A stretch of DNA of 64,000 nt from Eledone cirrhosa. Taxonomy: Eukaryota. The DNA lies in the NCBI GenBank assembly GCA_964016885.1, contig OZ024753.1, positions 46,872,001 through 46,936,000 of the forward strand. Reading direction: 5' to 3'. The first letter of the stretch is position 1, and each line of letters begins with the position of its first letter. The notes beneath the pieces were generated by a model. That model made no database searches, had not been told where the DNA came from, and worked only from the letters and a program-made list of their open reading frames with translations. The position numbers and the translations under genes were made by a program. Positions 1-64,000 of the stretch are shown piece after piece.

Positions 1-624
1 CCTTGTCTGTAAGTTCAATTCTTGCTTGGAGACATGTCTAATGTGTCCTATTAATCTTTTTTTAATTTTCCTTTTACATCTCTTAGAAATAACTGAAAAT
101 CTTTGGTGAGAACCCCAATGTCTATTTATCTAATATAATTAATTTAATTTAATTTAATTTAATTTTTATTTTAGTGAAACCACTGTTGTATTCAAGAGAC
201 CAGGTGGAGGGGTGGGTCTGCTAGATTCATCGTGGGTAAAGAACGGTGCTATGAACTTTTCTGGGTGGGAAATGACAATGGGCTGGGTATACACATACCA
301 CCCCACCACCCCACCGTAAAGTGGTCGTGGAGGCGCCACGGCAAAAAAGCACCCAGCCCGCTCTGTAAAGCTGACGTGGAGGTGCCACGGAAAAAAAAAA
401 AGCACCCAGCACTCACTGCAAACTGGGTTGGCGTCAGGAAGGGCACCCAGCTGTAGAAACCAATCCAGAATCAGCTCCCACCCCACCCTTGCAAGCATGG
501 AAAAGCGGACGTATGATGAAGTTGATATATATATATATATATTAGTATATATATACACATACATATGTACACATATACACATACATATATATATATATAT
601 ACACACACATATATATCAGTGTAC

Positions 625-659
<35 letters not shown>

Positions 660-1129
660 AATGAATATTTATTCAATTTAAAGCGCCAATTATCTATATA
701 TAACAAGATATGAATTTTTCTAGGGATGGGGAAATTTTCAGTTTGTTTTTATATTTTCACTTCATTTTTTACTTTCTATTTAATACAGTCTTTGATCCAA
801 TATAATCCTGACAGTATTTGAACCAGTTTACCTCATATATATGTATGCACACACAACACTCAAGTTTCGCCATCTACTGCTATTTCATTCATATTTATTG
901 TTTAATTAACTCTGGTCTAATTCATCAACTATTGTTAATTATATTATTACGTAGATTTCTTATAAAATCTAGTGCATATATACGTGTATATATACAGGGA
1001 GACACTGTGTAATAGATGTAAAGAGAGTGGGAGATAGAGTTATAGAAGTAAAGAGAGGGAGAGAAATAAGCGGTAGATAGAGCAATAGATGTAAAGAGAG
1101 GGTTAGAACGTTCAACTTGACAGTCAGTA

Positions 1130-1201
1130 CATATGCCAACTACCCAACCGGCCAGCCAGCCGTATTTGCGGTTGACTGGCCAGTTGGGCGGTTGGTATGT
1201 G
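1130..1201. other. 72-nt GC-rich inverted repeat/hairpin, type A allele; also at 22788-22859 and 42321-42392
   Basis: Arms CATATGCCAACTACCCAACCGGCCAGCCAGCCG and CGGTTGACTGGCCAGTTGGGCGGTTGGTATGTG align without gaps. Confidence 0.9.
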
Positions 1202-1304
1202 GAACGTTCAACTATGCAGTCAGTACCAAAGTTCAACATTGTAGCCAGTGCATATGCCGATCGCCGCGACCTCTTTGCTCTATTTAAATGACCTGGAACT
1301 AAGT

Positions 1305-1417
1305 AAAAAGAGTAGGAGATAACTCGACAAGAGCGGAGAGGGTGAGATTCGAACCATGTAAAGTCGTTGGCTCCTGAAGTTCGTAAGCGGGGCTGCTACT
1401 GACTGATCAACGCCGGC
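1305..1417 (-). ncRNA. Candidate Pol III tRNA-like small RNA gene (~113 nt), unit 1
   Basis: Minus strand: TATAAG at 1446-1451, GCCGGCG start, A-box-like G(A/C)TCAGTCAGTAG, B box GGTTCGAATCT at 1345-1355, TTTTT at 1305-1309. Does not fold into a full cloverleaf. Confidence 0.5.
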
Positions 1418-1722
1418 AGCAAGGCAAATCGCGCATAAAATAACGCTTATATTGAGAAAATAAAACAAAAATTTCAATGTTGCACTCTTGTTTGTTGTTC
1501 TTTTATTTTACGTAAATATTTCGCTGCTCTAGCCTCTTATTTCCTATTAGATTACACTTAATTCCATTAAACATTCATTCTTAGTCTCGTGGTAAACTAT
1601 TTCATCTATATTTATATCGCTGTTACAGCCTTTTATTTCTACATCTATCACCTATAGCCACTGTTACGCCGGTAGTATAAGTAGCTTTATAACAAGAAAC
1701 GATGATATAACTCCACAAAATG

Positions 1723-1770
1723 TCTTCTTGAGCAAGACACTTCACCTCATATTGCTCCAGTACACCGAGT
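1723..1770 (+). mobile_element. Fragment of the CORE-like SINE domain (all units)
   Basis: TCTTGAGCAAGACACTTCACCTCATATTGCTCCAGT matches the reverse complement of ~5267-5300. Confidence 0.65.
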
Positions 1771-2398
1771 TACACATAGACAGATACATACATACACATA
1801 TATATGTACACAGATAGAAATAAGAGGGAGATAGAGTAAAAGATGGAAAGATAGTGTAAAAGATTTAAAGAGAGGGTGAGAGTGTGACACACATTTATCT
1901 GTCTATCTCTCTCTATTTTAACACCGGTCGTTATAATTAGTTTTATAACACCGCTATATTACCGACATGAAAGAGGTAAATAATTATTTCTTAAATGTTT
2001 AGAACATGTTTCTCTTGTCTTCTTAAATGTATAGAACATGTTTCTTATTTATATTCTTAACATAGCTAGGACCTTATCTCATTTACTGGTCTCTACTTTT
2101 AGGGCTTTGCTGGTCCCATGTGCCCTCCATGAAGACACACTCGCCCCTTCTCTCTCAGTCTCCGTACTAATTACTACACATACGTATATATATTTATTTT
2201 AAGAAACCTTAATGACAAATAATATAAAGTGTTTGTAAAGTGGGGAAGAGTAGTTTTACGGTGGGGTTGTTATATAGATATCGTTTTTGCAGTGGGGTCG
2301 TGACTGGCGTATAATAATGAGTCACTGTTGATGTATATACAAATCATATTTTGGATATAAGTGAAGTTATTTAAGAGATTTAGTTGTTTTGTATACAT

Positions 2399-4403
2399 TC
2401 ATAACGGTACGCGATGGGACCCACCCACAGCCCCGGCGGACAGAATGGAGAAGGCGTTTCCCCGGAGCACGGCAAGGGAGACGCGCTGGAAAAGCCACTC
2501 CAACTCGCGGGGCTCACACCTGCGGCTGGCCAGCTCAGCGCCTATGGTGGTGAGTAAGGAGGTAGCCCTGGGGCCGAGGACACCAGAAGTCTCCACTTCC
2601 AGGGGTACGACCGTAAACCTGTCGGAGAGTGAACGATATGTGAGCAGTTTGGCCCTCTCAGCCTGACGTGCAGCAGAACCTGGGCCAGTCGCAGACTGCA
2701 CCAGGTTGCGGCTGCAGAAAGTGTCGGTGCAAGTGGCATCCCAGACGAGGGGTTTGCCACCGCGGAACGGGAAGATGGTCATGCCATCTGGCCTTTTGCC
2801 GTCCCCTGGAGCTGGGAAGGGAAGCCTGCAGCGTCCAAGCCATGCTTAATGATTTCGTTGAGGGCAGCATGGCGTGGATTGCGGCTGGCACTGTGGCGAC
2901 AGGAAAGCGGGTGGAGGCCGAAAGAGTCAATGGTGGAACGGCAGCGACATTGGTGTGAGGCCGAGCCTCAGGGAAACGCCGATGCGCAAGCTATGGTTGT
3001 CTAGCTGCGTGCGAGTGGAGAAGGAGGGCAGGGCATGGAGCCAGGCCCCACTGTGGGGTTTGGAGGCCGCACGAAAACAAACAAGGCGGTGCTGGTCGAG
3101 CTGGCACGTGAGCCTGTCTGAGGCCAGGCTGCACTGGATGGCATCCCAAGTGTGTTGGGGGGGGACTTGACGTCAACAGGGGGAGAAGGAGGAGGAACGT
3201 CTACTGGGCTAAGTCCCAGCCGGTGCCACGTCTCACAGGCGGCCACGCGTTCTCTGAACACAGAGGGTTCTGTTGTGTTTTGAAGAACCCTGCTGAGGTG
3301 GACGTGGTACGAGGTTACCGACGAAAGATACGCCGGCAAAGCTAGTGAGATCGGGGACTGGAGGCGAAGGTCGCCATACCTGATAGGTAAAGTTGCATAT
3401 CTCATCGGCTGCTGCTCGGATACAAGTCTGGGTGTAGCACAGAGTGTATAGAGGAGCTTCGGCATGGCGTAGCAGTTCCTCAGCAGAAAGAGAACTGGGT
3501 GGCCATCAATCAAGCCCAGTCGGCTCGTGAGAGTCTGAACTTGATGGTGGAGCGGATGGCCGGCGGGTGGATCGGTGAGGGCATCCTCTTTGGGGGTCAC
3601 CTGAACCTGGCGGAGAATGGACCGCACGTCCAAGACGGAGACTGCAAAGCTTGCAGCATCGAGGCTGACATTCACCACCTCCGACTTGGCTGAGTTGACC
3701 TGGAGGTCGATTCCCGCCAGCGCAGGAACCACCGATTGAAGGTCATGGCAGACCGCCTGTACGGGCCCACCCAAAGTAGCATCATCCAGATACCAAACGT
3801 TGAGAGGGGCCGTTATACTCCGGGCGATGTGGTCAATACCAAGGGTGAACAGGAGGGGTCCCAAAGGGTTGCCCTGTTGGATCCCAGTAGCCAAGGGTAT
3901 GACCGCATCAGCAGCATGTCGCATGCTCGGGGCTCCATATGACAGCTAGGCAGAGGGGGCTCGGCTGAGGCAGGCCTCGAGCAGATGATCCCAGCGTAAA
4001 GAGTTGAAGGCATTCCTCATGTCAAACTTGACAATGAGGTGGCTGGAGTCCCTGGATGCCGGTTCCGAGTGTTACGGACTTGCAGGTTACCTTGGCAGCC
4101 AGCCTCCGGAAGACATTGCCCACAGCAATGGGGCGTATGCCACCCTCTTTCTTCCTGAGAGCGGTGAAGCTGGCTGAAAAAAAGAGGCCTCGAGCATAAG
4201 AGTCCAGGGCGCCATGGATGAGCCTATTGGTGAGCGCCACAATTGCACTCAGAAGGCGGCGCCCGGCCTCAGCGGAGAGGGGAGATATCAACTCCTTGAG
4301 GAGGCCTGGTCAGAGACCATCAACATCACCGCAGCTGCTAGCTGGGAAGGACCTGATGGCGGACATGATGTCTGCATCAGAAGCCACAAGGAGCAAGTGT
4401 GGA
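2399..4403 (-). mobile_element. CRE-clade (RLE-type) non-LTR retrotransposon remnant, 5'-truncated and frameshifted, unit 1 (type A)
   Basis: GC-rich island. RT motifs GIRPIAVGNVFRRL, NAFNSL, QQGNPLGPLLF, WYLDD. Knuckle HQCRC..HPLSC..RH. RLE motifs KRPDG, WDATCTDT, VPLEVETSG, QRVSLAVLRGNA. Split over several frames. Confidence 0.88.
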
Positions 4404-4490
4404 TTACAATACAAAACCTCTGAGAATGATTTCTAAGATATTTCACCATAATTAATTTTCATCAATATATATTAATATTATTATTGTTTA

Positions 4491-4773
4491 TTAGGTCAGG
4501 TGGATTGGCCAGAACAATTCTACTCTTCTTTTTTAGATGTCACGATTTTTCATGGCATTCCTGAGATCATTAATCTCCAGCTGGAGATCCAGAGACATCT
4601 GATGTATGTAGGTGAACCTCAGTCATCCCACTTGGCTCTTACTATGTTTAGGTATCCACCACAGGAGCCAGCTCATCAGGTCATCCTACCCTCAGCAGCA
4701 ATGTCCAGCATCTATTGATTTCCGCTCCCTAGTTATTGTGGTAATCTTCGATATCTGGGAATATATTTCTTCT
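4491..4773 (-). pseudogene. Old C-terminal fragment of a different RTE-like lineage (in all nine units)
   Basis: Manual translation with stops: EEIYSQISKITTITRERKSIDAGHCC*G*DDLMSWLLWWIPKHSKSQVG*LRFTYIHQMSLDLQLEINDLRNAMKNRDI*KRRV. Resembles RTE C-termini (R..AGH..LLW.P.HG..GRP..TY..AM.DR..W), followed by a TAA-rich tail. Confidence 0.7.
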
Positions 4774-4849
4774 GCTTAAGGGAGTAATAAATATATAGTT
4801 TTAAAAAAAACATATATATACACACACATATATATATGTTGTCATTTAT

Positions 4850-4992
4850 AAGAGTTCTCTATCAAAAGCCTTCTCTATGTCCAAAGCTAAGTATAGTGGC
4901 TTATTTTTCTCTAAGAACCTCTTTTGTAGTTGTCTCACTAAGAAGAGGGCATCTGTTGCACTTTTCAGCGGCACAAAACCAAACTGCATCTC
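4850..4992 (-). pseudogene. Short RTE RT fragment (clipped in block-terminal units)
   Basis: EMQFGFVPLKSATDALFLVRQLQKRFLEKNKPLYLALDIEKAFDR matches the RT of 34427-37546. Confidence 0.88.
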
Positions 4993-5047
4993 ATACACAT
5001 ACATACATATACATACATACATACATACATATACACATACATACATA

Positions 5048-5387
5048 CATCATCATCATTTCGTTTTAAGTCCGCTTTTTCCCTGCTTGTAAGGGTGGGA
5101 CGGGAACTGATTCTGGCTTGATTTCTACAGCTGGATGCCCTTCCTAACACCAACCTCATTTACAGTGAGTGCTGAGTGCTTTTTTGCCGTGGCACCTCCA
5201 CGACCACTTTGCAGTGGAATGATATGGACCCCAGTCCCTATCATCTCATTTCTACAGCTGAGTAAACTGGAGCAATGTGAAATAAAGTGTCTTGCTCAAG
5301 GAAACAACACATCACCCGGTCTGAGAATTGAACTCACAACTTTTCGATTGCCAGGCCAATGCTCGAACCACTAAGCCATGTGCCTCC
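5048..5387 (-). mobile_element. tRNA-derived SINE with a CORE-like middle and RTE-derived 3' tail ending in (GAT)n
   Basis: A box TGGCTTAGTGG, B box GAGTTCAATTC, then CCTTGAGCAAGACACTT..TTGCTCCAGT, then ~170 bp matching the RTE 3'UTR at 34127-34395. Confidence 0.8.
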
Positions 5388-5900
5388 ATATACATATACA
5401 TATACATATACATACACATACATATACATACATATATATATACATACATACATATATACACATACATACATACACATACATACACATATACATACATATA
5501 CATACATAGATATATATATATACATAATATAAATATACATACATACACATACATAAGCATATACACATAAGTATATATACATATACACACGTATATATAC
5601 ATATACATACATACATATATACACATACATACATATATACATACATACACACATATATACATATACACATACATACATATACATACATATACACATACAT
5701 ACATACATATACACATACATACATATATATATATATACATACACACACATATATACATACACACACATATATACAAACACATACATATACACATATATAC
5801 ACATACATACACATACATATACATACATATACACATATACACTCATATATACATATACATACATACACACACATACATACATATATACATATACATACAT
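5388..5900. repeat. Compound (TA)/(TACA)/(CA) microsatellite, length-variable between units
   Basis: Directly visible; source of the spurious Y/I/M/C/V ORFs. Confidence 0.98.
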
Positions 5901-6449
5901 AAAGACAAATCCACCTCATGGACGAGAATGCAAGGGCTCCTCCTCTTTGTTTCGGCCGCGGATGGCTAACCCTAACCCCATCCCCGCTCCCCACCGCTCC
6001 CAACCTCCAAACGCAATCCAAAACTTCAGAGTTGGTACCATTAATGTAGGCACCTTATAGGGTGGCTCTAACGAGGTTGTAGAAATGCTTGAACGTAAGG
6101 AGGTCGATGTTTGTTGTATTCAAGAGACCAGGTGGAGGGGTGGGTCTGCTAGATTCATCGTGGGTAAAGAACGATGCTATAAGCTTTTCTGTGTGGCAAA
6201 TGACAATGGGCTGGGTATACACATACCACCCCACCACCCCACCGCAAAGTGGTCGTGGAGGCGCCGCGGCAAAAAAGCACCCAGCCCACACTGTAAAGCT
6301 GACGTGGAGGTGCCACGGAAAAAAAAAAGCACCCAGCACTCACTGCAAACGGGGTTGGCGTCGGGAAGGGCACCCAGCTGTAGAAACCAATCCAGAATCA
6401 GCTCCCACCCCACCCTTGCAAGCATGGAAAAGCGGACGTATGATGAAGT

Positions 6450-6453
<4 letters not shown>
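5901..6453 (+). mobile_element. Internally deleted (bipartite) RTE: APE N-terminus fused to the 3'UTR. Copies at 11848-12400, 27566-28118, 47085-47637, 53020-53572, 58945-59497; 5'-clipped copies at 184-526, 21840-22182, 41375-41717
   Basis: Translates [48 protein letters not shown], matching the intact ORF N-terminus. It then switches near 6215 to RTE 3'UTR sequence ending GGACGTATGATGAAGTTGAT before (TA)n. Confidence 0.88.
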
Positions 6454-6518
<65 letters not shown>

Positions 6519-7086
6519 TATATATATACACATATATATATATACACACATATATATCAGTGTACATATATATATACATATATATATATATATAAATGAA
6601 TATTTATTCAATTTAAAGCGCCAATTATCTATATATAACAAGATATGAATTTTTCTAGGGATGGGGAAATTTTCAGTTTGTTTTTATATTTTCACTTCAT
6701 TTTTTACTTTCTATTTAATACAGTCTTTGATCCAATATAATCCTGACAGTATTTGAACCAGTTTACCTCATATATATGTATGCACACACAACACTCAAGT
6801 TTCGCCATCTACTGCTATTTCATTCATATTTATTGTTTAATTAACTCTGGTCTAATTCATCAACTATTGTTAATTATATTATTACGTAGATTTCTTATAA
6901 AATCTAGTGCATATATACGTGTATATATACAGGGAGACACTGTAATAGATGTAAAGAGAGTGGGAGATAGAGTTATAGAAGTAAAGAGAGGGGGAGAAAT
7001 AAGCGGTAGATAGAGTAATAGATGTAAAGAGAGGGTTAGAACGTTCAACTTGACAGTCAGTACAATGTTCAGCATGGTAGCCAGTA

Positions 7087-7158
7087 CATATGCCAACTAC
7101 CCAACCGGCCAGCCAGCCGCATATGCGGTTGACTGGCCAGTTGGGCGGTTGGTATGTG
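7087..7158. other. 72-nt hairpin, type B allele; also at 13009-13080, 28725-28796, 48254-48325, 54179-54250 and 60104-60175
   Basis: 35-bp ungapped arms centred on the palindrome CCGCATATGCGG; 28 of 35 pairs are Watson-Crick. Bracketed by direct repeats at 7039-7094 and 7159-7215. Confidence 0.9.
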
Positions 7159-7261
7159 GAACGTTCAACTACGCAGTCAGTACCAAAGTTCAACATTGTA
7201 GCCAGTGCATATGCCGATCGCCGCGCCCTCTTTGCTCTATTTAAATGACCTGGAACTAAGT

Positions 7262-7374
7262 AAAAAGAGTAGGAGATAACTCGACAAGAGCGGAGAGGTT
7301 GAGATTCGAACCATGTAAAGTCGTTGGCTCCTGAAGTTCGTAAGCGGGGCTGCTACTGACTGAGCAGCGCCGGC
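7262..7374 (-). ncRNA. Candidate Pol III tRNA-like RNA, unit 2
   Basis: Same layout; type B allele GCTGCT-CAGTCAGT-AGCAGC forms a perfect 6-bp stem. Confidence 0.5.
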
Positions 7375-8370
7375 AGCAAGTCAAATCGCGCATAAAATAT
7401 GGCTTATATCGACAAAAAAAAAAAAAAAAATTTCAATGTTGCACTCTTGTTTGTTGTTCTTTTATTTTACGTAAACATTTCGCTGCTCTAGCCTCTTATT
7501 TCCTATTAGATTACACTTAATTCCATTAAACATTCATTCTTAGTCTCGTGGTAAACTATTTCATCTATATTTATATCGCTGTTACAGCCTTTTATTTCTA
7601 CATCTATCACCTATAGCCACTGTTACGCCGGTAGTATAAGTAGCTTTATAACAAGAAACGATGATATAACTCCACAAAATGTCTTCTTGAGCAAGACACT
7701 TCACTTCATATTGCTCCAGTACACCGAGTTACACATAGACAGATACATACATACATACACAGATAGAAATGAGAGGTAGATAGAGTAAAAGATTTAAAGA
7801 GAGTGTGAGAAGTACGAGTTAGATAATGTAAAAGATTTAAAGAGAGGGTGAGAGTGTGACACACATTTATCTGTCTATCTCTCTCTATTTTAACACCGGT
7901 CGTTATAATTAGTTTTATAACACCGCTATATTACCGACATGAAAGAGGTAAATAATTATTTCTTAAATGTTTAGAACATGTTTCTCTTGTCTTCTTAAAT
8001 GTATAGAACATGTTTCTTATTTATATTCTTAACATAGCTAGGACCTTATCTCATTTACTGGTCTCTACTTTTAGGACTTTGCTGGTCCCATGTGCCCTCC
8101 ATGAAGACACACTCGCCCCTTCTCTCTCAGTCTCCGTACTAATTACTACACATACGTATATATATTTATTTTAAGAAACCTTAATGACAAATAATATAAA
8201 GTGTTTGTAAAGTGGGGAAGAGTAGTTTTACGGTGGGGTTGTTATATAGATATCGTTTTTGCAGTGGGGTCGTGACTGGCGTATAATAATGAGTCACTGT
8301 TGATGTATATACAAATCATGTTTTGGATATAAGTGAAGTTATTTAAGAGATTTAGTTGTTTTGTATACAT

Positions 8371-10349
8371 TCATAACGGTACGCGATGGGACCCACCCAC
8401 AGCCCCGGCGGACAGAATGGAGAAGGCGTTTCCCCGGAGCACGGCAAGGGAGACGCGCTGGAAAAGCCACTCCAACTCGCGGGGCTCACACCTGCGGCTG
8501 GCCAGCTCAGCGCCTATGGTGGTGAGTAAGGAGGTAGCCCTGGGGCCGAGGACACCAGAAGTCTCCACTTCCAGGGGTACGACCGCAAACCTGTCGGAGA
8601 GTGAACGATATGTGAGGAGTTTGGCCCCCTCAGCCTGACGTGCAGCAGAACCTGGGCCAGTCGCAGACTGCACCAGGTTGCGGCTGCAGAAAGTGTCGGT
8701 GCAAGTGGCATCCCAGACGAGGGGTTTGCCACCGCGGAACGGGAAGATGGTCATGCCATCTAGCCTTTTGCCGTCCCCTCGAGCTGGGAAGGGAAGCCTG
8801 CAGCGTCCAAGCCATGCTTAATGACTTCGTTGAGGGCAGCATGGCGTGGATTGCGGGTGGAGGCCGAAAGAGTCCATGGTGGAACGGCAGCGACATTGGT
8901 GTGAGGCCGAGCCTCAGGGAAACGCCGATGCGCAAGCTATTGTTGTCTAGCTGCGTGCGAGTGGAGAAGGAGGGCAGGGCATGGAGCCAGGCCCCACTGT
9001 GGGGTTTGGAGGCTGCACGAAAACAAACAAGGCGGTGCTGGTCGAGCTGGCACGTGAGCCTGTCTGAGGCCAGGCTGCACTGGATGGCATCCCAAGTGTG
9101 TTGGGCGGGACTTGACGTCAACAGGGGGAGAAGGAGGAGGAACGTCTACTGGGCTAAGTCCCAGCCGGTGCCACGTCTCACAGGCGGCCAGGCGTTCTCT
9201 GAACACAGAGGGTTCTGTTGTGTTTTGAAGAACCCTGCTGAAGAGGACGTGGTACGAGGTTACCGACGAAAGATATGCCGGCAAAGCTAGTGAGATCGGG
9301 GACTGGAGGCGAAGGCCGCCATACCTGACAGGTAAAGTTGCATATCTCATCGGCTGCTGCTCGGATACAAGTTTAGGTGTAGCACAGAGTGTATAGAGGA
9401 GCTTCGGCATGGCGTAGCAGTTCCTCAGCAGAAAGAGAACTGGGTGGCCATCAATCAAGCCCAGTCGGCTCGTGAGAGTCTGGACTTGATGGAGGAGCGG
9501 ATGGCCGGCGGGTGGATCGGTGAGGGCATCCTCTTTGGGGGGTCACCTGAACCTGGCGGAGAATGGACCGCACGTCCAAGACGGAGACTGCAAAGCTTGC
9601 AGCATCGAGGCTGACATTCACCACCTCCGACTTGGCTGAGTTGACCTGGAGGTCGATTCCCGCCAGGGCAGGAACCACCGATTGAAGGTCATGGCAGACC
9701 GCCTGTACGGGCCCACCCAAAGTAGCATCATCCAGATACCAAACGTTGAGAGGGGCCGTTATACTCCAGGCGATGTGGTCAATACCAAGGGTGAACAGGA
9801 GGGGTCCCAAAGGGTTGCCCTGTTGGATCCCAGTAGCCAAGGGTATGACCGTATCAGCAGCATGGCGCATGCTTGGGGCTCCATATGACAGGTAGGCAGA
9901 GGGGGCTCGGCTGAGGCAGGCCTCGAGCAGATGATCCCAGCGTAAAGAGTTGAAGGCATTCCTCATGTCAAACTTGACAATGAGGTGGCTGGAGGCCCTG
10001 GATGCCGGTTCCGAGTGTTACGGACTTGCAGATTACCTTGGCAGCCAGCCTCCGGAAGACATTGCCCACAGCAATGGGGCGTATGCCATCCTCTTTCTTC
10101 CTGAGAGCGGTGAGGCTGGCCGAAAAAAAGAGGCCTCGAGCATAAGAGTCCAGGGCGCCATGGATGAGCCTATTGGTGAGCGCCACAATTGCACTCAGAA
10201 GGCGGCGCCCGGCCTCAGCGGAGAGGGGAGATATCAACTCCTTGAGGAGGCCTGGTCAGAGACCATCAACATCTCCGCAGCTGCTAGCTGGGAAGGACCT
10301 GATGGCGGACATGATGTCTGCATCAGAAGCCACAAGGAGCAAGTGTGGA
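8371..10349 (-). mobile_element. CRE-like remnant, unit 2 (type B)
   Basis: Same motifs; 26-bp deletion in the knuckle and an extra frameshift in a G run. Confidence 0.88.
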
Positions 10350-10993
10350 TTACAATACAAAACCTCTGAGAATGATTTCTAAGATATTTCACCATAATTA
10401 ATTTTCATCAATATATATTAATATTATTATTGTTTATTAGGTCAGGTGGATTGGCCAGAACAATTCTACTCTTCTTTTTTAGATGTCACGATTTTTCATG
10501 GCATTCCTGAGATCATTAATCTCCAGCTGGAGATCCAGAGACATCTGATGTATGTAGGTGAACCTCAGTCATCCCACTTGGCTCTTACTATGTTTAGGTA
10601 TCCACCACAGGAGCCAGCTCATCAGGTCATCCTACCCTCAGCAGCAATGTCCAGCATCTATTGATTTCCGCTCCCTAGTTATTGTGGTAATCTTCGATAT
10701 CTGGGAATATATTTCTTCTGCTTAAGGGAGTAATAAATATATAGTTTAAAAAAAAACATATATATACACACACATATATATATGTTGTCATTTATAAGAG
10801 TTCTCTATCAAAAGCCTTCTCTATGTCCAAAGCTAAGTATAGTGGCTTATTTTTCTCTAAGAACCTCTTTTGTAGTTGTCTCACTAAGAAGAGGGCATCT
10901 GTTGCACTTTTCAGCGGCACAAAACCAAACTGCATCTCATACACATACATACATATACATACATACATACATACATATACACATACATACATA

Positions 10994-11348
10994 CATCATC
11001 ATCATCATCATCATCATCATTTCGTTTTAAGTCCGCTTTTTCCCTGCTTGTAAGGGTGGGACGGGAACTGATTCTGGCTTGATTTCTAGAGCTGGATGCC
11101 CTTCCTAACACCAACCTCATTTACAGTGAGTGCTGAGTGCTTTTTTGCCGTGGCACCTCCACGACCACTTTGCAGTGGAATGATATGGACCCCAGTCCCT
11201 ATCATCTCATTTCTACAGCTGAGTAAACTGGAGCAATGTGAAATAACGTGTCTTGCTCAAGGAAACAACACATCACCCGGTCTGAGAATTGAACTCACAA
11301 CTTTTCAATTGCCAGGCCAATGCTCGAACCACTAAGCCATGTGCCTCC
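10994..11348 (-). mobile_element. Same SINE, unit 2
   Basis: Near-identical to 5048-5387 with a longer GAT tail. Confidence 0.8.
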
Positions 11349-12396
11349 ATATACATATACATATACATATACATACACATACATATACATACATATATAT
11401 ATACATACATACATATATACACATACATACATACACATACATACACATATACATACATATACATACATAGATATATATATATATACATAATATAAATATA
11501 CATACATACACATACACACATAAGTATATATACATATACACACGTATATATACATATACATACATACATATATACACATACATACATATATACATACATA
11601 CACACATATATACATATACACATACATACATATACATACATATACACATACATACATATATATATACATACACACACATATATACATACACACACATATA
11701 TACATACACACACATATATACAAACACATACATATACACATATATACACATACATACACATACATATACATACATATACACATATACACTCATATATACA
11801 TATACATACATACACACACATACATACATATATACATATACATACATAAAGACAAATCCACCTCATGGACGAGAATGCAAGGGCTCCTCCTCTTTGTTTC
11901 GGCCGCGGATGGCTAACCCTAACCCCATCCCCGCTCCCCACCGCTCCCAACCTCCAAACGCAATCCAAAACTTCAGAGTTGGTACCATTAATGTAGGCAC
12001 CTTATAGGGTGGCTCTAACGAGGTTGTAGAAATGCTTGAACGTAAGGAGGTCGATGTTTGTTGTATTCAAGAGACCAGGTGGAGGGGTGGGTCTGCTAGA
12101 TTCATCGTGGGTAAAGAACGATGCTATAAGCTTTTCTGTGTGGCAAATGACAATGGTCTGGGTATACACATACCACCCCACCATCCCACCGCAAAGTGGT
12201 CGTGGAGGCGCCGCGGCAAAAAAGCACCCAGCCCACACTGTAAAGCTGACGTGGAGGTGCCACGGAAAAAAAAAAGCACCCAGCACTCACTGCAAACGGG
12301 GTTGGCGTCAGGAAGGGCACCCAGCTGTGGAAACCAATCCAGAATCAGCTCCCACCCCACCCTTGCAAGCATGGAAAAGCGGACGTATGATGAAGT

Positions 12397-12441
<45 letters not shown>

Positions 12442-13183
12442 TATATATATACACATATATATATACACACATATATATCAGTGTACATATATATATACAT
12501 ATATATATATATATAAATGAATATTTATTCAATTTAAAGCGCCAATTATCTATATATAACAAGATATGAATTTTTCTAGGGATGGGGGAAATTTTCAGTT
12601 TGTTTTTATATTTTCACTTCATTTTTTACTTTCTATTTAATACAGTCTTTGATCCAATATAATCCTGACAGTATTTGAACCAGTTTACCTCATATATATG
12701 TATGCACACACAACACTCAAGTTTCGCCATCTACTGCTATTTCATTCATATTTATTGTTTAATTAACTCTGGTCTAATTCATCAACTATTGTTAATTATA
12801 TTATTACGTAGATTTCTTATAAAATCTAGTGCATATATACGTGTATATATACAGGGAGACACTGTAATAGATGTAAAGAGAGTGGGAGATAGAGTTATAG
12901 AAGTAAAGAGAGGGGGAGAAATAAGCGGTAGATAGAGTAATAGATGTAAAGAGAGGGTTAGAACGTTCAACTTGACAGTCAGTACAATGTTCAGCATGGT
13001 AGCCAGTACATATGCCAACTACCCAACCGGCCAGCCAGCCGCATATGCGGTTGACTGGCCAGTTGGGCGGTTGGTATGTGGAACGTTCAACTACGCAGTC
13101 AGTACCAAAGTTCAACATTGTAGCCAGTGCATATGCCGATCGCCGCGCCCTCTTTGCTCTATTTTAATGACCTGGAACTAAGT

Positions 13184-13296
13184 AAAAAGAGTAGGAGATA
13201 ACTCGACAAGAGCGGAGAGGGTGAGATTCGAACCATGTAAAGTCGTTGGCTCCTGAAGTTCGTAAGCGGGGCTGCTACTGACTGAGCAGCGCCGGC
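13184..13296 (-). ncRNA. Candidate Pol III tRNA-like RNA, unit 3
   Basis: Same layout as unit 2. Confidence 0.5.
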
Positions 13297-14291
13297 AGCA
13301 AGGCAAATCGCGCATAAAATAACGCTTATATCGACAAAAAAAAAAAAAAAATTTCAATGTTGCACTCTTGTTTGTTGTTCTTTTATTTTACGTAAACATT
13401 TCGCTGCTCTAGCCTCTTATTTCCTATTAGATTACACTTAATTCCATTAAACATTCATTCTTAGTCTCGTGGTAAACTATTTCATCTATATTTATATCGC
13501 TGTTACAGCCTTTTATTTCTACATCTATCACCTATAGCCACTGTTACGCCGGTAGTATAAGTAGCTTTATAACAAGAAACGATGATATAACTCCACAAAA
13601 TGTCTTCTTGAGCAAGACAGTTCACTTCATATTGCTCCAGTACACCGAGTTACACATAGACAGATACATACATACATACACAGATAGAAATGAGAGGTAG
13701 ATAGAGTAAAAGATTTAAAGAGAGTGTGAGAAGTACGAGTTAGATAGTGTAAAAGATTTAAAGAGAGGGTGAGAGTGTGACACACATTTATCTGTCTATC
13801 TCTCTCTATTTTAACACCGGTCGTTATAATTAGTTTTATAACACCGCTATATTACCGACATGAAAGAGGTAAATAATTATTTCTTAAATGTTTAGAACAT
13901 GTTTCTCTTGTCTTCTTAAATGTATAGAACATGTTTCTTATTTATATTCTTAACATAGCTAGGACCTTATCTCATTTACTGGTCTCTACTTTTAGGGCTT
14001 TGCTGGTCCCATGTGCCCTCCATGAAGACACACTCGCCCCTTCTCTCTCAGTCTCCGTACTAATTACTACACATACGTATATATATTTATTTTAAGAAAC
14101 CTTAATGACAAATAATATAAAGTGTTTGTAAAGTGGGGAAGAGTAGTTTTACGGTGGGGTTGTTATATAGATATCGTTTTTGCAGTGGGGTCGTGACTGG
14201 CGTATAATAATGAGTCACTGTTGATGTATATACAAATCATGTTTTGGATATAAGTGAAGTTATTTAAGAGATTTAGTTGTTTTGTATACAT

Positions 14292-16269
14292 TCATAACGG
14301 TACGCGATGGGACCCACCCACAGCCCCGGCGGACAGAATGGAGAAGGCGTTTCCCCGGAGCACGGCAAGGGAGACGCGCTGGAAAAGCCACTCCAACTCG
14401 CGGGGCTCACACCTGCGGCTGGCCAGCTCAGCGCCTATGGTGGTGAGTAAGGAGGTAGCCCTGGGGCCGAGGACACCAGAAGTCTCCACTTCCAGGGGTA
14501 CGACCGCAAACCTGTCGGAGAGTGAACGATATGTGAGGAGTTTGGCCCCCTCAGCCTGACGTGCAGCAGAACCTGGGCCAGTCGCAGACTGCACCAGGTT
14601 GCGGCTGCAGAAAGTGTCGGTGCAAGTGGCATCCCAGACGAGGGGTTTGCCACCGCGGAACGGGAAGATGGTCATGCCATCTAGCCTTTTGCCGTCCCCT
14701 CGAGCTGGGAAGGGAAGCCTGCAGCGTCCAAGCCATGCTTAATGACTTCGTTGAGGGCAGCATGGCGTGGATTGCGGGTGGAGGCCGAAAGAGTCCATGG
14801 TGGAACGGCAGCGACATTGGTGTGAGGCCGAGCCTCAGGGAAACGCCGATGCGCAAGCTATTGTTGTCTAGCTGCGTGCGAGTGGAGAAGGAGGGCAGGG
14901 CATGGAGCCAGGCCCCACTGTGGGGTTTGGAGGCTGCACGAAAACAAACAAGGCGGTGCTGGTCGAGCTGGCGCGTGAGCCTGTCTGAGGCCAGGCTGCA
15001 CTGGATGGCATCCCAAGTGTGTTGGGGGGGACTTGACGTCAACAGGGGGAGAAGGAGGAGGAACGTCTACTGGGCTAAGTCCCAGCCGGTCCCACGTCTC
15101 ACAGGCGGCCACGCGTTCTCTGAACACAGAGGGTTCTGTTGTGTTTTGAAGAACCCTGCTGAGGAGGACGTGGTACGAGGTTACCGACGAAAGATATGCC
15201 GGCAAAGCTAGTGAGATCGGGGACTGGAGGCGAAGGCCGCCATACCTGACAGGTAAAGTTGCATATCTCATCGGCTGCTGCTCGGATACAAGTTTAGGTG
15301 TAGCACAGCGTGTATAGAGGAGCTTCGGCATGGCGTAGCAGTTCCTCAGCAGAAAGAGAACTGGGTGGGCATCAATCAAGCCCAGTCGGCTCGTGAGAGT
15401 CTGGACTTGATGGAGGAGCGGATGGCCGGCGGGTGGATCGGTGAGGGCATCCTCTTTGGGGGTCACCTGAACCTGGCGGAGAATGGACCGCACGTCCAAG
15501 ACGGAGACTGCAAAGCTTGCAGCATCGAGGCTGACATTCACCACCTCCGACTTGGCTGAGTTGACCTGGAGGTCGATTCCCGCCAGGGCAGGAACCACCG
15601 ATTGAAGGTCATGGCAGACCGCCTGTACGGGCCCACCCAAAGTAGCATCATCCAGATACCAAACGTTGAGAGGGGCTGTTATACTCCAGGCGATGTGGTC
15701 AATACCAAGGGTGAACAGGAGGGGTCCCAAAGGGTTGCCCTGTTGGATCCCAGTAGCCAAGGGTATGACCGTATCAGCAGCATGGCGCATGCTTGGGGCT
15801 CCATATGACAGGTAGGCAGAGGGGGCTCGGCTGAGGCAGGCCTCGAGCAGATGATCCCAGCGTAAAGAGTTGAAGGCATTCCTCATGTCAAACTTGACAA
15901 TGAGGTGGCTGGAGGCCCTGGATGCCGGTTCCGAGTGTTACGGACTTGCAGATTACCTTGGCAGCCAGCCTCCGGAAGACATTGCCCACAGCAATGGGGC
16001 GTATGCCATCCTCTTTCTTCCTGCGAGCGGTGAGGCTGGCCGAAAAAAAGAGGCCTCGAGCATAAGAGTCCAGGGCGCCATGGATGAGCCTATTGGTGAG
16101 CGCCACAATTGCACTCAGAAGGCCGCGCCCGGCCTCAGCGGAGAGGGGAGATATCAACTCCTTGAGGAGGCCTGGTCAGAGACCATCAACATCTCCGCAG
16201 CTGCTAGCTGGGAAGGACCTGATGGCGGACATGATGTCTGCATCAGAAGCCACAAGGAGCAAGTGTGGA
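14292..16269 (-). mobile_element. CRE-like remnant, unit 3
   Basis: Same motifs; longest open piece is 342 aa (14858-15886). Confidence 0.88.
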
Positions 16270-17199
16270 TTACAATACAAAACCTCTGAGAATGATTTCT
16301 AAGATATTTCACCATAATTAATTTTCATCAATATATATTAATATTATTATTGTTTATTAGGTCAGGTGGATTGGCCAGAACAATTCTACTCTTCTTTTTT
16401 AGATGTCACGATTTTTCATGGCATTCCTGAGATCATTAATCTCCAGCTGGAGATCCAGAGACATCTGATGTATGTAGGTGAACCTCAGTCATCCCACTTG
16501 GCTCTTACTATGTTTAGGTATCCACCACAGGAGCCAGCTCATCAGGTCATCCTACCCTCAGCAGCAATGTCCAGCATCTATTGATTTCCGCTCCCTAGTT
16601 ATTGTGGTAATCTTCGATATCTGGGAATATATTTCTTCTGCTTAAGGGAGTAATAAATATATAGTTTTAAAAAAAACATATATATACACACACATATATA
16701 TATGTTGTCATTTATAAGAGTTCTCTATCAAAAGCCTTCTCTATGTCCAAAGCTAAGTATAGTGGCTTATTTTTCTCTAAGAACCTCTTTTGTAGTTGTC
16801 TCACTAAGAAGAGGGCATCTGTTGCACTTTTCAGCGGCTTAATTAATTAATGAGGTTTAATTAATGAGGAATTTTGAGGTATTTATAACAATTATTAATT
16901 ATTTCATTACTGAGATATCATTTGAAGGACTTACTAATGTTTTTATTTATTAATTATTTTATTAGTAACTTAACATGTGGTTCTTGTATAAAATTATGTT
17001 GGAAGATTTTAGGAAGATGCTATGTAGCCGGTCGCGGTAAAATAGACGCCCAGGCTATGTAGCCGGTAAGAGTGTCAGACTCCATGTGTTGCGGCCCTTT
17101 ATGGTCTGAGTTAAGACAATTTAAAATCTTTTCCACCATCAATTGTTAAAAAACAAGTTAAAATCATTTTGTCGTCCATTTGTAACGTACGTTACACTT

Positions 17200-17920
17200 T
17201 AGTTACATACACATATACTATGTTACATACACACATCTACTGTGTTACATACACACACATCAACTGGGTTATATACACACACATCTACTGCGTTACATAC
17301 ACATCTACTGTGTTACACACACATCTACTGTGTTACATACACACACATCTACTGAGTTACATACACACACATCTACTGTGTTACATACACACACATCTTC
17401 TGTGTTACATACACACATCTACTGTGTTACATACACACACCTGTGTTACATACACACACATCTACTGAGTTACATACACACAGATCTACTGTGTTACATA
17501 CACACACATCTACTGTGTTACACACATCTTCTATGTTACATACACACAATCTACTGTGTTACATACACACATCTACTGAGTTACATACACACACATCTAC
17601 TGAGTTACATACACACACATGTACTGTGTTACATACACACATCTACTGTGTTACATACATACACATCTACTGTGTTACATACATACACATCTACTGTTAC
17701 ATACACACATCTACCGTGTTACACACACACATCTACCGTGTTACACACACACATCTACCGTGTTACACACACACATCTACCGTGTTACACACACACATCT
17801 ACTGAGTTACATACACATATACTGAGTTACATGCAAACACACATCTACTCTGTTACATATACACATCTACTGTGTTACATACACATCTACTGTGATACAC
17901 ACACACACATCTACTCATAC
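17200..17920. repeat. ~22-24 bp minisatellite (ACACACATCTACTGTGTTACAT)
   Basis: About 30 degenerate tandem copies, with variants ACTGAG and ACCGTG. Confidence 0.96.
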
Positions 17921-18738
17921 ATATTCATAAATAGACACACATTATACAAATAATTATTACATACACACACATCTCTGTAATAATTCAGGAAGGAAGGGGC
18001 TGGTGAAACGCTATAGCAATGTGTGTGTGTTGTGTACCTTTCAGGTTTACCGGTTTCGTAGCCTATTTGAAGATTTTATTATAATTATGAACCTTATAAT
18101 TCAATTAATTATGAATAATTTTGAGCTATTTATCACAATTGTTAGTTAATTACTAACATAGTAACTTACCATATGGTTGTTATATAGAATTTTGTTGGAA
18201 GACTTTAATTTAGATAGGAACCATTTCCATAGTACGAGAACTAATTTTGGCTGGGTTTCTACCAAAAGGGTTAATGAAGAATTTTGAACAATTTACTAAA
18301 ATTATTAATTATTTCATTACTAAGATAATGTGTGAATACACAATTATATGTGTGTATATATATATAAACAGTATATATATAGTATATATATATATAAACA
18401 GTATATATATATATAGTATATATATATATAAACAGTATATATATAGTATACAAAAGATGTAGTGGGATAGTGTGTAGTCTTAAGACAAGTCTGTCCAGAT
18501 AGCTGCGCTGTAACTTACACTTATTGGGACTGTGTGTTGGCAAGCAGGCCTGTATTTTGGGATCTAGCTGGTCCATTATGAGGGAGGTCTGGTTAGTTGG
18601 CAGCACCATGCCTTACTTGTGGTATATGTATGTATAGAAATAAGTTATTGTATATGCATAACTGTCCATCTATATGTATACATGTATGTTTACTTATATC
18701 TTTGCATACATATATACATTTTCAGATGTATACACGTA

Positions 18739-20659
18739 ATGGTCACCCGGATAGTAAACCAAGTCATACAGAATGGGGTTGTTCTGAAGGACTGGCGTAG
18801 CAGCATCATCATTAACTGTTACAAGGGTAAAGGAGATGCCCTAGATAGGAGTAACTATAGAGGCATTAAATTAATCGACCAGGTCATGAAGGTCACGGAA
18901 AAAGTAATAGCGCAACTAATCAGAGAGAGAATTGATCTAGATGAAATGCAGTTCGGGTTTGTGTCAGGTAAAAGTACCACAGACGCTCTTTTCATTGTAC
19001 GACAACTACAGGAGAAGTACCTAGTTAAAAGTAAACCCCTATACTTAGCTTTTGTTGACTTGGAGAAAGCCTTCGACAGAGTCCCCCGTTCCATTATCTG
19101 GTGGGCTCTTAGAAAACTAGGTGTTGAGGAATGGCTTGTGAGAGCTATACGAGCCATGTATAAAGAAACAGTCAGCAAGGTTAGAATTAACAACGAATAT
19201 AGTGAAGAGTTTAGCGTAAAAGTTGGTGTTCATCAGGGCTCCGTCCTTAGCCCCCTACTATTTATTATTGCCCTTCAGGCTATAACAGTGGAGTTCAAGA
19301 CCGGCTGCCCATGGGAACTCCTATACGCAGATGATCTAACGCTCATAGCTGAATCAATGGCCGAGCTAGAGAAGAAATTCCAAACATGGAAGCAAGGCCT
19401 AGAATCAGAAGGCCTTAAAATTAACCTGGCTAAGACTAAAGTTCTAGTTTGTAGGAAAGAAAATAAGGCGCCGGTCCCTTCCGGGAAATGGCCATGCTCA
19501 GTGTGTAGGAAAGGCGTAGGTAGAAACTCCATTTTATGTCCCAAATGCAAAGTATGGGTTCATAAAAGATGTAGTGGGATCACAGGTAAGCTAACTAAGA
19601 ACATAGATTTTACATGTGGCCGGTGCTCTGGTGCAATAAGTAGCAGCAAGTGCCCACAAAATACTAGCTCTTTCAATTGCGCAGAGGGTTCTATAGAAAT
19701 AGTGGACAGCTTCCGTTACCTGGGTGACAAAATCAGCAGTGGGGGAGGGTGCTCTGAAAGTACAGTAGCTAGAGTCAGAACTGGATGGAAAAAGTTCAGA
19801 GAGCTTATACCACTATTAGCCGCTAAAGGGTTCTCCCTAAAAATGAAAGGCAGGTTGTATGATGCCTGCATATGAACAGCAATGTTGCATGGCAGTGAGA
19901 CCTGGGCATTGTGTGCAGAGGATATACGCAGACTAGAGAGGAACGAAGCTTGCATGCTTCGCTGGATGTGTAATAGTAATATATGTGAACGGCAAAGCAT
20001 AAACGAACTAAGGGAAAAATTAGAAATAAGAGGGATCTGATGTTGTGTACTCGAGAGAAGACTACGTTGGTATGGTCCACGTGATGCGGATGAAAGACGA
20101 CAGCTGTATAAAAAAAATGCAGGGCAATAAAGATAGACGGTAGCCACGGAGTAGGCAGACCCAGAAAAACCTGGGACGACTTGATAAATTCCGACCTCAC
20201 ACACTTACACCTCTCCAAGACAATGTCACTGGACCGAGATCTTTGGCGGTACTCAGTAATAGAGAAGACCCGCCTTACCTAGATACAAAGTAAAACCTAC
20301 TACAGTCAGTAGGCACCTCTAACAAAATACACCCCCACCCCATCCACACCGCCCCTTTCAATGTAAAGTTATGTTGGTGCCACAACATCCAGGCCGAAAC
20401 AAATGAGGTCGTGTAGGTGTCACGACAAAAAAAAAAAAACACAGTCCACGCAGTAATGTGGCCGTGTAGGTAACACGGTAAAAACCTCCCAGTCCCACAC
20501 TGTAAATGCGGTTGGTGTTAGGAAGGGCATCCAGCTGTAGAAAACCCGCCAGACAGTCCTATGCGAGCAAGACAACCACTCTTGCCTCAAGTGGGAAAAT
20601 TCCCGTCCAAACCCATGCAAGCGTGGAATATGGACGTTAAACGATGATGATGATGATGA

Positions 20660-20663
<4 letters not shown>
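18739..20663 (+). pseudogene. 5'-truncated, inactivated RTE copy (RT, PHD, 3'UTR, (GAT)n tail)
   Basis: Homology to the intact RTE starts at VTRIVNQVI. YADD and PHD are present. In-frame TGA at 19873-19875, a second TGA near 20038 and a later frameshift. The first ~40 aa of the listed ORF are flanking simple sequence. Confidence 0.93.
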
Positions 20664-20714
<51 letters not shown>

Positions 20715-20717
<3 letters not shown>

Positions 20718-21839
20718 CTTTGACATTTCTTAGAAAAAAAATGAAAAAGTTTTGTGAGAACCCCAATGTTTATTTATTTTATTTTATTTTTAAATAAAAT
20801 TAATAACATTAATTTTATTTTGAAATTAGGTTTATAAATATTAATTATCAGCAGACCTTTGTAGCAGTCTTGGCGGCTTAGTGGGAAGTACCAGAGATGG
20901 TGAGGTCCTTGTCTGTAGGTTCAATCCTGGTCTGGGAGTTCAATCATTGCTGTAATGTGTCCTGTTAATCTTTTTTTAAATTTTCCTCAGAAAAAACTGA
21001 AAATCTTTGGTGAGAACCCCAATGTCTATTTATCTAATATAATTTAATTTATTTTATTTTATTTTACTTTAGTTAAATTGTCAAAACCACTGGTGATCTA
21101 AAGTTAGAGGAGACAGATAAAATAGACATATTGTCTCCTCAACCTTTAGATCTTCAGTGTTTTCGACAATTTAACTAAAATAAAAAATTAAATTCAATAT
21201 AATTAAATAAATAGGGGTTCTCTTTTTCAAAGAGATATAGAAAGAAAATTATAAAAGATTAACATGACACCTTACATGTATCTCATGGACCAGGATTGAA
21301 CCTGAGTCCCCAATTCAACCCTCAGACCAGGATTGAACACCCAGAACAGGATCTCACCATCTCTGGTACTTCCCACTAAGCTACCGAGACTGATACAAAG
21401 ATGTACTGAAATTTAATATTTATAAACCTACTTTCAAAATAAAATTAAAAATAAAATATATATATATATATATTCCTTTGACATTTCTTAGAAAAAAGAA
21501 CTGAAAAAGTTTTGTGAGAACGCCAATGTCTATTTATTTTATTTTATTTTTAATTAAATTAGTTATATTTTGAAAGTAGGTTTATAAATATTAATTTTCA
21601 ATAGACCTTTGTAGCAGTCTTGGTGGCTTAGTGGGAAGTACCAGAGATGGTGAGATCCTTGTCTGTAAGTTCAATTCTTGCTTGGAGACATGTCTAATGT
21701 GTCCTATTAATCTTTTTTTAATTTTCCTTTTACATCTCTTAGAAATAACTGAAAATCTTTGGTGAGAACCCCAATGTCTATTTATCTAATATAATTAATT
21801 TAATTTAATTTAATTTAATTTTTATTTTAGTGAAACCAC
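20715..21839. repeat. Three copies (+,-,+) of a ~350-bp AT-rich element with a tRNA-like A/B-box head; the first two form a fold-back
   Basis: Heads at ~20867-20945 (+), ~21287-21390 (-) and ~21617-21690 (+). Inverted arms meet at 21115/21132 with a 16-nt spacer. Confidence 0.85.
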
Positions 21840-22280
21840 TGTTGTATTCAAGAGACCAGGTGGAGGGGTGGGTCTGCTAGATTCATCGTGGGTAAAGAAC
21901 GGTGCTATGAACTTTTCTGGGTGGGAAATGACAATGGGCTGGGTATACACATACCACCCCACCACCCCACCGTAAAGTGGTCGTGGAGGCGCCACGGCAA
22001 AAAAGCACCCAGCCCGCTCTGTAAAGCTGACGTGGAGGTGCCACGGAAAAAAAAAAAGCACCCAGCACTCACTGCAAACTGGGTTGGCGTCAGGAAGGGC
22101 ACCCAGCTGTAGAAACCAATCCAGAATCAGCTCCCACCCCACCCTTGCAAGCATGGAAAAGCGGACGTATGATGAAGTTGATATATATATATATATATTA
22201 GTATATATATACACATACATATGTACACATATACACATACATATATATATATATATACACACACATATATATCAGTGTAC

Positions 22281-22317
<37 letters not shown>

Positions 22318-22962
22318 AATGAATATTTATTCAATTTAAAGCGCCAATTATCTATATATAACAAGATATGAATTTTTCTAGGGATGGGGAAATTTTCAGT
22401 TTGTTTTTATATTTTCACTTCATTTTTTACTTTCTATTTAATACAGTCTTTGATCCAATATAATCCTGACAGTATTTGAACCAGTTTACCTCATATATAT
22501 GTATGCACACACAACACTCAAGTTTCGCCATCTACTGCTATTTCATTCATATTTATTGTTTAATTAACTCTGGTCTAATTCATCAACTATTGTTAATTAT
22601 ATTATTACGTAGATTTCTTATAAAATCTAGTGCATATATACGTGTATATATACAGGGAGACACTGTGTAATAGATGTAAAGAGAGTGGGAGATAGAGTTA
22701 TAGAAGTAAAGAGAGGGAGAGAAATAAGCGGTAGATAGAGCAATAGATGTAAAGAGAGGGTTAGAACGTTCAACTTGACAGTCAGTACATATGCCAACTA
22801 CCCAACCGGCCAGCCAGCCGTATTTGCGGTTGACTGGCCAGTTGGGCGGTTGGTATGTGGAACGTTCAACTATGCAGTCAGTACCAAAGTTCAACATTGT
22901 AGCCAGTGCATATGCCGATCGCCGCGACCTCTTTGCTCTATTTAAATGACCTGGAACTAAGT

Positions 22963-23075
22963 AAAAAGAGTAGGAGATAACTCGACAAGAGCGGAGAGGG
23001 TGAGATTCGAACCATGTAAAGTCGTTGGCTCCTGAAGTTCGTAAGCGGGGCTGCTACTGACTGATCAACGCCGGC
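22963..23075 (-). ncRNA. Candidate Pol III tRNA-like RNA, unit 4
   Basis: Same as the unit 1 allele. Confidence 0.5.
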
Positions 23076-24056
23076 AGCAAGGCAAATCGCGCATAAAATA
23101 ACGCTTATATTGAGAAAATAAAACAAAAATTTCAATGTTGCACTCTTGTTTGTTGTTCTTTTATTTTACGTAAATATTTCGCTGCTCTAGCCTCTTATTT
23201 CCTATTAGATTACACTTAATTCCATTAAACATTCATTCTTAGTCTCGTGGTAAACTATTTCATCTATATTTATATCGCTGTTACAGCCTTTTATTTCTAC
23301 ATCTATCACCTATAGCCACTGTTACGCCGGTAGTATAAGTAGCTTTATAACAAGAAACGATGATATAACTCCACAAAATGTCTTCTTGAGCAAGACACTT
23401 CACCTCATATTGCTCCAGTACACCGAGTTACACATAGACAGATACATACATACACATATATATGTACACAGATAGAAATAAGAGGGAGATAGAGTAAAAG
23501 ATGGAAAGATAGTGTAAAAGATTTAAAGAGAGGGTGAGAGTGTGACACACATTTATCTGTCTATCTCTCTCTATTTTAACACCGGTCGTTATAATTAGTT
23601 TTATAACACCGCTATATTACCGACATGAAAGAGGTAAATAATTATTTCTTAAATGTTTAGAACATGTTTCTCTTGTCTTCTTAAATGTATAGAACATGTT
23701 TCTTATTTATATTCTTAACATAGCTAGGACCTTATCTCATTTACTGGTCTCTACTTTTAGGGCTTTGCTGGTCCCATGTGCCCTCCATGAAGACACACTC
23801 GCCCCTTCTCTCTCAGTCTCCGTACTAATTACTACACATACGTATATATATTTATTTTAAGAAACCTTAATGACAAATAATATAAAGTGTTTGTAAAGTG
23901 GGGAAGAGTAGTTTTACGGTGGGGTTGTTATATAGATATCGTTTTTGCAGTGGGGTCGTGACTGGCGTATAATAATGAGTCACTGTTGATGTATATACAA
24001 ATCATATTTTGGATATAAGTGAAGTTATTTAAGAGATTTAGTTGTTTTGTATACAT

Positions 24057-26061
24057 TCATAACGGTACGCGATGGGACCCACCCACAGCCCCGGCGGACA
24101 GAATGGAGAAGGCGTTTCCCCGGAGCACGGCAAGGGAGACGCGCTGGAAAAGCCACTCCAACTCGCGGGGCTCACACCTGCGGCTGGCCAGCTCAGCGCC
24201 TATGGTGGTGAGTAAGGAGGTAGCCCTGGGGCCGAGGACACCAGAAGTCTCCACTTCCAGGGGTACGACCGCAAACCTGTCGGAGAGTTAACGATATGTG
24301 AGCAGTTTGGCCCTCTCAGCCTGACGTGCAGCAGAACCTGGGCCAGTCGCAGACTGCACCAGGTTGCGGCTGCAGAAAGTGTCGGTGCAAGTGGCATCCC
24401 AGACGAGGGGTTTGCCACCGCGGAACGGGAAGATGGTCATGCCATCTGGCCTTTTGCCGTCCCCTGGAGCTGGGAAGGGAAGCCTGCAGCGTCCAAGCCA
24501 TGCTTAATGATTTCGTTGAGGGCAGCATGGCGTGGATTGCGGCTGGCACTGTGGCGACAGGAAAGCGGGTGGAGGCCGAAAGAGTCCATGGTGGAACGGC
24601 AGCGACATTGGTGTGAGGCCGAGCCTCAGGGAAACGCCGATGCGCAAGCTATGGTTGTCTAGCTGCGTGCGAGTGGAGAAGGAGGGCAGGGCATGGAGCC
24701 AGGCCCCACTGTGGGGTTTGGAGGCCGCACGAAAACAAACAAGGCGGTGCTGGTCGAGCTGGCACGTGAGCCTGTCTGAGGCCAGGCTGCACTGGATGGC
24801 ATCCCAAGTGTGTTGGGGGGGGACTTGACGTCAACAGGGGGAGAAGGAGGAGGAACGTCTACTGGGCTAAGTCCCAGCCGGTGCCACGTCTCACAGGCGG
24901 CCACGCGTTCTCTGAACACAGAGGGTTCTGTTGTGTTTTGAAGAACCCTGCTGAGGTGGACGTGGTACGAGGTTACCGACGAAAGATACGCCGGCAAAGC
25001 TAGTGAGATCGGGGACTGGAGGCGAAGGTCGCCATACCTGATAGGTAAAGTTGCATATCTCATCGGCTGCTGCTCGGATACAAGTCTGGGTGTAGCACAG
25101 AGTGTATAGAGGAGCTTCGGCATGGCGTAGCAGTTCCTCAGCAGAAAGAGAACTGGGTGGCCATCAATCAAGCCCAGTCGGCTCGTGAGAGTCTGAACTT
25201 GATGGTGGAGCGGATGGCCGGCGGGTGGATCGGTGAGGGCATCCTCTTTGGGGGTCACCTGAACCTGGCGGAGAATGGACCGCACGTCCAAGACGGAGAC
25301 TGCAAAGCTTGCAGCATCGAGGCTGACATTCACCACCTCCGACTTGGCTGAGTTGACCTGGAGGTCGATTCCCGCCAGCGCAGGAACCACCGATTGAAGG
25401 TCATGGCAGACCGCCTGTACGGGCCCACCCAAAGTAGCATCATCCAGATACCAAACGTTGAGAGGGGCCGTTATACTCCGGGCGATGTGGTCAATACCAA
25501 GGGTGAACAGGAGGGGTCCCAAAGGGTTGCCCTGTTGGATCCCAGTAGCCAAGGGTATGACCGTATCAGCAGCATGGCGCATGCTTGGGGCTCCATATGA
25601 CAGGTAGGCAGAGGGGGCTCGGCTGAGGCAGGCCTCGAGCAGATGATCCCAGCGTAAAGAGTTGAAGGCATTCCTCATGTCAAACTTGACAATGAGGTGG
25701 CTGGAGGCCCTGGATGCCGGTTCCGAGTGTTACGGACTTGCAGATTACCTTGGCAGCCAGCCTCCGGAAGACATTGCCCACAGCAATGGGGCGTATGCCA
25801 TCCTCTTTCTTCCTGAGAGCGGTGAGGCTGGCCGAAAAAAAGAGGCCTCGAGCATAAGAGTCCAGGGCGCCATGGATGAGCCTATTGGTGAGCGCCACAA
25901 TTGCACTCAGAAGGCGGCGCCCGGCCTCAGCGGAGAGGGGAGATATCAACTCCTTGAGGAGGCCTGGTCAGAGACCATCAACATCTCCGCAGCTGCTAGC
26001 TGGGAAGGACCTGATGGCGGACATGATGTCTGCATCAGAAGCCACAAGGAGCAAGTGTGGA
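24057..26061 (-). mobile_element. CRE-like remnant, unit 4 (A/B chimera)
   Basis: Same motifs; type A variants up to 25480 and type B variants from 25564. Confidence 0.88.
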
Positions 26062-26705
26062 TTACAATACAAAACCTCTGAGAATGATTTCTAAGATATT
26101 TCACCATAATTAATTTTCATCAATATATATTAATATTATTATTGTTTATTAGGTCAGGTGGATTGGCCAGAACAATTCTACTCTTCCTTTTTAGATGTCA
26201 CGATTTTTCATGGCATTCCTGAGATCATTAATCTCCAGCTGGAGATCCAGAGACATCTGATGTATGTAGGTGAACCTCAGTCATCCCACTTGGCTCTTAC
26301 TATGTTTAGGTATCCACCACAGGAGCCAGCTCATCAGGTCATCCTACCCTCAGCAGCAATGTCCAGCATCTATTGATTTCCGCTCCCTAGTTATTGTGGT
26401 AATCTTCGATATCTGGGAATATATTTCTTCTGCTTAAGGGAGTAATAAATATATAGTTTAAAAAAAAACATATATATACACACACATATATATATGTTGT
26501 CATTTATAAGAGTTCTCTATCAAAAGCCTTCTCTATGTCCAAAGCTAAGTATAGTGGCTTATTTTTCTCTAAGAACCTCTTTTGTAGTTGTCTCACTAAG
26601 AAGAGGGCATCTGTTGCACTTTTCAGCGGCACAAAACCAAACTGCATCTCATACACATACATACATATACATACATACATACATACATATACACATACAT
26701 ACATA

Positions 26706-27060
26706 CATCATCATCATCATCATCATCATCATTTCGTTTTAAGTCCGCTTTTTCCCTGCTTGTAAGGGTGGGACGGGAACTGATTCTGGCTTGATTTCTA
26801 GAGCTGGATGCCCTTCCTAACACCAACCTCATTTACAGTGAGTGCTGAGTGCTTTTTTGCCGTGGCACCTCCACGACCACTTTGCAGTGGAATGATATGG
26901 ACCCCAGTCCCTATCATCTCATTTCTACAGCTGAGTAAACTGGAGCAACGTGAAATAAAGTGTCTTGCTCAAGGAAACAACACATCACCCGGTCTGAGAA
27001 TTGAACTCACAACTTTTCGATTGCCAGGCCAATGCTCGAACCACTAAGCCATGTGCCTCC
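26706..27060 (-). mobile_element. Same SINE, unit 4
   Basis: Near-identical to 5048-5387. Confidence 0.8.
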
Positions 27061-28114
27061 ATATACATATACATATACATACACATACATATACATACAT
27101 ATATATATACATACATACATATATACACATACATACATACACATACATACACATATACATACATATACATACATAGATATATATATATACATAATATAAA
27201 TATACATACATACACATACATAAGCATATACACATAAGTATATATACATATACACACGTATATATACATATACATACATACATATATACACATACATACA
27301 TATATACATACATACATACATATATACATACATACACACATATATACATATACACATACATACATATACATACATATACACATACATACATATATATATA
27401 TACATACACACACATATATACATACACACACATATATACAAACACATACATGTACACATATATACACATACATACACATACATATACATACATATACACA
27501 TATACACTCATATATACATATACATACATACACACACATACATACATATATACATATACATACATAAAGACAAATCCACCTCATGGACGAGAATGCAAGG
27601 GCTCCTCCTCTTTGTTTCGGCCGCGGATGGCTAACCCTAACCCCATCCCCGCTCCCCACCGCTCCCAACCTCCAAACGCAATCCAAAACTTCAGAGTTGG
27701 TACCATTAATGTAGGCACCTTATAGGGTGGCTCTAACGAGGTTGTAGAAATGCTTGAACGTAAGGAGGTCGATGTTTGTTGTATTCAAGAGACCAGGTGG
27801 AGGGGTGGGTCTGCTAGATTCATCGTGGGTAAAGAACGATGCTATAAGCTTTTCTGTGTGGCAAATGACAATGGGCTGGGTATACACATACCACCCCACC
27901 ATCCCACCGCAAAGTGGTCGTGGAGGCGCCGCGGCAAAAAAGCACCCAGCCCACACTGTAAAGCTGACGTGGAGGTGCCACGGAAAAAAAAAAGCACCCA
28001 GCACTCACTGCAAACGGGGTTGGCGTCAGGAAGGGCACCCAGCTGTGGAAACCAATCCAGAATCAGCTCCCACCCCACCCTTGCAAGCATGGAAAAGCGG
28101 ACGTATGATGAAGT

Positions 28115-28157
<43 letters not shown>

Positions 28158-28899
28158 TATATATATACACATATATATATACACACATATATATCAGTGT
28201 ACATATATATATACATATATATATATATATAAATGAATATTTATTCAATTTAAAGCGCCAATTATCTATATATAACAAGATATGAATTTTTCTAGGGATG
28301 GGGGAAATTTTCAGTTTGTTTTTATATTTTCACTTCATTTTTTACTTTCTATTTAATACAGTCTTTGATCCAATATAATCCTGACAGTATTTGAACCAGT
28401 TTACCTCATATATATGTATGCACACACAACACTCAAGTTTCGCCATCTACTGCTATTTCATTCATATTTATTGTTTAATTAACTCTGGTCTAATTCATCA
28501 ACTATTGTTAATTATATTATTACGTAGATTTCTTATAAAATCTAGTGCATATATACGTGTATATATACAGGGAGACACTGTAATAGATGTAAAGAGAGTG
28601 GGAGATAGAGTTATAGAAGTAAAGAGAGGGGGAGAAATAAGCGGTAGATAGAGTAATAGATGTAAAGAGAGGGTTAGAACGTTCAACTTGACAGTCAGTA
28701 CAATGTTCAGCATGGTAGCCAGTACATATGCCAACTACCCAACCGGCCAGCCAGCCGCATATGCGGTTGACTGGCCAGTTGGGCGGTTGGTATGTGGAAC
28801 GTTCAACTACACAGTCAGTACCAAAGTTCAACATTGTAGCCAGTGCATATGCCGATCGCCGCGCCCTCTTTGCTCTATTTTAATGACCTGGAACTAAGT

Positions 28900-29012
28900 A
28901 AAAAGAGTAGGAGATAACTCGACAAGAGCGGAGAGGGTGAGATTCGAACCATGTAAAGTCGTTGGCTCCTGAAGTTCGTAAGCGGGGCTGCTACTGACTG
29001 AGCAGCGCCGGC
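28900..29012 (-). ncRNA. Candidate Pol III tRNA-like RNA, unit 5
   Basis: Same as the unit 3 allele. Confidence 0.5.
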
Positions 29013-30007
29013 AGCAAGGCAAATCGCGCATAAAATAACGCTTATATCGACAAAAAAAAAAAAAAAATTTCAATGTTGCACTCTTGTTTGTTGTTCTTTT
29101 ATTTTACGTAAACATTTCGCTGCTCTAGCCTCTTATTTCCTATTAGATTACACTTAATTCCATTAAACATTCATTCTTAGTCTCGTGGTAAACTATTTCA
29201 TCTATATTTATATCGCTGTTACAGCCTTTTATTTCTACATCTATCACCTATAGCCACTGTTACGCCGGTAGTATAAGTAGCTTTATAACAAGAAACGATG
29301 ATATAACTCCACAAAATGTCTTCTTGAGCAAGACACTTCACTTCATATTGCTCCAGTACACCGAGTTACACATAGACAGATACATACATACATACACAGA
29401 TAGAAATGAGAGGTAGATAGAGTAAAAGATTTAAAGAGAGTGTGAGAAGTACGAGTTAGATAGTGTAAAAGATTTAAAGAGAGGGTGAGAGTGTGACACA
29501 CATTTATCTGTCTATCTCTCTCTATTTTAACACCGGTCGTTATAATTAGTTTTATAACACCGCTATATTACCGACATGAAAGAGGTAAATAATTATTTCT
29601 TAAATGTTTAGAACATGTTTCTCTTGTCTTCTTAAATGTATAGAACATGTTTCTTATTTATATTCTTAACATAGCTAGGACCTTATCTCATTTACTGGTC
29701 TCTACTTTTAGGGCTTTGCTGGTCCCATGTGCCCTCCATGAAGACACACTCGCCCCTTCTCTCTCAGTCTCCGTACTAATTACTACACATACGTATATAT
29801 ATTTATTTTAAGAAACCTTAATGACAAATAATATAAAGTGTTTGTAAAGTGGGGAAGAGTAGTTTTACGGTGGGGTTGTTATATAGATATCGTTTTTGCA
29901 GTGGGGTCGTGATTGGCGTATAATAATGAGTCACTGTTGATGTATATACAAATCATGTTTTGGATATAAGTGAAGTTATTTAAGAGATTTAGTTGTTTTG
30001 TATACAT

Positions 30008-31986
30008 TCATAACGGTACGCGATGGGACCCACCCACAGCCCCGGCGGACAGAATGGAGAAGGCGTTTCCCCGGAGCACGGCAAGGGAGACGCGCTGGAA
30101 AAGCCACTCCAACTCGCGGGGCTCACACCTGCGGCTGGCCAGCTCAGCGCCTATGGTGGTGAGTAAGGAGGTAGCCCTGGGGCCGAGGACACCAGAAGTC
30201 TCCACTTCCAGGGGTACGACCGCAAACCTGTCGGAGAGTGAACGATATGTGAGGAGTTTGGCCCCCTCAGCCTGACGTGCAGCAGAACCTGGGCCAGTCG
30301 CAGACTGCACCAGGTTGCGGCTGCAGAAAGTGTCGGTGCAAGTGGCATCCCAGACGAGGGGTTTGCCACCGCGGAACGGGAAGATGGTCATGCCATCTAG
30401 CCTTTTGCCGTCCCCTCGAGCTGGGAAGGGAAGCCTGCAGCGTCCAAGCCATGCTTAATGACTTCGTTGAGGGCAGCATGGCGTGGATTGCGGGTGGAGG
30501 CCGAAAGAGTCCATGGTGGAACGGCAGCGACATTGGTGTGAGGCCGAGCCTCAGGGAAACGCCGATGCGCAAGCTATTGTTGTCTAGCTGCGTGCGAGTG
30601 GAGAAGGAGGGCAGGGCATGGAGCCAGGCCCCACTGTGGGGTTTGGAGGCTGCACGAAAACAAACAAGGCGGTGCTGGTCGAGCTGGCACGTGAGCCTGT
30701 CTGAGGCCAGGCTGCACTGGATGGCATCCCAAGTGTGTTGGGGGGGACTTGACGTCAACAGGGGGAGAAGGAGGAGGAACGTCTACTGGGCTAAGTCCCA
30801 GCCGGTGCCACGTCTCACAGGCGGCCACGCGTTCTCTGAACACAGAGGGTTCTGTTGTGTTTTGAAGAACCCTGCTGAAGAGGACGTGGTACGAGGTTAC
30901 CGACGAAAGATATGCCGGCAAAGCTAGTGAGATCGGGGACTGGAGGCGAAGGCCGCCATACCTGACAGGTAAAGTTGCATATCTCATCGGCTGCTGCTCG
31001 GATACAAGTTTAGGTGTAGCACAGAGTGTATAGAGGAGCTTCGGCATGGCGTAGCAGTTCCTCAGCAGAAAGAGAACTGGGTGGCCATCAATCAAGCCCA
31101 GTCGGCTCGTGAGAGTCTGGACTTGATGGAGGAGCGGATGGCCGGCGGGTGGATCGGTGAGGGCATCCTCTTTGGGGGGTCACCTGAACCTGGCGGAGAA
31201 TGGACCGCACGTCCAAGACGGAGACTGCAAAGCTTGCAGCATCGAGGCTGACATTCACCACCTCCGACTTGGCTGAGTTGACCTGGAGGTCGATTCCCGC
31301 CAGGGCAGGAACCACCGATTGAAGGTCATGGCAGACCGCCTGTACGGGCCCACCCAAAGTAGCATCATCCAGATACCAAACGTTGAGAGGGGCCGTTATA
31401 CTCCAGGCGATGTGGTCAATACCAAGGGTGAACAGGAGGGGTCCCAAAGGGTTGCCCTGTTGGATCCCAGTAGCCAAGGGTATGACCGTATCAGCAGCAT
31501 GGCGCATGCTTGGGGCTCCATATGACAGGTAGGCAGAGGGGGCTCGGCTGAGGCAGGCCTCGAGCAGATGATCCCAGCGTAAAGAGTTGAAGGCATTCCT
31601 CATGTCAAACTTGACAATGAGGTGGCTGGAGGCCCTGGATGCCGGTTCCGAGTGTTACGGACTTGCAGATTACCTTGGCAGCCAGCCTCCGGAAGACATT
31701 GCCCACAGCAATGGGGCGTATGCCATCCTCTTTCTTCCTGAGAGCGGTGAGGCTGGCCGAAAAAAAGAGGCCTCGAGCATAAGAGTCCAGGGCGCCATGG
31801 ATGAGCCTATTGGTGAGCGCCACAATTGCACTCAGAAGGCGGCGCCCGGCCTCAGCGGAGAGGGGAGATATCAACTCCTTGAGGAGGCCTGGTCAGAGAC
31901 CATCAACATCTCCGCAGCTGCTAGCTGGGAAGGACCTGATGGCGGACATGATGTCTGCATCAGAAGCCACAAGGAGCAAGTGTGGA
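30008..31986 (-). mobile_element. CRE-like remnant, unit 5
   Basis: Same motifs as unit 2. Confidence 0.88.
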
Positions 31987-32916
31987 TTACAATACAAAAC
32001 CTCTGAGAATGATTTCTAAGATATTTCACCATAATTAATTTTCATCAATATATATTAATATTATTATTGTTTATTAGGTCAGGTGGATTGGCCAGAACAA
32101 TTCTACTCTTCTTTTTTAGATGTCACGATTTTTCATGGCATTCCTGAGATCATTAATCTCCAGCTGGAGATCCAGAGACATCTGATGTATGTAGGTGAAC
32201 CTCAGTCATCCCACTAGGGTCTTACTATGTTTAGGTATCCACCACAGGAGCCAGCTCATCAGGTCATCCTACCCTCAGCAGCAATGTCCAGCATCTATTG
32301 ATTTCCGCTCCCTAGTTATTGTGGTAATCTTCGATATCTGGGAATATATTTCTTCTGCTTAAGGGAGTAATAAATATATAGTTTTAAAAAAAACATATAT
32401 ATACACACACATATATATATGTTGTCATTTATAAGAGTTCTCTATCAAAAGCCTTCTCTATGTCCAAAGCTAAGTATAGTGGCTTATTTTTCTCTAAGAA
32501 CCTCTTTTGTAGTTGTCTCACTAAGAAGAGGGCATCTGTTGCACTTTTCAGCGGCTTAATTAATTAATGAGGTTTAATTAATGAGGAATTTTGAGGTATT
32601 TATAACAATTATTAATTATTTCATTACTGAGATATCATTTGAAGGACTTACTAATGTTTTTATTTATTAATTATTTTATTAGTAACTTAACATGTGGTTC
32701 TTGTATAAAATTATGTTGGAAGATTTTAGGAAGATGCTATGTAGCCGGTCGCGGTAAAATAGACGCCCAGGCTATGTAGCCGGTAAGAGTGTCAGACTCC
32801 ATGTGTTGCGGCCCTTTATGGTCTGAGTTAAGACAATTTAAAATCTTTTCCACCATCAATTGTTAAAAAACAAGTTAAAATCATTTTGTCTTCCATTTGT
32901 AACGTACGTTACACTT

Positions 32917-33659
32917 TAGTTACATACACATATACTATGTTACATACACACATCTACTGTGTTACATACACACACATCAACTGGGTTATATACACACACA
33001 TCTACTGCGTTACATACACATCTACTGTGTTACACACACATCTACTGTGTTACATACACACACATCTACTGAGTTACATACACACACATCTACTGTGTTA
33101 CATACACACACATCTTCTGTGTTACATACACACATCTACTATGTTACATACACACATCTACTGTGTTACATACACACACCTGTGTTACATACACACACAT
33201 CTACTGAGTTACATACACACAGATCTACTGTGTTACATACACACACATCTACTGTGTTACACACATCTTCTATGTTACATACACACAATCTACTGTGTTA
33301 CATACACACATCTACTGAGTTACATACACACACATCTACTGAGTTACATACACACACATGTACTGTGTTACATACACACATCTACTGTGTTACATACATA
33401 CACATCTACTGTGTTACATACATACACATCTACTGTTACATACACACATCTACCGTGTTACACACACACATCTACCGTGTTACACACACACATCTACCGT
33501 GTTACACACACACATCTACCGTGTTACACACACACATCTACTGAGTTACATACACATATACTGAGTTACATGCAAACACACATCTACTCTGTTACATATA
33601 CACATCTACTGTGTTACATACACATCTACTGTGATACACACACACACATCTACTCATAC
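32917..33659. repeat. Minisatellite, spacer copy 2
   Basis: Same array with one extra 22-bp monomer near 33125-33150. Confidence 0.96.
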
Positions 33660-34126
33660 ATATTCATAAATAGACACACATTATACAAATAATTATTACA
33701 TACACACACATCTCTGTAATAATTCAGGAAGGAAGGGGCTGGTGAAACGCTATAGCAATGTGTGTGTGTTGTGTACCTTTCAGGTTTACCGGTTTCGTAG
33801 CCTATTTGAAGATTTTATTATAATTATGAACCTTATAATTCAATTAATTATGAATAATTTTGAGCTATTTATCACAATTGTTAGTTAATTACTAACATAG
33901 TAACTTACCATATGGTTGTTATATAGAATTTTGTTGGAAGACTTTAATTTAGATAGGAACCATTTCCATAGTACGAGAACTAATTTTGGCTGGGTTTCTA
34001 CCAAAAGGGTTAATGAAGAATTTTGAACAATTTACTAAAATTATTAATTATTTCATTACTAAGATAATGTGTGAATACACAATTATATGTGTGTATATAT
34101 ATATAAACAGTATATATATATATAGT

Positions 34127-37100
34127 CATCATCATCATCATCACCGTTTTACGTCCGTTCTTCCACGCTAGCATGGGTTAGACGGGTTGTCCTGTTGTGG
34201 GCAGTGTCTGGTCGGCTGACCATGCCTTGCTCATACAGGAACTGATCTGGCTTGATTTCTACAGCTGGATGCCCTTCCTAACACCAACCTCATTTACAGT
34301 GAGTGCTGGGTGCTTTTTCGTGGCGCCTACACGTCCACTTTACAGTGTGGGCTGGGTGCTTTTTTGCCGTGGCACCTCCACGACCACCTTGCGGTGGGGG
34401 GGGGGGGGGCATATTGTTTATATGCTTCAGCATGTACCCATGGGAGGTCGGGTACCCTGTATTACTGCGTGACGCCAGAAGTCACGGTCGTGTGTCATTG
34501 ACTTTGAGAGGTGTAGTTGGGTAAGGTCGGCTTTTATCACCTCATCCCAAGTCATCTTGGGTCTCCCCACTCCGCGGTTTCCATCAACTTCTAGTGCTCT
34601 GCACCTTTTTATGCAGCTGTCATCCTTCATACGCATCACATGTCCATACCAGCGTAACCGCCTCTCCTGCACGCAGCATTTGATTCCTCTTATGCTCAGT
34701 CTCTCTCTCAATTCATTTATGCTTTGTCGTTCACGTATATTACTGTTACACATCCATCGGAGCATGCAGGCTTCGTTTCTCTCTAATCTACGTAAGTCTT
34801 CCACCTTCAGCGCCCAGGTCTCACTACCATGCAACATCGCTGTTCGGATACACGCATCATACAGTCTGCCTTTCATTCTGAGGGAGAAGCCTTTTGCAGC
34901 TAGCAGTGGTAGTAGTTCCCTAAACTTCTTCCATCCCGTTCTTACCCTAGTTATTGTACTTTCTGAGCACCCACCTCCGTTGCTAATTCGGTCACCTAGG
35001 TAGCAGAAGCTGTCTACTGTTTCTACAGGGCCCTCCCAGAGATTGGTGGTACTTGTTTCCTGTGGCTGTTTGCTTGCTGTTTCAGCACAGCTGCTGCATG
35101 TGAATCCTACATTCTTAATTAAGCTTCCTGAGATCCCGCTACATCTCTTGTGTACCCATTGTTTGCATTTGGGGCAAAGAATGGAGTTCCTACCTACACC
35201 TTTCCTACATACTGAGCAAGGCCATTTCCCTGAGGGGATCTGGGTTCTGTTTTCTCGTCTACTTATAAGGACCTTAGTCTTTGTCATGTTGACTTTGAGG
35301 CCCTTTCTCTCTAGTCCCTGCTTCCAGGTTTGGAATTTATTCTCTAGTTCTACCATAGATTCAGCTATGAGTGCGAGGTCATCAGCATACAGGAGTTCCC
35401 ATGGGCATCCGGTCTTAAACTCCTCCGTTATTGCCTGCAGGACTATGATGAACAGGAGAGGGCTAAGAACAGAGCCCTGGTGGACCCCAACCTGTACGCT
35501 AAATTCCTCGCTATACTCATTGCCAATCCTAACTTTGCTGACTGCTCCCCTATACATGGCTTGTACCGCTTTCACAAGCCATTCATCTACTCCTAGTTTT
35601 CTAAGAGCCCACCAGATTACTGCACGTGGAACTCTGTCAAAGGCTTTCTCAAGGTCGACAAATGCCAAGTAGAGTGGCTTACTTTTAGCTAGGTACTTTT
35701 CCTGTAATTGCCTCACAAGGAAGAGCGCATCAGTGGTGCCTTTCCCTGGAACAAACCCAAATTGCATCTCGTCTATATTCACCCGGTCCCTAATCAGCTG
35801 TGCTATAACTCTTTCTGTTACTTTCATGACCTGGTCCATCAACTTTATACCTCTATAGTTTCCTCTATCTAGTGCATCGCCTTTACCTTTGTAGCAGTTG
35901 ACAATGATGCTACTGCACCAATCTTTTGGTATGGCCCCCTCTAGTATTACCTGGTTAACGATACGTGTGGTTATAGTGTGACCTACAGACCCAGATGCCT
36001 TCAGCATCTCGGCAGCTATACCCGATGGACCGGTTGCCTTCCCTATCTTCATATCTCTGATTGCCTTACTTACTACGCTGCCGCTGACTTGTACTGCTGG
36101 TCCCTCTATAGGGTCTACGTGGGGTAGGGTCTCTTCTTCCCATGCATTCTCCTCATTTAGTAATCTATCATAATGACTCTTCCATGCATCTTTCTTCTCA
36201 GCACTTGTGAGGGCAAGCTCACCTTTATCATTCCGGATACACTTCTCTCCAATGACATCACAACTATCTCTGACACACTGCCTCGCAATCTTGAATACCT
36301 CCTGTTTCTGGTCCTCACGTTGTAAAACATGCTTGAATTTTCTATCCTCTGCTTCCCTCCTAGCTAAGTATACTTGTCGCCTAGCTTCCCTCTTGGTCTC
36401 TATGTAATGTACCCTGCTCCCCCCGTTCTTCCATTCTTTCCATGCCTGTCTCTTGGCCTTGACTGCTTCATCTACCTTATTGTTCCACCACCAAGTCACT
36501 CTCCTCCTGCTTGAGGTCTTACTCCAGCCACAAACCTCATCCGTCGCCTCTAGTAAGTTATTTTTTAGGAACTCCCAGTTCTCTTCTACGTTAAATGTCT
36601 CTATCTGTTCTTCTTTACTGTCGTAGGCGTTGAGTAAAATATCTTTAAATCTGTTACTGGTTGAGGGGACTTTCAGCTTCCAGATCTTTCTTCTCCAGGT
36701 TGGCCTCTGTTTCAGGGCTCGTCTAGTTCTGACCGTGAGGTCGCTGACAACTAAGCTATGTTGGGATGTACATTCCTCACTAGGGAAGGCTTTTGTGTTT
36801 ACGACCGTCCATCTGTCACGTCCTCTGATGAGAATAAAATCTAACTGACTAGAGTGCTCCCCTGATCTATAGGTGATCAGGTGGTTGTCGGGTTTTTTAA
36901 AGTTTGTGTTACATATCGACATGTCATTGGCGTCGCAGAATTCTAGAAGTCTGAATCCTTCCTCATTCCTTGTGCCAACTCCATGGCCTCCATGTACTCT
37001 ATTGAAGCCGTCGCAGTGTTTACCTACGTGTCCGTTAAAATCTCCTGCAATGATTAGGAAGTCCTTGTCGTCTGTTAGAGCAGTAGTGTGTATTAGGGAC

Positions 37101-37938
37101 TCGTAAAACCTATCCTTAAGTTCGTCTGGCAGCCCCGATTGGGGTGCGTAAGCTGATATTATTGTGGTAATTGTCTTATTCAGGACTAGTCTGAGTTTAA
37201 TGATTCTTGCATTTACCCTGTACACTGAGATTACTTTATCTACCCACTTGTCAGCTAATAGTATACCTACACCACCCATCCCATCGTCATTTCCCACCCA
37301 GAAAAATTTGTAGCACTGGCTTTTTCCTACAAGGACTCTAGCAGACCCTCCTCTCCATCTAGTCTCTTGCACACAGCATACATCAACTTCCTTTCGCTCT
37401 AGCATTTCTACGATTTCTCCTGCTCTTCCTTTCATTGAGCCTACATTGATGGTACCAACTCGGAGTTTTGGGCATTTGTCGACACTCGTAGGGGAGGGTC
37501 TCTGGGTTGGCGCTTCACGTGGGTGCTTGGTAGCTCGCAGATTCATATTTCATCTATTGATTCAGAGTTGCTCGTGTATTCCCAGCTCATCCATCCATAA
37601 CGGTGGGAAAATTGAGGGCTAGAAGGACAGTGGTGGTGGGGTAATGGCAGGGTGTGTTGGGATGCGCCAGAGGAGGAGAGAGTTAGTTAGGCAGGTAGTA
37701 GCAGCAGCAGCAGTGGAAATGGCATGCTAGGTTTGATTGGTCGAATAGACTATGGTGGTGTGTGGGGGTGGGGGGGGGGGGGAAATTGTGAGGTAGGAAC
37801 TGAGGGTCGCATGGTAAATATCCAAGTTAATACTACATCAGTAAAATTAACAATAATAACGTCATGAAAAAAGCTACTAAGAGAAACCCTCGAAAATTTA
37901 TCGCTAATACAGCAGGGAAAATTTAACGCTAATTGCTA
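34127..37938 (-). mobile_element. Full-length RTE non-LTR retrotransposon, recent insertion
   Basis: ~390-bp 5'UTR, single ORF, ~300-bp 3'UTR and (GAT)n tail. Absent from the matching site near 18380 in spacer 1. Flanked by ATAGT at 34122-34126 and 37939-37943, a possible TSD that is ambiguous within the TA repeat. Confidence 0.95.
34427..37546 (-). CDS. Intact RTE-clade LINE ORF: APE endonuclease plus reverse transcriptase with an inserted PHD finger (1039 aa)
   Basis: APE motifs GTINVGSM, CVQETRW, SAYAPQ, GDFNGHVG, LDFIL, SQHSLV. RT motifs NYRGIKL, QFGF, FVDLEKAFDRV, GVHQGSVLSP, YADD, FCYLG. RTE-type C-terminus RLRWYGHVMR/GRPKMTW. No internal stops. Confidence 0.96.
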   Translation of the reverse strand: MNLRATKHPREAPTQRPSPTSVDKCPKLRVGTINVGSMKGRAGEIVEMLERKEVDVCCVQETRWRGGSARVLVGKSQCYKFFWVGNDDGMGGVGILLADKWVDKVISVYRVNARIIKLRLVLNKTITTIISAYAPQSGLPDELKDRFYESLIHTTALTDDKDFLIIAGDFNGHVGKHCDGFNRVHGGHGVGTRNEEGFRLLEFCDANDMSICNTNFKKPDNHLITYRSGEHSSQLDFILIRGRDRWTVVNTKAFPSEECTSQHSLVVSDLTVRTRRALKQRPTWRRKIWKLKVPSTSNRFKDILLNAYDSKEEQIETFNVEENWEFLKNNLLEATDEVCGWSKTSSRRRVTWWWNNKVDEAVKAKRQAWKEWKNGGSRVHYIETKREARRQVYLARREAEDRKFKHVLQREDQKQEVFKIARQCVRDSCDVIGEKCIRNDKGELALTSAEKKDAWKSHYDRLLNEENAWEEETLPHVDPIEGPAVQVSGSVVSKAIRDMKIGKATGPSGIAAEMLKASGSVGHTITTRIVNQVILEGAIPKDWCSSIIVNCYKGKGDALDRGNYRGIKLMDQVMKVTERVIAQLIRDRVNIDEMQFGFVPGKGTTDALFLVRQLQEKYLAKSKPLYLAFVDLEKAFDRVPRAVIWWALRKLGVDEWLVKAVQAMYRGAVSKVRIGNEYSEEFSVQVGVHQGSVLSPLLFIIVLQAITEEFKTGCPWELLYADDLALIAESMVELENKFQTWKQGLERKGLKVNMTKTKVLISRRENRTQIPSGKWPCSVCRKGVGRNSILCPKCKQWVHKRCSGISGSLIKNVGFTCSSCAETASKQPQETSTTNLWEGPVETVDSFCYLGDRISNGGGCSESTITRVRTGWKKFRELLPLLAAKGFSLRMKGRLYDACIRTAMLHGSETWALKVEDLRRLERNEACMLRWMCNSNIRERQSINELRERLSIRGIKCCVQERRLRWYGHVMRMKDDSCIKRCRALEVDGNRGVGRPKMTWDEVIKADLTQLHLSKSMTHDRDFWRHAVIQGTRPPMGTC

Positions 37939-38298
37939 ATAGTATATATATATATAAACAGTATATATATATATAGTATATATATATATAAACAGTATAT
38001 ATATAGTATACAAAAGATGTAGTGGGATAGTGTGTAGTCTTAAGACAAGTCTGTCCAGATAGCTGCGCTGTAACTTACACTTATTGGGACTGTGTGTTGG
38101 CAAGCAGGCCTGTATTTTGGGATCTAGCTGGTCCATTATGAGGGAGGTCTGGTTAGTTGGCAGCACCATGCCTTACTTGTGGTATATGTATGTATAGAAA
38201 TAAGTTATTGTATATGCATAACTGTCCATCTATATGTATACATGTATGTTTACTTATATCTTTGCATACATATATACATTTTCAGATGTATACACGTA

Positions 38299-40218
38299 AT
38301 GGTCACCCGGATAGTAAACCAAGTCATACAGAATGGGGTTGTTCTGAAGGACTGGCGTAGCAGCATCATCATTAACTGTTACAAGGGTAAAGGAGATGCC
38401 CTAGATAGGAGTAACTATAGAGGCATTAAATTAATCGACCAGGTCATGAAGGTCACGGAAAAAGTAATAGCGCAACTAATCAGAGAGAGAATTGATCTAG
38501 ATGAAATGCAGTTCGGGTTTGTGTCAGGTAAAAGTACCACAGACGCTCTTTTCATTGTACGACAACTACAGGAGAAGTACCTAGTTAAAAGTAAACCCCT
38601 ATACTTAGCTTTTGTTGACTTGGAGAAAGCCTTCGACAGAGTCCCCCGTTCCATTATCTGGTGGGCTCTTAGAAAACTAGGTGTTGAGGAATGGCTTGTG
38701 AGAGCTATACGAGCCATGTATAAAGAAACAGTCAGCAAGGTTAGAATTAACAACGAATATAGTGAAGAGTTTAGCGTAAAAGTTGGTGTTCATCAGGGCT
38801 CCGTCCTTAGCCCCCTACTATTTATTATTGCCCTTCAGGCTATAACAGTGGAGTTCAAGACCGGCTGCCCATGGGAACTCCTATACGCAGATGATCTAAC
38901 GCTCATAGCTGAATCAATGGCCGAGCTAGAGAAGAAATTCCAAACATGGAAGCAAGGCCTAGAATCAGAAGGCCTTAAAATTAACCTGGCTAAGACTAAA
39001 GTTCTAGTTTGTAGGAAAGAAAATAAGGCGCCGGTCCCTTCCGGGAAATGGCCATGCTCAGTGTGTAGGAAAGGCGTAGGTAGAAACTCCATTTTATGTC
39101 CCAAATGCAAAGTATGGGTTCATAAAAGATGTAGTGGGATCACAGGTAAGCTAACTAAGAACATAGATTTTACATGTGGCCGGTGCTCTGGTGCAATAAG
39201 TAGCAGCAAGTGCCCACAAAATACTAGCTCTTTCAATTGCGCAGAGGGTTCTATAGAAATAGTGGACAGCTTCCGTTACCTGGGTGACAAAATCAGCAGT
39301 GGGGGAGGGTGCTCTGAAAGTACAGTAGCTAGAGTCAGAACTGGATGGAAAAAGTTCAGAGAGCTTATACCACTATTAGCCGCTAAAGGGTTCTCCCTAA
39401 AAATGAAAGGCAGGTTGTATGATGCCTGCATATGAACAGCAATGTTGCATGGCAGTGAGACCTGGGCATTGTGTGCAGAGGATATACGCAGACTAGAGAG
39501 GAACGAAGCTTGCATGCTTCGCTGGATGTGTAATAGTAATATATGTGAACGGCAAAGCATAAACGAACTAAGGGAAAAATTAGAAATAAGAGGGATCAGA
39601 TGTTGTGTACTCGAGAGAAGACTACGTTGGTATGGTCCACGTGATGCGGATGAAAGACGACAGCTGTATAAAAAAAATGCAGGGCAATAAAGATAGACGG
39701 TAGCCACGGAGTAGGCAGACCCAGAAAAACCTGGGACGACTTGATAAATTCCGACCTCACACACTTACACCTCTCCAAGACAATGTCACTGGACCGAGAT
39801 CTTTGGCGGTACTCAGTAATAGAGAAGACCCGCCTTACCTAGATACAAAGTAAAACCTACTACAGTCAGTAGGCACCTCTAACAAAATACACCCCCACCC
39901 CATCCACACCGCCCCTTTCAATGTAAAGTTATGTTGGTGCCACAACATCCAGGCCGAAACAAATGAGGTCGTGTAGGTGTCACGACAAAAAAAAAAAACA
40001 CAGTCCACGCAGTAATGTGGCCGTGTAGGTAACACGGTAAAAACCTCCCAGTCCCACACTGTAAATGCGGTTGGTGTTAGGAAGGGCATCCAGCTGTAGA
40101 AAACCCGCCAGACAGTCCTATGCGAGCAAGACAACCACTCTTGCCTCAAGTGGGAAAATTCCCGTCCAAACCCATGCAAGCGTGGAATATGGACGTTAAA
40201 CGATGATGATGATGATGA

Positions 40219-40222
<4 letters not shown>
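38299..40222 (+). pseudogene. Second spacer copy of the truncated RTE
   Basis: Near-identical to 18739-20663; same first stop, but AGA instead of the second TGA (~39598). Confidence 0.93.
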
Positions 40223-40249
<27 letters not shown>

Positions 40250-40252
<3 letters not shown>

Positions 40253-41374
40253 CTTTGACATTTCTTAGAAAAAAAATGAAAAAGTTTTGTGAGAACCCCA
40301 ATGTTTATTTATTTTATTTTATTTTTAAATAAAATTAATAACATTAATTTTATTTTGAAATTAGGTTTATAAATATTAATTATCAGCAGACCGTTGTAGC
40401 AGTCTTGGCGGCTTAGTGGGAAGTACCAGAGATGGTGAGGTCCTTGTCTGTAGGTTCAATCCTGGTCTGGGAGTTCAATCATTGCTGTAATGTGTCCTGT
40501 TAATCTTTTTTTAAATTTTCCTCAGAAAAAACTGAAAATCTTTGGTGAGAACCCCAATGTCTATTTATCTAATATAATTTAATTTATTTTATTTTATTTT
40601 ACTTTAGTTAAATTGTCAAAACCACTGGTGATCTAAAGTTAGAGGAGACAGATAAAATAGACATATTGTCTCCTCAACCTTTAGATCTTCAGTGTTTTCG
40701 ACAATTTAACTAAAATAAAAAATTAAATTCAATATAATTAAATAAATAGGGGTTCTCTTTTTCAAAGAGATATAGAAAGAAAATTATAAAAGATTAACAT
40801 GACACCTTACATGTATCTCATGGACCAGGATTGAACCCGAGTCCCCAATTCAACCCTCAGACCAGGATTGAACACCCAGAACAGGATCTCACCATCTCTG
40901 GTACTTCCCACTAAGCTACCGAGACTGATACAAAGATGTACTGAAATTTAATATTTATAAACCTACTTTCAAAATAAAATTAAAAATAAAATATATATAT
41001 ATATATATTCCTTTGACATTTCTTAGAAAAAAGAACTGAAAAAGTTTTGTGAGAACGCCAATGTCTATTTATTTTATTTTATTTTTAATTAAATTAGTTA
41101 TATTTTGAAAGTAGGTTTATAAATATTAATTTTCAATAGACCTTTGTAGCAGTCTTGGTGGCTTAGTGGGAAGTACCAGAGATGGTGAGATCCTTGTCTG
41201 TAAGTTCAATTCTTGCTTGGAGACATGTCTAATGTGTCCTATTAATCTTTTTTTAATTTTCCTTTTACATCTCTTAGAAATAACTGAAAATCTTTGGTGA
41301 GAACCCCAATGTCTATTTATCTAATATAATTAATTTAATTTAATTTAATTTAATTTTTATTTTAGTGAAACCAC
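40250..41374. repeat. Fold-back/triplicated element, spacer copy 2
   Basis: Near-identical to 20715-21839; centre at 40650/40667. Confidence 0.85.
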
Positions 41375-41815
41375 TGTTGTATTCAAGAGACCAGGTGGAG
41401 GGGTGGGTCTGCTAGATTCATTGTGGGTAAAGAACGGTGCTATGAACTTTTCTGGGTGGGAAATGACAATGGGCTGGGTATACACATACCACCCCACCAC
41501 CCCACCGTAAAGTGGTCGTGGAGGCGCCACGGCAAAAAAGCACCCAGCCCGCTCTGTAAAGCTGACGTGGAGGTGCCACGGAAAAAAAAAAAGCACCCAG
41601 CACTCACTGCAAACTGGGTTGGCGTCAGGAAGGGCACCCAGCTGTAGAAACCAATCCAGAATCAGCTCCCACCCCACCCTTGCAAGCATGGAAAAGCGGA
41701 CGTATGATGAAGTTGATATATATATATATATATTAGTATATATATACACATACATATGTACACATATACACATACATATATATATATATATACACACACA
41801 TATATATCAGTGTAC

Positions 41816-41850
<35 letters not shown>

Positions 41851-42495
41851 AATGAATATTTATTCAATTTAAAGCGCCAATTATCTATATATAACAAGAT
41901 ATGAATTTTTCTAGGGATGGGGAAATTTTCAGTTTGTTTTTATATTTTCACTTCATTTTTTACTTTCTATTTAATACAGTCTTTGATCCAATATAATCCT
42001 GACAGTATTTGAACCAGTTTACCTCATATATATGTATGCACACACAACACTCAAGTTTCGCCATCTACTGCTATTTCATTCATATTTATTGTTTAATTAA
42101 CTCTGGTCTAATTCATCAACTATTGTTAATTATATTATTACGTAGATTTCTTATAAAATCTAGTGCATATATACGTGTATATATACAGGGAGACACTGTG
42201 TAATAGATGTAAAGAGAGTGGGAGATAGAGTTATAGAAGTAAAGAGAGGGAGAGAAATAAGCGGTAGATAGAGCAATAGATGTAAAGAGAGGGTTAGAAC
42301 GTTCAACTTGACAGTCAGTACATATGCCAACTACCCAACCGGCCAGCCAGCCGTATTTGCGGTTGACTGGCCAGTTGGGCGGTTGGTATGTGGAACGTTC
42401 AACTACGCAGTCAGTACCAAAGTTCAACATTGTAGCCAGTGCATATGCCGATCGCCGCGCCCTCTTTGCTCTATTTTAATGACCTGGAACTAAGT

Positions 42496-42608
42496 AAAAA
42501 GAGTAGGAGATAACTCGACAAGAGCGGAGAGGGTGAGATTCGAACCATGTAAAGTCGTTGGCTCCTGAACTTCGTAAGCGGGGCTGCTACTGACTGATCA
42601 ACGCCGGC
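42496..42608 (-). ncRNA. Candidate Pol III tRNA-like RNA, unit 6
   Basis: Type A allele with one private change (ctgaacttcg). Confidence 0.5.
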
Positions 42609-43589
42609 AGCAAGGCAAATCGCGCATAAAATAACGCTTATATCGACAAAATAAAACAAAAATTTCAATGTTGCACTCTTGTTTGTTGTTCTTTTATTTT
42701 ACGTAAACATTTCGCTGCTCTAGCCTCTTATTTCCTATTAGATTACACTTAATTCCATTAAACATTCATTCTTAGTCTCGTGGTAAACTATTTCATCTAT
42801 ATTTATATCGCTGTTACAGCCTTTTATTTCTACATCTATCACCTATAGCCACTGTTACGCCGGTAGTATAAGTAGCTTTATAACAAGAAACGATGATATA
42901 ACTCCACAAAATGTCTTCTTGAGCAAGACACTTCACCTCATATTGCTCCAGTACACCGAGTTACACATAGACAGATACATACATACACATATATATGTAC
43001 ACAGATAGAAATAAGAGGGAGATAGAGTAAAAGATGGAAAGATAGTGTAAAAGATTTAAAGAGAGGGTGAGAGTGTGACACACATTTATCTGTCTATCTC
43101 TCTCTATTTTAACACCGGTCGTTATAATTAGTTTTATAACACCGCTATATTACCGACATGAAAGAGGTAAATAATTATTTCTTAAATGTTTAGAACATGT
43201 TTCTCTTGTCTTCTTAAATGTATAGAACATGTTTCTTATTTATATTCTTAACATAGCTAGGACCTTATCTCATTTACTGGTCTCTACTTTTAGGGCTTTG
43301 CTGGTCCCATGTGCCCTCCATGAAGACACACTCGCCCCTTCTCTCTCAGTCTCCGTACTAATTACTACACATACGTATATATATTTATTTTAAGAAACCT
43401 TAATGACAAATAATATAAAGTGTTTGTAAAGTGGGGAAGAGTAGTTTTACGGTGGGGTTGTTATATAGATATCGTTTTTGCAGTGGGGTCGTGACTGGCG
43501 TATAATAATGAGTCACTGTTGATGTATATACAAATCATATTTTGGATATAAGTGAAGTTATTTAAGAGATTTAGTTGTTTTGTATACAT

Positions 43590-45594
43590 TCATAACGGTA
43601 CGCGATGGGACCCACCCACAGCCCCGGCGGACAGAATGGAGAAGGCGTTTCCCCGGAGCACGGCAAGGGAGACGCGCTGGAAAAGCCACTCCAACTCGCG
43701 GGGCTCACACCTGCGGCTGGCCAGCTCAGCGCCTATGGTGGTGAGTAAGGAGGTAGCCCTGGGGCCGAGGACACCAGAAGTCTCCACTTCCAGGGGTACG
43801 ACCGCAAACCTGTCGGAGAGTTAACGATATGTGAGCAGTTTGGCCCTCTCAGCCTGACGTGCAGCAGAACCTGGGCCAGTCGCAGACTGCACCAGGTTGC
43901 GGCTGCAGAAAGTGTCGGTGCAAGTGGCATCCCAGACGAGGGGTTTGCCACCGCGGAACGGGAAGATGGTCATGCCATCTGGCCTTTTGCCGTCCCCTGG
44001 AGCTGGGAAGGGAAGCCTGCAGCGTCCAAGCCATGCTTAATGATTTCGTTGAGGGCAGCATGGCGTGGATTGCGGCTGGCACTGTGGCGACAGGAAAGCG
44101 GGTGGAGGCCGAAAGAGTCCATGGTGGAACGGCAGCGACATTGGTGTGAGGCCGAGCCTCAGGGAAACGCCGATGCGCAAGCTATGGTTGTCTAGCTGCG
44201 TGCGAGTGGAGAAGGAGGGCAGGGCATGGAGCCAGGCCCCACTGTGGGGTTTGGAGGCCGCACGAAAACAAACAAGGCGGTGCTGGTCGAGCTGGCACGT
44301 GAGCCTGTCTGAGGCCAGGCTGCACTGGATGGCATCCCAAGTGTGTTGGGGGGGGACTTGACGTCAACAGGGGGAGAAGGAGGAGGAACGTCTACTGGGC
44401 TAAGTCCCAGCCGGTGCCACGTCTCACAGGCGGCCACGCGTTCTCTGAACACAGAGGGTTCTGTTGTGTTTTGAAGAACCCTGCTGAGGTGGACGTGGTA
44501 CGAGGTTACCGACGAAAGATACGCCGGCAAAGCTAGTGAGATCGGGGACTGGAGGCGAAGGTCGCCATACCTGATAGGTAAAGTTGCATATCTCATCGGC
44601 TGCTGCTCGGATACAAGTCTGGGTGTAGCACAGAGTGTATAGAGGAGCTTCGGCATGGCGTAGCAGTTCCTCAGCAGAAAGAGAACTGGGTGGCCATCAA
44701 TCAAGCCCAGTCGGCTCGTGAGAGTCTGAACTTGATGGTGGAGCGGATGGCCGGCGGGTGGATCGGTGAGGGCATCCTCTTTGGGGGTCACCTGAACCTG
44801 GCGGAGAATGGACCGCACGTCCAAGACGGAGACTGCAAAGCTTGCAGCATCGAGGCTGACATTCACCACCTCCGACTTGGCTGAGTTGACCTGGAGGTCG
44901 ATTCCCGCCAGCGCAGGAACCACCGATTGAAGGTCATGGCAGACCGCCTGTACGGGCCCACCCAAAGTAGCATCATCCAGATACCAAACGTTGAGAGGGG
45001 CCGTTATACTCCGGGCGATGTGGTCAATACCAAGGGTGAACAGGAGGGGTCCCAAAGGGTTGCCCTGTTGGATCCCAGTAGCCAAGGGTATGACCGCATC
45101 AGCAGCATGTCGCATGCTCGGGGCTCCATATGACAGCTAGGCAGAGGGGGCTCGGCTGAGGCAGGCCTCGAGCAGATGATCCCAGCGTAAAGAGTTGAAG
45201 GCATTCCTCATGTCAAACTTGACAATGAGGTGGCTGGAGTCCCTGGATGCCGGTTCCGAGTGTTACGGACTTGCAGGTTACCTTGGCAGCCAGCCTCCGG
45301 AAGACATTGCCCACAGCAATGGGGCGTATGCCACCCTCTTTCTTCCTGAGAGCGGTGAAGCTGGCTGAAAAAAAGAGGCCTCGAGCATAAGAGTCCAGGG
45401 CGCCATGGATGAGCCTATTGGTGAGCGCCACAATTGCACTCAGAAGGCGGCGCCCGGCCTCAGCGGAGAGGGGAGATATCAACTCCTTGAGGAGGCCTGG
45501 TCAGAGACCATCAACATCACCGCAGCTGCTAGCTGGGAAGGACCTGATGGCGGACATGATGTCTGCATCAGAAGCCACAAGGAGCAAGTGTGGA
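43590..45594 (-). mobile_element. CRE-like remnant, unit 6 (type A)
   Basis: Same motifs as unit 1. Confidence 0.88.
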
Positions 45595-46238
45595 TTACAA
45601 TACAAAACCTCTGAGAATAATTTCTAAGATATTTCACCATAATTAATTTTCATCAATATATATTAATATTATTATTGTTTATTAGGTCAGGTGGATTGGC
45701 CAGAACAATTCTACTCTTCTTTTTTAGATGTCACGATTTTTCATGGCATTCCTGAGATCATTAATCTCCAGCTGGAGATCCAGAGACATCTGATGTATGT
45801 AGGTGAACCTCAGTCATCCCACTTGGCTCTTACTATGTTTAGGTATCCACCACAGGAGCCAGCTCATCAGGTCATCCTACCCTCAGCAGCAATGTCCAGC
45901 ATCTATTGATTTCCGCTCCCTAGTTATTGTGGTAATCTTCGATATCTGGGAATATATTTCTTCTGCTTAAGGGAGTAATAAATATATAGTTTTAAAAAAA
46001 ACATATATATACACACACATATATATATGTTGTCATTTATAAGAGTTCTCTATCAAAAGCCTTCTCTATGTCCAAAGCTAAGTATAGTGGCTTATTTTTC
46101 TCTAAGAACCTCTTTTGTAGTTGTCTCACTAAGAAGAGGGCATCTGTTGCACTTTTCAGCGGCACAAAACCAAACTGCATCTCATACACATACATACATA
46201 TACATACATACATACATACATATACACATACATACATA

Positions 46239-46593
46239 CATCATCATCATCATCATCATCATCATTTCGTTTTAAGTCCGCTTTTTCCCTGCTTGTAAGG
46301 GTGGGACGGGAACTGATTCTGGCTTGATTTCTACAGCTGGATGCCCTTCCTAACACCAACCTCATTTACAGTGAGTGCTGAGTGCTTTTTTGCCGTGGCA
46401 CCTCCACGACCACTTTGCAGTGGAATGATATGGACCCCAGTCCCTATCATCTCATTTCTACAGCTGAGTAAACTGGAGCAATGTGAAATAAAGTGTCTTG
46501 CTCAAGGAAACAACACATCACCCGGTCTGAGAATTGAACTCACAACTTTTCGATTGCCAGGCCAATGCTCGAACCACTAAGCCATGTGCCTCC
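46239..46593 (-). mobile_element. Same SINE, unit 6
   Basis: Near-identical to 5048-5387. Confidence 0.8.
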
Positions 46594-47633
46594 ATATACA
46601 TATACATATACATATACATACACATACATATACATACATATATATATACATACATACATATATACACATACATACATACACATACATACACATATACATA
46701 CATATACATACATAGATATATATATATACATAATATAAATATACATACATACACATACATAAGCATATACACATAAGTATATATACATATACACACGTAT
46801 ATATACATATACATACATACATATATACACATACATACATATATACATACATACACACATATATACATATACACATACATACATATACATACATATACAC
46901 ATACATACATATATATATATACATACACACACATATATACATACACACACATATATACAAACACATACATATACACATATATACACATACATACACATAC
47001 ATATACATACATATACACATATACACTCATATATACATATACATACATACACACACATACATACATATATACATATACATACATAAAGACAAATCCACCT
47101 CATGGACGAGAATGCAAGGGCTCCTCCTCTTTGTTTCGGCCGCGGATGGCTAACCCTAACCCCATCCCCGCTCCCCACCGCTCCCAACCTCCAAACGCAA
47201 TCCAAAACTTCAGAGTTGGTACCATTAATGTAGGCACCTTATAGGGTGGCTCTAACGAGGTTGTAGAAATGCTTGAACGTAAGGAGGTCGATGTTTGTTG
47301 TATTCAAGAGACCAGGTGGAGGGGTGGGTCTGCTAGATTCATCGTGGGTAAAGAACGATGCTATAAGCTTTTCTGTGTGGCAAATGACAATGGGCTGGGT
47401 ATACACATACCACCCCACCACCCCACCGCAAAGTGGTCGTGGAGGCGCCGCGGCAAAAAAGCACCCAGCCCACACTGTAAAGCTGACGTGGAGGTGCCAC
47501 GGAAAAAAAAAAGCACCCAGCACTCACTGCAAACGGGGTTGGCGTCAGGAAGGGCACCCAGCTGTGGAAACCAATCCAGAATCAGCTCCCACCCCACCCT
47601 TGCAAGCATGGAAAAGCGGACGTATGATGAAGT

Positions 47634-47686
<53 letters not shown>

Positions 47687-48428
47687 TATATATATACACA
47701 TATATATATACACACATATATATCAGTGTACATATATATATACATATATATATATATATAAATGAATATTTATTCAATTTAAAGCGCCAATTATCTATAT
47801 ATAACAAGATATGAATTTTTCTAGGGATGGGGGAAATTTTCAGTTTGTTTTTATATTTTCACTTCATTTTTTACTTTCTATTTAATACAGTCTTTGATCC
47901 AATATAATCCTGACAGTATTTGAACCAGTTTACCTCATATATATGTATGCACACACAACACTCAAGTTTCGCCATCTACTGCTATTTCATTCATATTTAT
48001 TGTTTAATTAACTCTGGTCTAATTCATCAACTATTGTTAATTATATTATTACGTAGATTTCTTATAAAATCTAGTGCATATATACGTGTATATATACAGG
48101 GAGACACTGTAATAGATGTAAAGAGAGTGGGAGATAGAGTTATAGAAGTAAAGAGAGGGGGAGAAATAAGCGGTAGATAGAGTAATAGATGTAAAGAGAG
48201 GGTTAGAACGTTCAACTTGACAGTCAGTACAATGTTCAGCATGGTAGCCAGTACATATGCCAACTACCCAACCGGCCAGCCAGCCGCATATGCGGTTGAC
48301 TGGCCAGTTGGGCGGTTGGTATGTGGAACGTTCAACTACGCAGTCAGTACCAAAGTTCAACATTGTAGCCAGTGCATATGCCGATCGCCGCGCCCTCTTT
48401 GCTCTATTTTAATGACCTGGAACTAAGT

Positions 48429-48541
48429 AAAAAGAGTAGGAGATAACTCGACAAGAGCGGAGAGGTTGAGATTCGAACCATGTAAAGTCGTTGGCTCCTG
48501 AAGTTCGTAAGCGGGGCTGCTACTGACTGAGCAGCGCCGGC
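48429..48541 (-). ncRNA. Candidate Pol III tRNA-like RNA, unit 7
   Basis: Same allele as unit 2 (gagaggttgag). Confidence 0.5.
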
Positions 48542-49536
48542 AGCAAGTCAAATCGCGCATAAAATATGGCTTATATCGACAAAAAAAAAAAAAAAATTTC
48601 AATGTTGCACTCTTGTTTGTTGTTCTTTTATTTTACGTAAACATTTCGCTGCTCTAGCCTCTTATTTCCTATTAGATTACACTTAATTCCATTAAACATT
48701 CATTCTTAGTCTCGTGGTAAACTATTTCATCTATATTTATATCGCTGTTACAGCCTTTTATTTCTACATCTATCACCTATAGCCACTGTTACGCCGGTAG
48801 TATAAGTAGCTTTATAACAAGAAACGATGATATAACTCCACAAAATGTCTTCTTGAGCAAGACACTTCACTTCATATTGCTCCAGTACACCGAGTTACAC
48901 ATAGACAGATACATACATACATACACAGATAGAAATGAGAGGTAGATAGAGTAAAAGATTTAAAGAGAGTGTGAGAAGTACGAGTTAGATAATGTAAAAG
49001 ATTTAAAGAGAGGGTGAGAGTGTGACACACATTTATCTGTCTATCTCTCTCTATTTTAACACCGGTCGTTATAATTAGTTTTATAACACCGCTATATTAC
49101 CGACATGAAAGAGGTAAATAATTATTTCTTAAATGTTTAGAACATGTTTCTCTTGTCTTCTTAAATGTATAGAACATGTTTCTTATTTATATTCTTAACA
49201 TAGCTAGGACCTTATCTCATTTACTGGTCTCTACTTTTAGGACTTTGCTGGTCCCATGTGCCCTCCATGAAGACACACTCGCCCCTTCTCTCTCAGTCTC
49301 CGTACTAATTACTACACATACGTATATATATTTATTTTAAGAAACCTTAATGACAAATAATATAAAGTGTTTGTAAAGTGGGGAAGAGTAGTTTTACGGT
49401 GGGGTTGTTATATAGATATCGTTTTTGCAGTGGGGTCGTGACTGGCGTATAATAATGAGTCACTGTTGATGTATATACAAATCATGTTTTGGATATAAGT
49501 GAAGTTATTTAAGAGATTTAGTTGTTTTGTATACAT

Positions 49537-51515
49537 TCATAACGGTACGCGATGGGACCCACCCACAGCCCCGGCGGACAGAATGGAGAAGGCGTTTCCC
49601 CGGAGCACGGCAAGGGAGACGCGCTGGAAAAGCCACTCCAACTCGCGGGGCTCACACCTGCGGCTGGCCAGCTCAGCGCCTATGGTGGTGAGTAAGGAGG
49701 TAGCCCTGGGGCCGAGGACACCAGAAGTCTCCACTTCCAGGGGTACGACCGCAAACCTGTCGGAGAGTGAACGATATGTGAGGAGTTTGGCCCCCTCAGC
49801 CTGACGTGCAGCAGAACCTGGGCCAGTCGCAGACTGCACCAGGTTGCGGCTGCAGAAAGTGTCGGTGCAAGTGGCATCCCAGACGAGGGGTTTGCCACCG
49901 CGGAACGGGAAGATGGTCATGCCATCTAGCCTTTTGCCGTCCCCTCGAGCTGGGAAGGGAAGCCTGCAGCGTCCAAGCCATGCTTAATGACTTCGTTGAG
50001 GGCAGCATGGCGTGGATTGCGGGTGGAGGCCGAAAGAGTCCATGGTGGAACGGCAGCGACATTGGTGTGAGGCCGAGCCTCAGGGAAACGCCGATGCGCA
50101 AGCTATTGTTGTCTAGCTGCGTGCGAGTGGAGAAGGAGGGCAGGGCATGGAGCCAGGCCCCACTGTGGGGTTTGGAGGCTGCACGAAAACAAACAAGGCG
50201 GTGCTGGTCGAGCTGGCACGTGAGCCTGTCTGAGGCCAGGCTGCACTGGATGGCATCCCAAGTGTGTTGGGCGGGACTTGACGTCAACAGGGGGAGAAGG
50301 AGGAGGAACGTCTACTGGGCTAAGTCCCAGCCGGTGCCACGTCTCACAGGCGGCCAGGCGTTCTCTGAACACAGAGGGTTCTGTTGTGTTTTGAAGAACC
50401 CTGCTGAAGAGGACGTGGTACGATGTTACCGACGAAAGATATGCCGGCAAAGCTAGTGAGATCGGGGACTGGAGGCGAAGGCCGCCATACCTGACAGGTA
50501 AAGTTGCATATCTCATCGGCTGCTGCTCGGATACAAGTTTAGGTGTAGCACAGAGTGTATAGAGGAGCTTCGGCATGGCGTAGCAGTTCCTCAGCAGAAA
50601 GAGAACTGGGTGGCCATCAATCAAGCCCAGTCGGCTCGTGAGAGTCTGGACTTGATGGAGGAGCGGATGGCCGGCGGGTGGATCGGTGAGGGCATCCTCT
50701 TTGGGGGGTCACCTGAACCTGGCGGAGAATGGACCGCACGTCCAAGACGGAGACTGCAAAGCTTGCAGCATCGAGGCTGACATTCACCACCTCCGACTTG
50801 GCTGAGTTGACCTGGAGGTCGATTCCCGCCAGGGCAGGAACCACCGATTGAAGGTCATGGCAGACCGCCTGTACGGGCCCACCCAAAGTAGCATCATCCA
50901 GATACCAAACGTTGAGAGGGGCCGTTATACTCCAGGCGATGTGGTCAATACCAAGGGTGAACAGGAGGGGTCCCAAAGGGTTGCCCTGTTGGATCCCAGT
51001 AGCCAAGGGTATGACCGTATCAGCAGCATGGCGCATGCTTGGGGCTCCATATGACAGGTAGGCAGAGGGGGCTCGGCTGAGGCAGGCCTCGAGCAGATGA
51101 TCCCAGCGTAAAGAGTTGAAGGCATTCCTCATGTCAAACTTGACAATGAGGTGGCTGGAGGCCCTGGATGCCGGTTCCGAGTGTTACGGACTTGCAGATT
51201 ACCTTGGCAGCCAGCCTCCGGAAGACATTGCCCACAGCAATGGGGCGTATGCCATCCTCTTTCTTCCTGAGAGCGGTGAGGCTGGCCGAAAAAAAGAGGC
51301 CTCGAGCATAAGAGTCCAGGGCGCCATGGATGAGCCTATTGGTGAGCGCCACAATTGCACTCAGAAGGCGGCGCCCGGCCTCAGCGGAGAGGGGAGATAT
51401 CAACTCCTTGAGGAGGCCTGGTCAGAGACCATCAACATCTCCGCAGCTGCTAGCTGGGAAGGACCTGATGGCGGACATGATGTCTGCATCAGAAGCCACA
51501 AGGAGCAAGTGTGGA
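49537..51515 (-). mobile_element. CRE-like remnant, unit 7
   Basis: Same motifs as unit 2. Confidence 0.88.
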
Positions 51516-52159
51516 TTACAATACAAAACCTCTGAGAATGATTTCTAAGATATTTCACCATAATTAATTTTCATCAATATATATTAATATTATTATTGTT
51601 TATTAGGTCAGGTGGATTGGCCAGAACAATTCTACTCTTCCTTTTTAGATGTCACGATTTTTCATGGCATTCCTGAGATCATTAATCTCCAGCTGGAGAT
51701 CCAGAGACATCTGATGTATGTAGGTGAACCTCAGTCATCCCACTTGGCTCTTACTATGTTTAGGTATCCACCACAGGAGCCAGCTCATCAGGTCATCCTA
51801 CCCTCAGCAGCAATGTCCAGCATCTATTGATTTCCGCTCCCTAGTTATTGTGGTAATCTTCGATATCTGGGAATATATTTCTTCTGCTTAAGGGAGTAAT
51901 AAATATATAGTTTAAAAAAAAACATATATATACACACACATATATATATGTTGTCATTTATAAGAGTTCTCTATCAAAAGCCTTCTCTATGTCCAAAGCT
52001 AAGTATAGTGGCTTATTTTTCTCTAAGAACCTCTTTTGTAGTTGTCTCACTAAGAAGAGGGCATCTGTTGCACTTTTCAGCGGCACAAAACCAAACTGCA
52101 TCTCATACACATACATACATATACATACATACATACATACATATACACATACATACATA

Positions 52160-52514
52160 CATCATCATCATCATCATCATCATCATTTCGTTTTAAGTCC
52201 GCTTTTTCCCTGCTTGTAAGGGTGGGACGGGAACTGATTCTGGCTTGATTTCTAGAGCTGGATGCCCTTCCTAACACCAACCTCATTTACAGTGAGTGCT
52301 GAGTGCTTTTTTGCCGTGGCACCTCCACGACCACTTTGCAGTGGAATGATATGGACCCCAGTCCCTATCATCTCATTTCTACAGCTGAGTAAACTGGAGC
52401 AACGTGAAATAAAGTGTCTTGCTCAAGGAAACAACACATCACCCGGTCTGAGAATTGAACTCACAACTTTTCGATTGCCAGGCCAATGCTCGAACCACTA
52501 AGCCATGTGCCTCC
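52160..52514 (-). mobile_element. Same SINE, unit 7
   Basis: Near-identical to 5048-5387. Confidence 0.8.
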
Positions 52515-53568
52515 ATATACATATACATATACATACACATACATATACATACATATATATATACATACATACATATATACACATACATACATACACATAC
52601 ATACACATATACATACATATACATACATAGATATATATATATACATAATATAAATATACATACATACACATACATAAGCATATACACATAAGTATATATA
52701 CATATACACACGTATATATACATATACATACATACATATATACACATACATACATATATACATACATACATACATATATACATACATACACACATATATA
52801 CATATACACATACATACATATACATACATATACACATACATACATATATATATATACATACACACACATATATACATACACACACATATATACAAACACA
52901 TACATATACACATATATACACATACATACACATACATATACATACATATACACATATACACTCATATATACATATACATACATACACACACATACATACA
53001 TATATACATATACATACATAAAGACAAATCCACCTCATGGACGAGAATGCAAGGGCTCCTCCTCTTTGTTTCGGCCGCGGATGGCTAACCCTAACCCCAT
53101 CCCCGCTCCCCACCGCTCCCAACCTCCAAACGCAATCCAAAACTTCAGAGTTGGTACCATTAATGTAGGCACCTTATAGGGTGGCTCTAACGAGGTTGTA
53201 GAAATGCTTGAACGTAAGGAGGTCGATGTTTGTTGTATTCAAGAGACCAGGTGGAGGGGTGGGTCTGCTAGATTCATCGTGGGTAAAGAACGATGCTATA
53301 AGCTTTTCTGTGTGGCAAATGACAATGGGCTGGGTATACACATACCACCCCACCATCCCACCGCAAAGTGGTCGTGGAGGCGCCGCGGCAAAAAAGCACC
53401 CAGCCCACACTGTAAAGCTGACGTGGAGGTGCCACGGAAAAAAAAAAGCACCCAGCACTCACTGCAAACGGGGTTGGCGTCAGGAAGGGCACCCAGCTGT
53501 GGAAACCAATCCAGAATCAGCTCCCACCCCACCCTTGCAAGCATGGAAAAGCGGACGTATGATGAAGT

Positions 53569-53611
<43 letters not shown>

Positions 53612-54353
53612 TATATATATACACATATATATATACACACATATATATCAGTGTACATATATATATACATATATATATATATATAAATGAATATTTATTC
53701 AATTTAAAGCGCCAATTATCTATATATAACAAGATATGAATTTTTCTAGGGATGGGGGAAATTTTCAGTTTGTTTTTATATTTTCACTTCATTTTTTACT
53801 TTCTATTTAATACAGTCTTTGATCCAATATAATCCTGACAGTATTTGAACCAGTTTACCTCATATATATGTATGCACACACAACACTCAAGTTTCGCCAT
53901 CTACTGCTATTTCATTCATATTTATTGTTTAATTAACTCTGGTCTAATTCATCAACTATTGTTAATTATATTATTACGTAGATTTCTTATAAAATCTAGT
54001 GCATATATACGTGTATATATACAGGGAGACACTGTAATAGATGTAAAGAGAGTGGGAGATAGAGTTATAGAAGTAAAGAGAGGGGGAGAAATAAGCGGTA
54101 GATAGAGTAATAGATGTAAAGAGAGGGTTAGAACGTTCAACTTGACAGTCAGTACAATGTTCAGCATGGTAGCCAGTACATATGCCAACTACCCAACCGG
54201 CCAGCCAGCCGCATATGCGGTTGACTGGCCAGTTGGGCGGTTGGTATGTGGAACGTTCAACTACGCAGTCAGTACCAAAGTTCAACATTGTAGCCAGTGC
54301 ATATGCCGATCGCCGCGCCCTCTTTGCTCTATTTTAATGACCTGGAACTAAGT

Positions 54354-54466
54354 AAAAAGAGTAGGAGATAACTCGACAAGAGCGGAGAGGGTGAGATTCG
54401 AACCATGCAAAGTCGTTGGCTCCTGAAGTTCGTAAGCGGGGCTGCTACTGACTGAGCAGCGCCGGC
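54354..54466 (-). ncRNA. Candidate Pol III tRNA-like RNA, unit 8
   Basis: Type B allele with accatgcaaag. Confidence 0.5.
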
Positions 54467-55461
54467 AGCAAGGCAAATCGCGCATAAAATAACGCTTATA
54501 TCGACAAAAAAAAAAAAAAAATTTCAATGTTGCACTCTTGTTTGTTGTTCTTTTATTTTACGTAAACATTTCGCTGCTCTAGCCTCTTATTTCCTATTAG
54601 ATTACACTTAATTCCATTAAACATTCATTCTTAGTCTCGTGGTAAACTATTTCATCTATATTTATATCGCTGTTACAGCCTTTTATTTCTACATCTATCA
54701 CCTATAGCCACTGTTACGCCGGTAGTATAAGTAGCTTTATAACAAGAAACGATGATATAACTCCACAAAATGTCTTCTTGAGCAAGACACTTCACTTCAT
54801 ATTGCTCCAGTACACCGAGTTACACATAGACAGATACATACATACATACACAGATAGAAATGAGAGGTAGATAGAGTAAAAGATTTAAAGAGAGTGTGAG
54901 AAGTACGAGTTAGATAGTGTAAAAGATTTAAAGAGAGGGTGAGAGTGTGACACACATTTATCTGTCTATCTCTCTCTATTTTAACACCGGTCGTTATAAT
55001 TAGTTTTATAACACCGCTATATTACCGACATGAAAGAGGTAAATAATTATTTCTTAAATGTTTAGAACATGTTTCTCTTGTCTTCTTAAATGTATAGAAC
55101 ATGTTTCTTATTTATATTCTTAACATAGCTAGGACCTTATCTCATTTACTGGTCTCTACTTTTAGGGCTTTGCTGGTCCCATGTGCCCTCCATGAAGACA
55201 CACTCGCCCCTTCTCTCTCAGTCTCCGTACTAATTACTACACATACGTATATATATTTATTTTAAGAAACCTTAATGACAAATAATATAAAGTGTTTGTA
55301 AAGTGGGGAAGAGTAGTTTTACGGTGGGGTTGTTATATAGATATCGTTTTTGCAGTGGGGTCGTGACTGGCGTATAATAATGAGTCACTGTTGATGTATA
55401 TACAAATCATGTTTTGGATATAAGTGAAGTTATTTAAGAGATTTAGTTGTTTTGTATACAT

Positions 55462-57440
55462 TCATAACGGTACGCGATGGGACCCACCCACAGCCCCGGC
55501 GGACAGAATGGAGAAGGCGTTTCCCCGGAGCACGGCAAGGGAGACGCGCTGGAAAAGCCACTCCAACTCGCGGGGCTCACACCTGCGGCTGGCCAGCTCA
55601 GCGCCTATGGTGGTGAGTAAGGAGGTAGCCCTGGGGCCGAGGACACCAGAAGTCTCCACTTCCAGGGGTACGACCGCAAACCTGTCGGAGAGTGAACGAT
55701 ATGTGAGGAGTTTGGCCCCCTCAGCCTGACGTGCAGCAGAACCTGGGCCAGTCGCAGACTGCACCAGGTTGCGGCTGCAGAAAGTGTCGGTGCAAGTGGC
55801 ATCCCAGACGAGGGGTTTGCCACCGCGGAACGGGAAGATGGTCATGCCATCTAGCCTTTTGCCGTCCCCTCGAGCTGGGAAGGGAAGCCTGCAGCGTCCA
55901 AGCCATGCTTAATGACTTCGTTGAGGGCAGCATGGCGTGGATTGCGGGTGGAGGCCGAAAGAGTCCATGGTGGAACGGCAGCGACATTGGTGTGAGGCCG
56001 AGCCTCAGGGAAACGCCGATGCGCAAGCTATTGTTGTCTAGCTGCGTGCGAGTGGAGAAGGAGGGCAGGGCATGGAGCCAGGCCCCACTGTGGGGTTTGG
56101 AGGCTGCACGAAAACAAACAAGGCGGTGCTGGTCGAGCTGGCACGTGAGCCTGTCTGAGGCCAGGCTGCACTGGATGGCATCCCAAGTGTGTTGGGCGGG
56201 ACTTGACGTCAACAGGGGGAGAAGGAGGAGGAACGTCTACTGGGCTAAGTCCCAGCCGGTGCCACGTCTCACAGGCGGCCAGGCGTTCTCTGAACACAGA
56301 GGGTTCTGTTGTGTTTTGAAGAACCCTGCTGAAGAGGACGTGGTACGATGTTACCGACGAAAGATATGCCGGCAAAGCTAGTGAGATCGGGGACTGGAGG
56401 CGAAGGCCGCCATACCTGACAGGTAAAGTTGCATATCTCATCGGCTGCTGCTCGGATACAAGTTTAGGTGTAGCACAGAGTGTATAGAGGAGCTTCGGCA
56501 TGGCGTAGCAGTTCCTCAGCAGAAAGAGAACTGGGTGGCCATCAATCAAGCCCAGTCGGCTCGTGAGAGTCTGGACTTGATGGAGGAGCGGATGGCCGGC
56601 GGGTGGATCGGTGAGGGCATCCTCTTTGGGGGGTCACCTGAACCTGGCGGAGAATGGACCGCACGTCCAAGACGGAGACTGCAAAGCTTGCAGCATCGAG
56701 GCTGACATTCACCACCTCCGACTTGGCTGAGTTGACCTGGAGGTCGATTCCCGCCAGGGCAGGAACCACCGATTGAAGGTCATGGCAGACCGCCTGTACG
56801 GGCCCACCCAAAGTAGCATCATCCAGATACCAAACGTTGAGAGGGGCCGTTATACTCCAGGCGATGTGGTCAATACCAAGGGTGAACAGGAGGGGTCCCA
56901 AAGGGTTGCCCTGTTGGATCCCAGTAGCCAAGGGTATGACCGTATCAGCAGCATGGCGCATGCTTGGGGCTCCATATGACAGGTAGGCAGAGGGGGCTCG
57001 GCTGAGGCAGGCCTCGAGCAGATGATCCCAGCGTAAAGAGTTGAAGGCATTCCTCATGTCAAACTTGACAATGAGGTGGCTGGAGGCCCTGGATGCCGGT
57101 TCCGAGTGTTACGGACTTGCAGATTACCTTGGCAGCCAGCCTCCGGAAGACATTGCCCACAGCAATGGGGCGTATGCCATCCTCTTTCTTCCTGAGAGCG
57201 GTGAGGCTGGCCGAAAAAAAGAGGCCTCGAGCATAAGAGTCCAGGGCGCCATGGATGAGCCTATTGGTGAGCGCCACAATTGCACTCAGAAGGCGGCGCC
57301 CGGCCTCAGCGGAGAGGGGAGATATCAACTCCTTGAGGAGGCCTGGTCAGAGACCATCAACATCTCCGCAGCTGCTAGCTGGGAAGGACCTGATGGCGGA
57401 CATGATGTCTGCATCAGAAGCCACAAGGAGCAAGTGTGGA
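55462..57440 (-). mobile_element. CRE-like remnant, unit 8
   Basis: Same motifs as unit 2. Confidence 0.88.
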
Positions 57441-58084
57441 TTACAATACAAAACCTCTGAGAATGATTTCTAAGATATTTCACCATAATTAATTTTCATC
57501 AATATATATTAATATTATTATTGTTTATTAGGTCAGGTGGATTGGCCAGAACAATTCTACTCTTCCTTTTTAGATGTCACGATTTTTCATGGCATTCCTG
57601 AGATCATTAATCTCCAGCTGGAGATCCAGAGACATCTGATGTATGTAGGTGAACCTCAGTCATCCCACTTGGCTCTTACTATGTTTAGGTATCCACCACA
57701 GGAGCCAGCTCATCAGGTCATCCTACCCTCAGCAGCAATGTCCAGCATCTATTGATTTCCGCTCCCTAGTTATTGTGGTAATCTTCGATATCTGGGAATA
57801 TATTTCTTCTGCTTAAGGGAGTAATAAATATATAGTTTAAAAAAAAACATATATATACACACACATATATATATGTTGTCATTTATAAGAGTTCTCTATC
57901 AAAAGCCTTCTCTATGTCCAAAGCTAAGTATAGTGGCTTATTTTTCTCTAAGAACCTCTTTTGTAGTTGTCTCACTAAGAAGAGGGCATCTGTTGCACTT
58001 TTCAGCGGCACAAAACCAAACTGCATCTCATACACATACATACATATACATACATACATACATACATATACACATACATACATA

Positions 58085-58439
58085 CATCATCATCATCATC
58101 ATCATCATCATTTCGTTTTAAGTCCGCTTTTTCCCTGCTTGTAAGGGTGGGACGGGAACTGATTCTGGCTTGATTTCTAGAGCTGGATGCCCTTCCTAAC
58201 ACCAACCTCATTTACAGTGAGTGCTGAGTGCTTTTTTGCCGTGGCACCTCCACGACCACTTTGCAGTGGAATGATATGGACCCCAGTCCCTATCATCTCA
58301 TTTCTACAGCTGAGTAAACTGGAGCAACGTGAAATAAAGTGTCTTGCTCAAGGAAACAACACATCACCCGGTCTGAGAATTGAACTCACAACTTTTCGAT
58401 TGCCAGGCCAATGCTCGAACCACTAAGCCATGTGCCTCC
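58085..58439 (-). mobile_element. Same SINE, unit 8
   Basis: Near-identical to 5048-5387. Confidence 0.8.
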
Positions 58440-59493
58440 ATATACATATACATATACATACACATACATATACATACATATATATATACATACATACATA
58501 TATACACATACATACATACACATACATACACATATACATACATATACATACATAGATATATATATATACATAATATAAATATACATACATACACATACAT
58601 AAGCATATACACATAAGTATATATGCATATACACACGTATATATACATATACATACATACATATATACACATACATACATATATACATACATACATACAT
58701 ATATACATACATACACACATATATACATATACACATACATACATATACATACATATACACATACATACATATATATATATACATACACACACATATATAC
58801 ATACACACACATATATACAAACACATACATATACACATATATACACATACATACACATACATATACATACATATACACATATACACTCATATATACATAT
58901 ACATACATACACACACATACATACATATATACATATACATACATAAAGACAAATCCACCTCATGGACGAGAATGCAAGGGCTCCTCCTCTTTGTTTCGGC
59001 CGCGGATGGCTAACCCTAACCCCATCCCCGCTCCCCACCGCTCCCAACCTCCAAACGCAATCCAAAACTTCAGAGTTGGTACCATTAATGTAGGCACCTT
59101 ATAGGGTGGCTCTAACGAGGTTGTAGAAATGCTTGAACGTAAGGAGGTCGATGTTTGTTGTATTCAAGAGACCAGGTGGAGGGGTGGGTCTGCTAGATTC
59201 ATCGTGGGTAAAGAACGATGCTATAAGCTTTTCTGTGTGGCAAATGACAATGGGCTGGGTATACACATACCACCCCACCATCCCACCGCAAAGTGGTCGT
59301 GGAGGCGCCGCGGCAAAAAAGCACCCAGCCCACACTGTAAAGCTGACGTGGAGGTGCCACGGAAAAAAAAAAGCACCCAGCACTCACTGCAAACGGGGTT
59401 GGCGTCAGGAAGGGCACCCAGCTGTGGAAACCAATCCAGAATCAGCTCCCACCCCACCCTTGCAAGCATGGAAAAGCGGACGTATGATGAAGT

Positions 59494-59536
<43 letters not shown>

Positions 59537-60278
59537 TATATATATACACATATATATATACACACATATATATCAGTGTACATATATATATACATATATA
59601 TATATATATAAATGAATATTTATTCAATTTAAAGCGCCAATTATCTATATATAACAAGATATGAATTTTTCTAGGGATGGGGGAAATTTTCAGTTTGTTT
59701 TTATATTTTCACTTCATTTTTTACTTTCTATTTAATACAGTCTTTGATCCAATATAATCCTGACAGTATTTGAACCAGTTTACCTCATATATATGTATGC
59801 ACACACAACACTCAAGTTTCGCCATCTACTGCTATTTCATTCATATTTATTGTTTAATTAACTCTGGTCTAATTCATCAACTATTGTTAATTATATTATT
59901 ACGTAGATTTCTTATAAAATCTAGTGCATATATACGTGTATATATACAGGGAGACACTGTAATAGATGTAAAGAGAGTGGGAGATAGAGTTATAGAAGTA
60001 AAGAGAGGGGGAGAAATAAGCGGTAGATAGAGTAATAGATGTAAAGAGAGGGTTAGAACGTTCAACTTGACAGTCAGTACAATGTTCAGCATGGTAGCCA
60101 GTACATATGCCAACTACCCAACCGGCCAGCCAGCCGCATATGCGGTTGACTGGCCAGTTGGGCGGTTGGTATGTGGAACGTTCAACTACGCAGTCAGTAC
60201 CAAAGTTCAACATTGTAGCCAGTGCATATGCCGATCGCCGCGCCCTCTTTGCTCTATTTTAATGACCTGGAACTAAGT

Positions 60279-60391
60279 AAAAAGAGTAGGAGATAACTCG
60301 ACAAGAGCGGAGAGGGTGAGATTCGAACCATGCAAAGTCGTTGGCTCCTGAAGTTCGTAAGCGGGGCTGCTACTGACTGAGCAGCGCCGGC
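60279..60391 (-). ncRNA. Candidate Pol III tRNA-like RNA, unit 9
   Basis: Same allele as unit 8. Confidence 0.5.
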
Positions 60392-61386
60392 AGCAAGGCA
60401 AATCGCGCATAAAATAACGCTTATATCGACAAAAAAAAAAAAAAAATTTCAATGTTGCACTCTTGTTTGTTGTTCTTTTATTTTACGTAAACATTTCGCT
60501 GCTCTAGCCTCTTATTTCCTATTAGATTACACTTAATTCCATTAAACATTCATTCTTAGTCTCGTGGTAAACTATTTCATCTATATTTATATCGCTGTTA
60601 CAGCCTTTTATTTCTACATCTATCACCTATAGCCACTGTTACGCCGGTAGTATAAGTAGCTTTATAACAAGAAACGATGATATAACTCCACAAAATGTCT
60701 TCTTGAGCAAGACACTTCACTTCATATTGCTCCAGTACACCGAGTTACACATAGACAGATACATACATACATACACAGATAGAAATGAGAGGTAGATAGA
60801 GTAAAAGATTTAAAGAGAGTGTGAGAAGTACGAGTTAGATAGTGTAAAAGATTTAAAGAGAGGGTGAGAGTGTGACACACATTTATCTGTCTATCTCTCT
60901 CTATTTTAACACCGGTCGTTATAATTAGTTTTATAACACCGCTATATTACCGACATGAAAGAGGTAAATAATTATTTCTTAAATGTTTAGAACATGTTTC
61001 TCTTGTCTTCTTAAATGTATAGAACATGTTTCTTATTTATATTCTTAACATAGCTAGGACCTTATCTCATTTACTGGTCTCTACTTTTAGGGCTTTGCTG
61101 GTCCCATGTGCCCTCCATGAAGACACACTCGCCCCTTCTCTCTCAGTCTCCGTACTAATTACTACACATACGTATATATATTTATTTTAAGAAACCTTAA
61201 TGACAAATAATATAAAGTGTTTGTAAAGTGGGGAAGAGTAGTTTTACGGTGGGGTTGTTATATAGATATCGTTTTTGCAGTGGGGTCGTGACTGGCGTAT
61301 AATAATGAGTCACTGTTGATGTATATACAAATCATGTTTTGGATATAAGTGAAGTTATTTAAGAGATTTAGTTGTTTTGTATACAT

Positions 61387-63365
61387 TCATAACGGTACGC
61401 GATGGGACCCACCCACAGCCCCGGCGGACAGAATGGAGAAGGCGTTTCCCCGGAGCACGGCAAGGGAGACGCGCTGGAAAAGCCACTCCAACTCGCGGGG
61501 CTCACACCTGCGGCTGGCCAGCTCAGCGCCTATGGTGGTGAGTAAGGAGGTAGCCCTGGGGCCGAGGACACCAGAAGTCTCCACTTCCAGGGGTACGACC
61601 GCAAACCTGTCGGAGAGTGAACGATATGTGAGGAGTTTGGCCCCCTCAGCCTGACGTGCAGCAGAACCTGGGCCAGTCGCAGACTGCACCAGGTTGCGGC
61701 TGCAGAAAGTGTCGGTGCAAGTGGCATCCCAGACGAGGGGTTTGCCACCGCGGAACGGGAAGATGGTCATGCCATCTAGCCTTTTGCCGTCCCCTCGAGC
61801 TGGGAAGGGAAGCCTGCAGCGTCCAAGCCATGCTTAATGACTTCGTTGAGGGCAGCATGGCGTGGATTGCGGGTGGAGGCCGAAAGAGTCCATGGTGGAA
61901 CGGCAGCGACATTGGTGTGAGGCCGAGCCTCAGGGAAACGCCGATGCGCAAGCTATTGTTGTCTAGCTGCGTGCGAGTGGAGAAGGAGGGCAGGGCATGG
62001 AGCCAGGCCCCACTGTGGGGTTTGGAGGCTGCACGAAAACAAACAAGGCGGTGCTGGTCGAGCTGGCACGTGAGCCTGTCTGAGGCCAGGCTGCACTGGA
62101 TGGCATCCCAAGTGTGTTGGGGGGGACTTGACGTCAACAGGGGGAGAAGGAGGAGGAACGTCTACTGGGCTAAGTCCCAGCCGGTGACACGTCTCACAGG
62201 CGGCCACGCGTTCTCTGAACACAGAGGGTTCTGTTGTGTTTTGAAGAACCCTGCTGAAGAGGACGTGGTACGAGGTTACCGACGAAAGATATGCCGGCAA
62301 AGCTAGTGAGATCGGGGACTGGAGGCGAAGGCCGCCATACCTGACAGGTAAAGTTGCATATCTCATCGGCTGCTGCTCGGATACAAGTTTAGGTGTAGCA
62401 CAGAGTGTATAGAGGAGCTTCGGCATGGCGTAGCAGTTCCTCAGCAGAAAGAGAACTGGGTGGCCATCAATCAAGCCCAGTCGGCTCGTGAGAGTCTGGA
62501 CTTGATGGAGGAGCGGATGGCCGGCGGGTGGATCGGTGAGGGCATCCTCTTTGGGGGGTCACCTGAACCTGGCGGAGAATGGACCGCACGTCCAAGACGG
62601 AGACTGCAAAGCTTGCAGCATCGAGGCTGACATTCACCACCTCCGACTTGGCTGAGTTGACCTGGAGGTCGATTCCCGCCAGGGCAGGAACCACCGATTG
62701 AAGGTCATGGCAGACCGCCTGTACGGGCCCACCCAAAGTAGCATCATCCAGATACCAAACGTTGAGAGGGGCCGTTATACTCCAGGCGATGTGGTCAATA
62801 CCAAGGGTGAACAGGAGGGGTCCCAAAGGGTTGCCCTGTTGGATCCCAGTAGCCAAGGGTATGACCGTATCAGCAGCATGGCGCATGCTTGGGGCTCCAT
62901 ATGACAGGTAGGCAGAGGGGGCTCGGCTGAGGCAGGCCTCGAGCAGATGATCCCAGCGTAAAGAGTTGAAGGCATTCCTCATGTCAAACTTGACAATGAG
63001 GTGGCTGGAGGCCCTGGATGCCGGTTCCGAGTGTTATGGACTTGCAGATTACCTTGGCAGCCAGCCTCCGGAAGACATTGCCCACAGCAATGGGGCGTAT
63101 GCCATCCTCTTTCTTCCTGAGAGCGGTGAGGCTGGCCGAAAAAAAGAGGCCTCGAGCATAAGAGTCCAGGGCGCCATGGATGAGCCTATTGGTGAGCGCC
63201 ACAATTGCACTCAGAAGGCGGCGCCCGGCCTCAGCGGAGAGGGGAGATATCAACTCCTTGAGGAGGCCTGGTCAGAGACCATCAACATCTCCGCAGCTGC
63301 TAGCTGGGAAGGACCTGATGGCGGACATGATGTCTGCATCAGAAGCCACAAGGAGCAAGTGTGGA
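61387..63365 (-). mobile_element. CRE-like remnant, unit 9
   Basis: Same motifs as unit 2. Confidence 0.88.
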
Positions 63366-64000
63366 TTACAATACAAAACCTCTGAGAATGATTTCTAAGA
63401 TATTTCACCATAATTAATTTTCATCAATATATATTAATATTATTATTGTTTATTAGGTCAGGTGGATTGGCCAGAACAATTCTACTCTTCTTTTTTAGAT
63501 GTCACGATTTTTCATGGCATTCCTGAGATCATTAATCTCCAGCTGGAGATCCAGAGACATCTGATGTATGTAGGTGAACCTCAGTCATCCCACTAGGGTC
63601 TTACTATGTTTAGGTATCCACCACAGGAGCCAGCTCATCAGGTCATCCTACCCTCAGCAGCAATGTCCAGCATCTATTGATTTCCGCTCCCTAGTTATTG
63701 TGGTAATCTTCGATATCTGGGAATATATTTCTTCTGCTTAAGGGAGTAATAAATATATAGTTTTAAAAAAAACATATATATACACACACATATATATATG
63801 TTGTCATTTATAAGAGTTCTCTATCAAAAGCCTTCTCTATGTCCAAAGCTAAGTATAGTGGCTTATTTTTCTCTAAGAACCTCTTTTGTAGTTGTCTCAC
63901 TAAGAAGAGGGCATCTGTTGCACTTTTCAGCGGCTTAATTAATTAATGAGGTTTAATTAATGAGGAATTTTGAGGTATTTATAACAATTATTAATTATTT

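Follow-up and report, generated by a model that had tools for sequence, protein, structure and literature searches.

The 113-nt element that recurs throughout the window, a stretch of 64,000 nt from Eledone cirrhosa (contig OZ024753.1), probably represents the decayed youngest branch of a once transcribed, tRNA-Ser-derived Pol III gene family, which would now be carried as a passenger in a subtelomeric macro-repeat. The window contains nine copies of a 5.9-kb unit, 94-100% identical to one another, in blocks that are split by a spacer of about 5 kb. Each unit harbors the element once on the minus strand (9/9), as the original prediction had stated in describing one intact island of about 350 bp per unit, and the surrounding islands are 94-100% identical. 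Its survival in the clipped units, which had been pointed out, is uninformative on selection because the clip lies about 3.5 kb away from the element. Within the arrays the element is likely a passenger of the 5.9-kb repeat rather than a selected gene cluster. The family is an apparently undescribed Pol III small-RNA family in an invertebrate; no description of it was found in listings of largely open-access literature.

Counted from GCC through the last T, all nine copies measure 113 nt. TATAAG at -34, the B box GGTTCGAATC at +63, and a T5 run that starts 46 nt after the first B-box base are constant in 9/9 copies, which confirms the uniform length, B box, TATA, and terminator that had been reported. 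The copies differ pairwise by a mean of 2/113 positions. The gene features of the window are as follows.

1305..1417, minus strand: gene copy 1 (gene 1, array subfamily), a 113-nt, likely tRNA-derived Pol III-type gene, located by pattern scan; ends backed by solo copy L019
7262..7374, minus strand: gene copy 2, pattern scan
13184..13296, minus strand: gene copy 3, pattern scan
22963..23075, minus strand: gene copy 4, pattern scan
28900..29012, minus strand: gene copy 5, pattern scan
42496..42608, minus strand: gene copy 6, pattern scan
48429..48541, minus strand: gene copy 7, pattern scan
54354..54466, minus strand: gene copy 8, pattern scan
60279..60391, minus strand: gene copy 9, pattern scan
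1446..1451, minus strand: TATA-like TATAAG at -34 of copy 1, a motif retained in older subfamilies
1399..1410, minus strand: A box (+8 to +19) of copy 1, non-canonical; canonical in solo copies L162 and L163
1345..1355, minus strand: B box of copy 1; the 13-mer GGTTCGAATCTCA here recurs unchanged in the T arm of tRNA-Ser(GCT) L160
1305..1326, minus strand: conserved 3′ tail and T5 terminator of copy 1, with the GAGTTATC motif common to gene 2

The internal B box and the T5 run give a type-2 Pol III layout in 9/9 copies, and the A box is canonical in the solo copies L162 and L163. Relative to the tRNA consensus, the array A box departs at +9 and +18 in all copies. The A-box-like sequence that had been described is present, with a further deviation at +11 in 3/9 copies (1305-1417 included) that read GATCAG instead of GCTCAG. 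By chance, a B box of the same form occurs in 20/300 randomised units. A strict A+B+T pattern has 0 matches in the real unit, which it misses because the array A box is non-canonical, and 0/300 in random units.

The element had been called an unrecognised small RNA, and the searches bear this out. In Rfam, the window yields 0 matches at the gathering score, the 113-mer at E<=10 yields only a weak match to DUF805b, 22 nt long and on the other strand, and array, B, C, E, F, and solo copies in E-value mode yield generic hairpin matches alone. ARAGORN reports 0 genes in the whole window and makes no call on the gene at 70-80% thresholds, with relaxed settings returning noise. The predicted fold of the gene is ordinary (z -1.7 to +1.0 versus shuffles).

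The repeat unit is composed of several further parts.

6112..12057, no strand: one full 5.9-kb unit; three of the nine units in the window are clipped
1130..1199, no strand: 70-bp imperfect palindrome, in array-type units only, without strand preference and outside the gene
1202..1258, no strand: direct repeat of about 57 bp flanking the palindrome; counterparts in unit 2 at 7039-7094 and 7159-7215
7213..7527, minus strand: core block of about 315 bp common to the older B subfamily; reaches 7854 in comparison with L064 and L066
6927..7040, no strand: remnant of the 43-bp minisatellite found after the gene in subfamilies A-E, with another remnant at 7765-7854
2399..3945, minus strand: reverse transcriptase (RT) and C-terminal fragments of a broken non-LTR retrotransposon, presumably CRE-like by motif; Pfam RVT_1 on the copy at 14858-15937
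11010..11348, minus strand: abundant SINE with a tRNA head, located in the unit and 93% identical to the one joined to the gene in solo copy L139

The long hairpin next to the gene is real, as it folds far better than shuffled sequence (z -7.7 to -9.1, 0/200 shuffles). The earlier view that it forms part of the module does not hold, because older copies lack it and the 100 listed of 319 genome matches to the hairpin pattern all sit at array-type units. The palindrome is a late, array-only DNA addition without strand bias and is separate from the gene. Its loop has 4 nt, its two strands carry 4 GU plus 3 AC (plus) and 3 GU plus 4 AC (minus), and their folding energies are -55 versus -53 kcal/mol. 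A pre-miRNA reading was rejected on account of the 4-nt loop and the missing strand specificity, and a pre-miRNA family match on account of its Rfam score of 28 bits versus a gathering score of 90.

The spacers hold their own contents. One of them carries an uninterrupted 1040-aa LINE ORF (34427-37549, minus strand; endonuclease, RT, PHD) that is possibly a recent insertion. The spacer at 16839-21826 stands in place of the clipped unit's last 1.1 kb and comprises a 22/24-bp minisatellite and an RT fragment; nested direct and inverted repeats of about 370 bp lie at its end (20700-21830). Among sequencing records, a 151-nt contig from run X9 matches 13213-13325 with 2 differences, the contigs matched from runs X6, X7, and X8 are short, low-depth, and near-identical, and X10 yields no match; these records were left out of any cross-species comparison of conservation.

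Across the genome, the exact A-box-to-B-box pattern has 296 matches (control 0) and a DNA search returns 379 candidates for the element. Both counts are lower bounds, because DNA scoring covers the 40 best candidates and the pattern list is limited to 100 matches, and more distant relatives could lie beyond these 40. About 300 near-identical copies are found in 5.9-kb tandem arrays, most of them close to chromosome ends, which among the matches listed are located on C6, C8, C9, C10, C11, and C13. Besides the arrays, there are scattered copies of the whole unit or of kilobase parts of it. The ends of C5, C6, C9, and C13 carry (TTAGGG)n at most about 200 kb from copies, the C10 array lies within 80 kb of the contig end, and the C11 arrays are interstitial; no telomere repeat was found in the first 10 kb of C8. 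At the telomere-bearing ends, the genes point away from the telomere, as would be expected for exchange between chromosome ends.

The family likely descends from a serine tRNA, judging from comparison with host tRNA-Sec (L069, L070), tRNA-Ser(TGA, AGA), and tRNA-Ser(GCT) L160, a panel made up of Ser-type and Sec tRNAs. The tRNA-Ser(GCT) pattern has 1 match in the genome in its looser version (L160) and 0 in its strict version. Against this panel of Ser and Sec only, gene 1 of subfamily E (the oldest) matches host tRNA-Ser(GCT) at z=6.8-7.2, and the most diverged gene 1 (C26) has Ser(GCT) as its best match (z 7.2 versus 4.5 for Sec). Gene 2, a paralog described below, reaches z=4-6 with the Ser tRNAs. 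D, gene 2, and E favour Ser; array and B copies reach z of about 4 versus Sec, and the array copy is ambiguous (Sec z 3.9-4.0, Ser z 3.0-4.4). The A-to-B spacing is of type II, and the tRNA-Ser likeness spans the first ~80 nt of older copies. In agreement with the original prediction, the acceptor and T stems do not pair (0-4/7 and 1-3/5 pairs in 7 variants), and none of the variants makes a cloverleaf; a functional tRNA was rejected on this ground and on the ARAGORN result.

Two tRNA loci of the host deserve mention in their own right. The true tRNA-Sec genes on C23 (L069, L070) have the octamer ATGCAAAT about 80 nt upstream together with a TATA-like stretch, and a small hairpin trailer precedes their T-run. 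A tandem array of tRNA-Ser(TGA) with a unit of about 1.68 kb is located near a contig end (C1:441.19-441.23 Mb, L074-L080).

At least 50 older copies of the family are 65-90% identical, and the majority of them consist of a tandem pair of paralogous genes. Gene 2 is located about 45 nt beyond gene 1 and comes with an A box, a B box, and a GAGTTATC motif of its own. A distant family, reached via a search for unusual 3′ ends, is 70-85% identical in the best 40 of 408 candidates, which were scored, and 35 of these cover both genes. Ten B-type copies (84-88% identical) share a block of about 315-680 bp with the window and are devoid of the palindrome. Neither the array branch (A) nor the B branch contains gene 2, which would have been lost in both. 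The older 5′ stem is also gone from the array version, as is the canonical A box, and these three losses speak against the tandem units as a selected RNA cluster.

Several observations were made at older copies. Stacked satellites of 34, 53, 71, 64-67, and 43 bp are located directly upstream of B-type copies (L064:5516-9999, L066:5464-9373), and the 71-bp satellite also borders the C13 array (L171). A fragment on C1 (L164, 225.83 Mb) begins at about +2 of gene 2 and adjoins a SINE, and another on C15 (L162, 31.07 Mb) ends about 7 nt ahead of gene 2; speculatively, these edges resemble a read-through RNA cut at the start of gene 2. The long-stem 5′ arm of C26 copies (L153:4484-4527, minus strand, and others) holds UGAGGUAGUAG, identical to the let-7 consensus over its initial 11 nt (Rfam 14 bits, E 7). 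This likeness is probably due to chance, since the A box predisposes to part of UGAGGUAGUAG.

Past transcription of the family is made likely by four solo copies, which begin within +1 to +7 and carry no upstream flank. L019 (C4, mid-chromosome) matches exactly from +1 to TTT, after which come the ~65 final nucleotides of an RT-encoding LINE, in the same orientation. Copies of the LINE donor of this tail are 5′-truncated and sit in (TA)n, as seen at 19 further loci among 237 candidates. L139 is composed of the gene, TTTT, and a complete SINE, and lies inside (TA)n. L162 and L163 begin at about +5 to +7; the former extends 45 nt beyond a mutated terminator and the latter ends 4 nt before the T-run. 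The type-2 Pol III-like gene is thus found with the ends that had been predicted, as solos start at or just inside +1 and two of them end at the U-run. Clean target-site duplications were not found: L019 and L139 sit in (TA)n, and L162 and L163 are flanked by only 4-6-nt matches. Random DNA breaks would place four 5′ edges within seven bases with a rough p of 3e-6, a value that assumes about ten independent breakpoints over 660 nt and leaves ascertainment outside the model. The starts at +1 without flank and the U-run ends fused to a LINE or SINE are therefore fossil evidence of a discrete Pol III transcript, from which we infer that such transcripts may have existed in the germ line at several stages. 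The solo copies derive from several subfamilies and none (0/4) is of array type, so the fossil evidence does not extend to the arrays.

U6/LINE and U6/SINE chimeras of this anatomy, including ones from the L2 and RTE clades, are described in PMC4476161, according to which chimeras of this kind favour Pol III RNAs that end in uracils. In the genome examined here, the LINE tail of L019 also follows the tRNA-Sec retrocopy L073 (85% over 62 nt, E 6.5e-15). The three tRNA-Sec retrocopies L071, L072, and L073 (on C4, C1, and C17) include the trailer up to the T-run, and L071 and L072 share a repeat tail that is different from that of L073. Pre-tRNA/LINE chimeras thus occur in this genome, as three Sec retrocopies are fused to two kinds of repeat 3′ ends.

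The probable passenger status of the array element is supported by three features: the gene diverges as its flanks do, its stem shows no covariation, and A and B no longer have the 5′ stem. In a comparison of six subfamilies, gene 1 is 65-78% identical (90% for B versus A) and its upstream flank 65-80% (85%). Invariant sites amount to 53/112 in the gene versus 83/217 in the flank (p=0.13). Among 44 distinct array-type copies, 21/113 sites vary in the gene versus 77/552 in the flank (p=0.24), and 2/33 vary in B box plus tail (p=0.29). The idea of an undescribed small-RNA gene cluster stands as far as the Pol III-like gene is concerned, and selection on the arrays is unseen, with identity equal to that of the flanks. 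The passive tRNA-derived or SINE head, which had been named as the alternative, suits the arrays better, except that the arrays contain no SINE body or tail. The 5′ stem forms 12-16 expected pairs in C, D, E, and L139, 5.6 in F, and 0-0.3 in A and B. No covariation or compensatory change was found in it, and two stem pairs are broken in 12/22 aligned copies, including all array types. RNAalifold recovers nothing in the family beyond a 3-pair tail stem.

It is unlikely, on these data, that the element is a selected, lineage-specific Pol III RNA akin to BC1 or snaR, whose 3′ tail binds a protein or target and whose dosage is raised about 300-fold by the arrays. Such an RNA would account for the local conservation, as 15/17 B-box and 16/22 tail positions are invariant across six subfamilies that are 65-90% identical. 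Jointly, the B box and the 22-nt tail reach 31/39 invariant sites versus 83/217 in the flank (p=2e-6), where the tail window was picked after viewing the alignment and the best AT-rich flank windows are equally high (0.94, 0.91). This conservation hints at selection, and the retention of GAGTTATC in both paralogs of C, D, and E seems poorly explained by passive drift. The long 5′ stem common to C, D, E, and L139 and the retrocopies from several subfamilies point in the same direction, and PMC3045588 offers a precedent, as snaR genes (~117 nt, Pol III) have entered tandem arrays through segmental duplication. However, the whole gene is not conserved above its flanks, compensatory changes are absent from the broken stem, and the B box is mutated in copies L035, L051, L110, and L106. 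An AT-rich 20-nt block at -134 to -115 of gene 1, with 15/20 positions invariant in six subfamilies, equals the B box and tail in conservation and could be an upstream promoter element.

It is improbable that a Helitron captured the cassette and carried it through the genome by rolling-circle transposition, with the arrays as rolling-circle concatemers and the palindrome as terminator or origin. The link rests on RepHel helicase pieces that lie upstream on the same strand in 9/11 loci examined, end 0.26-0.8 kb away (2.9 kb at one insertion-bearing locus), and come from two Helitron families that are only ~45% identical in protein, and on the stacked minisatellites in the module. However, the cassette is found in 0/29 other copies of the L136 Helitron family (C2; family D), so that it was rejected as the normal 3′ region of a Helitron. 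These other copies retain their own hairpin-plus-CTAG end, and their 3′ end lies elsewhere than the cassette. The Helitron link is accordingly incidental or a rare capture. The family-C copies also share sequence upstream of their Helitron pieces and are therefore segmental duplicates of one junction. No RepHel was found upstream of the C26 copies or in the window, and the Helitron-linked copies lack the palindrome. The DNA upstream of the cassette core (about -220 to +520) differs between loci: it is AT-rich on C26, holds a decayed Helitron on C2, and is made up of retroelement fragments together with Helitron fragments on C1, C18, C20, C24, C25, and C27. L173-L201 belong to an abundant Helitron family whose members share 85-89% of their amino acids and terminate at the 3′ side in a clear GC-rich hairpin and CTAG.

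The remaining explanations fare worse. It is very improbable that the element is merely the decayed head of an ordinary SINE with a large family of dispersed members: it has a tRNA-derived head with A and B boxes, and one solo shows the exact head-plus-LINE-tail build, but nearly all listed ones of the 296 exact matches sit in arrays, in place of the thousands of dispersed copies expected of a SINE, and only 10 B-type copies add to them. A T-run followed by a non-array base occurs in only 5 matches, 2 of which are solos. Moreover, in arrays and older cassettes alike the gene is followed by neither a SINE body nor a LINE tail, the tail being present in one solo alone. It is equally hard to believe that the element is the host's unannotated vault RNA or Y RNA. 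A length of about 113-118 nt, internal A and B boxes, and an oligo-U end would fit. However, a terminal 5′-3′ stem is a defining feature of vault RNA, and 7 variants form 0-0.6 expected pairs there. The Rfam models Vault and Y_RNA give no match at E<=10 or E<=5 in the window or in array, older, and solo copies, and older copies resemble tRNA-Ser along their first ~80 nt. According to PMC7058938, vault RNAs are little conserved beyond box A and box B, which would ease such a reading. A viral VA/EBER-like origin is unsupported because the matches in viral contigs (1) and metagenome contigs (4) have unrelated flanks.

For the preferred passenger reading, five steps can be proposed. The pathway would start with a tRNA-Ser gene that lost its cloverleaf, gained a tail of about 30 nt, and duplicated into a two-gene cassette. 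In Pol III genes of this type, TFIIIC binds the B box and Pol III transcribes from +1 to the T-run; judging from the layout, the same would apply here and would give a short RNA with an oligo-U end that is not a tRNA. Subsequently, a LINE RT may occasionally have switched onto the U-tail of the RNA, a mechanism suggested by the observed anatomy, and the resulting solo chimeric retrocopies would have failed to amplify. In what would be the fourth step, a DNA module of about 0.7-1.5 kb with the cassette recurs in several upstream contexts. Finally, the branch without gene 2, 5′ stem, and canonical A box, and with the palindrome added, is seen in arrays on at least six chromosomes, which it may have reached when chromosome ends exchanged DNA.

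Any present function would be at the level of the promoter (TFIIIC/Pol III occupancy, low-level RNA) and not of RNA structure. A more ambitious proposal is a cephalopod BC1/snaR-like RNA from tRNA-Ser, built as a tandem Pol III pair with a conserved 3′ recognition motif, whose ~300 subtelomeric copies are now expressed as a dosage-amplified regulator or act as TFIIIC-bound boundary elements; this is unlikely. Within one genome, the history of the family can be followed from a likely tRNA-Ser origin through a two-gene cassette and the abortive birth of a SINE, with template switching by LINE and SINE, to an expansion into ~300 subtelomeric copies. Exact probe boundaries for an expression test are supplied by the chimeras. 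High levels of the RNA in brain or gonad would make the family an independent counterpart of BC1 and snaR; if silent, the family would instead show cleanly how a Pol III gene can hitchhike in a macro-repeat of subtelomeres.

Rodent BC1, a conserved neuronal gene present once, goes back to tRNA-Ala. Like the family described here, it is transcribed from a tRNA-derived Pol III gene whose 5′ part refolds into a hairpin in place of the cloverleaf and whose 3′ tail is unique, and it is a source of retrocopies; in contrast to BC1, the present family is multi-copy and known from sequence alone. Octopus OK, OR1, and OR2 and the Ceph-SINEs, families cited in PMC4758252, are counted among the tRNA-derived SINEs, and octopus SINEs were reportedly published by Ohshima and Okada in 1994. 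Such SINEs have a tRNA head with A and B boxes, as the family does, and one solo also shares with them a LINE-derived tail. Unlike such SINEs, the family has no body or tail in arrays or cassettes, has its own terminator, left few retrocopies, and spread mainly as DNA.

The U6/LINE and U6/SINE chimeras (PMC4476161) resemble L019 and L139 in that a U-run-ended Pol III RNA is joined in the same orientation to a 5′-truncated LINE or a SINE, and tRNA-Sec forms such chimeras in this genome as well. The donor differs, being a tRNA-derived RNA, and target-site duplications would be hard to tell apart inside (TA)n. Vault RNA, according to PMC7058938 and PMC10491885, is comparable in size, type-2 internal promoter, and small tandem clusters; the family differs by its missing terminal stem, its lack of an Rfam match, and its recognisable tRNA-Ser ancestry.

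The closest parallel is snaR, for which PMC3045588 describes a Pol III RNA of ~117 nt with an intragenic promoter and an oligo-U end, a ~0.5-kb core that segmental duplication multiplied into tandem arrays, with unrelated DNA as padding, and ancestors that left retrocopies, all of which recalls the present family. Membership in snaR was rejected, as the Rfam searches gave no SRP match and the head is tRNA-like. snaR arose from Alu/7SL, whereas the family likely came from tRNA-Ser; snaR comprises ~30 genes versus ~300 copies here, in arrays at several chromosome ends; and for snaR, expression and NF90 binding have been shown, whereas the present family is a genomic record. By analogy, the family would work most like snaR, yet it is not a member.
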